A DNA stretch of 64,000 nucleotides. It comes from a plasmid. Where the stretch lies: sequence record NZ_CP090008.1; one strand, 5' to 3'. Shown piece by piece: positions 1-64,000 of the stretch. Below the pieces are notes generated by a model. That model had not been told where the DNA came from, did not search any database, and saw only the letters and a list, made by a program, of their open reading frames with translations. The position numbers and the translations under genes are program-made. Each line of letters opens with the position of its first letter. Within the stretch, counting starts at the first letter, position 1.

Positions 1-14
1 ACGATTACTCTTTG

Positions 15-92
15 ACCCAAAATCGATAAGGTTGTCTATGCCGTATTATTGTAGCACCTTGTTTCAAACAAATACCAGATGAGGTGTTTTTT
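15..92. repeat. Left copy of ~80 bp direct repeat (second copy 34064..34141, ~85% identical); continues as diverged ~200 bp repeat ending in an IS3-type end remnant
   Basis: cccaaaatcgataaggttgtctatgccgtattattgta... matches 34067-34106 nearly base for base; downstream ACTTGACAAATGGT shared at 199 and 34239. Confidence 0.7.
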
Positions 93-169
93 AGCATGCC
101 CTTTTATGGATCAAAAAGTGTTAAAAATAAGACAGTAACCTCAGAATAGCTACTGTCTTATCTCTTTTT

Positions 170-230
170 TTACTTAAAGCCTTGATAGACTTGACAAATG
201 GTAGAAAAGAGTCGTTTTTCTTTGTGAAAC
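170..230 (-). mobile_element. Solo IS3-family end remnant (encodes OrfB C-terminal ...FSTICQVY on minus strand)
   Basis: Matches 3' end of intact IS3 OrfB at 34236-34262 (…FATICQVY) and third copy at 32945-32975. Confidence 0.5.
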
Positions 231-254
231 ATAGGGAACACCTCACAACTCTTC

Positions 255-290
255 TTATCTCTATTCTTATCTCTATTCTTATCTCTATTA
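255..290. repeat. Tandem repeat 3 x 12 bp (TTATCTCTATTC)
   Basis: Direct reading of sequence. Confidence 0.85.
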
Positions 291-542
291 TACGACTTTA
301 CACAAAGAAAAGCCCTTGGAAACTTTTGTTCCAAGGACTTTGTCTTCAATCTGAGGCCTTGATGATCAATGCTTTTTATATTGCTCAAAAGTCATTCAAC
401 TTTTATAAGCAAATAATATACTCCACTTATTGTGAGAGTGTGCATGAATATTTAAAGGATTAGAATGTGACATATGTGGGACTTGTTTTGAAATTAATAA
501 AATATGATAATTAATACAAGATAACTGAAGGAAGAAAAAATA

Positions 543-773
543 ATGAATGGGATAGGTTATATACTTAGGAGGTTACGGAAAGAAAAAGGGATTACACAGA
601 GAGTTATCTATACAAATCTTTGTAGTCGAAAGCAACTTTCTAGGATAGAAAATAATACATCTTTCCCATCAGTATATCTTTTATATCATATTTGCCAAAG
701 ATTAGAAGTGACAATAGATGAAGTTATCAAATTAACATTAGAAGGAGAAAGTAATGGCAATCAGCACAAGTGA
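543..773 (+). CDS. Small XRE-family helix-turn-helix transcriptional regulator (76 aa), first gene of cluster
   Basis: HTH_XRE signature (LRRLRKEKGITQRV...LSRIENN); overlaps start of next gene. Confidence 0.6.
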   Translation: MNGIGYILRRLRKEKGITQRVIYTNLCSRKQLSRIENNTSFPSVYLLYHICQRLEVTIDEVIKLTLEGESNGNQHK

Positions 774-1800
774 ATTAAAGTATGAATTACCGGTCGAATT
801 AGCTGCTCGACAACCTATAGAACTGACATCGAGTAGAAGGGATGGAACTAGATTAATAGTAGGTTTTAAAAACTCTCAAAAAATCATTGATGATGTTTTT
901 ACAAATTTTACTAACTATATAAATTCAGGAGACTTACTTATTTTAAATAATAGTAAAACAATTTCACCAATTTTTTATGCATATTCCGATAAATATGGAG
1001 AGGTGAAATTTCATATTAAGACTAAGACTGATTTAGGATATGTATCATATATCAGAATTAGAGAAGATTTAAAAGATAAAATTATTGGTGAGAACTTTAT
1101 TGTAACTGATGAAATAGAAGTATCTGTAAATAAACGAACTGAAGGCGATGAATTTTTGTGTAGTTTTAATTGTTCTGAAGAGGATTTGTATAACTATTTA
1201 TTAATTAATGGTGAGGCAGTGAAATCAATTTATACAAAGAAAAAATGGTCAATTGATTATTATCAAAATGAAGTTGCAAATAAATTAGGATCTTTTGAAA
1301 ACCCAGCAGCGAGTCGGCACTTTACTAATAAAATGTTAAATATTTTACGTGAAAAAGGGGTAAGAATCGCGTATATTACTTTAAATTGTGCTTCGGTTGA
1401 TACAAAAATTTTTGAGGATATTATAGAGAAACATGTTGTTTTTAAGGAATACTATGAGATCCCCGAAGAAACAGTAAGATTAATTCAAGAAACAAAATTA
1501 AACGGTAATAAGGTGTTTGCGGTTGGAACTACAGTTATTAGGACTTTAGAAAGCTGTAATTATGATAATTTCAGAATTACTTCCCCTTTAAAAAATTATA
1601 CTGATTTATATATTCATCCTGGACATAATTTTAAAGTAACAGATGCTTTAATTACAAATTTTCATGGATCAATGACTAGTAGACTTGCTCTTTCTGCAGC
1701 TGCAATTGGTGTGGATAATATTATGAATTTATACAAACATGCAATCGAAGAAAAATATTTATTTTATGAGTTTGGGGATGCGAATTTATTATTCATGTAG
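754..1800 (+). CDS. QueA-family protein (S-adenosylmethionine:tRNA ribosyltransferase-isomerase homolog), divergent, in non-tRNA-modification context
   Basis: Alignable along full length to QueA: YELPxELIA, GDLLxxNN, GNKVFAVGTTVIRTLES (cf. VGTTSVRSLES), ALITNFH, EEKYxFxxxGDA. Confidence 0.8.
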   Translation: MAISTSELKYELPVELAARQPIELTSSRRDGTRLIVGFKNSQKIIDDVFTNFTNYINSGDLLILNNSKTISPIFYAYSDKYGEVKFHIKTKTDLGYVSYIRIREDLKDKIIGENFIVTDEIEVSVNKRTEGDEFLCSFNCSEEDLYNYLLINGEAVKSIYTKKKWSIDYYQNEVANKLGSFENPAASRHFTNKMLNILREKGVRIAYITLNCASVDTKIFEDIIEKHVVFKEYYEIPEETVRLIQETKLNGNKVFAVGTTVIRTLESCNYDNFRITSPLKNYTDLYIHPGHNFKVTDALITNFHGSMTSRLALSAAAIGVDNIMNLYKHAIEEKYLFYEFGDANLLFM

Positions 1801-1831
1801 TTTAGTAAATAACTAGAAAGGGGGTGATGAT

Positions 1832-1906
1832 ATGAAGAAGTTGACATTGAAAGAACTGGTTGATAAAAATAATGATTTGCTCTCACGTTGCACAATCAAT
1901 AAATAA
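1832..1906 (+). CDS. Unannotated 24-aa peptide MKKLTLKELVDKNNDLLSRCTINK (candidate precursor/substrate peptide)
   Basis: ATG 8 nt after strong SD (GGGGGTGA); sits between QueA-like and PqqD-like genes; followed by hairpin 1925-1951. Confidence 0.5.
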   Translation: MKKLTLKELVDKNNDLLSRCTINK

Positions 1907-1972
1907 TTAACCACGGAAAAATCCAATGAAGAATGATATTATTTCTTCATTGGAGTTTATTTTGGAGGGCTT

Positions 1973-2239
1973 ATGCTTTATAAAGTTAATCGAGACGTAG
2001 AAATAACAGAAGAAAATGGATATCAAGTTATTCATAGATATTCAGATGATTCGTATTTTTCCTTAGAAAATGATACTTTGTTTATTTTATTGAGTTATAA
2101 TGGTTTAAATAAATTGCAAGATATTGCAAAAAGCTTTGCAAAATATAAAGGAATTTCTAATAACAAAGCTTTAGAATACGTAGAACAAATCCAAAAATAT
2201 TTAGTTTCAGAAGGAATAATTGTCATAGATGAGAACTAA
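1973..2239 (+). CDS. PqqD-like small protein (RiPP recognition element-type peptide chaperone), 88 aa
   Basis: Size and pattern typical of PqqD family (…LNKLQDIAKSF…YVEQIQKYLVSEGIIV); SD GGAGGG upstream. Confidence 0.55.
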   Translation: MLYKVNRDVEITEENGYQVIHRYSDDSYFSLENDTLFILLSYNGLNKLQDIAKSFAKYKGISNNKALEYVEQIQKYLVSEGIIVIDEN

Positions 2240-3095
2240 ATCTAAGTTATTTAATAATATAGCAGAAGATAATATAGACTCCCTTTATGTACAATTGTGT
2301 AATTTAATATATAAAAATGGTAAAGTTGTAATTTCGAGAGGCATGGAGGTAAAAGAATTAATTGGGGTTAACTTAATTTTAACTAATCCCAAAAGACGCT
2401 TTTTAGAAAATGCCAACAGAAAATTAAAACTATACTACGCTATTGGAGAATTCATATGGTATATGAGGGGGAGTAATAGTTTAGAGGAAATTCAGTATTA
2501 TGCCCCTAGCATGTCACAGTTTTCTGATGATGGTTCTATTCTTCAAGGAGCTTATGGACCTAAGATTGTAACTCAAATCGATAAATTGATTACACTGCTA
2601 AGACATGACAAGGGGACTCGTAGGGCAGTTTTACCTATTTATTCTGCGAGTGAATTAGGTAAAGATAGTAAAGATATCCCATGCACACTCACATTAGAGT
2701 TTTTGATTCGAGCTAATAAGCTTCATCTCATTGTCAATATGAGATCAAACGACATATTTTTGGGGCTTCCGTATGATATTTTTTCTTTCACAATGATTCA
2801 GGAATACATTGCAAATAAGATAGGTCTAAATTTAGGATATTATTATCATAATATCGGAAGCTTACATGTCTATAAGAAACATTTTGATAGAATAAAAGAA
2901 ATATCAACTATGAATATACATAAAACATCAGAATTCAATAACTCAAATTTAATCTTTAAAAATTTAAGTGATTTGTTAAACATTGAAAAATCAATTAGAA
3001 ACGGAAGTCCATACAATATGAGCAAGGAATTACTTAATAATTCGGATTTCAATAGAATAAAGATTGAACTAGAGAAATATAAGGATAGTAGGTGA
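2229..3095 (+). CDS. Thymidylate synthase (ThyA)/dNMP hydroxymethylase-family enzyme with catalytic Cys intact
   Basis: IPCTLTLEF…NMRSNDIFLGLPYDIFSFTMIQEYIA…SLHVY aligns to ThyA PCH…[20 protein letters not shown]…HLY. Confidence 0.8.
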   Translation: MRTKSKLFNNIAEDNIDSLYVQLCNLIYKNGKVVISRGMEVKELIGVNLILTNPKRRFLENANRKLKLYYAIGEFIWYMRGSNSLEEIQYYAPSMSQFSDDGSILQGAYGPKIVTQIDKLITLLRHDKGTRRAVLPIYSASELGKDSKDIPCTLTLEFLIRANKLHLIVNMRSNDIFLGLPYDIFSFTMIQEYIANKIGLNLGYYYHNIGSLHVYKKHFDRIKEISTMNIHKTSEFNNSNLIFKNLSDLLNIEKSIRNGSPYNMSKELLNNSDFNRIKIELEKYKDSR

Positions 3096-3098
3096 GAA

Positions 3099-3683
3099 AT
3101 GTCTATCGGAAAACTAATCTATATATGTGGAATTGATGGTTCTGGGAAAACAACATTAGCCAAGAATCTTTCTAATCATTTTGGTGATAAATCAATATTT
3201 TTGCCATTAAATAATTCAAAAAGATTCATTAATGAAATTGATAGTTTCTGTAAAGAGTATAATACAGACAGGTGGAGTATATTTTCAGAATATTTTAGGG
3301 GAAATATTTGGGCGTTAGAGCTAGTTTATTTTTGTGAAAATATTTTAAAACCCGCTCTAAAAAAGTACGAATATGTATTCATCGATAGATATTATATATG
3401 TAATGCTATATATTCTAATTTATTAGTCACTAATAAGTTGGTTAATAGACTGCATGAATTACTGATTAAACCAGACATGGTTTTTTATATCAATATTAAT
3501 CCAGAGATCGCTTTTGAAAGAATTTTAAAAAGGAATGAGCAAAAAACGCCGAAAGAAAGTTTGGACAATTTAAAATTAGCTTCTGATTTATATTCAAGAT
3601 ATCTTGAAGATAAAAGTTATTATGAATTAGACGGAGAGAAGTCAGAGAATCAAATTTTAAAGTCTGTATTACAAATTATTTAG
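3099..3683 (+). CDS. Thymidylate/dNMP kinase-like P-loop kinase
   Basis: Walker A GIDGSGKTT; DRY-type motif FIDRYYICNAIYS as in Tmk. Confidence 0.7.
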   Translation: MSIGKLIYICGIDGSGKTTLAKNLSNHFGDKSIFLPLNNSKRFINEIDSFCKEYNTDRWSIFSEYFRGNIWALELVYFCENILKPALKKYEYVFIDRYYICNAIYSNLLVTNKLVNRLHELLIKPDMVFYININPEIAFERILKRNEQKTPKESLDNLKLASDLYSRYLEDKSYYELDGEKSENQILKSVLQII

Positions 3684-3699
3684 AATTTAGGATTAAGAT

Positions 3700-4689
3700 A
3701 TGAAATTTGAAACAGTACTAGATTTTTATATATACTATTTGGAAATCCTTCTGAAAAGGGAAAAAAATCATACTAAAGTTGTCCCATTTTCGGAGATAGC
3801 TAATAAAGTCGAGGTTTTCAACAATAGTATTGAGATTGTTCAAGGAACTCATAGTAATATGCTATTTAGTAGATCTGAATTTAATTATAATGTAGTGCAT
3901 ATGCTATATTCTTTGAGTGGGAGAACAGATTCATATATATTAAAAAAATATAAAAGTTCATATTGGCGATATTCGAATGAGGGATTTTATGTCAATACAA
4001 TTGGGGAGCGGTTATATACTTTATATGGTAATCAAATTAAACGTTGTGTAAATTTTTTAAAAGAAAATATTTATACGTCAGATGCCGTTTGTTTTATGAA
4101 ATCTTTTGAAAATGAAAATATTGAATGTACTCTAAATCTTCATTTTTATTATAGAGATAATCGATTAAATTTGGAGTTATCATATAAAGGTTCTAGTTTA
4201 TTAGAGTATACTAACTCCGATCTATTTATTTATTCTTCTTTACTTTCATTAATGAGCCATTGGTTAGATGTGGAACCTGGAAGTTTATTTTTAAAATGTC
4301 ACTCGATTTTTATTTCAGAAAATGATCTAGAAAGAGCTAAGAAACTATTAGAAATTGGTAAATCGTTGAGAAATATTGGTATTTCAATGAATCATAGGTT
4401 TTCATCCAGTATTGAAACTTATCGTTCAGAATTTTCTGAAGCTATCAATAGAATAATTGCTTGGGATACTGTTGATATTACTCAGAGAGTTTCTGAGGAA
4501 TTAGAGTATATAAAAAAGTATTTTACTCCATATATTCAAGACTTGTTACTTATTCTTTTAGCGGATAGATTTCATCAAACTGATAGTGATTATAAAATAG
4601 TATTGAGTCAGCTCTCAGATAGGTCAATTGGGAAATTTAAGGAAACAATTGATAAAATACAATTTAATAAATTATTAGAGGTAATTTAA
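3700..4689 (+). CDS. Divergent ThyA-fold paralog (possible hydroxymethylase/methyltransferase or non-catalytic partner)
   Basis: IECTLNLHFYYRDNRLNLELSYKGSSLLEYTNSDLFIYSSLLSL resembles ThyA core (PCH…QRSxDxxLGxPFNIASY) but lacks the R-S-x-D phosphate motif. Confidence 0.4.
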   Translation: MKFETVLDFYIYYLEILLKREKNHTKVVPFSEIANKVEVFNNSIEIVQGTHSNMLFSRSEFNYNVVHMLYSLSGRTDSYILKKYKSSYWRYSNEGFYVNTIGERLYTLYGNQIKRCVNFLKENIYTSDAVCFMKSFENENIECTLNLHFYYRDNRLNLELSYKGSSLLEYTNSDLFIYSSLLSLMSHWLDVEPGSLFLKCHSIFISENDLERAKKLLEIGKSLRNIGISMNHRFSSSIETYRSEFSEAINRIIAWDTVDITQRVSEELEYIKKYFTPYIQDLLLILLADRFHQTDSDYKIVLSQLSDRSIGKFKETIDKIQFNKLLEVI

Positions 4690-4691
4690 AT

Positions 4692-4952
4692 TTGATAATT
4701 AAAAAGAGTCTTGCTGCTATACAACGTTCAGTATCAGGAAATGAATTTTTGTTAAATTTACTTACTGATAGGACTTTTCTCCTTAATGAAGTTTCTCTCT
4801 ATATTTGGAGTAATCTTGGAGAATGTAGTACTGAGGAAATAGCTGCAAATTTATCTAAAATGTATAATGAAAAAACCGAGATAATTCAAAATGATGTAGA
4901 TGAAGTTATTAATATTTTACAGGAAGAAGGGTTAATTGAAATTCTGAATTAA
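4692..4952 (+). CDS. Second PqqD-like small protein (RRE-type), 86 aa
   Basis: FLLNEVSLYIWSNLGECSTEEIAANL…DVDEVINILQEEGLIE is a textbook PqqD-family pattern. Confidence 0.65.
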   Translation: MIIKKSLAAIQRSVSGNEFLLNLLTDRTFLLNEVSLYIWSNLGECSTEEIAANLSKMYNEKTEIIQNDVDEVINILQEEGLIEILN

Positions 4953-4970
4953 GAGAGGTGGAGGATATTA

Positions 4971-5657
4971 ATGGCTGAAATTATTTATAGTATGATTGCT
5001 AATGAGATTTCAGAGCAATTGTCAGAGGATAATATTGTAATTTGGAAATCTGAGATGGATGGACTGGGGACCTCATTATCTGATATCGATGCATATTGTA
5101 TCTGCAAGGAAGAAAAAGTAATAAAAAGCTTTGTATATGAAGGGACACCGGTTGATATTGAATATGTGACTTCGGAAAGGCTAAAAGCTAAAATTAATAA
5201 AATTTATCAATACACTAATCATGGTGATATTTATAAAGGATTAGATGAAGATTTGAAATTATTTTACAGATTACAAAGAGGAGAGAAATCAGCTAAATTT
5301 TCATTGATTGGAGTTGAAGTTCCCACACTTGAGGAAATTTCTAAGATTGCAGCACAATATTATTATGAATTATTTTTAGGTCTGTATGAAGATGCTTATA
5401 AAATGTACCATGGGAAAAATAAATTAGATTCTTTTGTCCTTTCCCTAGAGACATTACAAATGTCTATTGCAACTTATTTAGCTAGGGTAGGGAAACCACA
5501 ATTTAAGAAAAAATGGCTATTTAAATATTTTAATATAGTAGCTAACAATTCCCTATATAAAGATTTAATTACACAATTAGAATCAACACAGGAATATGAT
5601 TTAATGGAATTCACAGAGAGTATACTAGTCAATTCAAAAAAGCTTCTAGAAATTTAG
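4971..5657 (+). CDS. Pol-beta superfamily nucleotidyltransferase (LinB/ANT-like)
   Basis: hG[GS]…DhDh motif: MDGLGTSLSDIDAYCI; helical C-terminal domain. Confidence 0.65.
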   Translation: MAEIIYSMIANEISEQLSEDNIVIWKSEMDGLGTSLSDIDAYCICKEEKVIKSFVYEGTPVDIEYVTSERLKAKINKIYQYTNHGDIYKGLDEDLKLFYRLQRGEKSAKFSLIGVEVPTLEEISKIAAQYYYELFLGLYEDAYKMYHGKNKLDSFVLSLETLQMSIATYLARVGKPQFKKKWLFKYFNIVANNSLYKDLITQLESTQEYDLMEFTESILVNSKKLLEI

Positions 5658-5679
5658 TATATTGAAAGGAGGTGAGATT

Positions 5680-5742
5680 ATGGTCTATAAAAAACCTATT
5701 GTTGAAGATATTAAATTAAGTGCCTCTGCATTACTTGTATAA
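5680..5742 (+). CDS. Unannotated 20-aa peptide MVYKKPIVEDIKLSASALLV (second candidate substrate/precursor peptide)
   Basis: Perfect SD AGGAGGTGA 7 nt upstream of ATG; followed by 12-bp perfect inverted repeat 5764-5775/5820-5831 plus T-run. Confidence 0.45.
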   Translation: MVYKKPIVEDIKLSASALLV

Positions 5743-5763
5743 TATCTTAGTATAAGTCGGAGA

Positions 5764-5831
5764 GTTGAACAGAATAATTATGTAGTTAATATGACTAACA
5801 GGAAGTATTACTACAAAAAATTCTGTTCAAC
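5764..5831 (+). terminator. Stem-loop (12-bp perfect arms GTTGAACAGAAT/ATTCTGTTCAAC) followed by T-rich tract; likely leaky terminator/attenuator after peptide gene
   Basis: Direct reading. Confidence 0.5.
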
Positions 5832-5857
5832 TTTCCATTTTTTATAGAGTAATAAAA

Positions 5858-6664
5858 ATGAGCAAAATTAGGTATATCATAATAAAGATACTATTACATC
5901 AATTTTACGGAATCAAAAATATAAAATTAATAAATTGTGTTAAAAATATGAATAAAGTTTATATTTTTGAAGATATCAACAAAAAGGTCAAAATGGTTTT
6001 AAAAGTAGAATCTGAAAGAAGAATTAATTCGATCAAGTACCAACATATATTTTCCAATTATGGGATATCGCCAAAAATAATTAAAACTAGAACAGGAAGA
6101 CAGTATATAAAGATTTATAGATTGGTAATATTTGTACAAGAGTATGTAACATCTAGTAAAAGAAAGGTCACTTCAACAGAGATTGTGGGATTTTTAAAAT
6201 ATTTTTACGGAAAAATGGATGAAATAAGAGAATATTTACCCGAAGTTTTGACTACTTATCCATTATATAAGCAAGGCGCATTAAGTAAATGGTTTTATGT
6301 AGTCCATGGTGATTTACGTCCACAAAATATTATCATTACCAGGGATAGTTTTAGCGTGATTGATTTTGAGTATTTAAGTCTAGGAATTCGAGAAACTGAA
6401 ATTCTCAAGTTAATTATAATAATTTGTAAATATCAAAGTAATTTGATTGAATCGCTATATTCTAAATTCTTAGAATCAGACGTAATAGAAATGCATATAG
6501 AGGAGGCGATAAGGGTTCTTTTGTATGATCTTCTTAAATCAAATTTTCCTGAAAAGGTCAAGAATAATATTCCAAAGAATTATTTTTTAGAAATAACTTC
6601 TGAAAGGGAGGCATTAATAAACTTTTGCCATACATATTTAAAAAGAAAGGAATCCCAAAAATGA
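5858..6664 (+). CDS. APH/choline-kinase-fold kinase (aminoglycoside phosphotransferase-like); true start may be internal (ATG 5948)
   Basis: Catalytic loop HGDLRPQNIII and IDFEY (DFE/DFG-like) motifs. Confidence 0.65.
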   Translation: MSKIRYIIIKILLHQFYGIKNIKLINCVKNMNKVYIFEDINKKVKMVLKVESERRINSIKYQHIFSNYGISPKIIKTRTGRQYIKIYRLVIFVQEYVTSSKRKVTSTEIVGFLKYFYGKMDEIREYLPEVLTTYPLYKQGALSKWFYVVHGDLRPQNIIITRDSFSVIDFEYLSLGIRETEILKLIIIICKYQSNLIESLYSKFLESDVIEMHIEEAIRVLLYDLLKSNFPEKVKNNIPKNYFLEITSEREALINFCHTYLKRKESQK

Positions 6665-7710
6665 TTTCAACTGAGATTGAGAAAAAATATCTACTTACAA
6701 AAGAAGAATTTCTATCCTTTAGTAGAGATTTTTTTAAAAGTGCAAAAATTCAAGAACAAACTAATTATTATTTTGATAGTTTAGATTTTTCACTATTAAA
6801 GAGAGGAATGACTCTTAGAATTCGAGAAAAATATGATAAATATATTTTAACATTAAAGAAAAAGAAATCAGTCAAAATAATTGTAGAATCGGAAGAAATT
6901 AATTTCGTAATTACACCGCAAGACTTTCAAGAGGCAATCTTAACTGGAGAATTTCCCCAAAATGTAAAGAAAGAACTAGACTCATTAATTCCCGAAAAGA
7001 AAATTTTTTATCTAGGTTTTCTAAAAACTAAAAGATATGTAATCGAAAAAAATTCTTTGATATATTGTTTAGATAAAAATAATTATTTTGGAAAGGAGGA
7101 TTTTGAATTAGAAATTGAAGGAACAGAGAAAGGACTAAAAGAAATTGAAATTGATATTTCCAAGAGCAAATCTAATAATGTTGGAAAATATGCTAGATTT
7201 ATTGATGAATTATTGAAAGGAAACGGTAATTATCTGATTAAAACTCAAGTGTCTGCAATTATTCTTAATAAAAGTAGCGATAAAGTTTGTCTTATTAAGA
7301 AGGATATTCCAACCTCAAGTATACATAATATGTGGCTTCCACCCGGTGGACATATCGATTTTGGAGAAAATTTAATAGATGCTGTCAAAAGAGAGGTCTA
7401 TGAAGAGACAGGGTTAGAAGTTACGGTTTCAAAATTATCTAGCATTGTATCGTTTCATCAAAAAAAGGCAGAGCAAGCTATTTGTTTCTTTTATGTCGCA
7501 GAATCCCAAAATATTAATGAAATAAATGTCACTGAGCCAGGCATTGAATGCAGGTGGTTTAATTTAAAAGATATACTAAGTGGAGATGATATAAATATGA
7601 CATCCTATCATAAGCTTATAATATCCGACTTGCAAGATAACAGGATTTTATATTTGAATTTAAAAAAATCTGATAATCAATATAATATTGAAAATATAGT
7701 TCATATTTAA
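6661..7710 (+). CDS. CYTH (triphosphate tunnel) - Nudix hydrolase fusion protein
   Basis: N-term EIEKKYLL (ExExK CYTH signature); C-term Nudix box GGHIDFGENLIDAVKREVYEETGLEV. Confidence 0.7.
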   Translation: MISTEIEKKYLLTKEEFLSFSRDFFKSAKIQEQTNYYFDSLDFSLLKRGMTLRIREKYDKYILTLKKKKSVKIIVESEEINFVITPQDFQEAILTGEFPQNVKKELDSLIPEKKIFYLGFLKTKRYVIEKNSLIYCLDKNNYFGKEDFELEIEGTEKGLKEIEIDISKSKSNNVGKYARFIDELLKGNGNYLIKTQVSAIILNKSSDKVCLIKKDIPTSSIHNMWLPPGGHIDFGENLIDAVKREVYEETGLEVTVSKLSSIVSFHQKKAEQAICFFYVAESQNINEINVTEPGIECRWFNLKDILSGDDINMTSYHKLIISDLQDNRILYLNLKKSDNQYNIENIVHI

Positions 7711-7894
7711 AAGATTAAAACTAGTTATATATAAAATCTAGGTATAACTGTTCCACTGAATTCCATAGATATAATTAGCTTCTTAAATGTAGGGCTATTT
7801 TATAGCTTGAATATACAATATAAGTGCACAATAAAAACTCATAAGATTTTCTAGTAAAATAGAATTGAACGAACTAGTTACGAAAGGAAATCTT

Positions 7895-8881
7895 ATGAGC
7901 TACCATCATTTTACTATAGATGAACGTGAAAGCATTCTCGTTTACCGTACGCATGACCTAAATTTTTCTCAAATTGCTAAATCACTTCATCGTCATTAGT
8001 CTAGCAGTAGTGGTGAGTGGCAACGACATCTTAAAGAAGGAAGCTATTCTCCAAGTCATGCATAGGAATCTTATCATATGGCTAAATCACACTGTGGGCG
8101 GAAACGTATGCTTGAAATAGATCACAATTTAAGCAATACCGTCAAACATCTATTTCTCGATTACCAATGGTCTCCCGAAGAAATAGAAGGTCGGTTGCGA
8201 TTAGAGTATGGAAAAACTGTTATTAGTTATCAAACAATCTATAGAGCCATTTACAGAGGGCATTTTGATGATAACTCACTATCTCATGGTGCTCGTGGTG
8301 TCATTCGAAAGCTCCGTCATCGTGGTAAAACACGTCATACAAAAGGTTATGTCGAAAATAGAGGGAAAATCTCTATATCTCATACAATTCACGAAAGACT
8401 AGAAGATGCTAATAACCGAACTAGAATAGGAGATTGGGAAGCCGATACTGTTGCAGGTAAAACTAGAAAAGCTTGTTTAGTGACTCTAACTGACCGTTAT
8501 TCTCGTTTTCTAAAAATCCAGAAGGTAGCTGTCAAGAAAAGCAAGTTGGTAATAGAAGCTATGGTAAAAATGTTAGAGCCCTTGACGAAGCATACAATAA
8601 CTCCTGATAGAGGGAAAGAATTCACGTATCATCAGAAATTGAGCGATCAATTGAACATTGAAGTCTATTTTCCTGACCCTCATGCTCCATGGCAACGAGG
8701 AACCAATGAGAACACGAAAGGATTACTTTGAGAGTATTTTCCAAAGGGTAGTGATCTAACATTGGTTGATGATCAGACTATTCAGCTGTGGGAGAACAAA
8801 CTTAATAATAGGCCACGAAAATGTCTTAACTGGAAAACACCTTATGAAGTATTCTATGGGGAAAGTATGCACTTAATTTGA
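7895..8881 (+). pseudogene. IS30-family transposase, inactivated (two in-frame stops near N-terminus, frameshift near C-terminus)
   Basis: MSYHHFTIDERESILVYRTHDLNFSQIAKSLHRH* …; DDE core …GDWEADTV…; C-terminal continues in another frame to 8881. Confidence 0.75.
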
Positions 8882-8953
8882 CAATTCAAGAGTAAAATAA
8901 ATTTAGAAGACATATTTTTATTTGATTTAAGTTATTTGATTTAAGGAGGCGAA

Positions 8954-9745
8954 ATGCTACTAGCTGTAATAAGAAGAAACTGGCAGATGTATAAAAGATA
9001 TTTTCCAGTAACATTGTTTTTTAATAGGGGTTTGGATGCTGGTTTTACTCTATTAGGTTTGTGGTTAATAGCGAATTTTTTATTCGCAAATAACATTAAA
9101 GTTGGTAATGCTATAGAGTACTCAGATTACTTCAGTTATGCTGCAGTAGGATTGGTTTATTATAATGCATCAATTGCTATTCTGATGAATGTAGGGAGAG
9201 CATTAATAACAGAAGTTAGAGAAGGCACTCTTGAAAGTACATTAGTATCTCCTTTTAACATTGTCTATTATTACTTAGGAATCTTTTTAGAGCAGTTTGT
9301 AAGGACCTTTTTGGAATTTCTATTTTCTTATATAATTGCTATTTTGCTCGGTGCAGATTTACAACAAATTACATTACTGATTTTATTGCTTGGCTTCTTA
9401 TATGTTTCGATTTGCTCTTTTTCGATGGGGGTATTCCTATCAAATATAATGTTGTGGTTTAGGGATACATTCATTAGTCAAAATACAATTTTTCTGATAA
9501 TCTTCTTGGTCTCAGGCATTACCTTTCCAATAGAATTATTGCCAAAATTTTTAAGGGTGATTAGTAATTTTATACCGTTAACATATTCTATTAAGGCAAT
9601 AAGAACCTTATATTTGGAAACCCAGACGAGTATGATCAATCTTAGCTTTATACAAGGTTTACTACTTTCAATATTATACTTCTTGATAGGGATTCTGGTA
9701 TATAATAAGGTTGAGAAAAAAATTGTAAGTGATGTTTCATATTAA
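8954..9745 (+). CDS. ABC-2 type transporter permease
   Basis: 6-TM hydrophobic profile, 263 aa, translationally coupled to ATPase. Confidence 0.6.
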   Translation: MLLAVIRRNWQMYKRYFPVTLFFNRGLDAGFTLLGLWLIANFLFANNIKVGNAIEYSDYFSYAAVGLVYYNASIAILMNVGRALITEVREGTLESTLVSPFNIVYYYLGIFLEQFVRTFLEFLFSYIIAILLGADLQQITLLILLLGFLYVSICSFSMGVFLSNIMLWFRDTFISQNTIFLIIFLVSGITFPIELLPKFLRVISNFIPLTYSIKAIRTLYLETQTSMINLSFIQGLLLSILYFLIGILVYNKVEKKIVSDVSY

Positions 9746-10744
9746 GTGAAGGAGAGAAATAAAATGTATGAAGTATTCAATATTTCAAAAGATTATGTAA
9801 CAAAAAAGAGAATAGGATTGTTTAAACATAAAAAAGAAGTTAAAAAAGCTATACAAGATGTAAATTTATCAGTCCCTAGAGGTAAAATTATTGGTGTTTT
9901 AGGAGAAAATGGTGCAGGGAAAACAACTTTAATAAAGATGATGACAACACTTCTATCAAGTGATACTGGAAAAATTTTGATAGATGGAGTTGACATTAAT
10001 CAAAATGTAAAAAATACTCGAAAAAGGATCAACATCATTAGTGGAGGAGAAAAAAATCTCTATTGGAGATTGACTGCAGTTGAAAATTTACTCTATTTTG
10101 CTTCTCTGTACGGTCTTCCAAAGAAAGAGGCATTACCTAAGATAGATAATTTATTGAATGAATTAGGGCTTTGGGAAAGTAAGGATACTCCTGTAGAAAA
10201 ATTTTCAAAGGGAATGAAGCAACGCTTACAAATTGCTAAAGGACTAATCAATGATCCAGAATATTTATTTCTTGATGAACCTACACTAGGTCTAGATGTC
10301 AGTATTGCTTACGAGTTGAGAAAAAAATTAAAAGAGATAGCGGCTAAGCGGAATACAGGAATTTTGTTAACAACTCACTACATGGCTGAAGCAGATGAAT
10401 TATGTGATTATATTTATTTTTTAAAACATGGTAAAGTAATTGTGTCAGGTACCAAAACACAGGTTTTTGAACAATTACAGATGACACCAGAGCTTCATGT
10501 CATCCTTTCAGATAGGGATGATGAAAATTCTTCAAAGCTGGCTCAAGTTAGTCGTTTATTTCCATGTATAATTTTGGAAAAATTTGGTAGTAGTATATTG
10601 TTGAAATTCTCTCTTTCAGAATATAATGTGCAGGATATAATAAAAAGCCTATATAATAATCAAATTGAAATTAAGGAAATAAGATATAATGAGCCTACTC
10701 TTGAAAATGTTATTCTAAATTTAGGAGGAAAGAGCTTAAAATGA
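9746..10744 (+). CDS. ABC transporter ATP-binding protein
   Basis: Walker A GENGAGKTT, signature FSKGMKQRL, Walker B LFLDEPT. Confidence 0.85.
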   Translation: MKERNKMYEVFNISKDYVTKKRIGLFKHKKEVKKAIQDVNLSVPRGKIIGVLGENGAGKTTLIKMMTTLLSSDTGKILIDGVDINQNVKNTRKRINIISGGEKNLYWRLTAVENLLYFASLYGLPKKEALPKIDNLLNELGLWESKDTPVEKFSKGMKQRLQIAKGLINDPEYLFLDEPTLGLDVSIAYELRKKLKEIAAKRNTGILLTTHYMAEADELCDYIYFLKHGKVIVSGTKTQVFEQLQMTPELHVILSDRDDENSSKLAQVSRLFPCIILEKFGSSILLKFSLSEYNVQDIIKSLYNNQIEIKEIRYNEPTLENVILNLGGKSLK

Positions 10745-11535
10745 ATTCGATAATAGTTAGTACTTTTAAGAGTGAATTTAGAAGAACATTTTTAAATGAC
10801 AGTATTAATAAATTTTATTTTTTTTCAATGATACTTTGGCCAATTATTTCTCTAATTCAAATTTTTTACAATATGCAAGCCTTTCCAATTACGGATATAC
10901 AAATAGCATCTCTAAGATATGAAGACCAATTAATTTATTTTATATTTATTGGTTATTGTGTTTACATCATTTTTTCAAATGCTGTTCAGAGTGCATGGAG
11001 GCTTGGTGGAGAACGATATCAAGGAACTCTTAGTCAAATTTTTATTGCTCCAATTAAAAAAAATCTATGGCTTTATGCACGTACCTTATCACTTATTTTA
11101 AGTAATTCATGGTTTTTTATCACTATTTTTATTATTGGAAATTTTGTCTATTCTGATGCTTATGAATATATTCTTGCGTCCACTTTTATTTTAGTTGTTG
11201 CATCCTGGATTTGGGCAAGTTTCTTAGGTAGTATTTGTATCAGTTTGAGAGATGCAACGGTAGTTTATGTATTATTGGAGAGCTCTCAAAATACTTTTAG
11301 TGGTGCTAAAGTTCCATTATCAAAATCACCTCGATTAATAAAAGTTATAGGGAGTTTATTTCCCATTAGCTACACAATTATTTATCTAAGAGATATACTT
11401 CTTTATAAAGAGATTATAAGTATAAGTGCTATTTGGTGCTTATGCATAAATATCTTTGTTATTTTATTAACGAAGATAGTGTTAGAAGTTGGAGAAAGAC
11501 ACATGAAAAAAGTGGGCAGTTTTGATTTATTTTGA
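10741..11535 (+). CDS. ABC-2 type transporter permease (second)
   Basis: Multi-TM, overlaps ATPase stop (ATGA). Confidence 0.6.
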   Translation: MNSIIVSTFKSEFRRTFLNDSINKFYFFSMILWPIISLIQIFYNMQAFPITDIQIASLRYEDQLIYFIFIGYCVYIIFSNAVQSAWRLGGERYQGTLSQIFIAPIKKNLWLYARTLSLILSNSWFFITIFIIGNFVYSDAYEYILASTFILVVASWIWASFLGSICISLRDATVVYVLLESSQNTFSGAKVPLSKSPRLIKVIGSLFPISYTIIYLRDILLYKEIISISAIWCLCINIFVILLTKIVLEVGERHMKKVGSFDLF

Positions 11536-11766
11536 ATCGTGCTTAACTAGCTATTTAAATTTAGAGTAATTATTTCATTTAATTTATATTTTATCAATAA
11601 TAAAGGGGTAGTACTAAGGAAAAATTATATAGAGAGTTAGCTGAATCCTCTTCGAAACTCAGTGAAAAATAGTTCAATTATTGTTTCGTCAGATCAACAC
11701 GATTTAATCATTTGATACAATGCTCATATCTTTCAATACTCAATTGTTTTTACAACTTTTGGATGT

Positions 11767-11976
11767 TTAATTTATACAGTCTACGATTTCTACCATATTT
11801 TCAACCTTGCAATCAAGTGCAATACATATTTTCAATAAAATATCAGTAGTGATATTTTCCCCTTTTCCTAATTTTGCTAGAGAAGAGGAGCTAATCCCTA
11901 CTTCTTGCCGGAGCTTTGTTTTGATTCAACCTTTATCAATGAGAAGTTTCCATAATTTATTATAACTAAACTTCAT
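11767..11976 (-). pseudogene. XRE-family HTH regulator with internal stop (MKFSYNKLWKLLIDKG*IKTKLRQEVGISSSSLAKLGKGENITTDILLKICIALDC…)
   Basis: Manual translation of minus strand. Confidence 0.6.
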
Positions 11977-12593
11977 CTGAGTTTTTTCCTTTGTTCCATG
12001 AAATACCGTAGAGTTCATTTCCGTTACTAGAGAGTCTCAGTACAGTATTTTCTGACAAGAGATGATTAGCTTCTGGATAATACGAGATAGCTTTATCAAA
12101 GGATAAAAAGACTTGTTTGTTCAATGATTTTGATTGGTCATATAGCTTCAACAGGGCTTCGGTTGCTTGGTAACTAATATTACTTAAGAGTAATGAATCA
12201 TGGGCAAGTGCTGGAAGATTAGTTAGATAGAGTATTGCTAAATCGTACAATATCATTCCTTTGAACTTAGTTCCTGTACCGTCGTCGTCAGGGGTATAGA
12301 AGGAATAGCTATTATAGGTTCTGAGGATAATTTGAGGAGCTTTGCGAATATCTGGATAAAGGAAATCATTGAATTCTCGCATTTTAGCATTGATTTTTCC
12401 TTCTAGCTCTATTAGAATGTGATCCAACGCTACTGTATTTTCAAAACTAATATATTCTGTTGGGTTTTCAATCCCATAAACAGATTGCAGTAGGTCTAGC
12501 CAAAAAGACTGGCTCTCTTGTCTTTCTCTACCACGGTTTTCCCAACGCTTAATAAAAGCCTTGGCTTGTTTTTTTCTGTTCTCTAGTGTTCAT
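11966..12593 (-). pseudogene. N-terminal fragment (frameshifted, truncated ~200 aa) of MmeI/PglX-like type IIG RM / BREX-type DNA methyltransferase
   Basis: …AFIKRWENRGRERQESQSFWLDLLQSVYGI…FENTVALDHILIELEGKI is the conserved N-terminus (PD-ExK region) of this family; stop after 16 codons then frame change; no MTase domain follows. Confidence 0.55.
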
Positions 12594-12705
12594 TACTACT
12601 AATTCTTTCTAAATAGACTCGGTGTCATTGTACCATATATTTCTACTGTATTTTAGTAGGTATTATCTACATTAACTAACTGTCAAGTGACTAGATATAA
12701 CTTGG

Positions 12706-12722
12706 GGGGTGTCACACCCCCT
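12706..12722. promoter_or_regulatory. 17-bp perfect GC-rich palindrome GGGGGTGTCACACCCCC ~35 bp upstream of -10 (TATACT) of gene 12765
   Basis: Direct reading. Confidence 0.4.
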
Positions 12723-12764
12723 AAGTCTCTTTTTTAAAACATAGAAAGGTGCTATACTAAGTCC

Positions 12765-13355
12765 ATGAAAAAAGATTCTAAGTACATTATTACTTTGGTG
12801 GTCATTTTCCTCGCTCTTGGAGTCATGTTTTTGGTCTCTGCCTTAATGAAGAAAAATGAACCGAAGAAAAAAATAACACCCCCTAGCACCGAACAGGTGA
12901 TTGAAGATTCATCCTCGGAAGACATTCTAAAAGAAGATAAGTATGAGAGATGGCGTAAAGAGGCACTTGCGACCTTAGAAACACAAACACCTGCAGATGA
13001 TGCTGACACGCAAACTGTAAAGAATGCTTTGAAAGAAATGTGTTCTTATGTTGAGACTGTTCAGAACGTAACCGATGTTAAGCCAGATTATCAAAATCAC
13101 TTAACTATTACTAGCACTAAGATGCAGTATGAGCTTGTAGCGAAATTCATGCTAGGTTATAAGTACTCTGATGCTAAAACGCAAGTATTTAAAGCTAAAG
13201 CGGACAATGTTCGTCAGTTTGTCCTTGAGGTTGCTAACCCAGATGGTGCAAAACTCTATTTCTGTGGGAATTACGTTATGGGAACAACTCAAATAGAAGT
13301 AACATCAGTTCATGGAGTAGCTGAAGCTGATCATGCTGAACATGGACATGATTAA
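12765..13355 (+). CDS. Hypothetical membrane-anchored secreted protein (N-terminal TM, His-rich C-terminus)
   Basis: ORF with N-terminal hydrophobic helix. Confidence 0.5.
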   Translation: MKKDSKYIITLVVIFLALGVMFLVSALMKKNEPKKKITPPSTEQVIEDSSSEDILKEDKYERWRKEALATLETQTPADDADTQTVKNALKEMCSYVETVQNVTDVKPDYQNHLTITSTKMQYELVAKFMLGYKYSDAKTQVFKAKADNVRQFVLEVANPDGAKLYFCGNYVMGTTQIEVTSVHGVAEADHAEHGHD

Positions 13356-13559
13356 ACGTAGTCAATCCGTCTTACATATCTTGTTTAGCTTCATCAAGAG
13401 ATGGAGCTTTTCTTTATCTATTCAACTCTAATAGGAATTTTTGTCCCTGTGTAAGTGCATATCTTCTTAATCCTTGATATAATAGTGCCATAGCACAGGG
13501 ATTAAAGAATTGGTGATAATAAGAGAATAGGATTAAAGAACGATTGGAGATGAGGAGTC

Positions 13560-14132
13560 ATGGAAAAAGAAACAAAGCGTCTTTTAAGGAAGTTGGTCAG
13601 ATTATTTGACGGACAGACTAAGGAATATCTTTTAAAATATACTGATGATGTTGCTGAGTTAAATATTGAAGAACAAAATAAACTAGCTCAAGAGTTACCG
13701 GCTAGACACTTAAGTGCTGAAATTTTAAGTGATATTCAACGAATTAAAAACGGTGAAGAACCACGTTTCTTTACTAAGGATGGACAATATAAGGGACTAT
13801 GTGTTGAAGAATACAACCAGCGTGACTTTATGACTCGTCAGCAACGTTACGTTCTAAGTTGGGCGTTTGGAATGCTACTCTTTTTGGCAGTCTTTACAAT
13901 TGTATCTTGGAACTTTGTTCCCAACGTTATCCAAAAAATGGAAACTAGTACATCACTATTGAACTATACTGAGAACTATGGCACTCGTCCTGAACAGGTC
14001 TTTGCAATGGTTGTATGTGGTGTTTTATTGATATTACTTTCGGTAGTTGTTTCACTAGTATGTTTGAAGAGGTATCGTAAAAATACTGAAGAACCTATCA
14101 ATGTTGTATTAACCGATGATTTGAGATTATAA
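13560..14132 (+). CDS. Hypothetical membrane protein (2 TM)
   Basis: ORF, hydrophobic segments. Confidence 0.45.
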   Translation: MEKETKRLLRKLVRLFDGQTKEYLLKYTDDVAELNIEEQNKLAQELPARHLSAEILSDIQRIKNGEEPRFFTKDGQYKGLCVEEYNQRDFMTRQQRYVLSWAFGMLLFLAVFTIVSWNFVPNVIQKMETSTSLLNYTENYGTRPEQVFAMVVCGVLLILLSVVVSLVCLKRYRKNTEEPINVVLTDDLRL

Positions 14133-14566
14133 AAGCTGAAGCTTAAGCTTTGGCTTTTTTGGTGTTTTTAAACTTGATCGCTACATGTTACTGGGAAAAT
14201 GTAGAGTGTCATAATGGGACTTTACGGTACTTGATATTTCCTAATTAAATAAATATATAGCCAGATCATTTTCAATGTTACATAATAAAAAGATAAAAGT
14301 ACATGTAACTCGCACTTTATTATTAATTTGTTTGTACATGATTGAATACAGGAACAGGTGCATTGTTAATGCGCTTGTTTTATATATCTATATTGATAAA
14401 ATATAATCATGAGATAAATAAAAAACTAAGGGAACAGAATTCAGTATCATTTTGATTTAATAGTCTTTCTGTTTTATCTAGTAAAATAGATATTTGGTTT
14501 AGCTAGATAAAGTAATCAAGGACTTTTAGTATAATGTGACGAATTCGGAAATGAAAGGAAAAAGTA

Positions 14567-14791
14567 ATGTTTGATAAGTTAGATTATAGTATGAAGATGA
14601 TGGCTCGAGAAATTGAAGGCCTAGAATTTGTTGAAGGAAAATACCTTCTGGATCCTAATGACCCTAAAGCTTTCAATTCGATGGAGGAAATTGAGCTTTA
14701 TAAGGAATTGGCGAAGAAGTCAGCTATTGAGTTTCTTAAGGAAGAACCAGAATATTCTTCAAATCCATTTGAAGAGCTTATGAAAGATTGA
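14567..14791 (+). CDS. Hypothetical small protein
   Basis: ORF with SD (GGAAAAAG). Confidence 0.35.
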   Translation: MFDKLDYSMKMMAREIEGLEFVEGKYLLDPNDPKAFNSMEEIELYKELAKKSAIEFLKEEPEYSSNPFEELMKD

Positions 14792-14903
14792 GGAGAAGTA
14801 GCATAGCCTATGGTTCCGTTACTAGAACTTCAATACAATTTATTGATAACAAATGGCAATTCACCATAGTTAATTATAGTTGTTAGTACTTGGGAGGTAA
14901 AAA

Positions 14904-15662
14904 ATGACTTCAGTAACAAACCTAATAAAGGTAGTGAAACAGCCTAGAGGTGGTTACATACCATTGAAGCAGTTTTCAGCGATTACCTTAGATGACGGAA
15001 AAACCTTGAATTCAGATGAGTCTGTATCGCCTGGACTTGTTGGTCTGGCTGTAGACTATCTAACACGTTTGATGAATGGTGCTCAGCCCAAAGAAGCGTT
15101 TAAGATTTCTTTAAATGGAGCGTATCTGGTTGGTGAATTTGATAAGGCTATTTCACTATTAGACCAAATTGTTGGACTAGATAATCAATCAATTGCTGCT
15201 GCATGTATTCTGGTGGGTTATGATGTTGCTTTTAGAGCAGGGCCTGCTCGTTTTATGACAGTTGATACTATTCACGCTGATGAAGCCACGATTGAAAATA
15301 TTCGTATCATGGTACAGCGAAGTCTACACTTCTTTGAAATCTATGGGCCAATCACTTTAGATGGATTTACATTCGACTCTGCATATACGGACACAATCAC
15401 ATCAGGTGATGGAGATTACTTAACCAAGGATACTCTCTGGGATTTCAAGGTCATAAAATCAAAACCAAATAAGGACTATACGCTGCAGGTTCTTATATAC
15501 TATTTAATGGGGATTCGTTCCAATCAACCAGAGTTCTTGAGTATATCAAAGCTGGGTTTCTTTAATCCACGACAAAATGTAGTTTATCAGACAGCCATAG
15601 CTGATATTCCTAAGGAAGTTATTGAGATTGTTGAAAAAAATGTTATTGGCTATCCAGACTAG
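14904..15662 (+). CDS. Hypothetical protein
   Basis: ORF with SD GGGAGG. Confidence 0.5.
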   Translation: MTSVTNLIKVVKQPRGGYIPLKQFSAITLDDGKTLNSDESVSPGLVGLAVDYLTRLMNGAQPKEAFKISLNGAYLVGEFDKAISLLDQIVGLDNQSIAAACILVGYDVAFRAGPARFMTVDTIHADEATIENIRIMVQRSLHFFEIYGPITLDGFTFDSAYTDTITSGDGDYLTKDTLWDFKVIKSKPNKDYTLQVLIYYLMGIRSNQPEFLSISKLGFFNPRQNVVYQTAIADIPKEVIEIVEKNVIGYPD

Positions 15663-15687
15663 ATAGTCTGGATTTTGGAGGTTCAAC

Positions 15688-15804
15688 ATGGAAATAGATC
15701 GTTACTGTAATAGTTGTCTAGGATACTATTCGTATGATATTGATGAAACAGATAATTACGAAAAGTGTCGTTGGTGTGGCTCAGAAGATACTGAAGAAGC
15801 CTGA
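15688..15804 (+). CDS. 38-aa zinc-ribbon peptide MEIDRYCNSCLGYYSYDIDETDNYEKCRWCGSEDTEEA
   Basis: CxxC…CxxC, SD GGAGG 7 nt upstream. Confidence 0.45.
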   Translation: MEIDRYCNSCLGYYSYDIDETDNYEKCRWCGSEDTEEA

Positions 15805-16616
15805 GGTTAAAGGTATCCCAATGCTATTTTCTCTCTTTGTTTTCATACACTCTTGATGCTTATTTGGAAGAGAGAGCTTTCAACACTAAATTTATCGCTT
15901 CATAGTAGGCTCTATAATTTCTGTAGTAGGTAAAACTACTGTAGAGATTATGGAGCTATTTTCTATTTTTGGGGAACAAATTACCAAAAAGCAGTTATCG
16001 AAAGAACATTAACTATATCTTTCCCTGAATACCAGTAGGAACAGACTACAAATATTACTTAAGTAGGAGATGGAAGGTTTACAACGACAGGACGAGACCT
16101 TACCCCGTAATTGGAAATTTATATTAAAGGATAGTGCAAGCGTACTTGATGGAGTGTTAGAAGAGAATGAGGCGAGGAAGCTTATTAATTTGCAAACTAA
16201 AAGCACTGTCACTTCGTACTTAGTGCCAGCAGAATAATTATTAAATAAACACCTCGCCCCAAGAATAGTGCCTAACTTCAAGTGATGAGAACTGCTGGTC
16301 AGGGGTCTGGACGAGATATAGCTTATCACTATCGTGAAACAAATCAAAGAAGCTGTGTACTGCAACAACTAGAGGAGCAGGTACAACACCGCCCTGTATC
16401 TTTAACTTTTGAATCACTGAGGGCTTTATTAAAGACAAGAAAAAGGAATTTATCAAGTAAACCTTGAAGTTGATAAAGCAACGTCTAAAAAATAGTTCAT
16501 TTTAAATGACTTTTGAAAATTTAGGGCTCTCTGCGCTTGCTCTTATAATTTCCTCTGTGCTACACTAATCTTAGTTTAAGAAAAGACGATTCAAATATCT
16601 ATGAAAGGAGAAAAAT

Positions 16617-17147
16617 ATGAACACACCTCGTATTAACCGATTTTTAGGTGAATGGTTGGACAGACAGACTAGCCCAGACTTTTTTAAAAAAGGTTTGATT
16701 CTTCTGAATGCATATGACTTTCTCGACAGTAAGGCGGATGCCATTCCTGGTCTCATCGCTCATAAAAAAAGCCCTCTACGTCGGCAATTAGATGAAGCTC
16801 TCGCTAGTCGTGGGTACTGTTATCTTAAGCCTATTAAAGTCAATGCTCAAAACTCCATTGAAGTAGAGAAGTACTATCGATTTGAAGCTACACCTAAAGG
16901 TTCCAATGAACCTATTACTTACTATGGTCTAGGTGCGTACTTTATTTACCGTGCTATATTCAATAATGAATTCGACATTGATTCTGGCTTTCAATATGAT
17001 GACGAAGAACTCTTTTATGAAGACATTGGATTTGATGCTCTATTCCATAATAAACCTGTTTTTCTATTAGGAAATACGCCCTCTGATGATATAGAGGTAT
17101 CTTGGCAGGATGTTGGGATCTCAATCCGTAGACGGGCCTTTAATTAG
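16617..17147 (+). CDS. Hypothetical protein
   Basis: ORF with SD AAAGGAG; terminator 17184-17207. Confidence 0.5.
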   Translation: MNTPRINRFLGEWLDRQTSPDFFKKGLILLNAYDFLDSKADAIPGLIAHKKSPLRRQLDEALASRGYCYLKPIKVNAQNSIEVEKYYRFEATPKGSNEPITYYGLGAYFIYRAIFNNEFDIDSGFQYDDEELFYEDIGFDALFHNKPVFLLGNTPSDDIEVSWQDVGISIRRRAFN

Positions 17148-17216
17148 TTAGACATCGAATACAATCCACGAATAGATTACATAAGAGCAGTATGCTCTTT
17201 TTTTGTGTTTTCATAG

Positions 17217-17230
17217 GGTGTCACTGGGTT
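17217..17230 (+). promoter_or_regulatory. Motif GGTGTCACTGGGTT, 21 nt upstream of TATTAT (-10) (copy 1 of 3)
   Basis: Identical 14-mer at 21256 and (reverse) 39595, each 21-22 nt from a -10 hexamer. Confidence 0.5.
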
Positions 17231-17294
17231 TGAGTCAGGGATGACTTTTGCTATTATCTGATTGTAATTTTTTTAGAAAGGAAATTGCTTATTT

Positions 17295-18605
17295 ATGGAT
17301 AAAAACAAACGTTCAATGATCCTAAAATCTGGAGCTTTTTTAACAGCCCTTGTAGCAACAGGTTTGGTTAATAATGGGGTATCAGCAGACGAAACTGCCG
17401 CACCAACTGGACCAACAGATAATGCTACTGTTGCGACTGGACACTCCGATACACTTCTTCCTCCCGCTTCATCAACACCAGCGACACCCGGTACCAATAC
17501 TACAGATGTCCCAACTGCTGAAGCACCTAAAGTTGACACTCCAAAAAATGAAGGTGTAACAACTGAGACACCTAAAGTAACTGACGGTTCTACTGGTACA
17601 GGTGTAGCTACACCTACGACTTCTGAAAATGCAAATACAACTGCTGAAACGTCTACAGTTACCTCTGAAGGAAGTGAAGGAAACTCTACTTCTGATACAA
17701 CTTCAACTGCATCAGAAACACCTACCCCTTCAGAGCACACAGTAACTGAAACTCCTACTAAGCCTAACGCTACGGATACTGCTAATACTAACCATAATAG
17801 TGAAAATAACACTAGCAGTAGCAGTGAAAGTTCAACAAATCCTGTTAATGATAAAGGGTCAACTGTTGCCACACCAACTCCAGCACCAACTGAAGGGAAT
17901 AACGCTTCAAGTTCTGAAGCACCTAGTGGCTCATCAACTTCAGCTGAATCTTCTTCAACAAGTTCAGAAACACCAAAAGTATCTGATGGAACATCTGGAA
18001 CAGGTGTAAGTTTGCCAAGTAGCGAAGGAACAACATCTTCTGAGAAATCATCAACCTCTCCAGAACTATCTGAAACTGCTATAAATACACCTCATATTCT
18101 TGACGGAACTAATGGAACTGGTGTCTCTACGCCATCTGAACATAAATCAGACAATCGTACAGAAGTAGCTTCAACTTCAGCAGCATCTTCAAACAAAGTA
18201 GTTGAGTCTCCTAAAACTGAAGAAACTCCTAAAGTTAGCGACACGAATGTTCAAGAAGCACCTAAACCAGGGGACGTTTCTCCTTCAACAAAACAAGTTG
18301 TACTTAATGTGACTCCTAGTCAACCAGTCGTCACAAATACTGGTTATAAAGTTGTCTCAACAAACAATAGTGATCTTATCGTACAAAACTTCGATGGTTC
18401 TGTAGCCTCAGTTCCAGCTTCACAGGCAGGAGGAGCAGTGAATGAGGATGGAACTGTCTCTGTTAAGACCGAGGCAGGAGAAATGGTAACACTTCCTGAA
18501 ACAGGGGAAGCTGGAACAAAACTCGTTACCTTTGGATTCTTGATTTTGGCAGCACTTGGTCTTCAACGTACAGCTGTAAAACAAGATAAATGGTACTCAA
18601 ACTAA
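17295..18605 (+). CDS. LPXTG cell-wall-anchored Ser/Thr-rich surface protein
   Basis: Signal peptide; LPETG + hydrophobic + basic tail; internal repeats TPKV(T/S)DG(S/T)(T/S)GTGV. Confidence 0.85.
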   Translation: MDKNKRSMILKSGAFLTALVATGLVNNGVSADETAAPTGPTDNATVATGHSDTLLPPASSTPATPGTNTTDVPTAEAPKVDTPKNEGVTTETPKVTDGSTGTGVATPTTSENANTTAETSTVTSEGSEGNSTSDTTSTASETPTPSEHTVTETPTKPNATDTANTNHNSENNTSSSSESSTNPVNDKGSTVATPTPAPTEGNNASSSEAPSGSSTSAESSSTSSETPKVSDGTSGTGVSLPSSEGTTSSEKSSTSPELSETAINTPHILDGTNGTGVSTPSEHKSDNRTEVASTSAASSNKVVESPKTEETPKVSDTNVQEAPKPGDVSPSTKQVVLNVTPSQPVVTNTGYKVVSTNNSDLIVQNFDGSVASVPASQAGGAVNEDGTVSVKTEAGEMVTLPETGEAGTKLVTFGFLILAALGLQRTAVKQDKWYSN

Positions 18606-18623
18606 GAAAGGTGATTATTTTAA

Positions 18624-21164
18624 ATGTTTAAAGACTCAAATAACACGAAAGGACATGGCTCTATTCGTAAGAATAAGGTCTATGGAGCAGTAGGTGTACT
18701 TGCACTCGGTGCTGCAGCAATCGTTGGAGGAACTTCTCAAGCATCCGCAGATGAAGTAACTGAAGCTCCTGTAAATTCAGAACCAGTTGCGACCTCACAA
18801 GCAAACGCAGACAGCCTTATGTCACAAGCTACAGCTGTTGCGACTTCAGATGTCTCTACTCCAACAACCATAGCGACTGCAACAAACACTACTGATTCAC
18901 AACCTACTGAAACAGTAGCAGAAGTAGCTACTACACAACCAGTAAGTACTAATGATAATAATGCTTACGCTGAAAAGGCTAATACATCTACTGAAGCTGA
19001 AAAGGTAACTATCGACAACACAGCTGTCACAGATGCAGTTGCTACTGCAAAAGACAGTGGGGTTAAAGTAACACAAGATGCTACGCAAGACAAAGGGACA
19101 CCAACCACAAGTGAAGACCTCGCAACAAAGCAAGCTGAAATCAAGGCCGACCAAAATGAACAAGTAGCTACAATCAAACAAGCTACCCAGGACGCATCTG
19201 GACGCCAATCAGCCTATGATGCAGCTGACAAAGCTCACGACACACTTGAAACTCAAGTAGACAAAGCGGTTAAAGATAGTAATGGACTTATTAAAGCTGA
19301 AGCTACTGAAATCTCAAGTGGGGATGGTAAAAATGTAGGTGATTACAACACCTATACTGAACAGGTTAACAAGCAGATTGCTTCGAACAAAGAAACCATC
19401 GACAAATTTAACAAAGATTATGCTGCTATGAAGGATAATGCTAACGTTAATGTTGATGGACGTGTGACAACACAAAATGTTGATCAATTGACTTACGGGA
19501 ACTCTGTTCAAAATGGTAGTGTTAATCCAGACGGCACCTTCTCATTCACGCACGATATGAATGACTCAGCTAATGATAGCTTGGGTGTTTTGGGTACAGG
19601 TACCCTTAATGGTAAGGTTAATTTCACGTCTGCTGCTAACGGAGACGGTTCGACAACCGTAACACTTAATAGTCTCGATTTGTGGAACTATGCTTATACA
19701 AGTAACCGTCTGAATACTGGTGTTAACCAAAATCTTAACTACCACGTTTACACAGACGGAGAAGAAATCTACTCAGTAAACCATGATGGTAACTCAAGCT
19801 TTGCGGAAGATATCAATCGTAGTATTGCACTTAACAAGTCCTATGTCTTGAAACCAGGCGAAACTACTGGTATTATCCCAATTCTTAACATCGATGATAA
19901 TTGGATTATCAATACTCATGGTCAGTTAAGTCTCGATTTCACTAATCCAAACACTGTACCATCAGCTACAGTTAAAAAGGTTAATGAACCTGTTAAACCA
20001 GAAATTCCATCAGCAAGTTATCATGACTACAGTATGAATTATCAACCAACTGTAACTAAGACTGTCCTCAACAGCGACGGTGAAAATGTTAATGGTAAGA
20101 TGATTCCTAAAAATGATGAACATACCTATGTTTTGAATAACGGAAACATCTTTGCCAATGCAAAGGTTGGCGATACTGTGACAACTCGTGATCCACTTGA
20201 ATTCGGAGAAGTTCCAAATATCGAAGCCAACAAGACTGAAAATGAGGCTAAAGGTTGGAACGTTGATTATGATGAGGCTTCTAAGACTTACACATTTACA
20301 GCCAAATATGATGGGAAAACTCTTGAAGCACCTACAATCAAGTTCGTAGCAACGGACGATAACGGTTTCTACGATAATACTTATAAAGCTGGTCGTAACG
20401 GTTACGAAACCTTCTCTGATACTGTCACTAACAAGACGCCAACAGCTCCTAAGCCACATAAGTCTGTTACAGACTCAAAAGGAAATGACATCGATGGCCA
20501 AACGACATCTGATGATAAAGTCAACTTCCATTTGACAACTGACTATAGTCCATATAAAGACATGGCCGCTTCTAAGAAAGCTCTCGAATTTGCACTTCTC
20601 GATGACGTGCAAGATGGTGCCTTCACTGTAGATGAAGATGCTATTACTATTCGCGATAGCAATAACAAAGATGTCAAAGAACTCTTTGATATGTATCACG
20701 TACTTTCGGATGAAGGACGTACTGATGCCATCAACAAGATCCTAGAAAAATCTGGTCTTAATCCAACTGGTGAGTTCTATCTCTGGGTAGCCAAAAATCC
20801 AGTTGATTATTACCAAAACTACATTCTTAAGAACAATAATGTAACAGTTAATCTCCCTGCTACATTGAAAGTCCCTGCAGGTACTACTGTAGAAAATGAT
20901 TTCTATCAGATTGATTTTGGTAATGCCTATAAATCAAATCTTGTTTCATTCGATACACCACCAGCAGCACCAGTAGGAGAGTCTGGCGGACCTACTTCTA
21001 CCCCAGTAACTCCAGTAGAAGAAGTGCCTGTCCAACAACAAGCTATTAAGGTTCTTCCTAATACTGGTGAAAAATCAACTTCAGCGTTTGCTGCAGTAGG
21101 AGCAGTTATTCTAGCTACTACACTAGGTATGCTTGGTTTCTCAAAACGTAGTAAAGAATGCTAA
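18624..21164 (+). CDS. Large LPXTG-anchored adhesin with YSIRK-like signal peptide
   Basis: GSIRKNKVYGAVGV signal; C-terminal LPNTG sorting signal. Confidence 0.8.
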   Translation: MFKDSNNTKGHGSIRKNKVYGAVGVLALGAAAIVGGTSQASADEVTEAPVNSEPVATSQANADSLMSQATAVATSDVSTPTTIATATNTTDSQPTETVAEVATTQPVSTNDNNAYAEKANTSTEAEKVTIDNTAVTDAVATAKDSGVKVTQDATQDKGTPTTSEDLATKQAEIKADQNEQVATIKQATQDASGRQSAYDAADKAHDTLETQVDKAVKDSNGLIKAEATEISSGDGKNVGDYNTYTEQVNKQIASNKETIDKFNKDYAAMKDNANVNVDGRVTTQNVDQLTYGNSVQNGSVNPDGTFSFTHDMNDSANDSLGVLGTGTLNGKVNFTSAANGDGSTTVTLNSLDLWNYAYTSNRLNTGVNQNLNYHVYTDGEEIYSVNHDGNSSFAEDINRSIALNKSYVLKPGETTGIIPILNIDDNWIINTHGQLSLDFTNPNTVPSATVKKVNEPVKPEIPSASYHDYSMNYQPTVTKTVLNSDGENVNGKMIPKNDEHTYVLNNGNIFANAKVGDTVTTRDPLEFGEVPNIEANKTENEAKGWNVDYDEASKTYTFTAKYDGKTLEAPTIKFVATDDNGFYDNTYKAGRNGYETFSDTVTNKTPTAPKPHKSVTDSKGNDIDGQTTSDDKVNFHLTTDYSPYKDMAASKKALEFALLDDVQDGAFTVDEDAITIRDSNNKDVKELFDMYHVLSDEGRTDAINKILEKSGLNPTGEFYLWVAKNPVDYYQNYILKNNNVTVNLPATLKVPAGTTVENDFYQIDFGNAYKSNLVSFDTPPAAPVGESGGPTSTPVTPVEEVPVQQQAIKVLPNTGEKSTSAFAAVGAVILATTLGMLGFSKRSKEC

Positions 21165-21255
21165 GATACCACCCACTTCTTAAAAAATCCTTTTCCCTAT
21201 TCTAAATTCATAATTCCCTAAAAGCACAGCTCACAAGAGTTGTGCTTTTTTAAGA

Positions 21256-21269
21256 GGTGTCACTGGGTT
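21256..21269 (+). promoter_or_regulatory. Motif GGTGTCACTGGGTT, 21 nt upstream of TATAAT (copy 2)
   Basis: See copy 1. Confidence 0.5.
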
Positions 21270-21412
21270 ACAAATAGATATTTGTTTTCCTATAATAAAG
21301 AAGTACTTTAAAACAAACTAGGAAGGAAGTTATTGCTTATATGAGAACTGATAATTTATATAATTATGAACTTATGAAATCAAGACCATATAGGTAGAAA
21401 GAAGGTATCTAT

Positions 21413-22066
21413 TTGAAAAATAATAAATTAATGTTCATGTTGCTGATGAAATGGTTTGCTGAAAGTATTTATTTCCTTGAAATCATATTTATAATAGCCA
21501 CTTCAGTTCTGTTATTAGCAAACAATATTTTCAATGTTTCAACAAAGACGATTCATATTGTCGCCCTGGTGTTACTAGTGTTTTATGTATGTATTGGTTT
21601 GTTATTAGCTAACCGAAAAAATAAATTTACGATGTCAGTTAATTACTTTAAATTGATAGGAGCACTAGCTTATATCGTCCTGATCACCACTCTAAAAGGT
21701 ATTGTGTTTGATATTTTGACACATCCACTGGTTACCTTAGAGATTGCACTTCCATATTTTTTAGCTATTGGCTTACGAAATTTCAGTAAGAGCCAGATAA
21801 CAAAAATCATTTTTGATGACCGTCATAACGCAAATATCAGAGGACGATTTGATTCTGTAGAAAATATAAAGGATTCTATGCGTACATCTATAGCTAGTAG
21901 CATTACTCCTGAATTTAATGGACTTATGGAAATCAGAGATGAAAAATTTAGGCAAGACACAAAGGGTAATGTAGCTGGAATGTTCAAGGTCTTGCTAAAA
22001 TCCGGATTTCTTGGGTTTAAACATATCCCATTGACTAAAGTAACACTGACATTTAACTTAGAATAA
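21413..22066 (+). CDS. Hypothetical integral membrane protein
   Basis: ORF, 4 TM. Confidence 0.5.
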   Translation: MKNNKLMFMLLMKWFAESIYFLEIIFIIATSVLLLANNIFNVSTKTIHIVALVLLVFYVCIGLLLANRKNKFTMSVNYFKLIGALAYIVLITTLKGIVFDILTHPLVTLEIALPYFLAIGLRNFSKSQITKIIFDDRHNANIRGRFDSVENIKDSMRTSIASSITPEFNGLMEIRDEKFRQDTKGNVAGMFKVLLKSGFLGFKHIPLTKVTLTFNLE

Positions 22067-22078
22067 GAGGTAATCACG

Positions 22079-22648
22079 ATGAAGAAAAATATTTTAACAA
22101 CGGAACAAGCAAGTTTTTTGAAGCAGTACAATTTCTCTCTATACCAGGAACGTTTTGAGGTACTATGTAAAGCTCAAAAAGCTGAAAAGGATGGGCATCT
22201 AAATTTTGCCTCGGACGATGAATATAAAACATTTATTGATGCTGTAATGACTGGAGAATGGTCTGAAGAACTCTTTATGATCAACCTATCAAATCCTATT
22301 GGATGTGAACATTTCCTTGCAGCACGAGAAGATGACAATGGCGGAATAATTTGGGATGTCGTCGATTATAGTGAGGGAGACCGCTTCACTAAAGAACAAA
22401 TCCAGACGATTGTTCCAGAGGCATATCGATATAGTGCCTTTATGGTCTCTGAGATTGCTGCAGACAAAGACTGGGGTCCAGAAGCTCAACACCAACGACT
22501 TGAACAAGCTAAAAAGCAAGCCCAAGAACATGAAAAGCCTATCGAGAACTTTCCAAAACCTCGTGTAATCACAGAAGAAGAAAGACATGATGACTATACA
22601 CAAAGTTCTATCAGAACAGTAGCAGCAACCTTGAGACCTGCACAATAA
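22079..22648 (+). CDS. Hypothetical cytoplasmic protein
   Basis: ORF, SD, followed by terminator. Confidence 0.5.
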   Translation: MKKNILTTEQASFLKQYNFSLYQERFEVLCKAQKAEKDGHLNFASDDEYKTFIDAVMTGEWSEELFMINLSNPIGCEHFLAAREDDNGGIIWDVVDYSEGDRFTKEQIQTIVPEAYRYSAFMVSEIAADKDWGPEAQHQRLEQAKKQAQEHEKPIENFPKPRVITEEERHDDYTQSSIRTVAATLRPAQ

Positions 22649-22695
22649 TCATAGGACTAGCTAAGGATAGCATATAGTGATGCTAAGTGTGAATA

Positions 22696-22770
22696 TAAAA
22701 AAAGACCAACATCATTTTTGATGTTGGTCTTCATTCTGAGCTGGACTGAGGTCCGGCTTTTTTTGATGAG
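22696..22770 (+). terminator. Tandem hairpins + T-run (rho-independent terminator)
   Basis: aagaccaacatcatttttgatgttggtctt … gctggactgaggtccggcttttttt. Confidence 0.6.
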
Positions 22771-23257
22771 TTTAAGTATTTTGTGTGAATATTATGAGCT
22801 TCTTTTCTAAAAGTTTGGAGTTACTTTATAAAATGATATTGAGTTTGTGTGTCGTATTTATGTATTGTGAAATAAATTGTGTTGATAATTTCTTTTATGG
22901 AGAGTATTTTTCAATTTTTAGGGAAAATTATACCGTTATTTAAAAAAATTTTAAAGAGTAGAATTATTTGGATGCTTTTAAGAAAAATTAAATTAGAAAT
23001 CATGATGAATATGTGAAGGTTTAGCTTTCTGCGTCCTCAAAAAATTAAAGGAAAATAAAACGAGCATATATTGGCATTTTCACTGCAATTGTAATGATTT
23101 TACGCTTTTTTAAATTGTGTAAAAACAGTTGTTTTTTAATTATCAATCTAATCTTAATAATAATTAAATGATAATAATAGTTCTAAAATATATTGAAAAA
23201 CCTTATTTTAAAAGAATTTATTAACTCGAAATAATGATTTAAATTTTCAAAAAATAC

Positions 23258-23400
23258 TTGACACCCTTAAATTTCGGGAGTAAAATTCTAATAGTTGTAA
23301 ATAATTATTCATCCAGGGTTAATTTCGCGCCAGCCTACGCGGGCGCGAATACGGGGTTAAACCCCGGAACCCCTTATTATTTTTGAAAACAAATTATTTT
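23258..23400 (+). promoter_or_regulatory. Consensus sigma-A promoter (TTGACA-17-TAAAAT) plus GC-rich structured 5' leader (hairpins TTCGCGCC…GGCGCGAA and GGGG…CCCC…CCCC+U-run)
   Basis: Direct reading; GC-rich palindromes in AT-rich intergenic DNA. Confidence 0.5.
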
Positions 23401-23417
23401 ATTGAGGGATAACACTT

Positions 23418-26192
23418 ATGAAAGAAACAAACAACAAAATGAAATTTATCGCTGGTACTGCTGCAATTGTAGCTGCGGCTTGTGCAACAGGTGTTGTAAA
23501 TGCTGATGAAGTAACAGTAACTACACCAGACACAAATGCTGTATCTGAAACACAAGCTCAATCAACCGTTACTGAACAACAAGTATCAGATGCAAAACAA
23601 AATATGGAAAAAGCTGAAACAGCCGCTGTTATTCAAGAATCAGCAACTGGTTTGGCTCAAAATCAAGTAAATGACGCTCAAAATCAAGTGAATGCTGCTC
23701 AAAGTCAAGTGACTGACGCACAAGCAACAGCAGCACAAGCGACACCTGAAGCCATCGCTCAAGCTACTAATGCGATCACAACAGCTGACAGTCACGTACC
23801 TGTTGCAGAAAAGGCAGTAACTGAAGCACAAGCTACCGCTACAAACGCTCAAACGGCTGTGACAAACCAAAAAGCTGTTGTATCAGACGCTCAAGCGGCT
23901 GCAGATAAGTCACAAGCTAAAAGTGACGCTGCTCAAGCAAAAGTAGATGCTCTTGCAAAAGAATCGACAGATGTATCAACAGCTCAAGATAATGTAACAG
24001 TGGCAGAAGCAACTGTAGTACGAGCTAAATCAGATGTGAAAACAGCTGAAACAAACCTTGAAACAGCTAAAAAGGCAGATTCAAAACTTGACCAAGCAAT
24101 TTCAGATGCAAACGGTTCCGTATCAACAGCTGAACAAGGTGTTAAAGATGCAAAACAAACTGTAACAGCCAAAGAAACTGTCGTAAGTCAAGCACAAGCA
24201 GCCTTTGACCAAGCAAAAGCGGCTGCAGATACTGTCAAACCATTAGCGACATGGGAATCAAAAGTTAATATTCCAGAAGAATACTTGAATGCATTGAAGA
24301 AATGGGTGAATGCTAAAGGTGCTGACCGCACGCAAGCAGCTAAAGACGCTCTTGCAATTTATAACGCGCTTCCAATCACAACAGATTCCAACATCATTAA
24401 CCAATATACTAAAATCGTACATGTTTATGATGGTGATATCCATTACGACGCAAACGATAATGGGATTTGTAATTACTTTTATCCAGACACAATTAAAGTA
24501 TATGATGATACTAAATATGATGTCGAAAATCTCCCAGAAAACGTGAACAATATTGTAAACCAATATTTTATAGATCAAGTTAATGCCTTTCGTCATGCAC
24601 TAGGTCTACCCGATGCAACACTTAACACTTTAATGATGGATGTTGCAAAAGCACGCGCAGTGAAATACAACGCATTACGTGATAACACTAATGACTTTGG
24701 TCCTGACCTCTCATTTTGGCTTTCAACACAAGCAGAAGTCAATCCCGAATTGAAGAACTTGCTTGTTATAGAAAACTTAACAAATCAACCTCACTTCAAA
24801 CCGTTCTCAGGTGATTTGGCATACAAACGATCTCATTATGCAACATTAAGCGAAATTCTAGAGGGTGTTCGTGAAGCTGTATTTTTATTCACAGTGGATG
24901 ATGGGACAAATTATTATGGTCATACAGCTAGTTTGACGGACTACGACCAACAAGGTATTTCAATGTACCTACAAGACAACAGTAATTCGTTTATTGAAGT
25001 TCCAGCAGAATTCAATGTTGTAAACGCAATGTCAAGATTGAGTGACGCTCAATTTAACCAAGACTTTGCAGGTGGTCATGTATATGATGTATTGTTAGCA
25101 GGTCGAGCAAACTTTGAGCCAAGTGTAGATGCATACAATAAAGTAGTATTGAAACAAACAACTGCAGGTGTTGCGTTGAAAGCTGCTCAAGAAGATGTTA
25201 CCGTAGCTAAAACAGCAGTCACAACGGCTCAAAAGGCTGTCGATGACGCAAAAGCAAAAGTAGCAGAGCTTGAATCACGTGAACGTCAAACACCAAAAGC
25301 AGAAGCTGAATTGAGTGCTGCTCAAGCTAAGTTGACAGAAGCTGAAGGTAAACTTGCAGTGGCTAAAGTTGTGCTTGCATCCGTAACAGCTGAAGAAGCA
25401 ACTAAAGCCCAAGCGCTTGCACAAGCAAAAGCAGATGCTAAAGTTGCAAAAGAAAAATCTGATGATGCAATGGTTGCACTTGCAACTGAACAAGCTAAAT
25501 TGGCAGAACTTAAATCAGTAGCTGAAAAAGCAAATAACGATGTTGTTAATGCTCAAAAAGCTCTTGACGACGCAAAATTGGCTGTAGAAGCTGCAAAAGC
25601 TCATAAAACTGAATTAGAAAATGCGCAAGCTAACCTTGCAGCCGCTCAAGTTAACCTTGCAGCCGCTCAAGTTAAACTTGTCAACGCTCAAGCTAAACTT
25701 GCCGCTGAACAAGCTAAACTTACAGACGCTCGTAGCAAATATGCATCAGCTAAATCAGAATATGAAACCGTGTTGACTAAATATGAAGTTCAAAAAGCGT
25801 TAGATGATGCTAAAAAAGGTAATATTGTGACACCTGATACTAAACCTGAAACTGGTAAAACTGACAATTCTAAGCCAGAAAATAAAGAAGTTGAGCCAGA
25901 AACTGACGTTGTAAAACCAAATCAAGGTGCAAAAGCTAAATATGACGATGTTGTGGCACCGAAAGTGGTAAGCAGTCAAGGCGAAGCAGCACCAGTATCA
26001 GTATCTAAATTCAACAAGACACAAGAACAAACAGTCAACACTGTAGCAGAAGCTACCGCAGTAGCTGTTAAAGCCGGACATCGTCACACACTTCCAGAAA
26101 CAGGTGATAATGATGGTGTTATTGCAAGTGTTGCAGGTATTGGTCTTCTTGGCCTTCTTGGATTTGTTGGTCGCAAACGTAAGGAAAACTAA
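23418..26192 (+). CDS. LPXTG-anchored alanine-rich coiled-coil surface protein with central globular domain (M-like / SEC10-PrgA-like architecture)
   Basis: Signal peptide, LPETG, long A/Q/K-rich heptad regions with tandem repeats (AQANLAAAQVNLAAAQVKL…). Confidence 0.75.
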   Translation: MKETNNKMKFIAGTAAIVAAACATGVVNADEVTVTTPDTNAVSETQAQSTVTEQQVSDAKQNMEKAETAAVIQESATGLAQNQVNDAQNQVNAAQSQVTDAQATAAQATPEAIAQATNAITTADSHVPVAEKAVTEAQATATNAQTAVTNQKAVVSDAQAAADKSQAKSDAAQAKVDALAKESTDVSTAQDNVTVAEATVVRAKSDVKTAETNLETAKKADSKLDQAISDANGSVSTAEQGVKDAKQTVTAKETVVSQAQAAFDQAKAAADTVKPLATWESKVNIPEEYLNALKKWVNAKGADRTQAAKDALAIYNALPITTDSNIINQYTKIVHVYDGDIHYDANDNGICNYFYPDTIKVYDDTKYDVENLPENVNNIVNQYFIDQVNAFRHALGLPDATLNTLMMDVAKARAVKYNALRDNTNDFGPDLSFWLSTQAEVNPELKNLLVIENLTNQPHFKPFSGDLAYKRSHYATLSEILEGVREAVFLFTVDDGTNYYGHTASLTDYDQQGISMYLQDNSNSFIEVPAEFNVVNAMSRLSDAQFNQDFAGGHVYDVLLAGRANFEPSVDAYNKVVLKQTTAGVALKAAQEDVTVAKTAVTTAQKAVDDAKAKVAELESRERQTPKAEAELSAAQAKLTEAEGKLAVAKVVLASVTAEEATKAQALAQAKADAKVAKEKSDDAMVALATEQAKLAELKSVAEKANNDVVNAQKALDDAKLAVEAAKAHKTELENAQANLAAAQVNLAAAQVKLVNAQAKLAAEQAKLTDARSKYASAKSEYETVLTKYEVQKALDDAKKGNIVTPDTKPETGKTDNSKPENKEVEPETDVVKPNQGAKAKYDDVVAPKVVSSQGEAAPVSVSKFNKTQEQTVNTVAEATAVAVKAGHRHTLPETGDNDGVIASVAGIGLLGLLGFVGRKRKEN

Positions 26193-26672
26193 TCAATTGA
26201 TTAGGGGCAAAGCATAAGGGTTGTAGAACGACGAGATTATAAACTTTCTTGAGCAAGCGAGTGATGGTTCGATAGCCGTAAATAAAGTGATTTTCCATAC
26301 AGAGTTGTTCGATTTTATCTGCTATTTCATCTCTTTTCTGAGAATTCTTATACTCCTGTTTCCAGCGGTAAAAGGTTGAGCGTTTGACACCGAAACACTC
26401 TAAAATGATTGATACAGGACACGTTTTCTTATACTCTTCCACTAGCTTGATAAGACTTACTTTGTAGATTCTCTTACCAAGCTCTGATACTTTTTTAGTA
26501 ATTCTACCTGCAAACGTAACTGTTCTACTTCGGATAACTGTTTCATCCCTTTACCATAGGTATATTGTTTCCCCACAGGTTGGTGGAAACGGTACAATTC
26601 ATCATTCTGAGGATAGCATATAGTGATGCTATCCTTTTTGTATTGAATCATATACCACGCGCAACACTTCAC
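26119..26672 (-). mobile_element. IS3-family remnant (OrfA fragment + OrfB N-terminal HTH fragment)
   Basis: …STFYRWKQEY… (HTH_21) and leucine-zipper OrfA C-term; truncated. Confidence 0.6.
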
Positions 26673-26791
26673 TTCACAACTCTAGTAATTTTCTTGAATA
26701 ATAATCAAAAGACTACTTTAAAATATGAGAATGTTTAAGTATAATAAAAACAGAATACTTAATAGGAAGTCCCCGTTAGCTATTTGGGGTA

Positions 26792-27997
26792 ATGAACACT
26801 TGGTTTTTGGAGATTAAAATGAAATCTGATTTTATGAAAAGAATTAATACAAGGAAAAGTGCCATAATTTCTCTTATCGCACTATTTTGTTTCGGTATAG
26901 GGTACTATGTACTTGCAATTTCACCACATCAAAGAGCGGTACAGTCATTTAATGAAGTAACAGCCAAAATTCAAAAAGAAAACCGTAGCTTAGAGGAAAC
27001 AATCAAAGTATCTAAGAAACTACTTAGTTGTAAAGATAAACCCTTAGACGAAAAGCTGACGGTTGAGTTAAAAAACGAAGTCTCAACTGCTGAAAAGAAG
27101 AAACAAGTAATTCCTAAAATTAAAAAGAAAACAAGCGACATCAATAAACAAGTTAAATCACTAAAAAAACCAATTAACTACACAACAGAGATAAAAGAAC
27201 TTCAAGATAAAAACCAGAAGTATTCAACAAGTGTTAAGCAGTTAAAACAAATTACAAATCCTTCCAATACATTTGTGGAAAGTCGTCTTAAGGAAATTGA
27301 TACGATTTCAGATGTTCAGTCAGCCACAGAAGATAATGATCCAAACCAAGGCTTAAACAAACAAGGAAGTTATACGGCAGCAGTTTATTTCTCTGACAAT
27401 GAAGTGACTAATCCAGTTGCTGGTGCTGATTTAGTAGCAAAAGGTACGGATGCAGGGGGATGCGTAGAGGTTTATAAAACGGTAGAAGATGCCAAAAAAC
27501 GAAATGACTATTTAAGTGCTTTCGATGGCCTTCCAACTGTCATTAACCCTGGTTCACACTATGTTTATGGAACGGTTGTTATTCGTGTCGCAGCATCATT
27601 AACGGCATCACAACAAAATGCTTTGACGCAAAAGATATATGAGAAGTTAATTGAGATTAAAGATGATAGCACAAGCAAAAACTCCTCAAAAACGGAAATC
27701 CCATCCTCTACGAAACCATCATCATCTAGTTCAAGCTCTACTCAAGCAACTGTTAGTGAATCAGCTCAGAGTAACACCAAAACGGTAGCTGGAAGTGCCC
27801 CAACAACACCTGCACAACAACAAGATCCTGGAGTTACCGAATCATCAAAAGAAACGATGTTGAATCCTGAATATCATAGCCATATTGATGAAAATGGTTA
27901 TAATTCACTCTTGGGTGCCTATGTCCTAGATAATAACAATGGGGGAAACAACTCTAATACTACTACCGAGTCGTCAGCAACAGAAAGTTCTGAATAA
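26792..27997 (+). CDS. Hypothetical membrane-anchored extracellular protein, coiled coil + Ser-rich C-terminus
   Basis: N-terminal TM; no LPXTG. Confidence 0.5.
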   Translation: MNTWFLEIKMKSDFMKRINTRKSAIISLIALFCFGIGYYVLAISPHQRAVQSFNEVTAKIQKENRSLEETIKVSKKLLSCKDKPLDEKLTVELKNEVSTAEKKKQVIPKIKKKTSDINKQVKSLKKPINYTTEIKELQDKNQKYSTSVKQLKQITNPSNTFVESRLKEIDTISDVQSATEDNDPNQGLNKQGSYTAAVYFSDNEVTNPVAGADLVAKGTDAGGCVEVYKTVEDAKKRNDYLSAFDGLPTVINPGSHYVYGTVVIRVAASLTASQQNALTQKIYEKLIEIKDDSTSKNSSKTEIPSSTKPSSSSSSSTQATVSESAQSNTKTVAGSAPTTPAQQQDPGVTESSKETMLNPEYHSHIDENGYNSLLGAYVLDNNNGGNNSNTTTESSATESSE

Positions 27998-28173
27998 GTT
28001 GCTTATAACTCTATACTCTATTTTAAAAAGAATTAGAAGACTACTGAAAACGCCAATTGCAGCTATTGGTGTTTTTTTACTATCAAAGCTATTGGCAACA
28101 CTGTATCACTTGAAAACCTCACCAAAATAGTCTATACTTTTGTTAGCTTATAAACTAACAAAAGAGGTGGCAC

Positions 28174-29589
28174 ATGGGATATTTTGATTATTCAAGAGAG
28201 CCAAGAAGCGATATCGCTTTTATCGATATGAAGTCTTTTTATGCTAGCGTCGAATGTGTTGAGAGAGGACTACATCCTTTAAAGACTTCTTTATGTGTTA
28301 TGAGTAGAGCTGATAACTCTGCAGGTCTTATCCTTGCTTCTTCACCGATATTTAAGAAAGTGTTTGGAAAATCAAATGTTGGAAGAGCATACGACCTCCC
28401 TTTTGATGTTCAAACAAGAAGGTTCTCGTATTACAATGCCAAGAGACAAGGACTGAGAACAGATCCAGAATACGTGCGATTCATTGAAGATTGGGCAAAA
28501 GTGACTTTCATCGTTCCTCCCAGAATGGACGAATATATCTCAGTTAATATGGAAATTCAAGGCATTTTTCAAAACTATGGTAGTCCTAACGATATTTACC
28601 CTTATTCTATAGACGAGGGTTTTATTGACCTGTCTAGTTCTCTTAATTACTTCGTGCCAGAAAAACAGTTGTCACGAAAACAAAAACTCGACCTTATTTC
28701 TGCGAGGATCCAGAGAGACATCTGGAGACAAACTGGCATCTATTCAACCGTTGGTATGTCCAACGCTAACCCCTTACTTGCTAAACTTGCCCTTGATAAT
28801 GAAGCAAAGAAAACACCAACCATGAGAGCTAATTGGTCTTATGAGGACGTGGAGCAGAAGGTATGGTCTATTCCAAACATGACAGATTTCTGGGGTATCG
28901 GTAAAAGAATGGAGAAACGCTTCAACACGTTAGGTATCTACTCAATCAAAGACTTGGCAAATGCTAACCCAGATATCTTGAAGAAAGAATTAGGAGTAAC
29001 TGGTCTTCGATTATGGTTTCATGCTAATGGTATTGATGAAAGTAACGTTCATAAACCCTATAAACCAAAATCAAAAGGTCTAGGCAACTCCCAGGTTCTT
29101 CCTAGAGACTATTTTAGACAACGAGATATTGAAATTGTCCTTAGAGAGATGGCCGAGCAAGTTGCTATCCGACTGAGAAAGATAGGCAAGAAAGCGACTG
29201 TTGTTTCAATACACCTTGGCTACTCTAAGCATGAGAACAAGCGTTCTATCAATACCCAAATGAAAATTGAACCAACGAATAACACCGACATGCTGACAAA
29301 CTATGTGTTGAAGTTATTCCATAATAAATACACTTCAGGAGCAATCCGAAGTGTAGCGGTTAATTATTCTGGGTTTGTAGATGAATCTTTTGGATTAATC
29401 TCACTATTCGATGATGTCGAACAAATTGAAAAAGAAGAAAGGCTTCAGACAGCAATAGATTCTATCAGAGACCAATTTGGCTTTACCTCTCTACTAAAAG
29501 CTAATGCACTGGATAGTGCATCGAGGAGTATTGCCAGAAGTAGGCTCATCGGAGGACATTCTGCTGGAGGATTGGATGGTTTAAAATGA
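28174..29589 (+). CDS. Y-family (UmuC/DinB-like) translesion DNA polymerase
   Basis: IAFIDMKSFYASVE (cf. DmdxFFAsvE) and overall length. Confidence 0.8.
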   Translation: MGYFDYSREPRSDIAFIDMKSFYASVECVERGLHPLKTSLCVMSRADNSAGLILASSPIFKKVFGKSNVGRAYDLPFDVQTRRFSYYNAKRQGLRTDPEYVRFIEDWAKVTFIVPPRMDEYISVNMEIQGIFQNYGSPNDIYPYSIDEGFIDLSSSLNYFVPEKQLSRKQKLDLISARIQRDIWRQTGIYSTVGMSNANPLLAKLALDNEAKKTPTMRANWSYEDVEQKVWSIPNMTDFWGIGKRMEKRFNTLGIYSIKDLANANPDILKKELGVTGLRLWFHANGIDESNVHKPYKPKSKGLGNSQVLPRDYFRQRDIEIVLREMAEQVAIRLRKIGKKATVVSIHLGYSKHENKRSINTQMKIEPTNNTDMLTNYVLKLFHNKYTSGAIRSVAVNYSGFVDESFGLISLFDDVEQIEKEERLQTAIDSIRDQFGFTSLLKANALDSASRSIARSRLIGGHSAGGLDGLK

Positions 29590-29945
29590 TTGATCGTTCT
29601 TATTTACCATTTCAAGCAGCAAGAGAATATCAGGACCCTGGGATGCAGAAGTGGATGGGGTTCTTTCTGTCCGAGCATACCTCATCATTACATGCTGCTA
29701 AAAATCGTGTTGACTTCTCAACAGACCTAAGTAAGCCTCAGAAACTCTTATTACTTTCTCAACTCTATGCCAACCAACTTAAAGGGCAGTTCACTATCAA
29801 ACATAGAGATAGAAAAGTTACTTTATTCGGCGAAGTGAGAGAACTGTCTCATAAGGAAATATCAATAAAGACTAGTGAAGGGTATAGATTAGTCCAACTC
29901 GACAATATTCTTCAAATTCAGCTTTTGGAAAATCACATATACTAA
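29586..29945 (+). CDS. YolD-like protein (UmuD'-equivalent partner of Gram-positive Y-polymerases)
   Basis: GMQKWMGFFLSEHTSSL ~ YolD G.IKW…MLPEH; overlapping stop/start with polymerase. Confidence 0.5.
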   Translation: MIDRSYLPFQAAREYQDPGMQKWMGFFLSEHTSSLHAAKNRVDFSTDLSKPQKLLLLSQLYANQLKGQFTIKHRDRKVTLFGEVRELSHKEISIKTSEGYRLVQLDNILQIQLLENHIY

Positions 29946-29996
29946 AAAAGCAACAACCTATATTTGTGGTTGTTGCTTTTAACCATGAACAATAAT

Positions 29997-30173
29997 TTAT
30001 TCATTTTTCTCCATTTCGGCTAATGCGGATAAGACACCATCCTCATAGCCTTCTTCACGACCTTCTTTAAAGCCTTCATCATGGCCTTTAATACATCCAG
30101 CATTATATCCTTCTTCGTAACCTTCTTCATAGCCTTGAGTATAGCCTTCTAAGTATTTGTTATTTTCTGGCAT
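29997..30173 (-). CDS. Unannotated 58-aa low-complexity protein with (E/Q)GY(E/N)EGY repeats
   Basis: MPENNKYLEGYTQGYEEGYEEGYNAGCIKGHDEGFKEGREEGYEDGVLSALAEMEKNE. Confidence 0.35.
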   Translation of the reverse strand: MPENNKYLEGYTQGYEEGYEEGYNAGCIKGHDEGFKEGREEGYEDGVLSALAEMEKNE

Positions 30174-30264
30174 TGTTCTTTTTTCCTTTGTTTTTGTATA
30201 CAGAATTGTATTTTATCTGTACACTATTAGTTTATACCATTTGGCTCTCTAAAAAGGAGCATTA

Positions 30265-30654
30265 TTACATTGATATTGTTTCGTTTCTAATAGGTTGACT
30301 AAAATCAACCGTAATGATGTTATCATCTTTATCAAGAATAACATCAGGATCTTTATCTGCCTCATTCAATAGGTTTTCAGCATATTCCTTTGCTTTAGTT
30401 TGCTTGGTGGCTTCAAATTCCTTATTACTTTTAAATTTATTCCATAAAACTTTAGCTAATGTTTTTGTAACATAGGCACCACTACAAATGATTGCACACA
30501 TTTTCACGGCATCTTTACGACCATCATCGTAACCATCATCGTAAATTTTCTCAATTAATTTTTCTGGACCACCATGAATACTTGCTATCTTAGCTAATGC
30601 TCCATAATCCCATTCCTCATCAATTTCTTTGAACTCTTTTTTAATTTCATTCAT
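30265..30654 (-). CDS. Hypothetical protein
   Basis: ORF with SD. Confidence 0.45.
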   Translation of the reverse strand: MNEIKKEFKEIDEEWDYGALAKIASIHGGPEKLIEKIYDDGYDDGRKDAVKMCAIICSGAYVTKTLAKVLWNKFKSNKEFEATKQTKAKEYAENLLNEADKDPDVILDKDDNIITVDFSQPIRNETISM

Positions 30655-30714
30655 TGTTTATTTCTCCTTTATCTTTGTTAAGTATAGTATAAAGGAAATT
30701 ATTTATGTTGTCGT

Positions 30715-31593
30715 TCACAGTTTGTGAACTTTTTTTACAGTTTCTAGGAAGTGTATAGCATATGGGTTATTAATCCTAGCCAAGTCATAAATTAATTTAT
30801 AACCAATCAATTGATTAGTTGCAAAGTCCTCATCATTATCGACTAAGTCACAAATATACCTTAAAACAAAAAAGTAATCAGCAACCTTACTGTATTTTTG
30901 AGTTTCCTTTAGTAATTCAATATTAGGTAAAAAAAACTCATTAATTGCTTTCTTAAATAGAGGTGTTTTTATCTCATTATCATTGATGTTGGGTAAAACA
31001 ACATCCGTAATCAGAGCTTTTATATCCTTTTTATTTTTATTTTTGTTCGATTTAAAATCTTTCATTTGGTTACTAAATTTATCACTAAAAGTAGTAGAAT
31101 AACGAAGAAGCTTGAGGCTCAAGACATTTACTAGAATAACTAAAAATGTATCACTATTTTCTTTATATTCAGTTAATGCCTTACCGTAAGTATCTGCAAT
31201 AAAATCAATATCAACTGTTTCTTTTTCTTCAAGAGAACCAAAAAGTAATTTTTCATGTTCCTTATAAGCTTTAAGATATTCTGGACAGTAGGTGTCATCT
31301 AATTCATATACAGGGAAAATTTTTATCATTTCCTGCAAAATTCTATCTGGATTGTTTATAAATGCAACTAAATCAGGAGAAGTATTAGAAAAATCTACTG
31401 ACAATAAAGAATCTACTGTAACCCCATAGCGCTTAGCAATACTCTTGAGTATCTCATCATCATTTGGTTTTCGAGTACCACTCTCATACTGAGAAATTGT
31501 ACTGTTTCCCACGTGTAATGCTTCTGCCAAACTTTCCTGTGTTTCTCCGAAAGACGATCTTAATAATTTTAAATTACTTGCAAAATAGTCCAT
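30715..31593 (-). CDS. XRE-family HTH transcriptional regulator with C-terminal helical domain (ICE/island regulator)
   Basis: N-terminal HTH LLRSSFGETQESLAEALHVGNSTISQYESG. Confidence 0.7.
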   Translation of the reverse strand: MDYFASNLKLLRSSFGETQESLAEALHVGNSTISQYESGTRKPNDDEILKSIAKRYGVTVDSLLSVDFSNTSPDLVAFINNPDRILQEMIKIFPVYELDDTYCPEYLKAYKEHEKLLFGSLEEKETVDIDFIADTYGKALTEYKENSDTFLVILVNVLSLKLLRYSTTFSDKFSNQMKDFKSNKNKNKKDIKALITDVVLPNINDNEIKTPLFKKAINEFFLPNIELLKETQKYSKVADYFFVLRYICDLVDNDEDFATNQLIGYKLIYDLARINNPYAIHFLETVKKVHKL

Positions 31594-31689
31594 AATCTAA
31601 ATCTCCATTTTCTTCCTATTAGAATTGCTACAATATGATATGTACATTACAATATGCATCGTGTATAGCAATATTGAAGTGACAATCAA

Positions 31690-32763
31690 TTACAAGTCAC
31701 TTAGTGCTTCCTTAGTTGTCTCTGCAGCTACGTGTGCATATACCTCTACCATTGCAGTCCCCTTGTGTCCCAATTGTTGAGAGACTAGGAGGCTGTCTTT
31801 TGTTTGCTCATATAGACGTGTCGCAAGTGTGTGTCGCAGTTTGTGAGGAGTAGTGGGTTTACCATAGGCGGTAGATAGCTTCTTCACCAAAAGCTCGACA
31901 GAACGTGTTCCAAGCCTTGCAGGCACTTTATTTTGAGTCGTTAAGAAGAATGCTTTATCTGAATCACTTGCTGAGTAACGTCCCTTCCTAATTTCTAAAT
32001 AACGCTCGATATAAGGTACACCAAACGGAGCTATATTTACAACGTCCTTTTTCCCACCTTTTCGAATAACTGTAATCGTCCTTGTGGCTAGATTGACATC
32101 TTGCATATCTAGGTTGACTAATTCAGATAAACGGACTCCAGTAGATAATAGAAGTGCTATGACAGCAAGATCCCTCTCTTTATTTTTAACAAACGATACC
32201 TGGGCACGTTTTGAGATTTTCTTTTCATGCTCATTGTCGATATAATCTAGGAAAGACTGTGTATCGTTTAGAAAGAGTTTTTCTTTCATGTTATCTGCAC
32301 GACTAGCTAAGGTATCTTTAGGTTTCTTGATTTTCACCTTAACCATGACATTTCGGTAGAAATAAGGCTCACCCTCGTCGTCCTCAGTTTCTTGAGTAAG
32401 ATACTTAAACAAACTAGAGAGGGCATCTTTAGTTCGAATAATGCTGACTTCAGATATTGAACGACGCTCAGTATTTTCACGAAGATAAACAAAGTAGCCT
32501 TCGATAACAGACTTTGGTAAATGGGCCAGCTCATCAATATGAACATCAGCAATCGTATCATAGTCGGCATAACGTACAGTTTCACCCAATTTCTCATGAT
32601 CGCTAATCAACCATTCAAAAAATCGTCTATATTCCTTTAAATACTCATACAGTGTCTTGTAGCTATATGGAATAACGAGCTTTGCTTGATAATATTCCTT
32701 AACATACCAAGGCATAATCTCAAGCAACTCGTTTATATTTTTCATAAGTGTTTCTTGTTTCAT
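31690..32763 (-). CDS. Tyrosine site-specific recombinase (integrase)
   Basis: C-terminal R…HxxR…Y box: HKLRHTLATRL…LGHKGTAMVEVYAHV. Confidence 0.85.
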   Translation of the reverse strand: MKQETLMKNINELLEIMPWYVKEYYQAKLVIPYSYKTLYEYLKEYRRFFEWLISDHEKLGETVRYADYDTIADVHIDELAHLPKSVIEGYFVYLRENTERRSISEVSIIRTKDALSSLFKYLTQETEDDEGEPYFYRNVMVKVKIKKPKDTLASRADNMKEKLFLNDTQSFLDYIDNEHEKKISKRAQVSFVKNKERDLAVIALLLSTGVRLSELVNLDMQDVNLATRTITVIRKGGKKDVVNIAPFGVPYIERYLEIRKGRYSASDSDKAFFLTTQNKVPARLGTRSVELLVKKLSTAYGKPTTPHKLRHTLATRLYEQTKDSLLVSQQLGHKGTAMVEVYAHVAAETTKEALSDL

Positions 32764-32920
32764 ATTAGCCTCAAATCTAACAATTTTCTTGTTAGTAGTA
32801 GTTTATCATAACTAATATGTGTATTCAACAAATACTTATTTTCCGAATATATATTTTTCAAGTGATATTTACTTATATAACCATATAATTTTGGCCCCAA
32901 AAAATTAGACAATTTATTTA

Positions 32921-32975
32921 AGCAAAGGACTTAGTTCTGTATTGCACAAGACTAAGTCCTTTGCTACCATTTGTC
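32921..32975 (-). repeat. Third copy of IS3-end/‘ccgtattat’ junction repeat with perfect 14-bp-arm hairpin (GCAAAGGACTTAGT…ACTAAGTCCTTTGC)
   Basis: Direct comparison to 190-215 and 34236-34300. Confidence 0.5.
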
Positions 32976-33099
32976 AAGTATAATACGGTTTCTAACTCAA
33001 CATTATTTCTGAAAGTGTATGAATGGAATTTTCTGAGGAATAGTTCAAGCAGTTTTTCTGACATTTAAGCATATAAAAACGACACCTTATCTGGTATTT

Positions 33100-33875
33100 T
33101 TTGAAACAAGGTGTTAGAACTATAAGGCATAGACGACTTTAATGACTTTGGGCTAAAGTATAGTCGTAAAGTTTATTATGCATTATAAGATAATACATTG
33201 TCCTAATTGTGAATACATTTGTACAGAATTTTTCTTGCATAAGGAGTCCCACGTTTGGTGGTATGTTCTTGACCTAGGAAATCTGCTAATTCATAGTGTC
33301 TGAGATCAATACCGATAAAAGCACTGTTTTGATTAGCAGACTTAAAGCGACGAATGTCTCCTAATTCGTCAATAACGCTTGTAGCCGTTGTTTCTTTGAT
33401 CTCAGGAATACAGAGAAGAATCTCATATTTAGGTAGAGACTTAGCTAACTCTACCAACTGTTCTAAAACTTGTTCCCGATGGTTTGTCAATCTTATAAAT
33501 TCCTATACATTATACTTAACCTCTTCTATCATAGGAGAGGTTTTTGAAATGATATAATAAGATTGCTTTGCCAGTCCAACTAACTTCTCAGCCAAGTTAC
33601 CTACTCTGTTCTCTGAAATGCGTTTAGAGGTTGACTGACGAATAGTCTCTTTCAACTCAACTTCTGATAATTCCAGCACCCAATGCTTTGTTGGGAATAT
33701 GGAACTGTTCGCATTATGTGGCTCTTTGTCTTGAATGATTCCTTATTTTAGTGATTTCATTTTCAATACTCGACGTCTACTCTAAAGGACTTATCGACTT
33801 AACAAGGCGCCTCTACTTTAACATAACGAAAAAGTAGTGAGGAAATCTCGTCGGAACTTTCCTCACTACTAATCT
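33100..33875 (-). mobile_element. IS110-family element remnant, internally deleted (C-terminal transposase fragment + 5' end hairpin)
   Basis: 95-aa ORF with IS110 C-terminal domain; 5' structures match reverse complement of 59276-59405. Confidence 0.6.
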
Positions 33876-33879
33876 TAGT

Positions 33880-34060
33880 ATGTTTTCAGTGTTTAGAGTG
33901 ATGAAAATACATTTCCTAAAGTTGACAAAGTGCAACTTTTATGAGAAGCGAAAAAGGCAATCGACAATAGCTTCAATGAAGCCACATGTGATTGCCTCTA
34001 TACATCGTCTCATTCAGACAATGTATACACCATTACACATAACAAGCTTTACAATTATAC
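33880..34060 (+). mobile_element. IS110-family 3'-end fragment (…NFYEKRKRQ; shared end ATACATCGTCTCATTCAGACAATGT with 60392-60416)
   Basis: Sequence identity to end of IS110 pseudogene at 60340-60416. Confidence 0.55.
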
Positions 34061-34063
34061 TTC

Positions 34064-34141
34064 TACCCAATATCGATAAGGCTGTCTATGCCGTATTATT
34101 GTAATGCTTTATCAAAAAAATCACCAGATAAGGTGTTGGTT
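34064..34141. repeat. Right copy of ~80 bp direct repeat (partner 15..92)
   Basis: See feature at 15. Confidence 0.7.
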
Positions 34142-34239
34142 TAGTGTTCACTTTTTACACTAAACTTTAGTTCAAAAAAAAGAAAATTTCCTTAGTTTGA
34201 CTATGGAACTCAAACTATTTTTCATCAAATACATTGATA

Positions 34240-35600
34240 TACTTGACAAATGGTCGCAAAAGATTTAATTCTGTATTGTACAGGACTGAGCCCTTTTAGT
34301 TTTACCTTAATGCGTTTGTTGTTGTAATAATCAATATAGTCTATAATAGCTTGTTCCAATTGGCTAAGCGACTTAAATGCTCTCACATAACCATTAAAAC
34401 ATTTCCGATTTTAAAATTCCAAAGAAGGATTCCATCATTCCATTATCTGGGCTGTTCCCTTTACGTGACATGGATGGTTGAATCCCTTTATCCTTTAAAA
34501 AATGATAATAATACCGGTGTTGATATTGCCAGCCTTGATCGCTATGGAGAATTGTATGTTCGTAATGGTTCTCTGTGAAGGCTTGTTCCAACATCATTTT
34601 CACTTGTGCTAAGTTCGGTGACGTAGAAAGATTGTAAGCAATAATTTCACTGTTAAAACCATCTAAAACTGGTGATAAATAGAGCTTTTGGCTACTTGCT
34701 GGAATGGCAAATTCCGTCACATCTGTATAGCACTTTTCCATTGGTTTAGATCCTTTAAATTGACGTTGAATAAGGTTATCTGCTTTCTTGCCAATATCTC
34801 CTCGGTATGAAGAGTATTTACGTTTTCGACGAATTCTAGCGATTAAACCAAGTACTTTCATAAGACGTTGCACCTTCTTATGATTTACCACAAAACCACG
34901 ATTTCTCAATGTAAGAGTAATGCGACGATAGCCATAATTTCCTTTGTGTTCAGTAAAAATAGCTTGAATTTCAGCTTTGATAGTTTGATTATTATCCGTT
35001 TGATCCAGCTGTTTTAAGTGGTAATAATAGGTCGAACGAGCAAGCTTAATAATCTTTAGAAGAATCTCTAAAGCAAACTCTGTTACCAATCCTCGAACAA
35101 TTTCCGTTTTTCTTCTTGCTCTTTCTCGTCCCTCAATCGGAGTTCTCTCAACTTTTTTAGAACAGCGTTCTCTGCTCTCAAGTACTCATTTTCTGCTTGA
35201 AGTCGCTCTAGCTCTGTCATCTCTTCAGGTTTCTTCTTTGGCTTACGTCCCATTTTAGGCGGTCTCCCTCTTGTTTTCTCAACAATAGTATACCCATTTT
35301 TCTTGTACTGTGCTATCCAATTGTTAAGCAAACCTTGATTTGAGAGGCCATAGTCCAAGCAAACACTTTGTTGGGAACAACCTTCAAGCAGAACTTTATC
35401 AAGCATTTCTCGTTTTAATTTAGGAGAATAGTAACGCTTCTTTCCCTTTTTGACGATGTTTATTCCATAACGGTCAATTAATTTCACCATGTACTTTAGA
35501 CCAGAAACATTCACCCCAAATTGATTTGAAAGTCGCTTAAAGCTTTCTCAGTTCATATATTTGAACTTTATCTTCATAAGTCAATTTCATAATAAAAACA
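34240..35600 (-). mobile_element. IS3-family insertion sequence (OrfA 35083..35514, OrfB 34394..35089), both reading frames carry additional frameshifts -> probably inactive
   Basis: OrfA HTH+leucine zipper, OrfB DDE (…HSDQGWQYQ…); N-term [16 protein letters not shown] out of frame; OrfB C-term …SPVQYR in shifted frame. Confidence 0.75.
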
Positions 35601-35710
35601 CCCCAAGTTAGATTTTTTCTGTCTAACCTTTTGAGGTGCAGTTCAATAAAGGCTCTTTTCATTTTCTTGTGGTTAATTGCATGCTCATAACATTTTAGAC
35701 CAACTTTTAG

Positions 35711-36820
35711 TTATGAATAACCTTTTGGTCGGACAGGAAGCTGCTCTTTATCAATAATTATATTAAACTGTACGATAAAATTTTTATTTTCATCTTGAGC
35801 AATCTCTCTTTTAATCTTAATTGGTATATTATACTCATACGGATTTGAATATAAGTCTGTGTACTTTAGCTCTAAATCTCCCGCTTCTTGAAATTCAGTA
35901 CTCAAACCATTTTGATTTTTAAAATACCAATCAAAAATAAATTTTAGTTCTGTAGTCTTTCCTTTCGGAACTGAAAGGTAATTTATGTTTATTATCTCAC
36001 TTTCATTATAAGAAGACATAATACCTTTAGGAATAAATTTTATGGTAGACAAAATTGCTGACTGTAATCCAATATTATTAATGCTTAATATAAAAGACGT
36101 ATATAATTTACAGATTTCTTGTTTATTCACTTCAGTATTTATATCTTTATCTAATTTATTTAACTCACTTTTTATGTTAGTTTTTTCGAGCTCTGCTTTC
36201 TTTCTCGTTTCCTCATGTTGTGTAAAATTACTTAGTGCGTTTGTTTTAACAAATCTAACTCTCAAATCTTCTCTCTTGGTATGGTACTCCTCAAGACGTT
36301 TAGATAGTTTATCCTTGAATTTATCTTTGAGATTATTTCCAAATACGAAAGAACCGATATCATGATAGCTATTTCTGTTATTTTCAGAATTTAAATTAAT
36401 TGAAAAGGTAAAAATAGGTAAGCTACTTTCCCTCCTTTCTTCTTTTGACTTTTCAGTCTCGTGTTTTAATGTCCAGTAAACACCTAAAACCGTAACTACA
36501 CCTCCTATAACTGCTCCATAGTAGCCTAAAGTATCTGCGTTAGCAAATAATTTATTTTCTTCAAATAATCCGAAATACCATAAACCGACCGGACATATAA
36601 AAATAAATATAACAGTAAAAATCAACACTACTACTAGTGAGGGACCGACATGCTTTTTTATTTTCTTAGTAACATCATATTTCTTATTTAGTTTGGGTAT
36701 AGATATTACCAAACTAAATAAAAAAAAGGTGAAAATTGATAATCCACCAATCACGGCCAAAATTACTACTATAATATTTAGAGATATCCTTGTTGTATCA
36801 GAAATTACTAATTCTATCAT
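35711..36820 (-). CDS. Hypothetical membrane protein (N-terminal TM helices, C-terminal soluble domain)
   Basis: ORF, hydrophobicity. Confidence 0.5.
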   Translation of the reverse strand: MIELVISDTTRISLNIIVVILAVIGGLSIFTFFLFSLVISIPKLNKKYDVTKKIKKHVGPSLVVVLIFTVIFIFICPVGLWYFGLFEENKLFANADTLGYYGAVIGGVVTVLGVYWTLKHETEKSKEERRESSLPIFTFSINLNSENNRNSYHDIGSFVFGNNLKDKFKDKLSKRLEEYHTKREDLRVRFVKTNALSNFTQHEETRKKAELEKTNIKSELNKLDKDINTEVNKQEICKLYTSFILSINNIGLQSAILSTIKFIPKGIMSSYNESEIININYLSVPKGKTTELKFIFDWYFKNQNGLSTEFQEAGDLELKYTDLYSNPYEYNIPIKIKREIAQDENKNFIVQFNIIIDKEQLPVRPKGYS

Positions 36821-36893
36821 TTTAAAATTCCTTACAATTCTTTCATCTATTCAAAAAAGCTGATTTCTCAGCTTTTTTAATCAATCATAGAGC

Positions 36894-37112
36894 TTAATTA
36901 CTTTTGAATTGCATCGCTTCATCACTCTGCACAAATTCTCGTTGAGCATCTGTTAATTCCTCAAGTTCATCACAGCCAATAAGTCCAAAAGCCTCCATAC
37001 CATCTTTTGTACTTACGATGTATGCCTCAAGTTCCCTAGCTTTGTCAACGTCTGACACTAAGTAAATATTTTTTTTAGTCATTACTTCATCGGCCATTTT
37101 TATCTCCTTCAA
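36894..37112 (-). CDS. Hypothetical small protein
   Basis: ORF with SD AAGGAG. Confidence 0.4.
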   Translation of the reverse strand: MKEIKMADEVMTKKNIYLVSDVDKARELEAYIVSTKDGMEAFGLIGCDELEELTDAQREFVQSDEAMQFKSN

Positions 37113-37126
37113 CCCTTTAGTAGTGT

Positions 37127-38119
37127 TTAATCTTCCCCCAATTTATCATGTTGGGCCCTAAAGGCGTATAATGGATCAAAATTTGAATCAAGTTTATTGT
37201 CGTCGTCAGCTTGTTCAGCCATCTTAGCATTTAAACTATTTTCCATCCTCCCAATACAATCCATTACCTTCCTTATCATTGTAAGGGTTTCAGAAGTAAT
37301 TTTCAAGACCTCGCTTGAATTTTCATTGTTTTTAATTGTATCTGAGCTTTTCATTTTCTGCTTTAGACATTCTTCAATTTCGTCTAAACGTAGCTCTTTC
37401 ATGCTTTGTTGAGGTTCTGCAGTGGCTGATACTGGATCTAGAGGTTTTATGTTATCAACCGTCAAGTCTTCAATTTTTGTGACGTTCATAATGACCTTAG
37501 CACGTGCTTCTTCTTTTCCATTATGACCTGGTATATAGATATAGTTGTTGCTACCAAAAAATGATTGTTGGGTAATATCATTTTTAGCTAAACACTCAAA
37601 TAAAGAATCGTGTCCCTCTACTAAACTGTTAGCAAAATAAATATTTCTCGTGTCTCGAAAAAGTTGGGTATTAAAAATAAATGGTCTGTTCTTAGGGAAA
37701 TTATTGACGTGAGGAGAATGGAAAAAATGCTCTGTTGATAGGTAATGTACGTAAGGGACCTTACTGAGTAGCTGAGACAAAGTATTCGTATCCATCTGAG
37801 CTTGCTCATCAAAGAGAAAGATGTCTGTAATGTGGCTTGTTGGAGACGTGACTAACTCAATACCCTTTTTTAAATAGCCCGCTAGCAGAACGGAATGGTT
37901 TTTCTCATCCTCTAGGTCTGCATGATTGTGGGTAATCGTAATCTTAGCTTTATCTTCTAAATACGATAGAGCATTCCAAGAAATATGTGACTTAAATCCC
38001 ATAATAGCTACTCTATGGTCTTTAGATTTTGCAAAGTTAGTCAGCTTATGAAAAAAGGGAGAGGCTTCAAAAGGAGATAGGACGTAGGTATCAATATAGA
38101 TATTAAGCATCAGTATCAC
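37127..38119 (-). CDS. Hypothetical protein (mobile-element associated)
   Basis: ORF. Confidence 0.45.
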   Translation of the reverse strand: MILMLNIYIDTYVLSPFEASPFFHKLTNFAKSKDHRVAIMGFKSHISWNALSYLEDKAKITITHNHADLEDEKNHSVLLAGYLKKGIELVTSPTSHITDIFLFDEQAQMDTNTLSQLLSKVPYVHYLSTEHFFHSPHVNNFPKNRPFIFNTQLFRDTRNIYFANSLVEGHDSLFECLAKNDITQQSFFGSNNYIYIPGHNGKEEARAKVIMNVTKIEDLTVDNIKPLDPVSATAEPQQSMKELRLDEIEECLKQKMKSSDTIKNNENSSEVLKITSETLTMIRKVMDCIGRMENSLNAKMAEQADDDNKLDSNFDPLYAFRAQHDKLGED

Positions 38120-39533
38120 CTTCTTCTTGATTTAACTCTTCTAGTTCAGCGTCTTTGATTAGTGGACGCTCATTAAACGCTTCATTCATTCTAAAAGGCA
38201 TGTATTTGGCCACACGACCACCTTCGGTTGTGTTTTGACTTCTGATAACAACTAGAGACTTATCAATCCCTTCTTCTGCAGCAAGCTCTAGATTGAGGAA
38301 AATAATGTTATTAAGGTTCTTATAGCCACCATTTTCAATAAGCATATATTTGTCTTCAATTTCTTGAATATCGTCAAAATTATCAACGATAATCAATAGA
38401 TAACGTTTGTTGCCTTCTTCATCTAAACCATCCTCGAAACGTCCAAAGTGTTTAAAGACGTTGAGCAATTTATCAAGATCACTGGTATCACCTACGTTAG
38501 TGATATAAGGATACACATCAAAAAGATTCTTTGCACCGTCATCTTCCTTTTTATTGAGAGCTAACTGACCGATAAAGAGATATCTAGGAACATGGACCGT
38601 ATACGTACGCTCTTTCTTCTTCGCCTTTTTGGCTTGTAATTCTGATTTTCGTTTCTCCATACCAGAAAGAGGACTTGTACTCTCACTCTTTTCTTGTGTC
38701 TTTGTCACTGTATACGTGAACTTCTCCAGTTTTGACGTAGGAACAAAATAGGCATAGTTTTGATTAAATTTAAAGTTCTGATAGGCATCTACGACCTTCC
38801 AGTATCGAATAGGAGAGTAGTTATCTTCTTCCCGAAGGATATCTTTCCATTTATAAGTGAAGTTTCTGCTGATCTTATTTGCTAGTAAGAGTAGCATTGT
38901 TCCATGACTGTAAATAGAGTAACTTGTCGCAAGAGCCCCAGGAGTGTCTTCACGTTCGAACTCCCACTCTTGAATTAAGTAAAACTCTCTGAGCCGTTTG
39001 AGATGCGGTTTGATTTTAGGAATCGGTAAACCAAACTCCCTTGAAATTTGAAGTAGTTGAACATTTCGGAAAGTAGCTATAAATAGTAGGATATCCATAT
39101 CTAACTGGTTTAGTTGCTTACTTATTAACTCGTAATCTGTTTCTTGACTATAGTTGATTTGAATGATGTAATCCTCTTGAAGTTGCAAATGGAAAGGAAA
39201 GTCATTGTTTGGATAAACTTGTTTCAGTAATGGTGTCGAGGCATACTTCTTATAATAGTCGTCCGAAAATCGAGAGACAGTATTCAATGTTGCTTTTCCA
39301 TTGATTGTTCTTACCCCAAAACGACGTAGTCTTTCATTGAATTTTTTAACGAAGTCTTGATAGGCTTCCAGTGCTTCAGCAGAAGGCTTTTCTCCTGTTT
39401 CAGATAATCGAACTGTCCCATCAGGCATGAGAGTGACTTCTTCCCCATTAAATTTTTTCTTCGGATAAAGTGGGAAATTGATTTTCTTAGCAATATTTTG
39501 TAACCATTTTTTATTACCTGGTGTTCTTGTCAT
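38103..39533 (-). CDS. Hypothetical protein (likely starts at ATG 39533 with SD AGAAGGA; track ORF uses upstream TTG)
   Basis: ORF; promoter with GGTGTCACTGGGTT motif upstream. Confidence 0.45.
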   Translation of the reverse strand: MTRTPGNKKWLQNIAKKINFPLYPKKKFNGEEVTLMPDGTVRLSETGEKPSAEALEAYQDFVKKFNERLRRFGVRTINGKATLNTVSRFSDDYYKKYASTPLLKQVYPNNDFPFHLQLQEDYIIQINYSQETDYELISKQLNQLDMDILLFIATFRNVQLLQISREFGLPIPKIKPHLKRLREFYLIQEWEFEREDTPGALATSYSIYSHGTMLLLLANKISRNFTYKWKDILREEDNYSPIRYWKVVDAYQNFKFNQNYAYFVPTSKLEKFTYTVTKTQEKSESTSPLSGMEKRKSELQAKKAKKKERTYTVHVPRYLFIGQLALNKKEDDGAKNLFDVYPYITNVGDTSDLDKLLNVFKHFGRFEDGLDEEGNKRYLLIIVDNFDDIQEIEDKYMLIENGGYKNLNNIIFLNLELAAEEGIDKSLVVIRSQNTTEGGRVAKYMPFRMNEAFNERPLIKDAELEELNQEEGDTDA

Positions 39534-39594
39534 TTGTCTAGTCCTTCTCTTCAATTTTTTGGAACCATTATACTAAACCTCATATACCTTTTTT

Positions 39595-39608
39595 AACCCA
39601 GTGACACC
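39595..39608 (-). promoter_or_regulatory. Motif GGTGTCACTGGGTT (minus strand), 22 nt upstream of TATAAT (copy 3)
   Basis: See copy 1. Confidence 0.5.
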
Positions 39609-40147
39609 CACACACAAATTAGAACTCAAAACCAAGAGCCATATTGATATACTTCTCTAATAATGTATACTTGATAAATTGCAAGAATAAGTGCAACATT
39701 TACTCGAACTCTTCTATTAGGGCTTCACAAGCAGTTCTGTAAGGTAAACATTTTCGTGGTCGGTGATTGATATCATATAACGCCTTGTTCAAAGCCTCAT
39801 CAGAGATAGTCGCTAAATCTGTTTTCTTTGGGAAATTGGCGTACCAAGCCTAAATCTTCCAAGTGTTTCTTTGGGTTGTCGAATTTTTCCTTTATGGCGA
39901 AGGACGCTCAAATCCAGATCAATCAAACCAGCATAGAGCCAGTTATAACAATAAAACTTATTACGATTAAACCTCTACTCCAACCAGAAATCGAGCCTTC
40001 ACTTTGTTAAACATGACTCACTTCTTTATTAGTGAAAGCCACATCATATCAAGATTAGTTTGGAGATTTTATCACTGGAAAAATATGATTAACTACAAAT
40101 TATGGTATACTAATGATAATAAATTGTTATCGGTAGGAGAAGTGAAA

Positions 40148-41131
40148 ATGAACAACCAGTATCTTGAAAATAATTACAAAATTAAGTTAATTAAGACATC
40201 ATCCGATACTGACTATATTGATTCTGTTAAAATTTATTCAAGAGTTACTCCTTCAGACATTAGAACAAACACAAATGAACTAACATATTGGTTAGATAAT
40301 AAAACTGTAGGATTTGAGAGCTACTTTTTTTCTCTCTTCCTAAATGATACAAATATTGGCTTAGCAATGTGTACATACTTAAAGTCCACTAAAACAGTCG
40401 TAATTGAGTATATAGCTGTTGAAGATGCATACAGAAAAAATAATACTTACCTTAGCTATTTAAATGAACTGAGAATGTTTATATCAAGCTTATTAGAGGT
40501 CACATATTTCATTTGTGAAATCAGTAATAAGAATAACGGAGTTGAAGTTGACGATGAGAGTAAAATATTTAAAACTATTCTATCAATAGAGAATTTTTTC
40601 ACTATAGATGCTGATTACCATACACCACCTTTAGGGATTAATAATGAGTTCAGCAGCTTCGAAGCTAAATTAATGATTAATTCAAATACTAACATAAAGA
40701 CGATTCCCAAAGAGACTTATATTAGAGTTATCCGATCTTTATATTTTGAATACTATATAAATTGGTATACACCGTTTTTTAGTGAAAGTGAAAGACTTCG
40801 ATACAATAAGCAAATCCAAAATACTTTTGCTAGTATTCAAAATAAACTTGAAGAGTTACCTGAACCACTGCAGTTTATTGAAGTTAATAAGGATAAAATC
40901 AAAAGTGCAGGTGGCGTTGAAAAGCTACCTGCACCTAAAAAGAAACTAAACAATAATTTAACATCTATATTTATATCAATATTCGTTTTTCCAATTATTG
41001 TCATTGCGTATTATAAAGTATTTAATTTCTTTGGAATTGATACAACTACAAACTTTACCCCAATAATTGGTGGAATTTCTAGCATAATCGTTAGCATACT
41101 CCCATTTTTACTAAAAAAAGATACTGTCTAG
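40148..41131 (+). CDS. Hypothetical protein with possible GNAT-like N-domain and C-terminal TM segment
   Basis: SD GGAGAAG before ATG 40148; weak GNAT-like motif VIEYIAVEDAYRKNN. Confidence 0.35.
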   Translation: MNNQYLENNYKIKLIKTSSDTDYIDSVKIYSRVTPSDIRTNTNELTYWLDNKTVGFESYFFSLFLNDTNIGLAMCTYLKSTKTVVIEYIAVEDAYRKNNTYLSYLNELRMFISSLLEVTYFICEISNKNNGVEVDDESKIFKTILSIENFFTIDADYHTPPLGINNEFSSFEAKLMINSNTNIKTIPKETYIRVIRSLYFEYYINWYTPFFSESERLRYNKQIQNTFASIQNKLEELPEPLQFIEVNKDKIKSAGGVEKLPAPKKKLNNNLTSIFISIFVFPIIVIAYYKVFNFFGIDTTTNFTPIIGGISSIIVSILPFLLKKDTV

Positions 41132-41841
41132 TGAATTTTAGTACATTTCAAAATTATATTGCTAGAACAGTTGCGGATTCCTGGAAAAAATCTAACAATC
41201 TTATCTAGTCCAGTGAACTTTGCTGCAAGATCGTAGTTATTCGTTATTCTAAGGATGATAGAACTTATTATATGGAACTGATATTTGGTATCAATTTGAA
41301 ACCCCTGAGATTTTAATATATTTTCAATATACTTTATCGAAAATATCCAATTACTATGCCTAGTCTTTAAATAATCCGTTTCTATAATTGAAACGGATTT
41401 TTTGTATTTATTACTTCCGAAATACTCAAAACTATCACTAGGTTCAAACTCTAAATACAAAGTTCCTTTAACTTTTAACACACGTTCAAATTCACTGATT
41501 ACTTTGTTAGCATCACAATAATTTATTACAGAACCTACACAAACAATATGATTAAAGTAATTATCTCTCATAGGAATATTCTCAATATTTCCGATAATTT
41601 TGTCAGAAATTCTACATAAGGTTTTCTCAGCTATATCCATATGGATTGTATGACCCGATAAACCATATGTATTGCCCCCAGAACCAGCATTTAGAATAAT
41701 ATCATCATTATTAAAAGAGCAATTATTCTTTAAAAATAATTCAATAGATTTATTTGTATATCGATACCAGTTATCATACCAAATGGCTTCGTGTTCATTA
41801 TAAAACTTTTCTATTTCAACTAAATCTAGCTTTTCATTCAC
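41128..41841 (-). CDS. Class I SAM-dependent methyltransferase
   Basis: Motif I-like LNAGSGGN, Methyltransf_11/23-like size. Confidence 0.55.
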   Translation of the reverse strand: MNEKLDLVEIEKFYNEHEAIWYDNWYRYTNKSIELFLKNNCSFNNDDIILNAGSGGNTYGLSGHTIHMDIAEKTLCRISDKIIGNIENIPMRDNYFNHIVCVGSVINYCDANKVISEFERVLKVKGTLYLEFEPSDSFEYFGSNKYKKSVSIIETDYLKTRHSNWIFSIKYIENILKSQGFQIDTKYQFHIISSIILRITNNYDLAAKFTGLDKIVRFFPGIRNCSSNIILKCTKIH

Positions 41842-41914
41842 TACACTTCTCCTACCGATAACAATTTATTATCACTATACGAAGCACTCAAATAGGTTTA
41901 TAATAGCATGATTA

Positions 41915-42829
41915 TTGATAAAGGAGATTTTTATGGATTATAAACTTATTTCTACTTACTTAGATTATTGCAAAACTCATAAGCGTTTGAGTTCACACAC
42001 GATTCGCGCTTATAAGAATGATCTTATGCAATTTTATAACTCAGACTATGATAATGTCGAATCCTATATAGAACAGTTGACACGATCTAACATAAAAACG
42101 AATACATTAAGAAGAAAAATTGCTTGTATGAAGGTGTTTTATAACTATCTAAAATACCAGAACATAATTGAAGAGAATCCCTTCAATCAATTGCACTTTC
42201 AATTTAGAACTGAAAAAGTATTGCCTAAAACGATTCCGTATGACATTCTGAAAAGCATTTTTATATATTTAGAACGGAAAGTAATTGTATCTAAAACTGA
42301 CTATCAAAAACAACACGCTGAAAGAAATCTACTAATTATTTCCCTTTTACTTTCAACAGGTATCAGAATTTCTGAACTTTGTCACATTCACCTCAAAGAT
42401 ATTAATCTTTCCAATAAGACACTCCATATTATAGGAAAAGGTAAGAAAGAGCGTATCCTATTTTTAGGAGATCAAACAACCTTCAATTTATTAGAAACAT
42501 ATATAAATAAAAACGGAAAGGAATCTAATGATTTCCTATTCCCAGGGAAACATTCGCCTAAACCATTGTCAGAGCAAAGTGTACGTTTAATTTTAAAGAG
42601 AATCGTTGAACAAAATAGCTTATCTAAAACTATTACACCACATATGTTTAGACATAGCTTTGCAACAATGCTTCTAGATAATGATGTAGATATTCGATAC
42701 ATTCAACAAATTCTTGGACACAGTTCTATATCAGTCACACAAATCTATACTCACGTATCTCATTCAAAACAAAAAGAAATACTTAGTTCTTTTAATCCTA
42801 TGTCAGTGATTCATTCTGAAATCGAGTAA
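41915..42829 (+). CDS. Tyrosine recombinase (XerC/D-like integrase)
   Basis: HMFRHSFATMLLDN…LGHSSISVTQIYTHV. Confidence 0.85.
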   Translation: MIKEIFMDYKLISTYLDYCKTHKRLSSHTIRAYKNDLMQFYNSDYDNVESYIEQLTRSNIKTNTLRRKIACMKVFYNYLKYQNIIEENPFNQLHFQFRTEKVLPKTIPYDILKSIFIYLERKVIVSKTDYQKQHAERNLLIISLLLSTGIRISELCHIHLKDINLSNKTLHIIGKGKKERILFLGDQTTFNLLETYINKNGKESNDFLFPGKHSPKPLSEQSVRLILKRIVEQNSLSKTITPHMFRHSFATMLLDNDVDIRYIQQILGHSSISVTQIYTHVSHSKQKEILSSFNPMSVIHSEIE

Positions 42830-43175
42830 GAGACATTCCAGGAGGTTACAGTTTACTTCATCTTAAATTAATGTTTGTAGTTCGACTTCAGTTAATAGAT
42901 TTTATACTCAACAAAAGCAAAAATCATACAAAACTCCACTTTGAATCAGCAGTTATACTAGATTCCGTATTAAGAACTCCATAATTGTTTTTCTAAAATA
43001 TAACTTTCAAATATCCTTAAATATTGATGAGGAAAAACTCAAGCTCTGAAGAAAATGGAGTAAATCTTCCTACAAGAAAACGCATAGTATCAAGTTTCAA
43101 TACCTAATACTATGCGTTTTTCTGATTTTAAAGACTTTTTTTATCCTAAATAGACTATATTTTAAAATTCGTGTT

Positions 43176-43946
43176 CTAACCACCATTTCGATTGGTTAAA
43201 TCTTTCAATCTTTCTTCCCCAGATTTAAGCATCTCTTTCTCAACTTGATTCCATTCTCCAAATAGTAAATCATGAAGAACGGTTGCTGCTGAAGTTGTAT
43301 TTTCTTTTGAATCATATACACAACTTCTATCTCGTTGATAAATTTGAATTCTTTCAAAGATAGATAGTTCTTCCAATTGTCGTGTATTATCAACTAGATG
43401 ATTTACAATGAAATCATGATGTTCTTTTGGAGTTGCGCGTGCTTGATTTGGATTGATAGCGTACAGTTCTTCGTATCGGATAAGGGTGCTTAGATAGGAC
43501 AATTCGGGCTTTGTTGCGATTATGGCTAATTGTACTTCATATCCCTTATTTTTCAAGAGTTGTGCCGTTTTCTTTGGAATATCAACTGTTCGTAGAGTTC
43601 CCTCTATCAAAAGATTGTATCCCAAACTACTCAATTTTGTTACTAAAGACTCTACCATTTTCCCTGCAAAATCTTTGGTGTATTCAACGCTATCTTTGCC
43701 ATATTCTTGCTGAAGTTCTAAATAGTGTGGATGCTGAGAGCGAAAACTATCGCCATCTATGATAACAATATTTCCTTGAAATTCTTTCTGTTTAATACGA
43801 TGAATTGTAGTCTTGCCAGCACCACTTTGCCCTCCAAGCAAAATCGCTATAGGTTGCTTACTGGACTTTTTTCCTCTTGTCAGAGAACGAAGATTCCGTG
43901 CTAAAGCATGTTTGAATTCGCTATCAGTATAATCTTGGATTTCCAT
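43176..43946 (-). CDS. pezT: Zeta/PezT toxin (UDP-GlcNAc kinase)
   Basis: GGQSGAGKTT Walker A, IIDGDSFRSQHPHY; near-identical in my recollection to pneumococcal PezT. Confidence 0.85.
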   Translation of the reverse strand: MEIQDYTDSEFKHALARNLRSLTRGKKSSKQPIAILLGGQSGAGKTTIHRIKQKEFQGNIVIIDGDSFRSQHPHYLELQQEYGKDSVEYTKDFAGKMVESLVTKLSSLGYNLLIEGTLRTVDIPKKTAQLLKNKGYEVQLAIIATKPELSYLSTLIRYEELYAINPNQARATPKEHHDFIVNHLVDNTRQLEELSIFERIQIYQRDRSCVYDSKENTTSAATVLHDLLFGEWNQVEKEMLKSGEERLKDLTNRNGG

Positions 43947-44422
43947 TAGGCTACCATCCGTTTTTCAGATATCTCTAACATGCGTTCAATTCCATCCAAA
44001 TAGCCGCTATATCTCTCTATTTCATCAAAAGTTTCTACTAAATAGATATTCGTATGAATCAAGTCAGATAGATCATCACTCATTAAAATCCAAGGATTAG
44101 ATTCTTCATCAATGCTAATTCCCTGTCTATCTTGATAACGATAGAGTCGAGATAGTAGATTAGCACCCCTTTCTTTCACAATTTCAATTTTTAAAGTCAA
44201 TTCATAATCTTCAACAGGATTGAGCATTTTGTCTTCTCCTACAATATCGACATAAGATACATTAAATTTCTGACAAATGATGTCTATTAATTCGGTTGAG
44301 ACTGAACTCGTTCCATTTTCATAACGACTCAGACTATTTCGTGAAATACCTACAATCCGTGCAAATTCGGGTTGTGTTAAGTCATGTGTTTTACGTAAGG
44401 ATTTTATGTTCTTTCCAATCAT
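43946..44422 (-). CDS. pezA: PezA antitoxin (HTH-XRE + epsilon-like domain), 158 aa
   Basis: N-terminal HTH; overlaps pezT start by 1 nt. Confidence 0.8.
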   Translation of the reverse strand: MIGKNIKSLRKTHDLTQPEFARIVGISRNSLSRYENGTSSVSTELIDIICQKFNVSYVDIVGEDKMLNPVEDYELTLKIEIVKERGANLLSRLYRYQDRQGISIDEESNPWILMSDDLSDLIHTNIYLVETFDEIERYSGYLDGIERMLEISEKRMVA

Positions 44423-44468
44423 GGCAAACTCCTTTATTTTTATAATTCAATTATAGCATAAAAAAGCA

Positions 44469-44762
44469 TTACGCACCAATTTTGGTGCGTAATTGGCTTT
44501 TTTTCTTAAATCTCTCTAGATTCTTCTCCAATTGTTCCTTATGAAGTTGATTCTTAGCTTCCTTTAATGTGTCGTCCAGAGTTTCTTCTCTGTAAGTTGA
44601 TTCTGTTTTTATTTGTTCTGATTCTTGTTCTGGAGTGAAAATGATATCTAACAGTCTGTCAATTTTTTCAAGATTTTGGACGGGCATATCAGATAGTCTA
44701 TGAATTAGCTTCTTGAATATATCACTATTGTCTTGATTCTTCTTAAAAAATGTTGTAAACAT
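44469..44762 (-). CDS. Hypothetical small protein
   Basis: ORF. Confidence 0.4.
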   Translation of the reverse strand: MFTTFFKKNQDNSDIFKKLIHRLSDMPVQNLEKIDRLLDIIFTPEQESEQIKTESTYREETLDDTLKEAKNQLHKEQLEKNLERFKKKSQLRTKIGA

Positions 44763-44799
44763 CTATAACCTCTCAAAAAAAGCAGTCTCTTTGGACTGC

Positions 44800-45183
44800 T
44801 CAGTGTAATTCTGAAATCGCATCATAAATTGACTGTAATTTCTTATTATCTTTATTCTTTGTGTCAATCAAAGTATGTAGCTCTTCAATTTTCTTTTGAC
44901 TACTTTGAATATCGCTATTATTATCTGCAATAAGTCTTTTAAGATGTTGCTGATAACTGGTAGTGATATCTGTCTCTTTTCCTGTTCTAACCTCTGTAAC
45001 TTTGGGTTTAGAACTAAAATTTGATTCCGTCACAGGTGCTTGTTTGCGCTTTTGAAAAGCTGCTTCATAATTTACATCATTACCCCCTTGATGATTTCCA
45101 AATAAGGCCGCAATTTTATCTGGATCTTCTTGATTTTCTGATTTACTTTCTAATGGTTGATTAAAATTCCAATCTTTTGTCAT
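44800..45183 (-). CDS. Hypothetical protein
   Basis: ORF. Confidence 0.4.
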   Translation of the reverse strand: MTKDWNFNQPLESKSENQEDPDKIAALFGNHQGGNDVNYEAAFQKRKQAPVTESNFSSKPKVTEVRTGKETDITTSYQQHLKRLIADNNSDIQSSQKKIEELHTLIDTKNKDNKKLQSIYDAISELH

Positions 45184-45413
45184 TCACTCATTTCATCCTT
45201 TCTAAATTCAGAATCATCGAATTGTCTTTCTTTACCAAAGGCATGGTCAAGAGCTTCTTCAAAACTCATGTGACTGATGCTTTGACGCCTTTTGAACGTC
45301 GCAAACATCGCTGTCTCCAGTTGTTCTTTGTAAGCAGCTAGTTTTTCTGTCTCTCTTGCTACCTTGCTTTCTTGCCTAGTGACCTTTTCTTCTAAGCGTT
45401 TGATTATGGTCAT
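45180..45413 (-). CDS. Hypothetical small protein
   Basis: ORF, overlapping stop/start. Confidence 0.4.
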   Translation of the reverse strand: MTIIKRLEEKVTRQESKVARETEKLAAYKEQLETAMFATFKRRQSISHMSFEEALDHAFGKERQFDDSEFRKDEMSE

Positions 45414-45463
45414 ATATGATCCTCCTTCATTCTGATATTAGCTAAAACATCTTGATTTTGTTA

Positions 45464-46549
45464 TCACAATTCTAAACATTGAGAGGTTTGTCTTACTGGT
45501 GGATTTCCAAAAGTCTCTTTCACAGTCTCAAGCATAAATTGTAAATCTGATTTCTTTTCACTAAGAATATCGTTCCAGTCTATTTTTTCTTTCCTAGACT
45601 CATTATTAGGTAAATCCAGTAAAACAGGCAATCCTGATTGAGATAACTTATCAGAAAAAGCTTTTCCTGCATCATCACAATCTACCGCCAATATCAGTAA
45701 AACAGGATGATTATCAAAATAGGTAGTGGTATCACGAATTGTATTGAACAAAGGCAATAACTTTGAAGGTGTTACTGTATCTAAGAATTCCAACTTCTGA
45801 TTTTCTTCAGCTATCAGTCGTAAAGTTTGATAAGCCACAACAGACCTTTTTAATCCCTCCATAGATACCAAACGAACATCTGATAAACTTTGTTTGTGCA
45901 GCTCGTAATAACTCATTAAGTCGATGAACGATTCACAAAAGACCAGTCTATTTGGTTTACCAATGTCAAAGGAGATTCCAACATGTCCATGGCTTCCTTT
46001 TAGAATTGTTTTTAACCTCTCTCTAGGAAGAGAGTGATTCTTATAAATACCTTGTAAGCTTGCTGCCTGCAGCTTGTGACGATGATCAAAGCTTTTAAAA
46101 ACAATAACAGGTTCAACAGTTTCATTTGTTTTCCAACTGGCTTGTGCCATCAAACCTTCTTGTATCATCTTTTCTATGATTTCTTCTGAGATTCCTCTAC
46201 ATTTTGTTAAGTAATATCTTGCCAGACTACAGTTAGAATCTTCTACTCTCTTTAAAGGATAATAAAATAGTCTCTCTCTTTTTTCTTGAACAGCTTCTTT
46301 TTGAAAAGGTTCTTCAGAAAGAAAAGCTAGAGCTTCTTTAAAAGAAATTCCCTTAACAAGTCGAACAAAATCAATGACATCACCTTGAATATCTCTTGAA
46401 AACCATTTAAAAGTATTGGTAGTTGAAAAAATCCGAAATGAATCATGTTCAGGATGTTCATAGACACTGCTAGAAACTTGTTTAAAGGAGATACCTAAAC
46501 GACTTGCTACATCAAGAATTGAAATTTGCTTACATTCTTCTATTTCCAT
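45464..46549 (-). CDS. DnaG-like primase (CHC2-like N-terminus with degenerate Zn finger + Toprim domain)
   Basis: ISILDVASRLGI… but Cys ligands replaced (EHPEHDSF / WFSRDIQGDVIDF); Toprim E…DxD: LVFCESFIDL… AVDCDDAG. Confidence 0.6.
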   Translation of the reverse strand: MEIEECKQISILDVASRLGISFKQVSSSVYEHPEHDSFRIFSTTNTFKWFSRDIQGDVIDFVRLVKGISFKEALAFLSEEPFQKEAVQEKRERLFYYPLKRVEDSNCSLARYYLTKCRGISEEIIEKMIQEGLMAQASWKTNETVEPVIVFKSFDHRHKLQAASLQGIYKNHSLPRERLKTILKGSHGHVGISFDIGKPNRLVFCESFIDLMSYYELHKQSLSDVRLVSMEGLKRSVVAYQTLRLIAEENQKLEFLDTVTPSKLLPLFNTIRDTTTYFDNHPVLLILAVDCDDAGKAFSDKLSQSGLPVLLDLPNNESRKEKIDWNDILSEKKSDLQFMLETVKETFGNPPVRQTSQCLEL

Positions 46550-46558
46550 GCAATATCA

Positions 46559-47195
46559 TCATTTTGTCGTAGTATTTGGCAGTGATGGTATTGAGGATGA
46601 TTCTTCTAAAGTTTTAGGAGTGGCCTTATCTAAATCATCCAACCCAGATTTCCAAACCTGTACTTGATTGACCAATAACTTACCTGGTAGTTTCGAATAA
46701 GACAACTTAACCGTTCTGGTTTCTGTCTGATTGGTCTTTGATTGGTTGGCATTCTTTAAATCAGATACATAGGTTACATTATAAGAGACCATGGCAATGG
46801 CTTGATTCGTAGTCTGATTGACAAAGATATCAGCTTTTTCAAAATGATAATCCAAAATCCTTATACACTTGGTTCATGGCATCATTTTGACTTGTCAATT
46901 CTTGAGAATAAGCCGATTCAGTCATATAAGGTTGAATACGTGTATTATTTTCTCCGAGCTTTTCTTTCGTATAGTACTGAGTCAAAAATTCTTTTACAGT
47001 ATCCGATGACAAAATACTTGCTTTATCTTCTGCTTGTTTGTCCTCTACAAGTTTAGCTGCAGCCAATTCGATTTCTTTGCGACTTTGTTTAGCAGTAGAA
47101 TGTTGACCAGCAGTATATCCCATCATGAGAATAAAACTAGTTGCAGCCACTGCTCCAACACTAATTAAGGCTTTAGTTTTGAGTTTATTTAACAT
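46559..47195 (-). pseudogene. Membrane-anchored hypothetical protein split into two overlapping ORFs (118 aa + 98 aa) by frameshift
   Basis: Adjacent ORFs overlap 46839-46855 in different frames. Confidence 0.4.
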
Positions 47196-47306
47196 CTTAG
47201 ACCTTCTTTCTAAAAAAACTAGGTCAAGAATAGCAGATAAATCTTGAAAAAAGTATCACAGAGCCGTAAAAATGCCACCCGAAGGTGGCCAATATAACTT
47301 ACAAAA

Positions 47307-49430
47307 TTAGTAATCCGTCTGATAAAGTTTTTTATACAAACCATTTTTCATATTCAATAGTTCTGTATGACTTCCTTGTTCTACAATTTCTCCTTTATCC
47401 ATTACAAAAATCTGGTTAGAATCGATAATGGTAGAAAGTCGATGTGCAATAACAATAATTGTAATATTTTGTTCTTTAAATTTCTGCATAATCTCTTTTT
47501 CATTAACATTATCTAGATAACTTGTGGCTTCATCTAAAAGTATTATTTTAGGTTTCTTAACTAGCGCTCTTGCTAAAATTATTCTCTGACGTTGCCCTCC
47601 TGACAGATTCATTCCCATTTCTGAAACTAAAGTATTATACCCCATGGGCATTTCCATAATTTCATCATGGATATTAACTAACTTACAAATTTTTGTCATT
47701 TCTTCCTCTGAGACTGAGATATCTCCAGCAATATTCTCATGTATGGTTTTATTAAATAAAGTCATGTCTTGTGGGACAATGCCAATTTGTTGACGAAGAT
47801 ACTGTTTATCCAACAAATTATAATCTAAGTCATCAAATAAAATACTACCTGAGGATGCTGGAAATAAACCTATCAATAATTTGGAAAGGGTACTTTTACC
47901 TGATCCAGAAGAGCCAACAATTGCTACCTTTTCCCCTTTCTTTATTTCAATAGACACATTAGAGAGTACTTTTTTACTATCTCTAGTATATGAAAATGAA
48001 ACATTTTTAAGTGCGATTTCCCCATTTAAGTCGTGTTTCACTACACCATTTATTTCAGTTTCTTCATCTAAAATCTCTAAAATCCGAGATAAAAATGTTT
48101 TGCTATTGTAGAATGCTACAATCGTATCAAAAATACTATTAATCTTACCAAATAATAGAGATGACAAAGAATATACTGCAAAAATTCCACCTAACTTATT
48201 ACCTAAATGATTATCTGGCAACAACATAATAAATAATAGGATAAATGGAGATATAAAAGTGATAATTGAAAATAACGAATTAACAACACTTGAGAACAAT
48301 TCACTGGCTCTATATCTATAAAGATACTTATCTAAATAACCTTTCCATTGTTTAAACGTTCGAACTTCAAATCCTTCCATTTTTATTCCCATCATAGAAT
48401 AAATCATTTCGATTTGTTTATTTTGGAGATCATTCTGAGCTATCACAAAAGATTTACTTTTTTGTTCCAAATTCTTTCTAGTCAATAGAAGCAACAACAA
48501 ATTTATTACCACTAACATAAGAGCGATAATCGCCACGAAAAAATCAATATATAGAAAGTAAAACAAAATACAAATTACAAAACCAATATCTAATATTCCT
48601 AGTACAACCTGATTTGTAAATAATTGCCGAATTCTACCCAAACCATTTATAGAATAAATTAAATCACCACTACTTCTAGTAGAGAAAAATTTATATGGTA
48701 ATTGAAATAAACGACCAATTACACTATTATTCAGTCTTTTATCTATATCGTTTGTCAGATTAATAGAAAGATATCTCTGACCGAGCATTATAATAAAGTA
48801 TAGTAATGTAAAAATAATAAAATTGAGCGCTAAAATTGCTGGATTAAACTGATTACCACCTGTTGCTTGATTTAATAGCTGTTGCGTCCATATAGGTAGA
48901 ATAAAGCTAACCGCATAACTTACAAAAGTTAGAAATAACAGAGGTACAAAATATTGCCAAGATTGCCAAAGTTGCGCATAAATCTCTCCGTAATTCTCTT
49001 TTGATTTTTGTTTTATTACTCTATCACTGCTAGAAATACTAATTAAAAATTCTGAGAAACCGGCTGAGAACTCATTTAAATCATATCTTAATTTTCCGAG
49101 TTCAGGATCAATTACCCAAACAAATTTAGAAGTTACTTTTTCTACAACAACAAAATGCTTACTCTCCCACAATGCAATGGCTGGAACTTTTATCTGTTTA
49201 TATACATCTGGTCTATCTTTTGGAAAACGGAATGATTTCACTTTAAATCCCATATTTTCTAACAGTTCAATTAAATTTTGAAAACTAGTTCCATCCCTCC
49301 CTGTTTCTTTTAGATTTCTCAGATCTTTAACGGAAATTTCGTGATTATAAAAACTCGACACCATCGCAACACAGCATAATCCACACTCTGTTTTTTGGTG
49401 TTGTTCGATAAACGGGATGTTTCTTTTCAT
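47307..49430 (-). CDS. lanT: Bacteriocin/lanthipeptide ABC exporter with N-terminal C39 peptidase domain (LanT)
   Basis: QKTECGLCC (C39 catalytic Cys), 6 TM, Walker A GSSGSGKST, LSGGQRQR. Confidence 0.85.
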   Translation of the reverse strand: MKRNIPFIEQHQKTECGLCCVAMVSSFYNHEISVKDLRNLKETGRDGTSFQNLIELLENMGFKVKSFRFPKDRPDVYKQIKVPAIALWESKHFVVVEKVTSKFVWVIDPELGKLRYDLNEFSAGFSEFLISISSSDRVIKQKSKENYGEIYAQLWQSWQYFVPLLFLTFVSYAVSFILPIWTQQLLNQATGGNQFNPAILALNFIIFTLLYFIIMLGQRYLSINLTNDIDKRLNNSVIGRLFQLPYKFFSTRSSGDLIYSINGLGRIRQLFTNQVVLGILDIGFVICILFYFLYIDFFVAIIALMLVVINLLLLLLTRKNLEQKSKSFVIAQNDLQNKQIEMIYSMMGIKMEGFEVRTFKQWKGYLDKYLYRYRASELFSSVVNSLFSIITFISPFILLFIMLLPDNHLGNKLGGIFAVYSLSSLLFGKINSIFDTIVAFYNSKTFLSRILEILDEETEINGVVKHDLNGEIALKNVSFSYTRDSKKVLSNVSIEIKKGEKVAIVGSSGSGKSTLSKLLIGLFPASSGSILFDDLDYNLLDKQYLRQQIGIVPQDMTLFNKTIHENIAGDISVSEEEMTKICKLVNIHDEIMEMPMGYNTLVSEMGMNLSGGQRQRIILARALVKKPKIILLDEATSYLDNVNEKEIMQKFKEQNITIIVIAHRLSTIIDSNQIFVMDKGEIVEQGSHTELLNMKNGLYKKLYQTDY

Positions 49431-49442
49431 ATCTAACCCCCA

Positions 49443-52397
49443 TTAATTTAAAAGTAGTATATCATTTAATCTAGTCCTACTTTTTCTATCATTAGCCATC
49501 AATATTCCCATTTCTCCTGTCAAAATCCCCCAATCATCACATTCATAAGTTTCTTTATCCAAAAGATATGAACTACTTTCAGTAGCTATTCTATTTTCTA
49601 TATCAACAGAATAGCCTAAAATAGAATCTAAAATGACTAGGTTCCCGATACTTCCATGACAGATTGAATTATCTAAAGTAGAATCTTGATTTAAAATTTT
49701 ATTGGAATAATCTTGAACTTCGGTCTTTAAAAATTTGTCAGGAAATTCATTAGTTTCTAAATAGTTCTTGGCATTAACTATTCCCACAATACCATTACAC
49801 CATGAATAATACTTGACATTATTTCTTAAAGGAAAACAATTTTTTCCACATAGTAACGAACGTTCTTTGTCAAGATATTCTTTTATACAAGAAATAATGG
49901 AAGTTTTTGCATCAGATTTGCATGTGTTAGATAAAGAATATCTATAAAGTTGCGTAATAATGCCATAATTACCATGAGCATATCCAGGATCATTTTCAAT
50001 CCAAAATCCATCTTTTTTATATTTTTCTAGTATTTTTTGAACTACACCTTCAGACAATTTCTGAGTCAACTCAGTTACCCGAGAACTATCGAGCATTGTT
50101 TTCTGGATTTTTATCAGTACTCCTAAAATTCCTGCTAAACCACCTATTATATCTAAATTGTCAATATTTCGTAGATGTCTAAATGTTGATGACAATGTTT
50201 CATATATAATCTCTTCGATATCTTCAACAAATGGAGTACCTTCTTCTCTCAACACACACAATGTATATAAGTATCCATATACACCAGTAAAAGCACCTAA
50301 CTGGTGTACAGGGAAATTCCCTTGTAATTCTTTTATATAGTTATTGGTATAATTGATAACCCCAGGTAAAAGCGTCCGTAATCTAGTATCATCTATGCTT
50401 GTTATTCCTAAAATCATACCAGAAGTTCCACTATATAGACTATAATCCATTGGATATATCTCATAATTTTTATTCATAGCCACCATCGATAACCAACTAA
50501 TCTCAGTATTAAATTCAAATTTAGCTGATGAAATTCGATTGATTATATTTGAAGTAATAGTCTCAGTATTCGTGTGTTCTTCAGATATCCTAGATTTCTT
50601 TGGAAATAACTCGCTCCCCATAAAAGCCATATTTATAATTCGTTTTTGTCTGAGTAAATTATCATCTGATAAACTAGTTATTCTATTTAAAACTTTATTA
50701 ACAATACTATGTCCGTCTAAAGAACAAATATATCGACCTAGTCCATTACGAATTTCATTGCTACTTGTATTCGCATAAAATATTGGAATATCACCTTTTC
50801 TAAACTGACAAACCTCATCTTTCATCATAACATTATCAAAGAAATTAGCAACATCACCATATTCAAACAAACGAAGCAAATACATTTCAAAATCATATTT
50901 ATTTTTTAACAATTCTGGGTGGTGACTTGTTTCAAGAAATTGTGCATAAACATTGGTATTTCGATAAATATATCTCGTCTCACAATTCTCAAAATATTTA
51001 ACGATCATCCTAGAAACTATATCTCTATTTTGTAAAACAACTTTGTAAATAGTTTCAAATCCTCTTTGAACCTCGTTGAGATAATTAGAACACGATACGT
51101 TATTCCCTTTATATCTTACTGTGCTAGGGAAATCCCCGACCATTTTAAATACTTTTTCAATTCTAATTTCATCAGTCCCAACATTAGCCAGTTGATGGGA
51201 TAAATAAGGTGATTCTCGTCTTTCGCCTGAATTTAATGCTCCAATTTCCATTCCTTTGTCATTATTCGCTGAATAAAGACTCATTGGTAATATTCCCACA
51301 CTATAAACTGAGTTAGTTACAAAATTATAAATATTTTGTGAATTGGAAGTGATATTTACAGGTTCACTAAAATGCAATATCGTCTCATTATCAATAAGAT
51401 AAGGGTATTCTTGACAAGCTAAAATATTTTCACCATGATAATCTTTAGCACCAAAAATATGTAAAAATGCTAAAAGTTTTCCCATGTTTGTATAATAAGC
51501 TTCTACCTCCTGAAGTGAATTGCATTCTTTTTCTTCTATAAATTCTACAAAGCTATAAGAATCTTTACTCAATGTTTTAGGGACGAATAATGATTCTGAA
51601 AGTCCAAAACGATGAGCAAATTCTTTAGAAAATAAGCTCAAATTAACATCAATAGACATATTCCTTGGTTTGTAAACCAGCTTTTTCTTAGTATTTAATC
51701 TAAGAATACAGACGCTTTTACCATTAGAGTGAGTATCACCTGCATTAAAATCAATACTTGATAATTTTAAATCCTTATAATTAAAATAACTTTCTAAATC
51801 TAGTAGATTCTCTTCAAAATTAAGGATAATTTGTTCAATATAGTCCAAGATGTTAGAAATCTTTTTATCTAATAACTCAAACAAAACGGGATACTTTTTA
51901 TAAAACTCCAGGATGTAATCTCTATCCTTTAATAAAGTATTGATAAAATAATTATATCTCTTTTTACTGTCTTCACCTTTTAAACGAGACGCTCTCCTTA
52001 AATCATTAATCTCTAAAACAACCGTTCTGTAGCTCATATTCATACAAATTTCAAAAAATACTGATTCAATATCTAGAATAAATTCATTTGTATTAGTTAT
52101 ACATTGCGCTTTATTTAAAAAGCTAGTTAATCGCTCTAAGTATTTAAAGCAAATTGGTTTAAATAAATCTAGCCAATGAATACTTACTCTGAGTTTTTCC
52201 TGAGGGTTATATTCATCATATAAGATTGTTCCTAACTCTCGCTCAATATAATCTTTTCCCCACTGCTCGTACTGAAGAAATTTTTCTTCCCAATCTTGTA
52301 GACTATCTCCAGAGGTAGTCTTTAAAAATTCATCTAACTGCTCATCATCTTCGATATTATTAAATAAACTTAACCATTTTTCAGACACCATAGACAT
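49443..52397 (-). CDS. lanM: Class II lanthipeptide synthetase LanM (dehydratase + LanC-like cyclase)
   Basis: ~985 aa; C-terminal LanC motifs (SWCNG, CHGSIGN); SD AAGGAGG before ATG at 52397. Confidence 0.85.
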   Translation of the reverse strand: MSMVSEKWLSLFNNIEDDEQLDEFLKTTSGDSLQDWEEKFLQYEQWGKDYIERELGTILYDEYNPQEKLRVSIHWLDLFKPICFKYLERLTSFLNKAQCITNTNEFILDIESVFFEICMNMSYRTVVLEINDLRRASRLKGEDSKKRYNYFINTLLKDRDYILEFYKKYPVLFELLDKKISNILDYIEQIILNFEENLLDLESYFNYKDLKLSSIDFNAGDTHSNGKSVCILRLNTKKKLVYKPRNMSIDVNLSLFSKEFAHRFGLSESLFVPKTLSKDSYSFVEFIEEKECNSLQEVEAYYTNMGKLLAFLHIFGAKDYHGENILACQEYPYLIDNETILHFSEPVNITSNSQNIYNFVTNSVYSVGILPMSLYSANNDKGMEIGALNSGERRESPYLSHQLANVGTDEIRIEKVFKMVGDFPSTVRYKGNNVSCSNYLNEVQRGFETIYKVVLQNRDIVSRMIVKYFENCETRYIYRNTNVYAQFLETSHHPELLKNKYDFEMYLLRLFEYGDVANFFDNVMMKDEVCQFRKGDIPIFYANTSSNEIRNGLGRYICSLDGHSIVNKVLNRITSLSDDNLLRQKRIINMAFMGSELFPKKSRISEEHTNTETITSNIINRISSAKFEFNTEISWLSMVAMNKNYEIYPMDYSLYSGTSGMILGITSIDDTRLRTLLPGVINYTNNYIKELQGNFPVHQLGAFTGVYGYLYTLCVLREEGTPFVEDIEEIIYETLSSTFRHLRNIDNLDIIGGLAGILGVLIKIQKTMLDSSRVTELTQKLSEGVVQKILEKYKKDGFWIENDPGYAHGNYGIITQLYRYSLSNTCKSDAKTSIISCIKEYLDKERSLLCGKNCFPLRNNVKYYSWCNGIVGIVNAKNYLETNEFPDKFLKTEVQDYSNKILNQDSTLDNSICHGSIGNLVILDSILGYSVDIENRIATESSSYLLDKETYECDDWGILTGEMGILMANDRKSRTRLNDILLLN

Positions 52398-52508
52398 AAT
52401 GATTTCCTCCTTAATTACTAATAGATTATCAAATTTACCGTTTATTAGAATGAGTAATATGTGCAATTTTTGTAAATAAATTAAAAAAGCTGCATCTTCT
52501 GCAACTTT

Positions 52509-53105
52509 TTAATCTGGTGGAAAATAGCCCAACTGCTCAGCGATATGAATCGCCTCCTGCCTGTTAGTCACTCCAAATTTTGAAAAGATATTGGCCAAGT
52601 GATTGGAAACTGTACGTTTACTCACATCGACCTTGTCACAGACATCATCAATGGTCAAGCCATTTCTAACCAATTCTAGTATCTCGATTTCTCGTGGTGT
52701 TAGCACCTCTACCATCACTTCATCTGAAAAGACCTTACCACCTAGATAAATCTTTTCCAGTTTTTTCACCAACTCATCTGGGTTCATGCTTTTATCCAGA
52801 AAACCATAAGCCCCCATAGCTTTAGCTCGGTGTTCATACATCTTTTTGCTGTATCCCGTCAAAATTACAACCTTACTAGAGCAACCATTGTCGATAATCT
52901 CTTGTGCCAAGGTCAGCCCATCATCTTGATACAGACTCGTCAGGTTGATGTCAATCAAAATAATGTCGTAGTCATTAAAAGCAATCTTCGAAATAGTCGA
53001 AAAATTATCCACTAACTGGACCTTTTTAATGTTTTCCGATAACTCTAAAATCATCTTGATACTTTGGCTAAATAATTTATGATCATCAATTAACAAAATT
53101 TTCAT
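52509..53105 (-). CDS. lanR: LuxR/NarL-family response regulator
   Basis: REC domain MKILLIDDH…; C-terminal HTH LuxR (ILELVRNGLTIDDVCDKVDVSKRTVSNH). Confidence 0.8.
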   Translation of the reverse strand: MKILLIDDHKLFSQSIKMILELSENIKKVQLVDNFSTISKIAFNDYDIILIDINLTSLYQDDGLTLAQEIIDNGCSSKVVILTGYSKKMYEHRAKAMGAYGFLDKSMNPDELVKKLEKIYLGGKVFSDEVMVEVLTPREIEILELVRNGLTIDDVCDKVDVSKRTVSNHLANIFSKFGVTNRQEAIHIAEQLGYFPPD

Positions 53106-54660
53106 AACACAACTCCTTATCAATCGGGAGAGAAATTTCTACACGAAATCTCTTATTATTTTCAAAAATCTGCATCTGACCACCTAAAACACTAATTTTA
53201 TTAGACATATTTTTCAAGCCATAACCTAAGGATTTTTCTGTTTGAAGGCAGTCATTTTCAGAAATGATAAAAATAGCGTCATCATGCACATCAATCTTCA
53301 AAGAAATCGTTCCACCACTAGCGTACTTAACGGCATTGGTCGCCAACTCCTCAACCAGACGATAGGCAATTTTATCGTAAGGAGATAAAAGCCTAAAGTG
53401 GTCAGGAAACTGTGTGACGACTTCATTTTCTGCGTGATAGCGCTTGACAATCCGATTAATCAGCCCTTGATACTGGATGTCTAACTGCTCGTCTGTTTCT
53501 ACCATTGGCTGATAATAATCCATCCGCTCACGAATCCGCTGAACCAACTCCTCTGTCACCAGATTGATCTGTTCACCAAAAGCTTGATTGCTACTATATT
53601 GATTGAAATTTTTTATCGCCATCACATTTTGCAGGATTTCATTGTGAAGAAATTCGGAGAACTGTTGTTCTGTGTCTTCATTTGCCAGCAGACTTTTCAC
53701 CATACGATTACGCTTTAAAAAGAGAACTTTTACATAATCCCTAGCATCTAGCATTTCAGCAGAACGAAAGAGGCGAATCAATTCTTCCGAACAAATCCCG
53801 AACAATAGTAACATGATATTCAAGACCAAAAAGCTCGTGTTTAAGTCTAGACGAAAAATGATGAAAATACCTACTAACAAAAATATAACTAGTAAAAACA
53901 AGTGTGAAAAAGCTTTTATATAGGACAATTTCAACTCTGATACCTTTTTTTGAAGAGAGCTGACAATCGTTTTGAAGTGTACAAAAGCTAAGATACCAAG
54001 AATTTCTAGATACCAGACTAGGTTCATCACTCCTGAGCCCATCGTATTGATATACAAAAAGAAATAAGAAAGAGGCAATATCAAAGCTAATATCCACAAA
54101 TTTCGTCTCTGATACTTGAGCTTGCTTTTCAACTCTTTATGATATAAAATCAGTAAAATCAAGGGAACAAGGTTTAAAAAGAAAGACGCAAACAAGGACA
54201 GAAATAGAAAAATTGAAGGACTTAACAGATACGAACTAATGGTGATTAGTGTCAACACAAAGGACACACTCAACAGTTCTTCTCCTATTTTCTCTCCCAG
54301 AAAGATAATAGACAGAGAACTATACACCAATAAAAAAGAGTTGAGCGGATGAAGAATATCAAAAAAGTACAACAGGGTGCTCGCAACTCCTTGATTAAAT
54401 ATGGATTGCCAGCTAATGAGAAACATCATCAGGAGCAACCAAAGTTTCAACTCACTATACCGAAAGGTCACAATATTACAAATATAGCTAAATACAATTA
54501 AGGCAATAATCAGCAATAAAACCATCTGTAAGGAAAAATCTGTCGAAAAATCCAGAGGAATCCTATAATAAATATAAATCATCAAAGTTAGATGATTAAA
54601 AATCGTCAACCACCACAATAAAAGTGAGTTTTTCGATATCAATTTGACAAACTGTTTCAT
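53086..54660 (-). CDS. lanK: Membrane sensor histidine kinase (HisKA_3/NarL-partner type)
   Basis: Multi-TM N-terminus; C-terminal ATPase G-boxes. Confidence 0.7.
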   Translation of the reverse strand: MKQFVKLISKNSLLLWWLTIFNHLTLMIYIYYRIPLDFSTDFSLQMVLLLIIALIVFSYICNIVTFRYSELKLWLLLMMFLISWQSIFNQGVASTLLYFFDILHPLNSFLLVYSSLSIIFLGEKIGEELLSVSFVLTLITISSYLLSPSIFLFLSLFASFFLNLVPLILLILYHKELKSKLKYQRRNLWILALILPLSYFFLYINTMGSGVMNLVWYLEILGILAFVHFKTIVSSLQKKVSELKLSYIKAFSHLFLLVIFLLVGIFIIFRLDLNTSFLVLNIMLLLFGICSEELIRLFRSAEMLDARDYVKVLFLKRNRMVKSLLANEDTEQQFSEFLHNEILQNVMAIKNFNQYSSNQAFGEQINLVTEELVQRIRERMDYYQPMVETDEQLDIQYQGLINRIVKRYHAENEVVTQFPDHFRLLSPYDKIAYRLVEELATNAVKYASGGTISLKIDVHDDAIFIISENDCLQTEKSLGYGLKNMSNKISVLGGQMQIFENNKRFRVEISLPIDKELCYENFVN

Positions 54661-54740
54661 AAGTATCCACTTCCTGAACTACTTTAATATCAGTATAACA
54701 CAATACCAGAATTGTCGGATAGGCAACTCTGGTATTTGAC

Positions 54741-56756
54741 TTATTTTTCAATAATTTGCCAACTTACTCTGTAAGTCACTAGCAGGTAAAGGACAAAGAG
54801 TAAAACCGCTACTCCCAGATAGGTGATATCAATAGAAATGCTGGTATTAGCGAAATTCTCAAAATAGCCCAAAAGAGCTGTACTCAAGGCAAGTGCTAGC
54901 GGACCAGCGATAACCAGCGGAACCAAGAAATAACTTAGAATCTGTTGCAAAAGAATAGAGCGATTTTGCTTTCTCTTATTCCCAAGAAGGTATAAGATTT
55001 GATAATCATTGACACTTTCCAAAGAACTTGTAGAAGTTTGAAGTGACAAGATACTGAGGGAAATAATGATAAAAATAACACTGACAAAAATCATGACAAA
55101 GACGATGACGCCCATAAATCCAAGATAAATCTCAAAAATTCTTCCTTTCGTTTGATAGGTGAACGGATTCAACTCTGCTCCATCACGAGTGAAGTAGTAT
55201 TTTTCTATCCACTGACTTAAGAATGTTTCTACTTTCCGTTTGTCGATATTTTCTTTGAAATTGGCAACATAGGTCGTGTGGTCTTCCATCAATCCAACTA
55301 CTACCTTATCTGGTACAATTAAGGTTCCTGTGTCATTTGTACCCACTGACGATAAAAAGTAAACTGTTTCAAGTGGCTTTGAAGACGCAAGATTAAGAGA
55401 ATAACCGTTAATCATGAGGGTTTTTGTCGTTAATAGAAAGTCCTGAATCTGCTTGGCAGTTCCTTTATAGTTAGCATTGACCAGAAATTGGTTATCTGCC
55501 AAGTCAACCTCTCTTTCACCTTGCAGTTTGCGGAGATGATTGTAGGCAGAAATTCCTAAAATCGGTACTTTTGATTTAGGAAGTTCCTTATCATGCGCCC
55601 AGAGATTGCTAGTATCAATCAAATCTTTATAGGTTAAATCACTAGAATAGATAGGATAGCTGTACTCCTCTTTGAAGAGGTTAAAGTCAAATCCATCTGC
55701 TTTCAATCTGTCTTTGACAGATTCCTGAGAAAACTGGAACTCTTGACCACGATAAAGATTGACAGATACGTCATAAGGTGAGTATTTGTTCAGCTCTCGG
55801 TTCATAGTCGTATAGGCACTACCACTAAAAACTAGTAAGCTGAGAGCCAGTGTCAAGGTCAAGGATAAGACAGCCAACGTGACCGAATTACTATCAGCTT
55901 GTTTTGAAAATTGACGAATTTTAAAACTGTTTAGTTTGTTATAGTAGGTTTGAGGCAGTTTTCTAAGGGAAACCAAGATAAAATGGCTCAAGGTATTGTA
56001 AAATAAAATCACAAAAATCACGAAGACAGATACTAGCAAGATACCCCAACTTTTCAAGAGTGATAGATGGTGATAGTCTGAAAAATAGAAAGCACCAAAA
56101 CCGATAACAGCTGTCGAAAGAATAAAGAGAAGTGCTTGAAGAACTGGCTTGCCTTTTGCCAAGACAGATTTCTTGACCCCATTTTCTTGAATGAGTGCAA
56201 TGATATTCTGCTTTCTAAAGGTAAGAATGTCCATGACACCAACAATAAAACTGGTTACCAAATAGGAATAAACTAGTAAGATGACAGACTTGCTATCAAA
56301 GAAAAGCAGACTACCAAAGTAATTGGCCATAAAAAACTCAGATGCAATCTTAGCTAGAATGACCAGTAAGATCACTCCAAGCAAGAAACCTAGAATCAAG
56401 GAAAAGATATTGACCAGCATGGTTTCAAAGAACAGGGTACGGATAATCTGCCTCTTCTTCATTCCCAGCGTTGCATAAAGTCCCAGCTCTTTCTTGCGCC
56501 GTCCCAGGACAAAGTTTGTGGAATAAACGACGAGAAAGGCAATCGCCGATAGAATCAGATAGGAAAGCAAGCCCATGTACTGGCTCATCACCGTCGTTAA
56601 CATTTCCTTTGCTCCTGATAAACTTTGCATCACTGGATGGCTAGGTAAAGCATTAAAAGCGTAGAGCAAGCTATAAATCAAGGTCAGACTGAAAAAATAG
56701 ATGGTATAGGTCTGTAAATTTCGAAATACATTTCGTAAAATCAATTTTGGATACAT
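54741..56756 (-). CDS. FtsX-family ABC permease (lantibiotic immunity/efflux, 671 aa)
   Basis: 10-TM FtsX-like architecture with large extracellular domain. Confidence 0.7.
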   Translation of the reverse strand: MYPKLILRNVFRNLQTYTIYFFSLTLIYSLLYAFNALPSHPVMQSLSGAKEMLTTVMSQYMGLLSYLILSAIAFLVVYSTNFVLGRRKKELGLYATLGMKKRQIIRTLFFETMLVNIFSLILGFLLGVILLVILAKIASEFFMANYFGSLLFFDSKSVILLVYSYLVTSFIVGVMDILTFRKQNIIALIQENGVKKSVLAKGKPVLQALLFILSTAVIGFGAFYFSDYHHLSLLKSWGILLVSVFVIFVILFYNTLSHFILVSLRKLPQTYYNKLNSFKIRQFSKQADSNSVTLAVLSLTLTLALSLLVFSGSAYTTMNRELNKYSPYDVSVNLYRGQEFQFSQESVKDRLKADGFDFNLFKEEYSYPIYSSDLTYKDLIDTSNLWAHDKELPKSKVPILGISAYNHLRKLQGEREVDLADNQFLVNANYKGTAKQIQDFLLTTKTLMINGYSLNLASSKPLETVYFLSSVGTNDTGTLIVPDKVVVGLMEDHTTYVANFKENIDKRKVETFLSQWIEKYYFTRDGAELNPFTYQTKGRIFEIYLGFMGVIVFVMIFVSVIFIIISLSILSLQTSTSSLESVNDYQILYLLGNKRKQNRSILLQQILSYFLVPLVIAGPLALALSTALLGYFENFANTSISIDITYLGVAVLLFVLYLLVTYRVSWQIIEK

Positions 56757-56768
56757 ACTCTCCTCCTC

Positions 56769-57506
56769 CTATCTGGTACGGCTGTAAATCTCTTGCAAAT
56801 ACTGTTCATTAGATAAGCTGTTACGTTCCAAATCATCCATAATCTTTCCATCGCTAAGTAGCACCATCCGTGAAGAGTACTTGGCTGCGGCAGGGTCATG
56901 CGTAACCAGTAAAATGGTAATACCAAAACTTTTATTGATTTCCTGCAAAAGTACCATCAGTTTTTCAGAATTGGCAGAGTCCAAGGCTCCTGTCGGCTCA
57001 TCTGCGATAATCAGTTTAGAATCATCAATCAAGGCTCTAGCAGTTGCCACGCGTTGCCGCTGACCACCTGATAACTGATTAGGAAACTTATCTTTTAAGT
57101 TTTGGATGGCCAACTTATCCAAAATTTCCTCAATCTTATCCTGATGTTTTTTGATAGTTTTCCCCTGAATTTGAAGAGGTAGAACAATATTTTCATAAAC
57201 TGTCAAGGTTTCCACCAAGTTGTAAGCTTGGAAAATATAGGAAATGTTTTTAGCACGATAGTCAGCTAGTTCATTTTCCTTGGCATGGATGATGTCAAAA
57301 TCTTCAAATCGAATCTCACCTGATGTTGGTTTATCAATCGTTGAAATACAGTTGAGAAGTGTTGTTTTTCCACTACCACTAGCCCCCATAATTGCCAGAA
57401 ATTCACCTTTTTCAACGGACAAGTTCACATCTAATAAAGCATGAACGATATTATCCCCTTGACCAAATGTTTTCGTTAAGCCTGTCACATTAAGCTGTTT
57501 CATCAT
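56769..57506 (-). CDS. ABC transporter ATP-binding protein (partner of FtsX permease)
   Basis: GASGSGKTT, LSGGQRQR, IIADEPTGALD. Confidence 0.85.
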   Translation of the reverse strand: MMKQLNVTGLTKTFGQGDNIVHALLDVNLSVEKGEFLAIMGASGSGKTTLLNCISTIDKPTSGEIRFEDFDIIHAKENELADYRAKNISYIFQAYNLVETLTVYENIVLPLQIQGKTIKKHQDKIEEILDKLAIQNLKDKFPNQLSGGQRQRVATARALIDDSKLIIADEPTGALDSANSEKLMVLLQEINKSFGITILLVTHDPAAAKYSSRMVLLSDGKIMDDLERNSLSNEQYLQEIYSRTR

Positions 57507-57597
57507 TTCATTCCTCCGTTTCTTTTTTACACTCTCATTATACGGTTTCTTTCAAGGTTTGCCATGAGTATTTTGTGCAATATATTTATGCTATAAA

Positions 57598-57630
57598 AAA
57601 AGCCGATACTTTTTAGGTATCGGTCGATAT
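57598..57630 (-). terminator. Rho-independent terminator on minus strand between structural-peptide genes and immunity ABC genes (attenuator position)
   Basis: ACCGATACctaaaaaGTATCGGcttttttta on minus strand. Confidence 0.6.
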
Positions 57631-57633
57631 TGA

Positions 57634-57741
57634 TTATTTTCGATTGTTTCTTTTTTTCATAAAGTAAACAATCCCTATGACAATAACTCCTAAGACCAGT
57701 ACAGGTGCATAGAAGTCTAGTGTTCCAATAATCCCTTCCAT
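57634..57741 (-). CDS. Unannotated 35-aa single-TM peptide MEGIIGTLDFYAPVLVLGVIVIGIVYFMKKRNNRK
   Basis: SD GGAGG 8 nt upstream; between lanA1 and ABC ATPase. Confidence 0.5.
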   Translation of the reverse strand: MEGIIGTLDFYAPVLVLGVIVIGIVYFMKKRNNRK

Positions 57742-57772
57742 TTTATCCTCCTGTCAAAGAATAGAGGTGGTT

Positions 57773-57949
57773 TTATCCACAGCGCACGTTTGGCGAAGTA
57801 CATTCATAAGAATGTGTAAACCACCAACCACAGCGACCCTGTACTGTTAATCTAACAGCCGTACTCCACCCAGCAGCAGATTTACCATTCAACTCTTGGC
57901 TATTAATTTCATAATCCAAAGAATCAATCTCAAAGTTATCTTGTTTCAT
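57773..57949 (-). CDS. lanA1: Lanthipeptide precursor LanA1 (58 aa; core …STAVRLTVQGRCGWWFTHSYECTSPNVRCG)
   Basis: Leader EIDSLDYEINSQELNGKSAAG; Thr/Ser + 3 Cys core; TxSxEC motif. Confidence 0.75.
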   Translation of the reverse strand: MKQDNFEIDSLDYEINSQELNGKSAAGWSTAVRLTVQGRCGWWFTHSYECTSPNVRCG

Positions 57950-58035
57950 TTGTATTTATCCTCGTAAATATAACACTAAATCAAAGTGTTGTCAATGTTT
58001 TGTAATAAAATACTAGAATTTTCCTTTTGTTTTAT

Positions 58036-58218
58036 CTAACAATGAACATTATTTGTCGTACACTCATAGGAACAGGTGAAACACAATCCACAGCGACCTG
58101 CTAGTGTCATTTTAAAAGCTGTGTACCACCAGCCAGATCCTGAGGTACCATTGAGTTCCTGATTGTCAATTTCAAATTCAAGCGTATCAATCTCAGTATT
58201 TACTTTTTTACTTTTCAT
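58036..58218 (-). CDS. lanA2: Lanthipeptide precursor LanA2 (60 aa; MKSKKVNTEIDTLEFEIDNQELNGTSGSG|WWYTAFKMTLAGRCGLCFTCSYECTTNNVHC)
   Basis: Paralog of A1/A3/A4; SD GGAG. Confidence 0.75.
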   Translation of the reverse strand: MKSKKVNTEIDTLEFEIDNQELNGTSGSGWWYTAFKMTLAGRCGLCFTCSYECTTNNVHC

Positions 58219-58379
58219 AATTTTACTCCGTAAATTTCTTTCATTCCGTTCATATTTTCCGTAAACCTGTATATAGTCCTTCAGTCTACTCTCAAACCAA
58301 AGGACTATAACAAGTTTCAAATTGAAAAATGAATCCTATAGAAACAAATCTACATCAAACTTTTTAGTGGTGAGAAAAA

Positions 58380-58562
58380 CTAGCCACACTTCACATTGTT
58401 CGTTGTGCATTCATAAGATCCTGTAAACCAACGTCCACAACGTCCCGCCAATGTAAGTTGAACAGCTGTAAACCAACCAGAACCTGATTTACCAGAAAGC
58501 TCTTGGTTTTTTACTTCAAAATCAAGTGTATCAATTTCTTTACGATTGTTATTTTTTCTCAT
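58380..58562 (-). CDS. lanA3: Lanthipeptide precursor LanA3 (…GKSGSG|WFTAVQLTLAGRCGRWFTGSYECTTNNVKCG)
   Basis: ORF track; conserved leader and core. Confidence 0.8.
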   Translation of the reverse strand: MRKNNNRKEIDTLDFEVKNQELSGKSGSGWFTAVQLTLAGRCGRWFTGSYECTTNNVKCG

Positions 58563-58719
58563 TTTCTTCTACTCCTACTCACTATGGTTTAAACCTAGTT
58601 CTATACTCTCCAAAGAAAATGAAAATTTAAGTAAAAGAATCATTAAAAACAGTTTAATTTCTACAAAGTTATATTAACTTAAAATTTCATTTTCAAATTG
58701 ATGAGCATCGAAATCTAGG

Positions 58720-58902
58720 CTATCCGCATTTCACATTGTTCGTTGTGCATTCGAAAGAACCTGTGAACCAACGTCCACAACGTCCCGCCAATGTAAGTTG
58801 AACAGCTGTAAACCAACCAGAACCTGATTTCCCGGAAAGTTCTTGGTTTTCAACCTCGAAACTTAGAGAATCAATCTCTGGACGACTTGTATTTTTAGCC
58901 AT
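58720..58902 (-). CDS. lanA4: Lanthipeptide precursor LanA4 (…GKSGSG|WFTAVQLTLAGRCGRWFTGSFECTTNNVKCG)
   Basis: ORF track; 1 aa different core from A3. Confidence 0.8.
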   Translation of the reverse strand: MAKNTSRPEIDSLSFEVENQELSGKSGSGWFTAVQLTLAGRCGRWFTGSFECTTNNVKCG

Positions 58903-59049
58903 AAGGTTGCCTCCTTCCTTCTTTTAGATGATCATCTTTACAGTAACTAGTATAAACTCTAGTATTGGCTAAGTAATGAGTAAATCGTGCAAGTTTCTTA
59001 TTTTCGAGAAAAATTTTTATAGTGCCCAAAAAAAAACCTGCCAAATTAA

Positions 59050-59072
59050 TTTTTGGTAGGGTTTTTGGTAGG
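59050..59072. promoter_or_regulatory. Tandem direct repeat TTTTTGGTAGG x2 (12-bp phase) overlapping -35 region of lanA operon promoter; candidate response-regulator box
   Basis: On coding (minus) strand: CCTACCAAAAA-C-CCTACCAAAAA then ~30 nt then TATAAA. Confidence 0.5.
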
Positions 59073-59275
59073 AAACTAAATTAATTTATCAGTTTCTAAA
59101 ATGTGTTCACGATTCTAAAAGGCTGATACTATAGTATTCCGAATTCTATTTGGTATATGCCTCTTATTTAAGACTAATTATATCTCCCGCATTTGCTAAT
59201 AACAGTAAAGTGCTTCTTCAGAAAAACTTATATTAAATTCGTATTAAGCATATAGTAAACATATTAAGACTAGTA

Positions 59276-60440
59276 GTGAAGAAATTTCCGACGGGAGAGA
59301 GTACTCACTACTTTTTCTTTATGTTAAAGTAGTGGTGTCTTGTAAAGTCGTAGGAATCTATGGTACTAGACGTCGAGTATTGAAAATGAAATCACTAAAA
59401 CATGGAATTATTCAAGACAAAAGAGGTAATGTCATGCGTGCAGTATTTGGAATTGATGTAAGTAAAACAAGTTCTGAGGTGGCAATTTTAGTCAACTGTT
59501 AGAAGGTTCATGGCTACACCATACTCAATGATGCCACTGGATTCAATAGCCTGTTGGGTGACTTAAAAACTGTTCATAATCCTGAGATTATATTTGAGAC
59601 TACAGGCTTCTATTCTCGACGTCTTCAAGCCTTTCTTGAGGAATATAGTTACGCTTACACTCAGCTAAATCCGCTGGAAGCTAAGAAGTAATTGAATAGT
59701 TTGTGAGTTCGTAAAGCAGATAAAATTGACGCTGAAAAGTTGGCTAATTCTTAGCTTGTGCACAATCGTAAACCAACTTACGTGCAGCAAGAAGTTTATC
59801 AACACCTACGTGATTTAAGCCGTTTCTATCAAAATATGAATGAAGATCTTGTTCGAGCTAAAAATCGTCTGCACAAGGTTCTACAAATCACTTTTCCTGA
59901 ATTGGAGAATCTATTATCCACACCTACTTGAGAGCAATATTGGAACTTAGTGATGGCTTTTCCATGCAAAGAGTTTGTATTAAGCATATCTCTAAGTGAC
60001 TTGTGTGAGATTATCCAGCAATCTACCTCAAAACGTATCTCTTAAAAGAGTATTGCTTACCTGACTGATAAACTTTTAAAACTCGCTAAACAATCTTTTT
60101 GTGCAATCAAGAAAACCTCTCCAATGCTTGAAGAGGTTCGTTCCTATTCTCAAGAATTACTTCGTCTTTCTGAACGCAGACAAGTTGTCTTAAACGACAT
60201 GGTAGCTCTAGCTCAGCCTTTACCAGAGCATGACATCTTACGGTCAATTCCTGACATCGCAGAAACCACAGTGAAATCTAACATAGGCGAATTGGGAAAT
60301 ATTCGTTGCTTTCAGTCTACCAATTCATGCAATATTGCTGACTTTTATGAGAAACGAAAAAGACAATACCTTTAACAAATCCTCATGCAGTTCCATCAAT
60401 ACATCGTCTCATTCAGACAATGTTTTACCTCAAGTACCTA
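59276..60440 (+). pseudogene. IS110-family insertion sequence with multiply interrupted transposase (several in-frame stops)
   Basis: MRAVFGIDVSK… (DEDD N-domain) with stops; C-terminal 83-aa ORF; 5' hairpin AGTAGTGA…TCACTACT. Confidence 0.7.
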
Positions 60441-60673
60441 ACCTTTATCATCCCTGCTAAAAAAACGATCAAGTTTGACTATCCATTTAATTGTATCTCC
60501 TTATAAATAGGGTCTCGTTTTTTTGAGTGATTAATTTCTAAGTTACTATGAAGAATATAGCATTAGCTTTAAACACCCCTTCACATAATATTTTGTGTCT
60601 AAAAAGTATTGATTTGTCTTAGGCCTGAAAAGTACTTAAAATTATATCCCTTCCCCTTTATTCATTCTAAATA

Positions 60674-61402
60674 CTATTTAAATACTACACTTTCTGAGTT
60701 GTATAATAGTTTACCGCTAGAGAAACGAAGTTGAGAACTCCTTAAAAATCTTTTTTCAATCACTTCATCTACTGCAGCATCGTCAAAATGGATGACTTCT
60801 CCGACTTTTTTCAAACATCCAGCTTCACTTGAATCAAGTAAGCTAAAGATTTTCGCTAGATCTGGAACTTCTCCGACACCAGCGTATTTAAACAATTCGG
60901 CTAGAGGAATGTAATTAGTTAGCGTCTTAAGTGGTAAATTCTTAACATATTCCCTACAACCTTTCATGAAGGCTAATTTTTTTACTTCATTTTGTTGACG
61001 ACTATTTGTCAAACTAGAAATCCTTACTTGGACTTCTTTTGAAGCTAGGTTATTTTGTCCCGCAAGCAACATATCAAATAGCATATATTGATAGTACGTT
61101 GATATCACATCTTTAGCTATGGCTTTAGCTTCAGTCTCTGGTTTTCCCTCTTCGATTAGCTTTCTCCAGAGTTTATCAGAAATATCTCTAGTTGCCTGAT
61201 AAAACCATGGTGATCCAAACTTCTTATATCGAGTAATTGCAAATGGTCCTTCTGAATCAAGCATATACTCAATAATGGTTCGGCATAGGTCATCATTAAA
61301 TTTATAAATAAATGATTCTAACTTTTCTTCTAGGTCTTCTAAAGTAATTATCTTTGGATTATTGGCTGCTGTTGTCATTGTCCTACTCTTATTTTCAATC
61401 AA
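60674..61402 (-). CDS. Hypothetical protein downstream of Cro-like regulator
   Basis: ORF. Confidence 0.45.
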   Translation of the reverse strand: MIENKSRTMTTAANNPKIITLEDLEEKLESFIYKFNDDLCRTIIEYMLDSEGPFAITRYKKFGSPWFYQATRDISDKLWRKLIEEGKPETEAKAIAKDVISTYYQYMLFDMLLAGQNNLASKEVQVRISSLTNSRQQNEVKKLAFMKGCREYVKNLPLKTLTNYIPLAELFKYAGVGEVPDLAKIFSLLDSSEAGCLKKVGEVIHFDDAAVDEVIEKRFLRSSQLRFSSGKLLYNSESVVFK

Positions 61403-61445
61403 AAAAATTGGTATTTACTTCGTTACACTTGATTAGTAATTAATA

Positions 61446-61634
61446 TTATCTTGTTCCTAAAATATCGTCAGTAGATACACCAAAATACTCGGCTATAGCT
61501 ATAACGTTTTCCATACGTATATTAGCTCCATTCTCCCACTTGTCAATAGTCCCTGCATCGACATCTAGGTCATGAGCTAAGGTTTTCTTTGACAATTTCC
61601 GTCGTTGTCTCAAGTCCGAAATAATATTTCCCAT
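61446..61634 (-). CDS. Small XRE/Cro-like HTH regulator (62 aa)
   Basis: LSKKTLAHDLDVDAGTIDKWENG. Confidence 0.7.
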   Translation of the reverse strand: MGNIISDLRQRRKLSKKTLAHDLDVDAGTIDKWENGANIRMENVIAIAEYFGVSTDDILGTR

Positions 61635-61983
61635 GTATATATAACCTGCCTAATCAATATAGTCCTGAAATGATTTTACTATTTTTATGGCAAACAATCA
61701 AGAAAAGTTCATAATAAAATTACACCTAACTCATATTTTTTTAATTAAAAAGCTATGATTTTCTACTAAAACATGGATTTGTTTTAATTATAACTTAGCG
61801 TTAAATTAGTAATTATTTCATTTTCATTCAGTTTGCAACCGTCTTATATAGATATTTTATACAGTCTATAAAGTCTTTTGAATACTGTTATTTCTACATT
61901 TGTTTATTGTTTCTAAAACTGCTATAATGATTTTGATTATAAAAAATTATAATTTTTTTAGGAAGATGTTATAGGGATAATAC

Positions 61984-62778
61984 ATGAAAGAGTGTAAAGA
62001 TAGTAATAATTTAATGGGGGAAATGTTTACTGACCGATTAATTAAACTCCGACAAGCTAGAGGTTGGACTAAAAAGGAATTTAGTGCCAAAATAGGGAAA
62101 ACACAACAAACCGTTGGAAAGTGGGAAAACGGAAGTAATGCCCCTACATTCAAAGATCTTGTGAAGTTAGTTGGATTATTTGGGGTGACGTCAGACTACT
62201 TACTAGGATTATCGGACTCACCAAGCAAGTACGCTTACCCACCAATTAATGACAATAAGCAAGAGCAAGTAGAGGAAATGTTTAAGGAACTTGATGAAGG
62301 AAACCAAGATGCGACTGTTGATTTCATAGAAAATCGATTAGATAATCAGCACATCTCTAAAGAAATCAAAGAAAACGACCTTAAAAAACAAATAGGCATT
62401 AACGAGGAACGACCAACAAAAAGGGTCAGTATTTATGCTAGAGTCGATGCACAAGGCTTTGAATTATCAGAAGTCCCAGTTGACTGTCTTGACTACCCTG
62501 TGCCTATACCAGTACATGATATAGCACTTAAGGTTGTCGGTAATTCCATGGAACCTATTTTTTTCGATGATGAAGTGATATTTGTTATGAAGAACTCTAT
62601 CCTCCGAACAGGTGATATCGCTATTATACGGTTAGATAGTCGGTACTGCGTAATGAAGGTATGTAAAAATAGCGAAAATGGTGACATTATTCTTAACTCG
62701 CTAAATACTGATGAGACAGCTATCACTCTTACCAAGAAGAAAAGCTGCACTATCTTTGGTAAAGTTGTCCTAATGTAA
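61984..62778 (+). CDS. CI/LexA-like repressor: N-terminal HTH-XRE + C-terminal S24 peptidase domain
   Basis: HTH WTKKEFSAKIGKTQQTVGKWENG; S24 motif VVGNSMEP; divergent from Cro-like gene across 350-bp AT-rich region. Confidence 0.75.
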   Translation: MKECKDSNNLMGEMFTDRLIKLRQARGWTKKEFSAKIGKTQQTVGKWENGSNAPTFKDLVKLVGLFGVTSDYLLGLSDSPSKYAYPPINDNKQEQVEEMFKELDEGNQDATVDFIENRLDNQHISKEIKENDLKKQIGINEERPTKRVSIYARVDAQGFELSEVPVDCLDYPVPIPVHDIALKVVGNSMEPIFFDDEVIFVMKNSILRTGDIAIIRLDSRYCVMKVCKNSENGDIILNSLNTDETAITLTKKKSCTIFGKVVLM

Positions 62779-62847
62779 GTTTGGTCTTTAAATAGTAAAG
62801 AAGTATAAGTAAAACTTTATAATCCATATAATAGCGAATACAAGAGA

Positions 62848-62878
62848 AAACGGCAACCCCAATAGAGTTGCCGTTTTC
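62848..62878 (+). terminator. Rho-independent terminator
   Basis: AACGGCAACcccaatagaGTTGCCGTTttct. Confidence 0.65.
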
Positions 62879-63172
62879 TGCAGTACATAACTTACAGAAA
62901 TAAAAGAAAGTAACTTCATTATACTTTCTTTCTGCTAAAATCTCAATAGTTGCAAAATATATCTTAACTTAACCTTCAGCTATTTTTTTAAGCAATATGA
63001 ATCTCAAAATAATAAGGAGAAACGTAAATTGACTTAGATCAGTGATTTTGATAAAATTGTGTTAGAAAAAAGAAGTTGAGGAGTCACTCAACTTCCATGT
63101 AAAGCCGTTAAAAAGACGGTGGCTAGTTTAAACGAAGATAATCCGTCTTACTTCGCCAAAAGTGGGGACGGA

Positions 63173-63277
63173 TTATTTTTTGTCATCGTCTTTAAAGAGT
63201 TTGTAGCATAAACCTATTAGAACGATGGTAAAACTACCTAAGCCTAGGATGGTTTGCACAATCTCAAACGCTGTCAA
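63173..63277 (-). CDS. Candidate Fst/Ldr-like type I toxin peptide (34 aa; (M/L)TAFEIVQTILGLGSFTIVLIGLCYKLFKDDDKK), TTG start
   Basis: SD GGAGAG; single TM + charged DDDKK tail; convergent hairpin/terminator 63138-63182 suits antisense RNA. Confidence 0.35.
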   Translation of the reverse strand: MTAFEIVQTILGLGSFTIVLIGLCYKLFKDDDKK

Positions 63278-64000
63278 AATGACTCTCCTTTCTACTAGAT
63301 TTTGAATGCTTGCCCATAGGCATCACTCCTCTCTAATGAATGAAAGCCACCGTCTATCACTTTTCTGCATAAAAGAGTATATCAAATCCATATGATAAAT
63401 CTATATATAATAGTTTAGCTCCTTCCATTGCGAAAAAGAGCTAATATTTTTATTTTCAAATAGACTTTCAACTTGATAAAACATTAATCGAAAAAGTTAC
63501 TTTTCATCCTTCAAAAATTTATTTTAAACATAGAAGTATCACGCTAGCCACAACTTTCCCGCTAAAATTGTTCACAAAGTAACAATTGTCATTACCCCTG
63601 TGCTCCCGCACCTCAAGCAAAAACGCAAGAGAAACTCTTACGTTTTTGTTGCATTAATATTCCACAGTTTACTTATCTATCTTGGGAGATGGTACATAGA
63701 TAAACTATCTAAGAAGTAATATAGCACAATATAATCTAAATGGCAATCGTCATATAATCTAATTCTATTGTTTTCTCATTTACAAAGTAATTATTTAGCC
63801 ACATAAATCTAATTATCAATTCGTCATCAAAATCTAAAATATTATTAGATTACTAATTATGAACATCTTTGAGTTGAGGTATCCTTAATTACAATTTAAC
63901 TAGTCATAGATTAAAATGAGGTTTACCAAATGTCCAATTTTTGTTTTTAAATCTATTATACAAGTAATTATTCTGAAATAGAGTGAAGGGCTTGTTTGAA

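Follow-up and report, generated by a model that had tools for sequence, protein, structure and literature searches.

When a thymidylate synthase-like gene is followed directly by a gene for a Tmk-like kinase and then by another for a divergent ThyA-fold paralog, the question arises as to what such a set of enzymes produces. This arrangement lies at 2229-4689 of the window (the whole stretch of DNA analyzed, 64 kb in length), and both the coordinates and the Pfam matches of the three ORFs agree with the identities given in a preliminary description. Rather than standing alone, the trio belongs to a conserved cluster and forms the core of an 11-kb low-GC island of Streptococcus salivarius (Table 1). 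We estimate a probability of about 60% that the trio supplies the nucleotide chemistry at the heart of a biosynthetic cluster at 543-11535 that is horizontally mobile and RRE-dependent (RiPP-like). The cluster seems to join a modified cytosine nucleotide to the Cys of a small ribosomal peptide and is apparently undescribed so far; no paper on it was found in the literature.

Table 1. Features of the island, in window coordinates, with the match or motif behind each assignment.
Feature	Position	Strand	Basis or remark
XRE-type HTH regulator	543..773	+	First gene of the island; Pfam HTH_19 7.8e-9, HTH_3 1.1e-7
QueA paralog (SAM ribosyltransferase-isomerase fold)	754..1800	+	Pfam Queuosine_synth 1.4e-73
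Candidate precursor peptide MKKLTLKELVDKNNDLLSRCTINK, 24-codon ORF	1832..1906	+	Strong SD GAAAGGGGGTGA upstream
Stable hairpin and U-rich tract	1922..1954	+	Just past the precursor ORF; possible attenuator
RRE1, predicted PqqD-like peptide-recognition protein	1973..2239	+	Profile comparison; no Pfam hit of its own
Thy1, predicted MilA/gp42-like cytosine-nucleotide (dCMP) C5-hydroxymethylase	2229..3095	+	Pfam Thymidylat_synt E 1.1e-29
TmkL, Tmk-like nucleoside-monophosphate kinase	3099..3683	+	Pfam Thymidylate_kin E 2.4e-22
Thy2, divergent MilA-fold paralog, degenerate phosphate site	3700..4689	+	Pfam Thymidylat_synt E 2e-5
RRE2, predicted PqqD-family peptide-recognition protein	4692..4952	+	Pfam PqqD 2.4e-11; NCBIfam lasso_PqqD 5e-5
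NTase-like protein (NTL), 228 aa	4971..5657	+	Minimal nucleotidyltransferase motif; no Pfam hit for this copy
APH-family kinase	5858..6664	+	Pfam APH 1.3e-5; motifs HGDLRPQN, IDFE
CYTH-Nudix fusion	6661..7710	+	Pfam CYTH 3.1e-21, NUDIX 1.9e-15; ATG at 6661, longer TTG start at 6625 possible
IS30-family element	7797..8901	+	Separates the CYTH-Nudix gene from the ABC genes; disrupted transposase ORF
ABC-2 type exporter (permease, ATPase, second permease)	8954..11535	+	Pfam ABC2_membrane 2.7e-15, ABC_tran 1.7e-32, ABC2_membrane_3 2.3e-4

The first enzyme of the trio, Thy1, is by sequence a member of the MilA clade, with MilA as its best PDB match (3.9e-37, vs 1e-19 for the best true ThyA). Residues conserved throughout its family (E74, R131, D149, C152, R172, S173, D175, D183, H213 and Y215) include the catalytic Cys of ThyA (E. 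coli C146), which lies in the motif IPC152TL, and the H213/Y215 pair. The preliminary description was correct with respect to the catalytic PC, RSxD (R172-S-N-D175) and FLGxP (FLGLP) elements, but its "NIASY" actually reads Y-D183-IFSF, the key Asn being an Asp. Specificity positions of ThyA, MilA and gp42 were read according to residue rules drawn from PMC5175136 and PMC13326640. Where ThyA employs Asn177 to recognize uracil, the base-recognition site of Thy1 holds Asp183, a nearly invariant residue of the family, and Asp149, an acidic residue of the non-methyl type, corresponds to Leu143 of ThyA at the water gate. All 25 aligned sequences have Ser173 and Arg131 where MilA and BcmA have the ribose pair Ala176/Lys133, which predicts a preference for deoxyribonucleotides by a rule derived from these two enzymes plus those of T4 and E. 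coli. The equivalents of T4 gp42 D179, S169 and R123' are all present (D183, S173 and R131). With Asp at both the base and water-gate sites and a deoxyribose-type Ser/Arg pair, the predicted product of Thy1 is 5-hydroxymethyl-dCMP and not dTMP. The earlier expectation of a MilA- or T4 gp42-like C5 modifier of a pyrimidine nucleotide is thus consistent with the residue pattern, and the Asn-versus-Asp check proposed alongside it points to cytosine, whereas the parallel to CMP-type enzymes fails at the sugar residues, which are of the deoxy type rather than Ala/Lys. A flavin-dependent 5-hydroxylase activity, such as exists in RB69 gp48 (PMC13326640), is an alternative for either Thy1 or Thy2.

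The adjacent kinase, TmkL, carries the P-loop GIDGSGKTT and the previously noted Tmk "DRY" motif in the form FIDRYY. It scores just below the TIGR00041 cut-off (81.3 vs 83.25 bits) and matches 2plr in the PDB (1.9e-12). In the clusters examined, TmkL either adjoins Thy1 or is separated from it by only a Nudix gene, except in L033, where the distance is ~5 kb, and in P0273 and P0314 a single protein even combines Tmk with ThyA-like domains. The APH kinase accompanies Thy1 and TmkL also in loci without Thy2. Since other loci with an exporter contain an APH-Thy1-Tmk(-MazG/Nudix) set but no Thy2, Thy1 is presumably self-sufficient.

As a whole, the island is low in GC and sparsely distributed. GC content is 0.27-0.30 over positions 1-8000 vs 0.33-0.41 in most of the remaining window, and the 90% protein clusters of island genes hold 37-54 member sequences vs 2707-4484 for neighboring chromosomal genes. 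The gene set conserved across the Bacillota comprises the QueA paralog, a short Cys-containing peptide, PqqD-like RRE1, Thy2, APH kinase, Thy1, the Tmk-like kinase, PqqD RRE2, the NTase-like protein, CYTH/Nudix and the ABC exporter. Ten independent lineages carry the cluster, its content being kept while the gene order is shuffled; besides S. salivarius, the carriers include S. mitis, Gemella, Lactobacillus iners and Brevibacillus as well as a conjugative Geobacillus plasmid and metagenomes. The conjugative plasmid pGeo12a (58.8 kb) holds one copy. The XRE-type regulator keeps its position in L001, L002 and L006, and the exporter lies at the cluster end in these three loci as well as in L012 and L039. 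The QueA paralog resembles QueA, the tRNA preQ1-34 SAM ribosyltransferase-isomerase, over its full length, C-terminal motifs included (best PDB match T. maritima QueA 1vky, 3e-51). However, it scores below both NCBIfam QueA equivalog cut-offs (225.5 vs 324 and 215.4 vs 267.45 bits), belongs to a separate small clade (38-45% identity) apart from canonical QueA (about 35-37%) and lies beside a peptide and an RRE in a mobile cluster. In NTL, W25, S27, D38-I-D40-Y42 and D62-x-E64 are invariant among 6 orthologs; together with weak Polbeta and NTP_transf_2 matches of orthologs, the motif suggests a nucleotidyltransferase fold. The CYTH-Nudix fusion has an ExExK motif (EIEKK) and a complete Nudix box, and is 77% identical to its L001 ortholog over the full length.

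Two features of RiPP clusters were found here, namely PqqD-like RREs and, beside the modifying enzymes, a short precursor gene whose core retains a conserved residue. Ten other loci have a short ORF at the corresponding position, and the only residue of the core that never varies is Cys. All 11 candidate precursors (24-51 aa) have a "GAAAGGAGGTGA"-like SD and a Cys near the C-terminus, and two contain three tandem F-x-K-C-R repeats. The candidate of the window differs from that of L001 at only 2 codons, both synonymous, and from that of L006 at 6 synonymous and 8 nonsynonymous codons. Two residues before the Cys, Ser predominates, with Ala, Asn and His also occurring; the peptides lack a second universal acceptor residue for the NTase-like protein, which counts against our best explanation. 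On profile comparison, both small proteins are PqqD-type RREs: the RRE1 profile (6 orthologs) matches that of RRE2 (hhalign, 96.7%) as well as PqqD and the lasso-peptide RREs TbiB1 (5v1u, 2.5e-4) and TfuB1, and the L030 and L037 RRE1 orthologs have a Pfam PqqD match. In eight lineages (window/L001, L006, L002, L003/4, L035, L036, L039 and L041), the NTase-like gene is directly preceded by an RRE2-like gene. Discrete RREs (B1) of this stand-alone type are familiar from lasso-peptide clusters, and in paeninodin/pseudomycoidin-type clusters an RRE is likewise accompanied by a kinase and an NTase-like tailoring protein, but the present cluster encodes neither a lasso cyclase nor a leader protease (C/B2), and its precursor lacks lasso features. 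Microcin C-type RiPPs likewise combine a ribosomal peptide with a nucleotide, an exporter and possible self-protection enzymes. In contrast to microcin C, there is no heptapeptide with C-terminal Asn; the precursor ends in ...CTINK, its conserved site is a Cys side chain, and no cluster protein has a ThiF-family match that would indicate an MccB-type ThiF/E1-like enzyme.

According to the likeliest alternative, the product is a free nucleoside or nucleobase antimetabolite similar to mildiomycin or bacimethrin, Thy1 supplies 5-hydroxymethyl-(d)CMP, and the short ORF and PqqD-like proteins are incidental or serve as a disposable scaffold. MilA is the closest solved relative of Thy1, and MilA and BcmA, from the mildiomycin and bacimethrin pathways, share with it the Cys, Glu, His/Tyr, base-site Asp and, where ThyA has L143, an acidic residue, in addition to a secondary-metabolite setting. 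Thy1-APH-Tmk modules with no evident peptide also lie beside glycosyltransferases, AMP-binding/PCP proteins and ABC exporters, the triple-repeat precursors would suit a scaffold cut into small units, and UDG-superfamily-like proteins following TmkL in L030, L037 and L039 (E 0.014-0.034 each) hint at glycosidic-bond cleavage. Nevertheless, this scenario appears unlikely, as in 10 lineages Thy2 is accompanied by two separate RREs and by the conserved Cys-peptide with its strong SD, no MilB/BcmB-type N-glycosidase is encoded in the window, and we know of no PqqD-family RREs outside peptide-directed pathways. Rather than the nucleoside-antibiotic or DNA-hypermodification logic previously envisaged, the context of a Cys precursor, two RREs, QueA paralog, NTase-like protein, APH, CYTH-Nudix and ABC exporter indicates a peptide-nucleotide (RiPP-like) product.

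The least conventional member of the cluster is Thy2. Its Pfam Thymidylat_synt score sits exactly at the gathering score and its PHROG thymidylate synthase match has an E of 1.4e-10, while its AlphaFold model (86 sequences, pLDDT 92.4) aligns along its entire length with MilA (TM 0.73), MilA giving the best superposition of this predicted structure, C-terminal helical extension included. As observed earlier, the RS-D motif is missing: R-S-x-D is replaced by K163-G-S-S166 and the Arg-Arg pair by S127-D128, so the loss of the phosphate-binding motif is real in this copy. The R21 equivalent is lost as well. The streptococcal Thy2 is the most degenerate of the family (equivalents of E58, R166 and D169 are His67, Lys163 and Ser166) and could be catalytically weakened. 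Among orthologs outside the streptococci (23-28% identity), Cys143 is invariant, Asp174, Gln112 and Gly102 are nearly so, and most retain Y-R-A-x-D. The family is rare, with 12 representatives at E<1e-10 among 1.84 billion. In 7 of 8 lineages, counting Thy2 orthologs that were retrieved directly or through retrieval of a neighboring QueA paralog, QueA-like and PqqD-like genes lie beside Thy2; on the 9.5-kb contig of L040, neither is nearby. RRE1 is directly upstream of Thy2 in all non-streptococcal clusters, and PqqD, Thy2 and the peptide are contiguous in L030 and follow the same order in L037, where the contig end cuts the peptide ORF. We propose that Thy2 is a peptide-directed enzyme, against which count the L040 locus, the degeneracy of the streptococcal copy and the streptococcal order, where RRE1 abuts Thy1 instead.

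It is also conceivable that Thy2 is a non-catalytic partner, whether pseudoenzyme or heterodimer subunit, that changes the specificity or regulation of Thy1. ThyA enzymes are obligate dimers with Arg residues shared across the interface, and R131/R132 of Thy1 could be donated to the streptococcal Thy2, which lacks the RR pair, R166 and D169. We regard this as rather improbable, given the persistence of Cys143, Asp174, Gln112, Gly102 and Y-R-A-x-D among such divergent orthologs, the many loci in which Thy1 is found, and presumably works, without Thy2, and the association of Thy2 with QueA, RRE1 and the peptide rather than with Thy1 alone. The same conservation of Cys and Asp, the independent occurrence of Thy1 and the recurrent QueA-like and PqqD-like neighbors disfavor the previously suggested role of a merely regulatory subunit.

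Returning to a peptide-directed Thy2, we infer from gene context a new RiPP-like pathway joining a modified cytosine nucleotide to the precursor Cys, in which the product, the reaction order and every reaction after Thy1 are predictions. As chemical precedents, thiols can trap the exocyclic methylene intermediate of ThyA, and C5 DNA methyltransferases are able to attach thiols to 5hmC. The Nudix protein (MazG in relatives) would provide dCMP from dCTP, which Thy1 would convert to 5-hydroxymethyl-dCMP with methylene-tetrahydrofolate. TmkL and the APH kinase would then phosphorylate this nucleotide at its 5'-phosphate and possibly at the 5-CH2OH, the latter creating a leaving group as in the phage 5-hmdU kinase step. 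Docked to the peptide leader through RRE1, Thy2 would activate the pyrimidine by Cys143 attack on C6 and couple the C5-methylene to the thiol of the conserved Cys. The conjugate may be tailored by the NTase-like protein with RRE2 and by the QueA paralog, which could add a SAM-derived cyclopentane unit, and would leave through the ABC transporter, while CYTH-Nudix might also clean up or detoxify nucleotide intermediates of the producer. In phages, 5-HMUDK phosphorylates the 5-CH2OH and thereby enables nucleophilic substitution (PMC8989533). The proposed likeness to thymidine hypermodification (5-HMUDK plus amino acid:DNA transferase) covers C5 hydroxymethylation, CH2OH phosphorylation and nucleophile displacement; the cluster would differ in its peptide Cys nucleophile, mononucleotide substrate and transferase of ThyA rather than glycosylase fold. 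A bolder version, possible if doubtful, is that Thy2 is the first ThyA-fold enzyme acting on a ribosomal peptide, RRE-guided and using Cys143 to activate a 5-(phospho)hydroxymethyl-cytosine nucleotide for a thioether between C5-methylene and precursor Cys, with the cyclopentane added afterwards, which would define a new nucleobase-linked RiPP class of human commensal streptococci and lactobacilli.

A T4-like pathway, in which 5-hydroxymethyl-dCTP replaces or supplements dCTP in host or plasmid DNA for anti-restriction or defense, would account for the mobile location and for the combination of Nudix/MazG pyrophosphatase, dCMP-hydroxymethylase-like enzyme and NMP kinase, which mirrors gp56 (dCTPase), gp42, with its shared Asp/Ser/Arg pattern, and gp1 of the phage hm-dCTP pathway. 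It is nonetheless highly improbable: in contrast to the phage, the setting is a bacterial chromosome or plasmid with no DNA polymerase, glucosyltransferase, DNA-targeting gene or other DNA-incorporation machinery; none of 10 island proteins matches a system-specific PADLOC model, the matches being to generic HTH, P-loop kinase/ATPase, protein-kinase and Nudix models; and the peptide, RREs and exporter are left unexplained. That the trio is simply housekeeping thyA and tmk, as the RefSeq names "thymidylate synthase" and "dTMP kinase/AAA ATPase" imply, has a negligible chance in view of Asp183 in place of the Asn needed for dUMP, a Thy1 score of 81.7 bits with the best NCBIfam ThyA model (equivalog cut-off 327), the sparsely distributed low-GC island and the conjugative-plasmid ortholog; no further ThyA or Tmk copy was found in the 64-kb window.

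If the peptide-nucleotide reading is correct, the ThyA and QueA folds, so far tied to nucleotide and tRNA metabolism, enter peptide natural-product biosynthesis, new peptide-nucleobase chemistry is defined, and genes widely mis-annotated as "thymidylate synthase", "queA" or "hypothetical" gain a biochemical role. Because the cluster is mobile and carried by commensals (S. salivarius, S. mitis, Gemella and L. iners) that are abundant in the human mouth, gut and vagina, its product could be a bacteriocin-like or signaling molecule relevant to the microbiome. Furthermore, the broader Thy1-APH-Tmk module is present in several additional, unexplored clusters of Bacillota, suggesting that natural products with a 5-substituted cytosine form a hidden family.

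The hairpin beyond the precursor ORF folds as RNA with a dG of -19.8 kcal/mol (z -3.9; none of 200 shuffled sequences equally stable). Inverted repeats read by eye also follow the L002 and L012 peptides. The IS30 element, located in the window by adding an offset of 399 to query positions 7398-8502, is 95-96% identical at the DNA level to the best 2 of 4 Streptococcus plasmids; its longest ORF encodes 217 aa (8078-8731) vs 328 aa for an intact transposase, and L001 lacks the element, having a gap of 172 bp in its place.

The low-GC gene set that surrounds the ThyA-like genes of this S. salivarius plasmid (see table) is probably a RiPP-like peptide-nucleotide cluster, with Thy1 acting as its cytosine C5 modifier, a reading to which we assign a probability of roughly 0.6. 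As the preliminary description had claimed, a ThyA-like enzyme, a Tmk-like kinase and a divergent ThyA-fold paralog are encoded by consecutive plus-strand ORFs, and Pfam agrees with all three family assignments. The closest solved structure to Thy1 is the CMP 5-hydroxymethylase MilA (3.9e-37 in a PDB search, with the top genuine ThyA at 1e-19). The MilA catalytic residues Cys155, Glu68 and His216/Tyr218 (PMC5175136) have their equivalents in C152, E74 and H213/Y215 of Thy1. Substrate choice within this fold depends on three positions: Asp186 of MilA marks cytosine users and Asn uracil users, while Ala176 with Lys133' marks ribose users and Ser with Arg deoxyribose users, such that an A176S/K133R double mutant of MilA shifts its preference from CMP to dCMP (PMC5175136). 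Thy1 carries Ser173 and Arg131 at the sugar positions, and the Asn-versus-Asp alignment proposed earlier for the base position returned Asp183, the cytosine-user residue. Furthermore, Leu143 of ThyA, which keeps water out, is Asp or Glu in enzymes that do not install a methyl group (a 2026 paper, PMC13326640), and the corresponding residue of Thy1 is Asp149. Based upon Asp183, Ser173, Arg131, Asp149 and the catalytic set, all invariant or near-invariant in an alignment of 24 family members, the prediction for Thy1 is a non-methylating C5 modifier of the dCMP type, with hydroxymethylase activity the likeliest. By analogy, a flavin-dependent 5-hydroxylase is an alternative, as such enzymes occur among ThyA homologs sharing its residue pattern (PMC13326640).

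Features of the island, its surroundings and related loci (window positions unless a locus is named)
Feature	Location	Strand	Remarks
XRE regulator	543-773	+	
QueA paralog	754-1800	+	Pfam 1.4e-73; under QueA equivalog cut-offs
Candidate precursor ORF	1832-1906	+	MKKLTLKELVDKNNDLLSRCTINK; 24 codons, between QueA paralog and 88-aa protein
RRE1, 88-aa protein	1973-2239	+	family profile match to PqqD proteins
Thy1, MilA-like ThyA-family enzyme	2229-3095	+	Pfam Thymidylat_synt 1.1e-29
TmkL, Tmk-like kinase	3099-3683	+	Pfam Thymidylate_kin 2.4e-22; P-loop GIDGSGKTT; FIDRYY
Thy2, divergent ThyA-fold paralog	3700-4689	+	Pfam Thymidylat_synt 2e-5, exactly at gathering score
RRE2, PqqD protein	4692-4952	+	after Thy2; 2.4e-11
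NTase-like protein, 228 aa	4971-5657	+	no Pfam match
APH-type kinase	5858-6664	+	
CYTH-Nudix fusion	6661-7710	+	
IS30-family element	7797-8901		between CYTH-Nudix gene and exporter genes
ABC-2 exporter	8954-11535	+	
DUF2326 fragment, 153 aa	11966-12427	-	island right edge
SspB-related LPXTG isopeptide adhesin	18624-21164		downstream
Y-family (UmuC-like) DNA polymerase	28174-29589		downstream
FtsX-like ABC permease	54741-56756		downstream
Precursor ORF, pGeo12a (Geobacillus thermodenitrificans T12)	L039 12059-12214		three tandem F-x-K-C-R core repeats
Precursor ORF, Brevibacillus panacihumi W25	L012 7547-7696		unannotated; three tandem F-x-K-C-R core repeats
UDG-like protein, ~220 aa	L039 16506-17186; L030 2839-3498; L037 6183-6869		after Tmk-like kinase
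More elaborate cluster branch	L030 1357-18469; L037		one PqqD only, directly upstream of Thy2
Fragmented ABC genes, L. iners	L003/L004 13275-13902, 17174-20840		100-119 aa; after cluster

The peptide side of the cluster comprises its recognition proteins and a candidate precursor. The 88-aa family profile aligns with that of the PqqD proteins at 96.7% (hhalign), and it also detects PqqD itself together with TbiB1 and TfuB1, recognition proteins of lasso-peptide systems; two RiPP recognition elements are thus encoded in the cluster. RRE2 is always directly upstream of the NTase-like protein, whose family has an invariant W-x-S-x9-S-D-I-D-x-Y pattern plus D-x-E, as is typical of minimal nucleotidyltransferases; in Pfam, some of its six orthologs gave weak Polbeta and NTP_transf_2 matches only, and the family profile had no meaningful match in the PDB. 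The candidate precursor ORF has a strong Shine-Dalgarno sequence on its 5' side and a stable hairpin on its 3' side (dG -19.8, z -3.9), and in every cluster locus a short ORF preceded by a 'GAAAGGAGGTGA'-type ribosome-binding site adjoins the QueA paralog or Thy2. The core regions (...LLSRCTINK, ...LLACCNATK, ...VFSSCGSK, ...AFSKCGEMVS, ...IFSNCSKLGL, ...LFHNCSQMPI, ...EMSDCNKILCV and ...GKVGC) have Cys as their sole invariant residue, which is Cys20 in the window peptide, and position -3 from it is usually hydrophobic. A Ser-O-nucleotidyl/Cys-S bridge over 'S-x-C' was rejected as a generally applicable model, as several precursors carry Ala, Asn or His two positions ahead of the Cys. The peptides of S. 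salivarius and S. mitis differ by 6 synonymous and 8 nonsynonymous codon changes, and those of the window and the second streptococcal contig, L001, by only 2, both synonymous. Several cluster versions also encode a CPBP (CAAX-protease-type) membrane protease, which may remove the few residues that follow the Cys or else provide immunity. The three-unit precursors of Brevibacillus and Geobacillus are 49-51 aa long; RefSeq has no annotation for the pGeo12a peptide, and the locus offers a convenient experimental system, since pGeo12a is a fully annotated conjugative plasmid from a cultured strain.

Some support exists for a different product, a free nucleoside antimetabolite, given that Thy1-only loci occur and that some relatives encode weakly UDG-like proteins, but such a pathway would leave the two recognition elements and the conserved Cys peptide unexplained. 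The UDG-like protein of non-streptococcal clusters matches the UDG superfamily weakly in each of 3 orthologs (E 0.014-0.034, with 'GINP' in one), has no counterpart in the window, and may cleave or exchange a glycosidic bond. Thy1 without Thy2 is found at many other loci, then always with the APH kinase and often with a Tmk-like kinase, a MazG/Nudix protein and an exporter; ThyA-Tmk fusions were also found. This arrangement points to two separable modules, a reusable nucleotide module (Thy1, TmkL, APH and Nudix) and a peptide-directed one (Thy2, QueA paralog, RRE1 and peptide). Among Bacillota loci with neither Thy2 nor QueA (L032, L033, L034, L009-L016), a MilA-like enzyme and APH kinase are often accompanied by a Tmk-like kinase, sometimes by MazG, and in some cases by glycosyltransferases, AMP-binding and carrier proteins, a radical-SAM enzyme and ABC exporters, a combination that suggests further uncharacterised cytosine-derived products.

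Thy2 is the divergent paralog of the trio. It matches a PHROG thymidylate-synthase family (1.4e-10), and its AlphaFold model, with a pLDDT of 40 from the single sequence, reached 92.4 when redone with an alignment of 86 relatives from an exhaustive search. MilA ranks first in the structural comparison (TM 0.73, full-length alignment), with all true thymidylate synthases below it; the modelled fold agrees with the sequence signal, of which it is not independent because the alignment consisted of ThyA-family sequences. The suspected loss of the phosphate site was borne out, with K163-G-S-S166 in place of R-S-x-D and S127-D128 in place of Arg-Arg. The R21 equivalent is absent from all family members, and the Arg-Arg pair and the F-L-G-x-P folate-side loop are missing in most. 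Most members keep a MilA-like 'Y-R-A-x-D' (with Ala), the most degenerate copies being streptococcal, with 'Y-K-G-S'. In non-streptococcal orthologs at only 23-28% identity, Cys143 is invariant and Asp174 (the ThyA Asn177 position) near-invariant; because of this Cys and Asp, a purely regulatory Thy2, one of the options in the preliminary description, is disfavoured. The family is rare: the exhaustive search of 1.84 billion proteins gave 178 matches, 12 of them close representatives (E<1e-10), compared with 3 clusters from a word-indexed search. A genome-collection scan with Thy2 as sole query had no match, and one with the Thy1-family alignment recovered the loci.

Several inferences can be made regarding a possible pathway. 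Nudix (MazG in relatives) would supply dCMP, which Thy1 would convert to 5-hydroxymethyl-dCMP for phosphorylation by TmkL and the APH kinase, one of them possibly acting on the 5-CH2OH. This last step would have a counterpart in the phage 5-hmdU DNA kinase, whose phosphorylation creates the leaving group that nucleophilic substitution needs (PMC8989533). Thy2, docked to the leader through RRE1, would then attack C6 through Cys143 and join the resulting C5-methylene to the peptide Cys thiol. An enzyme that has given up folate-dependent one-carbon transfer to free mononucleotides would be consistent with the altered folate loop and the degraded 5'-phosphate site. We give the specific thioether step a low probability. 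The conjugate would presumably be tailored by the NTase-like protein with RRE2 and by the QueA paralog, which keeps the C-terminal QueA motifs at 35-37% identity to canonical QueA, before export through the ABC-2 system. We view the cluster as an RRE-dependent peptide pathway whose set of enzymes is without precedent, and its specific chemistry, if proven, would be categorically new. A full-text literature search (thymidylate synthase, QueA, PqqD/RRE, RiPP, hydroxymethylcytosine, MilA residues) found no paper on it, a RiPP paper (PMC13381572) and a Brevibacillus paper (PMC9867215) proving unrelated, and public annotations read 'thymidylate synthase', 'queA', 'AAA family ATPase' or 'hypothetical protein'.

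When examining the distribution of the cluster, its content is kept while gene order varies by lineage. The window proteins are identical to S. salivarius QEM315xx and others, and the same gene set occurs in L001 (94% identity), in S. mitis and a Gemella MAG (L006-8, L017; 67%), in Lactobacillus iners (L003-5; 41%), in B. panacihumi (L012), on pGeo12a (L039), and in metagenomic or draft contigs (L002, L030/31, L035, L036, L037, L041). Outside the streptococci the order is QueA, peptide, RRE1, Thy2, APH, Thy1, Tmk, RRE2, NTase-like, CPBP protease, CYTH/Nudix. QueA-like and PqqD-like genes lie beside 7/8 Thy2 orthologs reached independently of Thy1, seven by Thy2 search (L002, L003, L030, L035, L036, L037, L041) and one on a plasmid via the QueA paralog (L039), the exception being L040, a short transposon-flanked contig. 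The L030/L037 branch adds an HFCD flavoprotein (Cys-decarboxylase family), a dCMP/cytidine deaminase, ATP-grasp and carrier proteins, an acyl-CoA dehydrogenase, an Orn/DAP decarboxylase and an NTP_transf_5 protein; in L030, where this flavoprotein is encoded, the Cys is the last residue of the peptide.

A T4-like DNA modification or defence role finds no DNA-directed gene in the cluster, and PADLOC gave generic HTH, P-loop kinase/ATPase, protein-kinase and Nudix models only. Housekeeping thyA and tmk genes are excluded because of Asp183, sub-threshold scores (Thy1 misses every ThyA equivalog cut-off, at 81.7 bits versus 327), the AT-rich island (GC 0.27-0.30 over 1-8000 versus 0.33-0.41 in most of the remainder) and sparse distribution (90% clusters of 37-54 members versus 2707-4484 for neighbouring genes), and an ortholog also lies on a plasmid. 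Homology to L001 begins at 356, the left edge of the shared island. In a megablast of the island against plasmids the IS30 element was the only match; its transposase frame is broken (longest ORF 217 aa, 8078-8731, versus 328 aa intact on Streptococcus plasmids), it is missing from the otherwise collinear L001 and from the intact S. mitis and pGeo12a clusters, and its presence may leave the exporter uncoupled from the operon. Over 1-12500, Rfam detected neither riboswitches nor other RNA families, a tRNA gene search found none, and promoter and terminator consensus scans did no better than shuffles. The DUF2326 copy appears to be a decayed remnant, since the corresponding position in L001 holds a 552-aa DUF2326 gene. 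The L. iners ABC genes are short fragments, so the exporter may be decayed there; a type II Cas9 gene lies ~3 kb away from that cluster, which adjoins a Fic-domain gene. Downstream of the island the window carries ordinary S. salivarius accessory and chromosomal genes, along with several ORFs at 12.7-22 kb that have no Pfam match.

What the first reader, a model, noticed from the sequence alone, without database searches (positions are those of the whole stretch)
5680..5831. Second unannotated peptide (20 aa) with perfect SD and a 12-bp-arm stem-loop downstream
AGGAGGTGA-7nt-ATG encodes MVYKKPIVEDIKLSASALLV, placed between the nucleotidyltransferase and the APH-like kinase. It is followed by perfect inverted repeats GTTGAACAGAAT...ATTCTGTTCAAC and a T-tract. 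Two peptides and two PqqD-like proteins in one operon suggest two substrate/chaperone pairs, or one precursor plus one leader-like helper.
Basis: seen in the sequence. Interest (0 to 1): 0.6.

Follow-up and report, generated by a model that had tools for sequence, protein, structure and literature searches.

The report
Short scaffold peptide gene with terminator hairpin
An unannotated 20-codon gene in a rare streptococcal operon is a real, conserved short peptide carrying the docking motif used by peptide-modifying enzyme chaperones; it sits beside such a chaperone and a nucleotidyltransferase and is followed by a transcription-damping hairpin, which points to an undescribed peptide-nucleotide natural-product pathway.

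Summary
ATG 5680 to TAA 5742 encodes MVYKKPIVEDIKLSASALLV behind AGGAGG, and a 17-nt-arm branched stem-loop (-36 kcal/mol, z = -6.4) plus T6 follows. The ORF is a real gene. Three diverged alleles of the operon (neighbouring NTase 80% and 64% identical) keep the start, stop, length and SD. Codons 1-16 differ almost only synonymously, and the last four codons differ only non-synonymously. The upstream 228-aa protein has a KNTase/ANT(4') fold, and the gene before it is a PqqD-family RRE. A profile search found about 57 distant relatives of this NTase. In all nine relative loci I could inspect, a strong-SD 19-37-aa ORF with [Y/F]xxPx[L/I/V/A] lies beside the PqqD-NTase pair. This is the motif that lasso-type RREs bind. 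In 11 of 13 peptides the aromatic residue is exactly 18 residues from the C-terminus. Eight of ten loci have a stem-loop after the peptide gene, with unrelated sequences. Best reading: an RRE-docked short precursor or scaffold peptide, closest in logic to FzmZ/FzmT/FzmU of fosfazinomycin, here joined to QueA-like, ThyA-like, Tmk-like, APH-like and CYTH-Nudix enzymes and an ABC exporter. The hairpin is a leaky terminator or mRNA stabiliser. The chemistry is inferred, not shown.

The parts
5667..5672 (+). Shine-Dalgarno core AGGAGG of the peptide gene (extended match AAAGGAGGTGA, 5665-5675), 7 nt before the ATG
   Evidence: Read directly. Kept as GGAGGTGA or GGGGGTGA in alleles B and C. The peptide genes of distant loci have similar SDs.
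5680..5742 (+). pep2: 20-aa ORF MVYKKPIVEDIKLSASALLV. Y3-K-K-P6-I-V8 fits the [Y/W]xxPx[L/V/I/F/A] RRE-docking motif. The last four residues vary between alleles.
   Evidence: Alleles: MAYKKPIVKDIKLSASSVL[I/V] (L001-3) and MAYKKPIVKDIKLSASTILR (L004, L005, L009-15). In codons 1-16, B vs C shows 5 synonymous and 0 non-synonymous differences. In codons 17-20, every allele pair shows 0 synonymous and 3 non-synonymous. Family alignment. The 18-residue spacing.
5759..5775 (+). 5' arm of the basal stem (GGAGAGTTGAACAGAAT)
   Evidence: The core GAGANTTGAACAGRAT is present once in each of the 15 close loci.
5781..5815 (+). Inner stem-loop that fills the 44-nt 'loop' of the big hairpin
   Evidence: MFE and centroid structures. 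The same inner stem appears in allele B. In allele C it is replaced by an insert about 70 nt longer.
5820..5836 (+). 3' arm of the basal stem (ATTCTGTTCAACTTTCC)
   Evidence: Allele B: GTTCTGTTCAAATCTCC. Allele C: ATCTACAGTTCACCTCTCT. Both still pair with the 5' arm.
5838..5843 (+). T6 tract one base after the stem; with the stem it forms an intrinsic-terminator-like unit
   Evidence: Allele B has ATTTTTT and allele C has TTTTTTT.
4692..4952 (+). PqqD-family RiPP recognition element (86 aa), proposed docking partner of pep2
   Evidence: Pfam PqqD 2.4e-11. Best NCBIfam match is lasso_PqqD_Bac at 5e-5, below the curated cut-off. A PqqD gene abuts the NTase gene in every related locus.
4971..5657 (+). 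228-aa nucleotidyltransferase with a KNTase/ANT(4')-like fold and a GLGTSLSDIDAY active-site motif
   Evidence: No Pfam or PDB sequence hit. AF2 pLDDT 79. Foldseek: 3c18, 6nmk, 6un8 and 1kny at TM 0.5-0.58. The G-x-G-x3-SD[ILV]D motif is conserved in the 61 profile hits.
5858..6664 (+). APH-like kinase (268 aa), first gene after the hairpin, with no good SD
   Evidence: Pfam APH 1.3e-5. In the distant relatives of the same cluster type this gene sits between the two ThyA-like genes.
6661..7710 (+). CYTH + NUDIX fusion protein
   Evidence: Pfam CYTH 3e-21 and NUDIX 2e-15. The start is taken from the gene call in L006.
1832..1906 (+). pep1: 24-aa ORF MKKLTLKELVDKNNDLLSRCTINK, the other small peptide of the operon, with a conserved Cys near its end
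   Evidence: Distant counterparts end in FSSCG, FSKCG, FSNCS or (FNKCR)x3.
1922..1954 (+). Stem-loop after pep1 (12-bp stem), followed by a T-rich tail and the SD of the next gene
   Evidence: -19.8 kcal/mol, z = -3.9.
1973..2239 (+). 88-aa protein, probably a divergent PqqD-like RRE paired with pep1
   Evidence: Weak evidence only. The syntenic gene in L016 is a Pfam PqqD hit.
543..4689 (+). Upstream part of the operon: XRE HTH regulator (543-773), QueA-like (754-1800), ThyA-like (2229-3095), Tmk-like (3099-3683) and a second, weaker ThyA-like (3700-4689)
8954..11535 (+). ABC-2 type exporter genes (permease, ATPase, permease-like). In this window an IS30-like pseudogene (about 7890-8880) separates them from the operon.
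   Evidence: The genes are contiguous, with no IS, in L001 and L009.

Best explanation
pep2 (5680-5742) is a translated, RRE-dependent short precursor or scaffold peptide of a RiPP-like pathway. It is not a regulatory uORF.

Proposed mechanism:
1. Its N-terminal Y3-x-x-P6-x-V8 docks onto the adjacent PqqD-family recognition element (4692-4952).
2. This places the C-terminal end of the peptide, a fixed 18 residues from the Tyr, at the adjacent KNTase-fold nucleotidyltransferase (4971-5657).
3. By analogy with FzmZ/FzmT/FzmU, the NTase joins a nucleotide or NTP-like phosphoryl donor to the C-terminal region of the peptide. The donor would be built by the operon's ThyA-like, Tmk-like, APH-like and QueA-like enzymes.
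4. The ABC-2 transporter exports the conjugate. CYTH-Nudix handles triphosphate or nucleotide by-products, or provides self-protection.

The stem-loop plus T6 (5759-5843) is a leaky intrinsic terminator and 3'-end stabiliser. It would give more peptide mRNA than mRNA for the downstream genes, which appear to depend on read-through.

Shown here: the gene is real, its motif and length are conserved, it is linked to the PqqD-NTase pair, the NTase fold is as stated, and the hairpin is stable and recurs. Inferred: binding to the RRE, the site and nature of the modification, export, and terminator function.
For: 1. Coding conservation. Start, stop, 20-codon length and SD are kept in three alleles whose NTases are 80% and 64% identical to the window's. 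Codons 1-16 show 5 synonymous and 0 non-synonymous differences between B and C. Codons 17-20 show 0 synonymous and 3 non-synonymous in every allele pair. All other frames contain stops in at least two of the three alleles.

2. Motif. YKKPIV fits [Y/W]xxPx[L/V/I/F/A], the motif recognised by discrete lasso-type RREs (PMC13381572). The adjacent PqqD protein scores best against the lasso PqqD chaperone models.

3. Family-wide linkage. A profile of the NTase finds 61 proteins. All nine distant loci retrievable (L016-L024) carry PqqD next to the NTase and a strong-SD 19-37-aa ORF with [YF]xxPx[LIVA] beside the pair. The surrounding enzymes differ: QueA/ThyA sets, radical SAM, B12-rSAM, glycosyltransferase or carbamoyltransferase.

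4. Spacing. MAFFT aligns the peptides without internal gaps and flush at the C-terminus. The aromatic residue is 18 residues from the end in 11 of 13 peptides. These include the second motif of the 37-mer and a third peptide in Brevibacillus.

5. Precedent. The 21/22-mer FzmZ has an N-terminal YxxP, and the discrete RRE fzmT is always next to the NTase fzmU. Kinases make a triphosphate-like donor, FzmU ligates it to the peptide's C-terminal group, and no dedicated peptidase is needed (PMC13622209).

6. NTase fold and catalytic motif.

7. Hairpin. z = -6.4 and -6.9 in alleles A and B. The basal stem and U-run are kept in allele C despite a roughly 70-nt insert. A stem-loop directly follows the peptide gene in 8 of 10 loci, with unrelated sequences. 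pep1 has one too. No + strand promoter-like site lies between the hairpin and the kinase gene in the window or in allele C.
Against: - There is no direct evidence of translation, RRE binding or modification.
- The operon has no AS-like, ATP-grasp or ThiF-like enzyme that would activate a C-terminal carboxylate. It also has no leader peptidase; the Rce1-like CPBP gene found in relatives is missing from the streptococcal version.
- KNTase-type enzymes normally nucleotidylate hydroxyl groups, and no hydroxyl-bearing residue other than the motif Tyr is conserved across the family. Ser at position -7 occurs in 7 of 13 peptides. In FzmU's case the RRE was not strictly required in vitro.
- I could not test whether this NTase is homologous to FzmU, PsmN or LppN. 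It has no Pfam match, and PF14907 in particular is not hit.
- Allele C's full hairpin region is not significantly more stable than shuffles (z = -1.6).
- With a -36 kcal/mol stem the terminator might be efficient rather than leaky.
Confidence: 0.72

Rival explanations
1. pep2 is a cis-acting regulatory leader ORF. Ribosome position on it would control formation of the downstream terminator, and so the expression of the kinase, CYTH-Nudix and transporter genes, as in erm/cat or trp-type attenuation.
For: A short ORF with a strong SD lies 16 nt upstream of a terminator-like hairpin, and the downstream genes have no promoter of their own. In the 206-nt fold, codons 2-5 (UCUAUAAAAAA, 5684-5694) pair with the U-tract and the following bases (5838-5848). 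Pairing of the equivalent segments is possible by eye in alleles B and C (sequences).
Against: The amino-acid sequence, not just the nucleotide sequence, is under selection. The same peptide motif and length recur in distant loci whose DNA and hairpins are unrelated and whose downstream gene differs: kinase, Tmk, Rce1-like or Tmk-Nudix. In L020 the peptide lies upstream of the NTase. No alternative anti-terminator competing with the 5' arm is predicted. The A-run/U-run pairing follows from the Lys-Lys codons and any terminator tail.
Confidence: 0.08
2. pep2 is a secreted signalling pheromone precursor of the streptococcal SHP/ComS type. The variable hydrophobic C-terminus would be the mature, pherotype-specific signal.
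For: It is a small streptococcal peptide with a charged N-terminal part and a variable hydrophobic C-terminal tail (ALLV, SVLI, SVLV, TILR). An XRE-type HTH regulator and an ABC transporter are in the operon.
Against: The regulator is a 76-aa HTH with no Rgg/ComR peptide-binding domain. The peptide family occurs in Brevibacillus, Oceanobacillus and GC-rich metagenomic contigs, always beside PqqD-NTase. It carries the RRE motif. It lacks the long hydrophobic core typical of SHPs.
Confidence: 0.05
3. pep2 is an in-trans leader-like activator or adaptor. It is never modified itself, but binds the RRE/NTase to switch on or organise enzymes that act on pep1 or on a small molecule.
For: Its length equals a lasso-type leader, with 18 residues from Tyr to the end against about 17 from Tyr to the cleavage site in lasso leaders (my recollection of the lasso literature; the motif itself is cited). 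No side-chain nucleophile is conserved. The operon has a second, Cys-containing peptide with a more core-like, repeat-capable C-terminus.
Against: A fixed distance to a free C-terminus, together with allele-specific diversification of the last four residues, is more typical of a part that ends up in a product than of a pure adaptor. The FzmZ precedent shows that such 21/22-mers are substrates. Clusters such as L020, L022, L023 and L024 have the YxxP peptide but no pep1-like gene was noticed in them; this was not searched exhaustively.
Confidence: 0.12
4. pep2 is a decayed remnant of a lasso-peptide precursor (leader only), left over from a lost lasso cluster.
For: It has a YxxP motif, the PqqD protein scores best against lasso B1 models, and NTase and kinase accessory genes are known from Bacillota lasso clusters.
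Against: No lasso cyclase or B2 peptidase is present in any of the loci. Length and sequence are under purifying selection, and the same about 20-aa format recurs across distant lineages.
Confidence: 0.02

Closest known systems
FzmZ / FzmT / FzmU of fosfazinomycin biosynthesis (Cha et al., bioRxiv 2026, PMC13622209)
   Same: Both have a very short ribosomal peptide (21/22 aa against 20 aa here) with an N-terminal YxxP motif that ORF finders miss. In both, a discrete PF05402 RRE gene lies directly beside a nucleotidyltransferase gene, kinases in the cluster make a phosphorylated donor, no dedicated leader peptidase is present, and the logic is that of a Trojan-horse-type small product.
   Different: This operon has no asparagine-synthetase-like FzmA, no PepM or phosphonate genes, no hydrazine genes and no ATP-grasp kinase. 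Instead it has QueA-like, two ThyA-like, Tmk-like, APH-like and CYTH-Nudix genes. The host is a low-GC Streptococcus rather than Streptomyces. The C-terminal residues vary (V, I, R) rather than being a fixed VR. Sequence homology of the NTases could not be tested.
Linear polyphosphorylated peptides (LPP) and paeninodin/pseudomycoidin-type lasso clusters of Bacillota (PMC13381572; PMC6993621)
   Same: Both have a discrete lasso-type RRE that recognises [Y/W]xxPx[L/V/I/F/A], a kinase and an NTP transferase as tailoring genes, an ABC exporter, and a Bacillota host.
   Different: In those systems the kinase is HprK-like, not APH-like. Their precursors are 35-200 aa with a separate core. A leader peptidase (B2 or SipW-like SpI) and, for lasso peptides, a cyclase are present; none is found here. 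This NTase does not match any Pfam family.
Microcin C-type peptide-nucleotide antibiotics
   Same: Both involve a very short ribosomal peptide, a proposed nucleotide attached at its C-terminal end, an exporter, and nucleotide-modifying accessory enzymes. This comparison rests on my own knowledge of the McC literature.
   Different: McC uses a ThiF/E1-like MccB and an obligatory C-terminal Asn, and has no RRE. This operon has no ThiF-like gene, the C-terminal residue varies, and the transferase has a Pol-beta/KNTase fold.
Precursor-gene terminator/attenuator hairpins of lantibiotic and other RiPP operons (for example after nisA)
   Same: In both, a stable stem-loop with a U-run lies immediately after the precursor gene and ahead of the downstream biosynthetic or transport genes, which have no evident promoter of their own. 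This rests on my own knowledge.
   Different: This stem is unusually long (17-bp base plus a branched inner stem, 78 nt, -36 kcal/mol). That also makes it a plausible RNase III substrate. No transcript data are available.

Membership tests
RRE-dependent RiPP precursor/scaffold peptide with a YxxP-type recognition sequence | Peptide carries [Y/W]xxPx[L/V/I/F/A] near its N-terminus | tested here: met
   Y3-K-K-P6-I-V8 in all three alleles. [YF]xxPx[LIVA] is present in all 13 family peptides. Motif definition from PMC13381572.
RRE-dependent RiPP precursor/scaffold peptide with a YxxP-type recognition sequence | A PqqD-family RRE is encoded in the same cluster | tested here: met
   The 86-aa protein at 4692-4952 hits Pfam PqqD at 2.4e-11. 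A PqqD gene is adjacent to the NTase in every related locus.
RRE-dependent RiPP precursor/scaffold peptide with a YxxP-type recognition sequence | Physical binding of the peptide to the RRE and post-translational modification | not testable with these tools
No multimer predictor or experimental data were available.
RRE-dependent RiPP precursor/scaffold peptide with a YxxP-type recognition sequence | Conserved recognition part plus a variable part, under selection as a coding sequence | tested here: met
   The synonymous-only versus non-synonymous-only split between codons 1-16 and 17-20.
Fosfazinomycin-type (fzm) pathway | AS-like FzmA with a fused RRE, PepM/phosphonate genes and hydrazine genes | tested here: not met
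   None of these domains is found in the operon or in the related loci.
Fosfazinomycin-type (fzm) pathway | Adjacent discrete RRE + NTase gene pair and a roughly 21-aa YxxP peptide | tested here: met
   Gene order PqqD-NTase-pep2, compared. Homology of the NTase to FzmU was not tested because no FzmU sequence is held.
Lasso peptide cluster | Asn-synthetase-like lasso cyclase and B2 transglutaminase-like peptidase; precursor with a core of about 15-25 aa after a Thr(-2) leader end | tested here: not met
   No such genes are present. The peptide ends 18 residues after the Tyr.
LPP (linear polyphosphorylated peptide) cluster | HprK-like kinase, SipW-like signal peptidase I and 35-200-aa precursors with YxxPxVLxHQxIxFETxxS | tested here: not met
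   The kinase is APH-like, no SpI is present, and the peptide is 20 aa and matches only the YxxPxV part.
Intrinsic (factor-independent) terminator | Stable GC-closed stem immediately followed by a U-run | tested here: met
   The stem closes with G-C, G-C pairs, then A and U6. The same holds in alleles B and C.
Intrinsic (factor-independent) terminator | Short loop (3-8 nt) and a stem of about 5-14 bp, as in the canonical consensus | tested here: not met
   The scanner finds no site. The element is a 78-nt branched hairpin.
Intrinsic (factor-independent) terminator | Transcript 3' ends or a coverage drop at the U-run | not testable with these tools
   No RNA-seq or term-seq data are available.
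Known anti-phage defence systems | Match of the operon's proteins to a PADLOC system | tested here: not met
   Only generic P-loop and Nudix hits to candidate models were found.

The most novel reading that the evidence does not exclude
The PqqD-NTase-short YxxP peptide triad is a widespread, undescribed 'molecular ruler' module. The RRE would hold the peptide so that its C-terminal residue, exactly 18 residues from the Tyr, receives a modified nucleotide. In the streptococcal and bacillus clusters that nucleotide would be a pyrimidine remodelled by two ThyA-like enzymes, a Tmk-like and an APH-like kinase and a QueA-like SAM ribosyltransferase-isomerase. After proteolysis of the scaffold, the product would be an aminoacyl- or peptidyl-nucleotide Trojan-horse antibiotic whose target specificity is set by the variable last residues. 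This would be a new RiPP-nucleotide hybrid class and the first use of QueA-type chemistry outside tRNA.
Probability: 0.25. Interest if true: 0.9.

Novelty: new variant of a known kind. Interest (0 to 1): 0.72.

Why it matters
Peptide genes of about 20 codons are invisible to gene callers and to RiPP miners that start at 30 aa. The fosfazinomycin study reports this same problem (PMC13622209).

This work shows that such a peptide is the conserved third member of a PqqD-NTase module. The module occurs in dozens of uncharacterised clusters across Bacillota and in GC-rich metagenomic contigs, and it carries a fixed 18-residue spacing that makes a testable prediction about where the chemistry happens.

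The streptococcal version sits in commensals and opportunists of the human mouth (S. mitis, S. intermedius). It combines the module with nucleotide-remodelling enzymes (QueA-like, ThyA-like) for which I found no report in ribosomal-peptide pathways. It could therefore encode a new peptide-nucleotide antimicrobial relevant to competition in the oral microbiome. It also gives genome miners a simple search rule: PqqD next to this NTase family, plus [YF]xxP 18 residues from a stop codon.

Tried and rejected
- Word-indexed homologue searches with the NTase, the PqqD protein and the kinase returned only the three alleles of this same operon. They gave no outgroup. Only the exhaustive profile search reached distant relatives.
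- No match to the 7.3-kb operon in plasmids. No match to the peptide pattern or the NTase in viral contigs.
- No Rfam family covers the hairpin. The hairpin is not a repeat.
- PADLOC gives no defence-system assignment. I considered a phage-type DNA hypermodification or defence island because the ThyA-like protein matches phage PHROG 5131 at 2e-55. I set this aside because of the two RREs, the two conserved peptides and the exporter.
The afdb50 fold library was unavailable.
- The single-sequence AF2 model of the 88-aa protein was poor (pLDDT 53). Its PqqD top hit (E = 0.17) is only suggestive.
- I first considered phosphorylation of pep2 Ser14/Ser16 by the adjacent APH-like kinase, by analogy with PsmK, LppK or class V LanK. 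I downgraded this. In the distant clusters of the same type the kinase sits between the ThyA-like genes, and the Ser residues are not conserved.
- A promoter inside the hairpin (TTGAAC-16 nt-TAATAT) scores only 8 of 12 by my own reading, and I did not find it in allele C (sequence).
- Literature searches for RiPP+QueA+PqqD, RiPP+queuosine, PqqD+CYTH and RiPP+NTase+CPBP found nothing relevant.
- The FzmU and FzmZ sequences were not obtainable.
Full report
**1. Observation**

- AGGAGG lies at 5667-5672 and is followed by 7 nt before the ATG.
- The ATG is at 5680 and the TAA at 5740-5742. The product is MVYKKPIVEDIKLSASALLV.
- The 12-nt arms are exact but are part of 17-nt arms, 5759-5775 and 5820-5836.
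- The intervening 44 nt form an inner stem. The element is therefore a 78-nt branched hairpin of -36 kcal/mol (shuffles -15.5 +/- 3.2; z = -6.4), followed by A and T6 (5838-5843).

A perfect AGGAGG-spacer-ATG is rare in this window: 7 start codons against about 1 expected. The hairpin arm is unique in the window, occurs once per related locus at the same place, and matches no Rfam family.

**2. Context**

The ORF lies in a 15-gene, same-strand operon, in this order:
- XRE HTH regulator
- QueA-like protein (below the equivalog cut-off)
- a 24-aa peptide (pep1, 1832-1906) with its own stem-loop
- an 88-aa protein
- ThyA-like protein (best match is a phage thymidylate-synthase PHROG at 2e-55)
- Tmk-like protein
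- a second, weaker ThyA-like protein
- an 86-aa PqqD-family RRE (best NCBIfam match is the lasso PqqD chaperone of Bacilli, below cut-off)
- a 228-aa protein
- pep2
- APH-like kinase
- CYTH-Nudix fusion
- three ABC-2 transporter genes, preceded in this window by an IS30-like pseudogene

The 228-aa protein has no Pfam or PDB sequence match. Its AF2 model (pLDDT 79) matches the NTase-like protein 3c18 and kanamycin nucleotidyltransferase/ANT(4') at TM 0.5-0.58. It carries the GLGTSLSDIDAY motif.

**3. Is the ORF a gene?**

The operon is very rare. Word-indexed searches of 5.8 billion proteins with the NTase, the PqqD protein and the kinase find only three alleles:
- A is the window.
- B includes a kinase that NCBI names as S. 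intermedius.
- C is S. mitis OMI892 and B_009152_10, plus Streptococcus and Gemella MAGs.

In all 15 retrieved loci the small ORF keeps its SD, ATG, 20 codons and stop. In codons 1-16, B and C differ at five codons, all synonymous. In codons 17-20, every allele pair differs at three codons, all non-synonymous: ALLV, SVLI/SVLV and TILR. pep1 shows the same split, with codons 1-10 having 5 synonymous and 0 non-synonymous differences and codons 11-24 having 1 and 8. The other frames contain stops in at least two of the three alleles. This pattern of a conserved recognition part and a diversifying tail is what RiPP precursors show. It is not what a non-coding spacer shows.

**4. The wider family**

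This was the decisive step. An exhaustive profile search with the three NTases found 61 proteins at E <= 1e-3. About 57 of them are distant relatives of roughly 250 aa with the same G-x-G...SD[ILV]D[ILV]Y motif. I could retrieve genomic context for nine.
- Five have the same cluster type as the window. These are L016 (Brevibacillus panacihumi), L017, L018, L019 and L021 (Oceanobacillus luteolus). The shared content is QueA-like, small ORF, PqqD-like, ThyA-like, APH-like, ThyA-like, Tmk, PqqD, NTase, small ORF, CYTH and Nudix, with transporter genes visible in four of the five. An Rce1-like CPBP protease usually follows the second peptide.
- Four have quite different enzyme sets: carbamoyltransferase; two radical SAM enzymes with a glycosyltransferase; three B12-radical SAM enzymes with a nucleoside phosphorylase; and a GT-CYTH fusion with a B12-rSAM enzyme. 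All four keep the PqqD-NTase pair.

In every one of the nine, a strong-SD ORF of 19-37 aa lies directly beside the pair:
- MKKYKKPSIKVLRINAACLVT
- MNKYVSPELKALKISAAKLVA
- MFRTERFYTKPMIAPLKISAAAILV
- MKVFIKPMINPVKMSSAMVIL
- MKNKKVYTKPLLVKIETPMAAWEV
- MKKTYTSPTAKNVKTRKALVSS
- MKKYSKPTIKLVKIPSAAALEA
- MKKFVAPKATEISLPKAACEVSAW
- MKEYKKPKLILVKKINDIKYEKPLLKQTKMPVATMLI

Brevibacillus also has MYKAPKLKSVKLLAGMENA in front of a third PqqD gene. MAFFT aligns all of them without internal gaps on [YF]xxP and flush at the C-terminus. The aromatic residue is exactly 18 residues from the end in 11 of 13 peptides, 19 in one and 21 in one. No Ser, Thr, Cys or Lys position is conserved across the family; Ser at -7 occurs in 7 of 13.

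**5. What it is and how it probably works**

[Y/W]xxPx[L/V/I/F/A] is the recognition sequence of discrete lasso-type RREs (PMC13381572). The closest described system is fosfazinomycin (PMC13622209):
- It uses a 21/22-mer (FzmZ) with an N-terminal YxxP that automated ORF finders had missed.
- The discrete RRE (fzmT) is always next to a nucleotidyltransferase (fzmU).
- Two kinases make a triphosphate-like donor.
- FzmU ligates that donor to the modified C-terminus of the peptide.
- General aminopeptidases release the small product.

I therefore read pep2 as an RRE-docked short precursor or scaffold peptide. Its C-terminal end is presented to the adjacent NTase at a fixed distance from the docking motif. 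The remaining enzymes (ThyA-like x2, Tmk-like, APH-like, QueA-like) most plausibly build a modified nucleotide donor. CYTH-Nudix would handle triphosphate or nucleotide by-products or protect the producer. The ABC-2 system would export the product.

Status of the steps:
- Shown: gene reality, motif, linkage, fold and spacing.
- Inferred: binding, modification site, chemistry and export.

The adjacent kinase is probably not a pep2 kinase. In the distant clusters of the same type it sits between the two ThyA-like genes, and the Ser residues are not conserved.

**6. The hairpin**

Alleles A and B fold alike (z = -6.4 and -6.9). Allele C has a roughly 70-nt insert in the loop but keeps the basal stem and a U7 run. 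In 8 of 10 family loci a stem-loop, usually with a T-run, directly follows the peptide gene although the sequences are unrelated. pep1 is also followed by one (also visible in L021). No + strand promoter-like site lies between the hairpin and the SD-poor kinase start in allele A or allele C.

The most economical reading is a leaky intrinsic terminator and 3'-end stabiliser that raises the ratio of precursor mRNA to enzyme mRNA, as I recall for lantibiotic precursor genes. Its length also makes it a possible RNase III site. It fails the canonical short-loop consensus, and no transcript data exist, so this part remains inference (about 0.6).

**7. Rivals**

- Attenuation-type regulatory uORF. 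This is disfavoured because selection acts on the amino-acid sequence, because the peptide motif persists where DNA, hairpin and downstream gene all differ, and because no anti-terminator alternative is predicted.
- SHP/ComS-type pheromone. This is disfavoured by the lack of an Rgg/ComR-type regulator and by the occurrence of the family outside streptococci.
- Unmodified leader-like adaptor. This remains possible (about 0.12).
- Decayed lasso precursor. This is excluded by the absence of cyclase and B2 genes everywhere and by purifying selection.
- Known defence system. None matches.

**8. Novelty and verdict**

I found no paper that links PqqD or RRE proteins with QueA-like, ThyA-like or CYTH proteins. 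The peptide is a new variant of a kind that has only just been recognised, namely very short YxxP scaffold peptides served by an RRE-NTase pair. It sits in a cluster whose enzyme set is undescribed for ribosomal peptides.

The second 'PqqD-like' protein (88 aa) is only weakly supported.

Interest is 0.72. The reasons are an invisible gene that is real, a family-wide 18-residue ruler, and a testable route to a possible peptide-nucleotide product in oral streptococci.

Noticed in passing
window 1832-1954: The 'first' peptide, pep1 (MKKLTLKELVDKNNDLLSRCTINK), is also conserved, with a synonymous-only N-terminal half and a variable C-terminal half. Across distant clusters its counterparts share a Cys-centred C-terminal motif: LSRC, LACC, FSSCG, FSKCG and FSNCS. 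In Brevibacillus the motif occurs as three tandem FNKCR/FSKCR repeats behind a YECPEL motif. A 12-bp stem-loop follows pep1.
   Followed up: partly
window 7890-8880: An IS30-family transposase pseudogene, with in-frame stops and HTH_32 and rve domains, is inserted between the CYTH-Nudix gene and the ABC-2 transporter genes. It is absent from alleles B and C. It may uncouple the exporter from the operon in this strain.
   Followed up: partly
window 5684-5694 with 5838-5848: In the 206-nt fold, codons 2-5 of pep2 (UCUAUAAAAAA) pair with the terminator U-tract and the next bases (UUUUUUAUAGA), enclosing the ORF and the hairpin. Pairing of the equivalent segments is possible by eye in alleles B and C, with G.U pairs. 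It may be a trivial A-run/U-run match, or a structure specific to read-through transcripts.
   Followed up: partly
L016-L024 (for example L017 9185-9694, L021 9852-10538, L024 10025-10768): In most distant relatives an Rce1-like CPBP (CAAX-protease family) gene directly follows the short peptide. The peptides end in x-aliphatic-aliphatic-X tails such as CLVT, KLVA, AILV and MVIL, which resemble a CaaX box. The streptococcal operons lack this protease gene.
   Followed up: no
L020, L022, L023, L024: The PqqD-NTase-short YxxP peptide triad also occurs with unrelated enzyme sets: radical SAM, B12-radical SAM, glycosyltransferase-CYTH fusion, carbamoyltransferase and nucleoside phosphorylase. CYTH, Nudix and Tmk-like genes recur with it. 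This suggests a general nucleotide-linked scaffold module.
   Followed up: partly
window 754-1800: The QueA homologue scores 225 bits against an equivalog cut-off of 324, so it is a divergent paralogue and not the housekeeping tRNA enzyme. It also matches an unknown-function PHROG (phrog_28663, 4e-43). It is conserved at the head of all clusters of this type, immediately before pep1.
   Followed up: no
window 59028-59168 (-) and 63207-63391 (-): Two Rfam hits above gathering score to Listeria sRNA families rli38 (70.6 bits) and rli28 (60.3 bits).
   Followed up: no
window 18428-18489 (+) and 57634-57752 (-): Two further perfect AGGAGG-spacer-ATG sites head very short ORFs of 15 aa and 35 aa. 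They might be other unannotated small genes.
   Followed up: no
window about 250-293 and 123-165 / 309-341: A 12-nt unit (TCTTATCTCTAT) is repeated three times upstream of the operon. Terminator-like hairpins flank it.
   Followed up: no
window 11966-12427 (-); L001 16055-19245: The island is bordered by DUF2326 (truncated in the window), and in allele B also by MC7 and CTD11 conflict-system domain genes and a ToxN-like gene. The operon therefore sits in a variable defence or accessory region.
   Followed up: no

Follow-up and report, generated by a model that had tools for sequence, protein, structure and literature searches.

The window analysed here is a 64-kb (64,000-nucleotide) stretch of DNA. 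On its minus strand lies a class II lanthipeptide locus with a full set of genes: four paralogous precursors, one synthetase gene (lanM) and one exporter gene (lanT). Protein domains and family profiles agree on this description, which the initial annotation had also reached, and an ORF check confirmed the strand and the coordinates of every gene that it described. The genes are as follows:

58720..58902, minus strand: lanA1 (srnA1/pldA1 homologue), 60 aa, core GWFTAVQLTLAGRCGRWFTGSFECTTNNVKCG; NF040663, 112.6 bits
58380..58562, minus strand: lanA2 (srnA2), 60 aa; NF040663, 117.6 bits
58036..58218, minus strand: lanA3 (srnA3/pldA3), 60 aa; NF040663, 105.7 bits
57773..57949, minus strand: lanA4 (srnA4/pldA4), 58 aa; NF040663, 115.6 bits
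57634..57741, minus strand: a 35-aa ORF, here S35, MEGIIGTLDFYAPVLVLGVIVIGIVYFMKKRNNRK, with one transmembrane (TM) helix and a basic C-terminal tail
56769..57506, minus strand: lanF (srnX/pldF), ATPase of the immunity ABC transporter; ABC_tran, 2.7e-36
54741..56756, minus strand: lanE (srnY/pldE), BceB-type permease with two FtsX stretches
53086..54660, minus strand: lanK (srnK/pldK), polytopic histidine kinase; HATPase_c
52509..53105, minus strand: lanR (srnR/pldR), NarL/LuxR-type response regulator; Response_reg and GerE
49443..52397, minus strand: lanM (srnM/pldM), class II lanthipeptide synthetase, 984 aa; DUF4135 (6e-93) and LANC_like (4e-28)
47307..49430, minus strand: lanT (srnT/pldT), leader-cleaving exporter, 707 aa; Peptidase_C39 (5e-34), ABC_membrane and ABC_tran

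All four precursors exceed the curated cut-off (60 bits) of NF040663, the NCBIfam equivalog for the salivaricin M family of lantibiotics, with E-values of 1e-31 to 1e-34. Because their scores reach 106-118 bits against this cut-off, the family call is not due to chance. The plantaricin C family model gave the LanA peptides 18-21 bits, below its cut-off of 29. The lanA1 product is an exact match to a deposited salivaricin M family lantibiotic and has PldA1 in the same 90% cluster, and the lanA3 product is 100% identical to PldA3 in UniRef. Translation of lanA3 truly starts at the ATG of MKSKK, which has a GGAG ribosome-binding site upstream; the TTG at which the mechanical ORF opens lies farther upstream and is not the start. 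The ring-forming residues are common to all four cores, and the predicted mersacidin-type T-x-S-x-E-C motif is present, in ring B. The leader and core consensus proposed earlier holds at all positions but one, the fourth peptide reading EINSQEL and not E-x-x-NQEL. A pair of cores differing by one residue is also real (F22/Y22); however, the pair is the promoter-proximal SrnA1 and SrnA2 (F22Y being the sole difference of the lanA2 core from that of lanA1), the earlier numbering having run in the opposite direction. The lanA3 core has five cysteines and lacks the terminal glycine, and the lanA4 leader ends in AA, with a core that opens GWSTAV.

LanM combines an N-terminal dehydratase with a C-terminal LanC-like cyclase in one bifunctional protein, as defines class II; it scores 598 bits against TIGR03897 (cut-off 304) and is homologous to LicM2 and CylM. 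Its cyclase retains the zinc ligands C867 (in SWCNG) and C913 and H914 (in CHG). The change of C867 to tyrosine inactivates PldM of the pneumococcal pneumolancidin (pld) locus; with the ligands intact, LanM of the window is therefore not the inactive C867Y allele. Double-glycine-type leaders together with a C39-bearing exporter are likewise class II features. Cys16, His92 and Asp108 of LanT appear to occupy the usual C39 motifs, judging from the protein sequence.

Exact matches to deposited Streptococcus proteins were found for all four LanA peptides, LanM (QEM31562.1), LanT and S35, and the matching accessions include QEM31432, QEM31433, QEM31561, QEM31562 and UOT91659 of Streptococcus salivarius. 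It should be noted that the numbers QEM31432/33 and QEM31561/62 are not consecutive. LanT is identical to deposited S. salivarius proteins, and PldT falls into its 90% cluster. The flanks of the locus are 93-96% identical to S. salivarius megaplasmids. The window also contains a PezAT pair, as described for pSAL813, the 183-kb megaplasmid of S. salivarius LAB813, which carries a pld-like multipeptide locus (PMC6787328); the four QEM entries named above are labelled S. salivarius. Directly upstream of the locus lies an IS110 transposase pseudogene. When the whole locus was used as a megablast query against PLSDB, a single record was matched, NZ_CP020429.2, spanning lanA to lanR only; in this remnant copy two lanA genes are damaged, and LanM and LanT are missing. 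In the distant-mode plasmid search, LanM and LanT retrieved generic ABC-domain matches only.

Two published systems are directly comparable. Salivaricin 10, encoded on the megaplasmid pSALI-10 of strain SALI-10 (Barbour et al. 2023, PMC10235938; 2026, PMC13219514), has the same gene order (A1-A4, X, Y, K, R, M, T), also on the minus strand of an S. salivarius megaplasmid. Pneumolancidin of S. pneumoniae P174 (Maricic et al. 2016, PMC4742701) has the same organisation (A1-A4, FE, KR, M, T), and its locus shares ICE-type genes with the neighbourhood in the window; the initial annotation had expected a pneumolancidin-type locus that is not novel, and these papers bear it out. Differences from pneumolancidin are that (i) pld is the cargo of a chromosomal pneumococcal ICE, whereas the replicon here is a megaplasmid; (ii) the cores of PldA1 and PldA2 are two residues apart, whereas the corresponding cores of the window are one residue apart; (iii) the pneumococcal products are reported as N-terminally truncated by eight residues.

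The peptides themselves can be compared by mass. The published N-terminus of salivaricin 10 is GWFTAVQL with phosphothreonine at position 4, with Ser3 in SrnA4 (PMC10235938), and the cores of the window match both. The mature peptides thus start at the last glycine of the leader junction, and cleavage therefore follows GS or AA. We calculated masses for cores cut at this point, with three dehydrations and one phosphate, and compared them with the masses in the main text of PMC10235938: the calculated values are 3535.58 (A1), 3551.57 (A2) and 3669.60 (A4) Da, and the published ones 3535.58, 3551.58 and 3669.60 Da. The three masses agree to within 0.01 Da, with no peptide-level difference found, and in this calculation no other cleavage site fits the published values. 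The G(S/A)G junction, singled out earlier as noteworthy, is thus a canonical GS/G or AA/G cut. Retained phosphothreonine at core position 4, the hallmark chemistry of the salivaricin 10 family, was missing from the initial annotation; Thr4 is present in the A1, A2 and A4 cores, and A3 has a threonine at position 5. The thioether rings have been demonstrated by MS/MS and NMR of identical peptides (PMC10235938), and the retained phosphate is likewise known from the literature. No SrnA3 product has ever been detected, and the peptide is absent among those found in SALI-10; in glucose cultures SrnA4 is the sole peptide made. The T-x-S-x-E-C segment of ring B, described as a lipid II motif (PMC10235938), has the conserved glutamate of mersacidin and lacticin 481-type peptides; however, there is no family-level homology to these, and the peptides of the window have a long N-terminal tail with phospho-Thr4.

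We conclude, with a probability of about 0.93, that 47307-59072 is the intact salivaricin 10 (srn) locus of an S. salivarius megaplasmid and the orthologue of the pneumococcal pld locus. For the present copy, the identity with deposited srn/pld genes and its intactness are established. The locus, its products, the phosphothreonine, the activity and much of the regulation are already published (2016, 2019, 2023, 2026).

An intact appearance does not by itself make a producer. The copy could be silent or serve immunity only, protecting its host against salivaricin 10 or pneumolancidin of neighbours while no active peptide is made. Precedents are the silent copies of pneumococci P130, PN1 and MNZ14 and of many oral streptococci; inhibitory activity is missing in most pld-positive pneumococci, and many copies are silent despite looking intact. 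Immunity-only islands, in which lanA is decayed and LanM and LanT are absent, are common in metagenomes, with NZ_CP020429.2 as a further case, and the IS110 pseudogene adjoins the present locus. However, a hidden disruption, which the initial annotation had allowed for, was looked for and rejected: every gene is full length, LanA, LanM and LanT are identical to deposited proteins, LanT is intact and the known inactivating C867Y change is absent from LanM. The masses calculated from the peptide sequences also coincide exactly with those of the peptides isolated from a producer, and we consider a silent or immunity-only copy very improbable.

It could also be supposed that the paralogues form an obligate multi-component lantibiotic, with alpha-type peptides docking to lipid II and beta-type peptides forming pores, each inactive alone. 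In S. pneumoniae P174, single deletion of pldA1, pldA2 or pldA3 abolishes inhibition, with A4 dispensable, which conflicts with the individual activities of A1, A2 and A4 in S. salivarius. The pneumococcal deletion phenotypes are, however, largely explained by lost autoinduction. Any one of purified SrnA1, SrnA2 and SrnA4 suffices for inhibition, and their MICs are equal, which already suggests a lack of synergy. As predicted earlier, the 64 kb contain one LanM and no beta-type peptide; a further LanA-like peptide is likewise absent, and the ring-forming residues are common to the four cores. A two-peptide lantibiotic of the lacticin 3147 or haloduracin type, which would have distinct alpha and beta precursors with a LanM for each, was rejected, with one LanM and four paralogues of the same type in the window, and an obligate multi-component system in general is hardly credible.

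The immunity transporter and the signalling pair of the salivaricin 10 locus were compared with the peptide-antibiotic resistance modules BceAB-BceRS, PsdAB and VraDEH. Permeases of the BceAB type are defined by a length of about 650 aa, ten TM helices and an extracellular domain of 200-250 aa between TM7 and TM8 (PMC5786555). LanE shows about seven TM segments, a hydrophilic stretch of 220 aa (residues 316-537) and then three TM segments, i.e., the same large loop after TM7, and is homologous over its full length to PsdB (1.7e-18) and BceB; hydropathy and homology thus identify it as a BceAB-type permease. In the pneumococcal locus, deletion of pldFE abolishes immunity. A two-component system of the BceRS type was rejected: BceS, an intramembrane-sensing kinase, has two TM helices joined by a short loop and BceR is OmpR-type, whereas LanK has about 8-9 hydrophobic segments within its first 300 aa and LanR has a GerE/NarL-type output domain. 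The ATPase domain of LanK is nearest to VraS/DevS, BceS not being among the PDB matches, and the nearest solved structures of LanR are DesR, NarL and VraR.

The locus had been described as a single operon, which does not hold. Reporter fusions in the pneumococcal homologue revealed separate promoters for pldA1, pldFE, pldKR and pldM (PMC4742701), and in the window terminators follow S35, the regulator and LanT. The predicted regulatory features are:

58976..58992, minus strand: 17-nt box TTGCACGATTTACTCAT upstream of lanA1, 21 nt upstream of TATACT; candidate SrnR/PldR site
57967..57995, minus strand: near-consensus sigma-70 promoter before lanA4 (TTGACA, 17 nt, TG-extended TATATT)
57603..57623, minus strand: intrinsic terminator closing the lanA-S35 unit (CCGATAC-loop-GTATCGG, then T7)
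57564..57580, minus strand: box TTGCACAAAATACTCAT upstream of lanF; the -10 hexamer TATAAT ends at 57537
52484..52510, minus strand: terminator-like hairpin between lanR and the lanM promoter
52450..52466, minus strand: box TTGCACATATTACTCAT upstream of lanM
47274..47289, minus strand: intrinsic terminator after lanT (GCCACC-TTCG-GGTGGC, then a T-run)

The 17-nt box, TTGCAC-N4-TACTCAT, occurs without mismatch exactly three times in the 64 kb, once each before lanA1, lanF and lanM, and is conserved in related and rearranged loci. The copies coincide with the promoters that have been reported as inducible and with no others, a distribution consistent with a binding site of SrnR/PldR. The lanF TATAAT is most likely the TATA box of pldF that is affected by a hyperinducible mutation (PMC4742701). 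The sequence before lanA4 is the best promoter match of the region (11 of 12 positions) and is kept in immunity-only islands; if it functions as a promoter, it would fit the finding of SrnA4 as the sole peptide in glucose cultures, and lanA4 and S35 would form a constitutively transcribed pair. Between lanA1, lanA2 and lanA3, no convincing sigma-70 promoters or terminators were found; separate promoters for each srnA gene have been proposed (PMC13219514).

The box and the S35 gene are the two items without mention in the salivaricin 10 and pneumolancidin papers cited here, and the published gene list of salivaricin 10 has no counterpart of S35. S35 begins 31 nt after lanA4 and has an AGGAGG ribosome-binding site. 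It was found in every related locus examined, with 80-100% amino acid identity and with length and frame kept. Compared with loci in which LanM is only 63-64% identical, its changed codons are synonymous versus nonsynonymous at 15:7, 14:6 and 12:4, and the replacements are conservative. In immunity-only islands without LanM and LanT, S35 is intact beside decayed lanA genes; where lanA4 has lost its start codon and frame, the neighbouring S35 still encodes a 100% identical protein, its nucleotide changes being silent. This pattern of codon changes indicates that S35 is under purifying selection.

The opposite view, that S35 is a chance ORF or a sorting-signal remnant and the stretch a mere spacer between lanA4 and lanF, agrees with the treatment of the stretch as intergenic in PMC4742701 and with gene callers skipping S35 in several contigs. 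The only profile similarity of S35 is to the signal model for sortase B QVPTGV, TIGR03065, and is below threshold (19.9 bits, cut-off 21.35). The corresponding RefSeq name was rejected, S35 being a stand-alone ORF with its own ribosome-binding site; it has neither a cargo domain nor a QVPTGV motif and therefore cannot be a sorting signal. Since, moreover, length and frame are kept even in loci with a LanM of 63-64% identity, there are two to three synonymous changes for every nonsynonymous one, and the protein is unchanged beside broken lanA4 copies, we consider it unlikely that S35 is not a gene.

As a gene, S35 is a candidate small subunit of the immunity/sensing module, by comparison with VraDEH, in which VraH is a precedent for a small third membrane subunit with a basic C-terminal tail; S35, however, precedes the transporter genes instead of following them. 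Neither a VraH-like nor an immunity family matched S35 in NCBIfam at E-values of up to 10, and homology to any named family was not detectable, so that the comparison is one of analogy and not of homology. The combined proposal, i.e., that S35 is a VraH-like small subunit of LanFE and/or LanK co-transcribed with lanA4 and that TTGCAC-N4-TACTCAT is the operator of the regulator, is in our view an even bet. If true, the small-subunit role would account for S35 and the promoter being kept in immunity-only islands with decaying lanA.

Taken together, the salivaricin 10 locus would operate as follows. Four precursor peptides would be made, and the single LanM would phosphorylate their serines and threonines, eliminate phosphate and cyclise, so that Cys14, Cys24 and Cys31 each close a (methyl)lanthionine ring, while the phosphate would stay on Thr4; ring B (T19-x-S-x-E-C24) would represent the mersacidin-type lipid II motif. 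The C39 domain of LanT would cut after GS (A1-A3) or AA (A4), and peptides of 32 residues would be exported. These would kill other Gram-positive bacteria, probably via lipid II, as the motif suggests, and would double as autoinducers, with the polytopic LanK and the NarL-type LanR relaying the signal. The regulator may then activate the lanA1, lanFE and lanM promoters, each with the box as its candidate site, and the BceAB-type LanFE would protect the producer, probably together with the 35-aa membrane peptide. The peptide products, phospho-Thr4, the rings, antimicrobial activity, autoinduction, the separate promoters and the requirement for M, T, K and FE are known for identical or orthologous genes; the regulator box, the role of the 35-aa peptide and the constitutive lanA4-S35 pair are suggested by the present analysis.

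The main finding adds nothing new beyond the published locus, and the two side observations may be of modest value for groups working on salivaricin 10 and pneumolancidin. With a defined regulator box, production, for which solid media or sorbitol are needed at present, could be up-regulated rationally. Through its tie to the immunity module, S35 may explain the puzzling link between the level of PldFE and the signalling threshold, as well as the lasting immunity of "cheater" streptococci.

We analyzed the lantibiotic locus at 47307-59072 (minus strand), and both the ORFs and the domain assignments agree exactly with the gene set that had been described from the sequence.

Genes of the lantibiotic locus, in the order of transcription
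58720-58902, minus: lanA1, small ORF, promoter-proximal
58380-58562, minus: lanA2, small ORF
58036-58218, minus: lanA3, small ORF
57773-57949, minus: lanA4, small ORF
57634-57741, minus: S35, 35-aa ORF (MEGIIGTLDFYAPVLVLGVIVIGIVYFMKKRNNRK) between lanA4 and lanF
56769-57506, minus: lanF, ABC ATPase
54741-56756, minus: lanE, FtsX-type permease, 671 aa
53086-54660, minus: lanK, histidine kinase, 524 aa
52509-53105, minus: lanR, response regulator with a GerE output domain
49443-52397, minus: lanM, 984 aa, DUF4135 and LANC_like domains
47307-49430, minus: lanT, 707 aa, Peptidase_C39, ABC_membrane and ABC_tran domains

The four LanA peptides are not chance ORFs, because each scores 106-118 bits against the NCBIfam model NF040663 ("salivaricin M family lantibiotic"), for which the cut-off is 60 bits. 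The leader and core consensus proposed in the initial annotation holds everywhere except at one leader position of the fourth peptide (NSQEL). The pair of peptides differing by a single core residue (F22/Y22) is real; however, it is the promoter-proximal pair, the genes having been numbered against the direction of transcription. No additional LanM or LanA-like peptide was found in the 64-kb window, as had been stated for the second LanM. By every testable criterion this is a class II lanthipeptide system and a salivaricin 10 locus, and it fits the salivaricin M family model; assignment to the two-peptide lantibiotics was considered and rejected on the criteria for membership.

The locus is already known. 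An exact-sequence look-up found the four LanA peptides, LanM, LanT and the 35-aa ORF among deposited sequences, most of the exact matches being labeled S. salivarius (QEM31432.1, QEM31433.1, QEM31561.1, QEM31562.1, UOT91659.1). In UniRef, "PldA3" of the pneumolancidin (pld) locus is 100% identical to the third LanA peptide, and PldA1 and PldT fall in the clusters of the first LanA peptide and of LanT, respectively. An identical LanM is listed by 722 blocks of a contig collection; the matches listed are ENA metagenome assemblies, with the same gene order in each. The S. salivarius version has been published as salivaricin 10, with megaplasmid srn genes A1-4, X, Y, K, R, M and T (PMC10235938; PMC13219514), X and Y corresponding to lanF and lanE. 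The mature peptides begin with GWFTAVQL with a phosphorylated Thr4 (Ser3 in SrnA4), and their published monoisotopic masses are 3669.60, 3551.58 and 3535.58 Da. For cores that begin at the Gly after GS or AA and carry one phosphate and three dehydrations, we calculated 3535.58, 3551.57 and 3669.60 Da; moving the core start downstream by one residue, or upstream by one or two, gave no match to the published masses. Therefore, the window copy encodes the published salivaricin 10 peptides. The leader is cut after GS (A1-A3) or AA (A4), the last Gly being core residue 1; the G(S/A)G junction, earlier singled out as unusual, is a canonical double-glycine-type site.

Work on identical or orthologous genes has established that rings A, B and C arise by LanM dehydration and cyclization, that Thr4 remains phosphorylated, and that the locus is autoinduced by modified, exported peptides. 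Ring B contains the mersacidin-type lipid II motif, including the essential Glu (PMC10235938). The salivaricin 10 peptides are bactericidal, each being active alone once purified. In S. pneumoniae, inhibition requires pldM, pldT and pldK, and immunity requires pldFE and pldK (PMC4742701). The LanM zinc ligands C867, C913 and H914 are all present in the window copy; this sets it apart from the inactive C867Y allele found in strains P130 and PN1, and the locus is intact.

The identification as a pneumolancidin-type locus that is not novel was correct, and a pld-like locus on megaplasmid pSAL813 was noted by its authors (PMC6787328). The replicon is an S. salivarius megaplasmid, not a pneumococcal ICE. 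The window flanks match S. salivarius megaplasmids at 93-96% identity, and a PezAT toxin-antitoxin pair is present, as reported on pSAL813. The immediate neighbors are nevertheless ICE-type genes, including an integrase.

ICE-type genes near the locus
44800-46549: Toprim, DUF5965 and DUF5945 genes
43176-44422, minus: PezAT (epsilon/zeta) pair
41915-42829, plus: tyrosine recombinase
31690-32763, minus: tyrosine recombinase

The PezAT pair and the two recombinases flank the locus, and all these genes together suggest that the lantibiotic genes lie in an ICE-derived segment carried on a megaplasmid. Directly upstream of the locus is an IS110-family transposase (59332-60460, plus), a pseudogene as it is split into several short ORFs. 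Two LPXTG surface proteins (18624-21164 and 23418-26192, plus) were also observed, one of which is an antigen I/II (Adhesin P1/BspA-type) adhesin, a finding already reported from megaplasmids of S. salivarius. A low-GC (27-29%) cluster at 754-7710 (plus) encodes one QueA-like, two divergent thymidylate-synthase-like and one dTMP-kinase-like protein, together with an APH-like phosphotransferase, a CYTH-NUDIX protein and another whose family is unknown. Each of them scores under the NCBIfam equivalog cut-offs and PADLOC candidate matches are weak only; the cluster resembles a cassette for nucleotide or DNA modification.

The locus had been described as a single operon, which is contradicted by published reporter data and by intrinsic terminators within the window. 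Separate inducible promoters precede pldA1, pldFE and pldM, and pldKR is not induced (PMC4742701).

Transcription signals in the locus
58976-58992, minus: shared box before lanA1
57564-57580, minus: shared box before lanF
52450-52466, minus: shared box before lanM
57995-57967, minus: near-consensus extended -10 promoter directly before lanA4, constitutive in appearance
57623-57603, minus: intrinsic terminator after the 35-aa ORF
52510-52484, minus: intrinsic terminator after the regulator gene
47289-47274, minus: intrinsic terminator after lanT

The shared box, TTGCAC-N4-TACTCAT (17 nt), has exactly three copies in 64 kb, all on the minus strand, with a -10-like hexamer 19-21 nt downstream of every one. 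The promoters bearing it are precisely the three reported to be peptide-inducible, and no box precedes the non-induced kinase gene in the window. Nearly all closely related loci fetched carry the box at the same three places, as do rearranged divergent loci (0-2 mismatches). The box is the obvious candidate operator of the NarL-type regulator; TACTCAT also agrees with the NarL heptamer TACYYMT, as would suit such a regulator.

In glucose cultures SrnA4 is reported to be the sole peptide made, which fits the constitutive-looking promoter of lanA4. This gene and S35 would form a separately, perhaps constitutively, transcribed pair. S35 starts 31 bases after lanA4, has an AGGAGG ribosome-binding site, is followed by a strong terminator and encodes one hydrophobic helix with a basic tail. 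Its stretch is intergenic in the pneumolancidin paper (PMC4742701), and the gene lists of the srn papers contain no counterpart. Every related locus fetched has S35, always of 35 codons, including the S. mitis and S. loxodontisalivarius loci, where LanM is only 63-64% identical. Compared to these loci, synonymous to nonsynonymous changed codons number 15:7, 14:6 and 12:4, and the replacements are conservative, pointing to purifying selection.

These divergent loci (two in S. mitis, with 3 LanA matches rather than 4, and one in S. loxodontisalivarius) have the order M-T-A1..A4-S35-F-E-K-R, whereas M-T comes last in the window. We also found immunity-only islands, on six metagenome contigs and plasmid NZ_CP020429.2, in which S35 and F-E-K-R are intact, LanM and LanT are missing, and the lanA genes have decayed (an A1/A3 fusion with a frameshift; lanA4 without its ATG, frame and three codons). 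The islands occur in several different genomic contexts, including beside ribosomal protein genes, and the former lanM-promoter box often persists downstream of the regulator. Their S35 protein is 100% identical, all nucleotide changes being silent, and they have kept both its ribosome-binding site and the promoter ahead of lanA4. Conservation of S35 beside decaying lanA genes is the strongest evidence on this ORF and groups it with F, E, K and R rather than with biosynthesis.

The FEKR cluster was filed under Bce in the pneumolancidin paper (PMC4742701). The permease is homologous to PsdB and BceB over its full length, and its seventh hydrophobic segment is followed by the characteristic loop of 220 aa. 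However, a BceRS-type sensor is ruled out: the partner of this BceAB-type transporter is a polytopic kinase (53086-54660, minus; about 8-9 hydrophobic segments, ATPase domain closest to VraS/DevS) with a NarL/VraR-class regulator (52509-53105, minus; closest to DesR, NarL and VraR). The nearest precedent for S35 is VraH, a small membrane protein whose C-terminus is basic and which serves VraDE, a transporter of the BceAB type, as its third subunit; the likeness is one without sequence homology. An NCBIfam profile search found no homology of S35 to named families, and the "sortase B sorting domain" under which RefSeq lists it derives from a compositional match below threshold.

If constitutive, the lanA4 promoter would keep the 35-aa peptide expressed. 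We give about even odds (roughly 0.5) to a reading in which the module for immunity and regulation includes both this small membrane peptide and the box as functional components; if true, it would be of modest, specialist interest.
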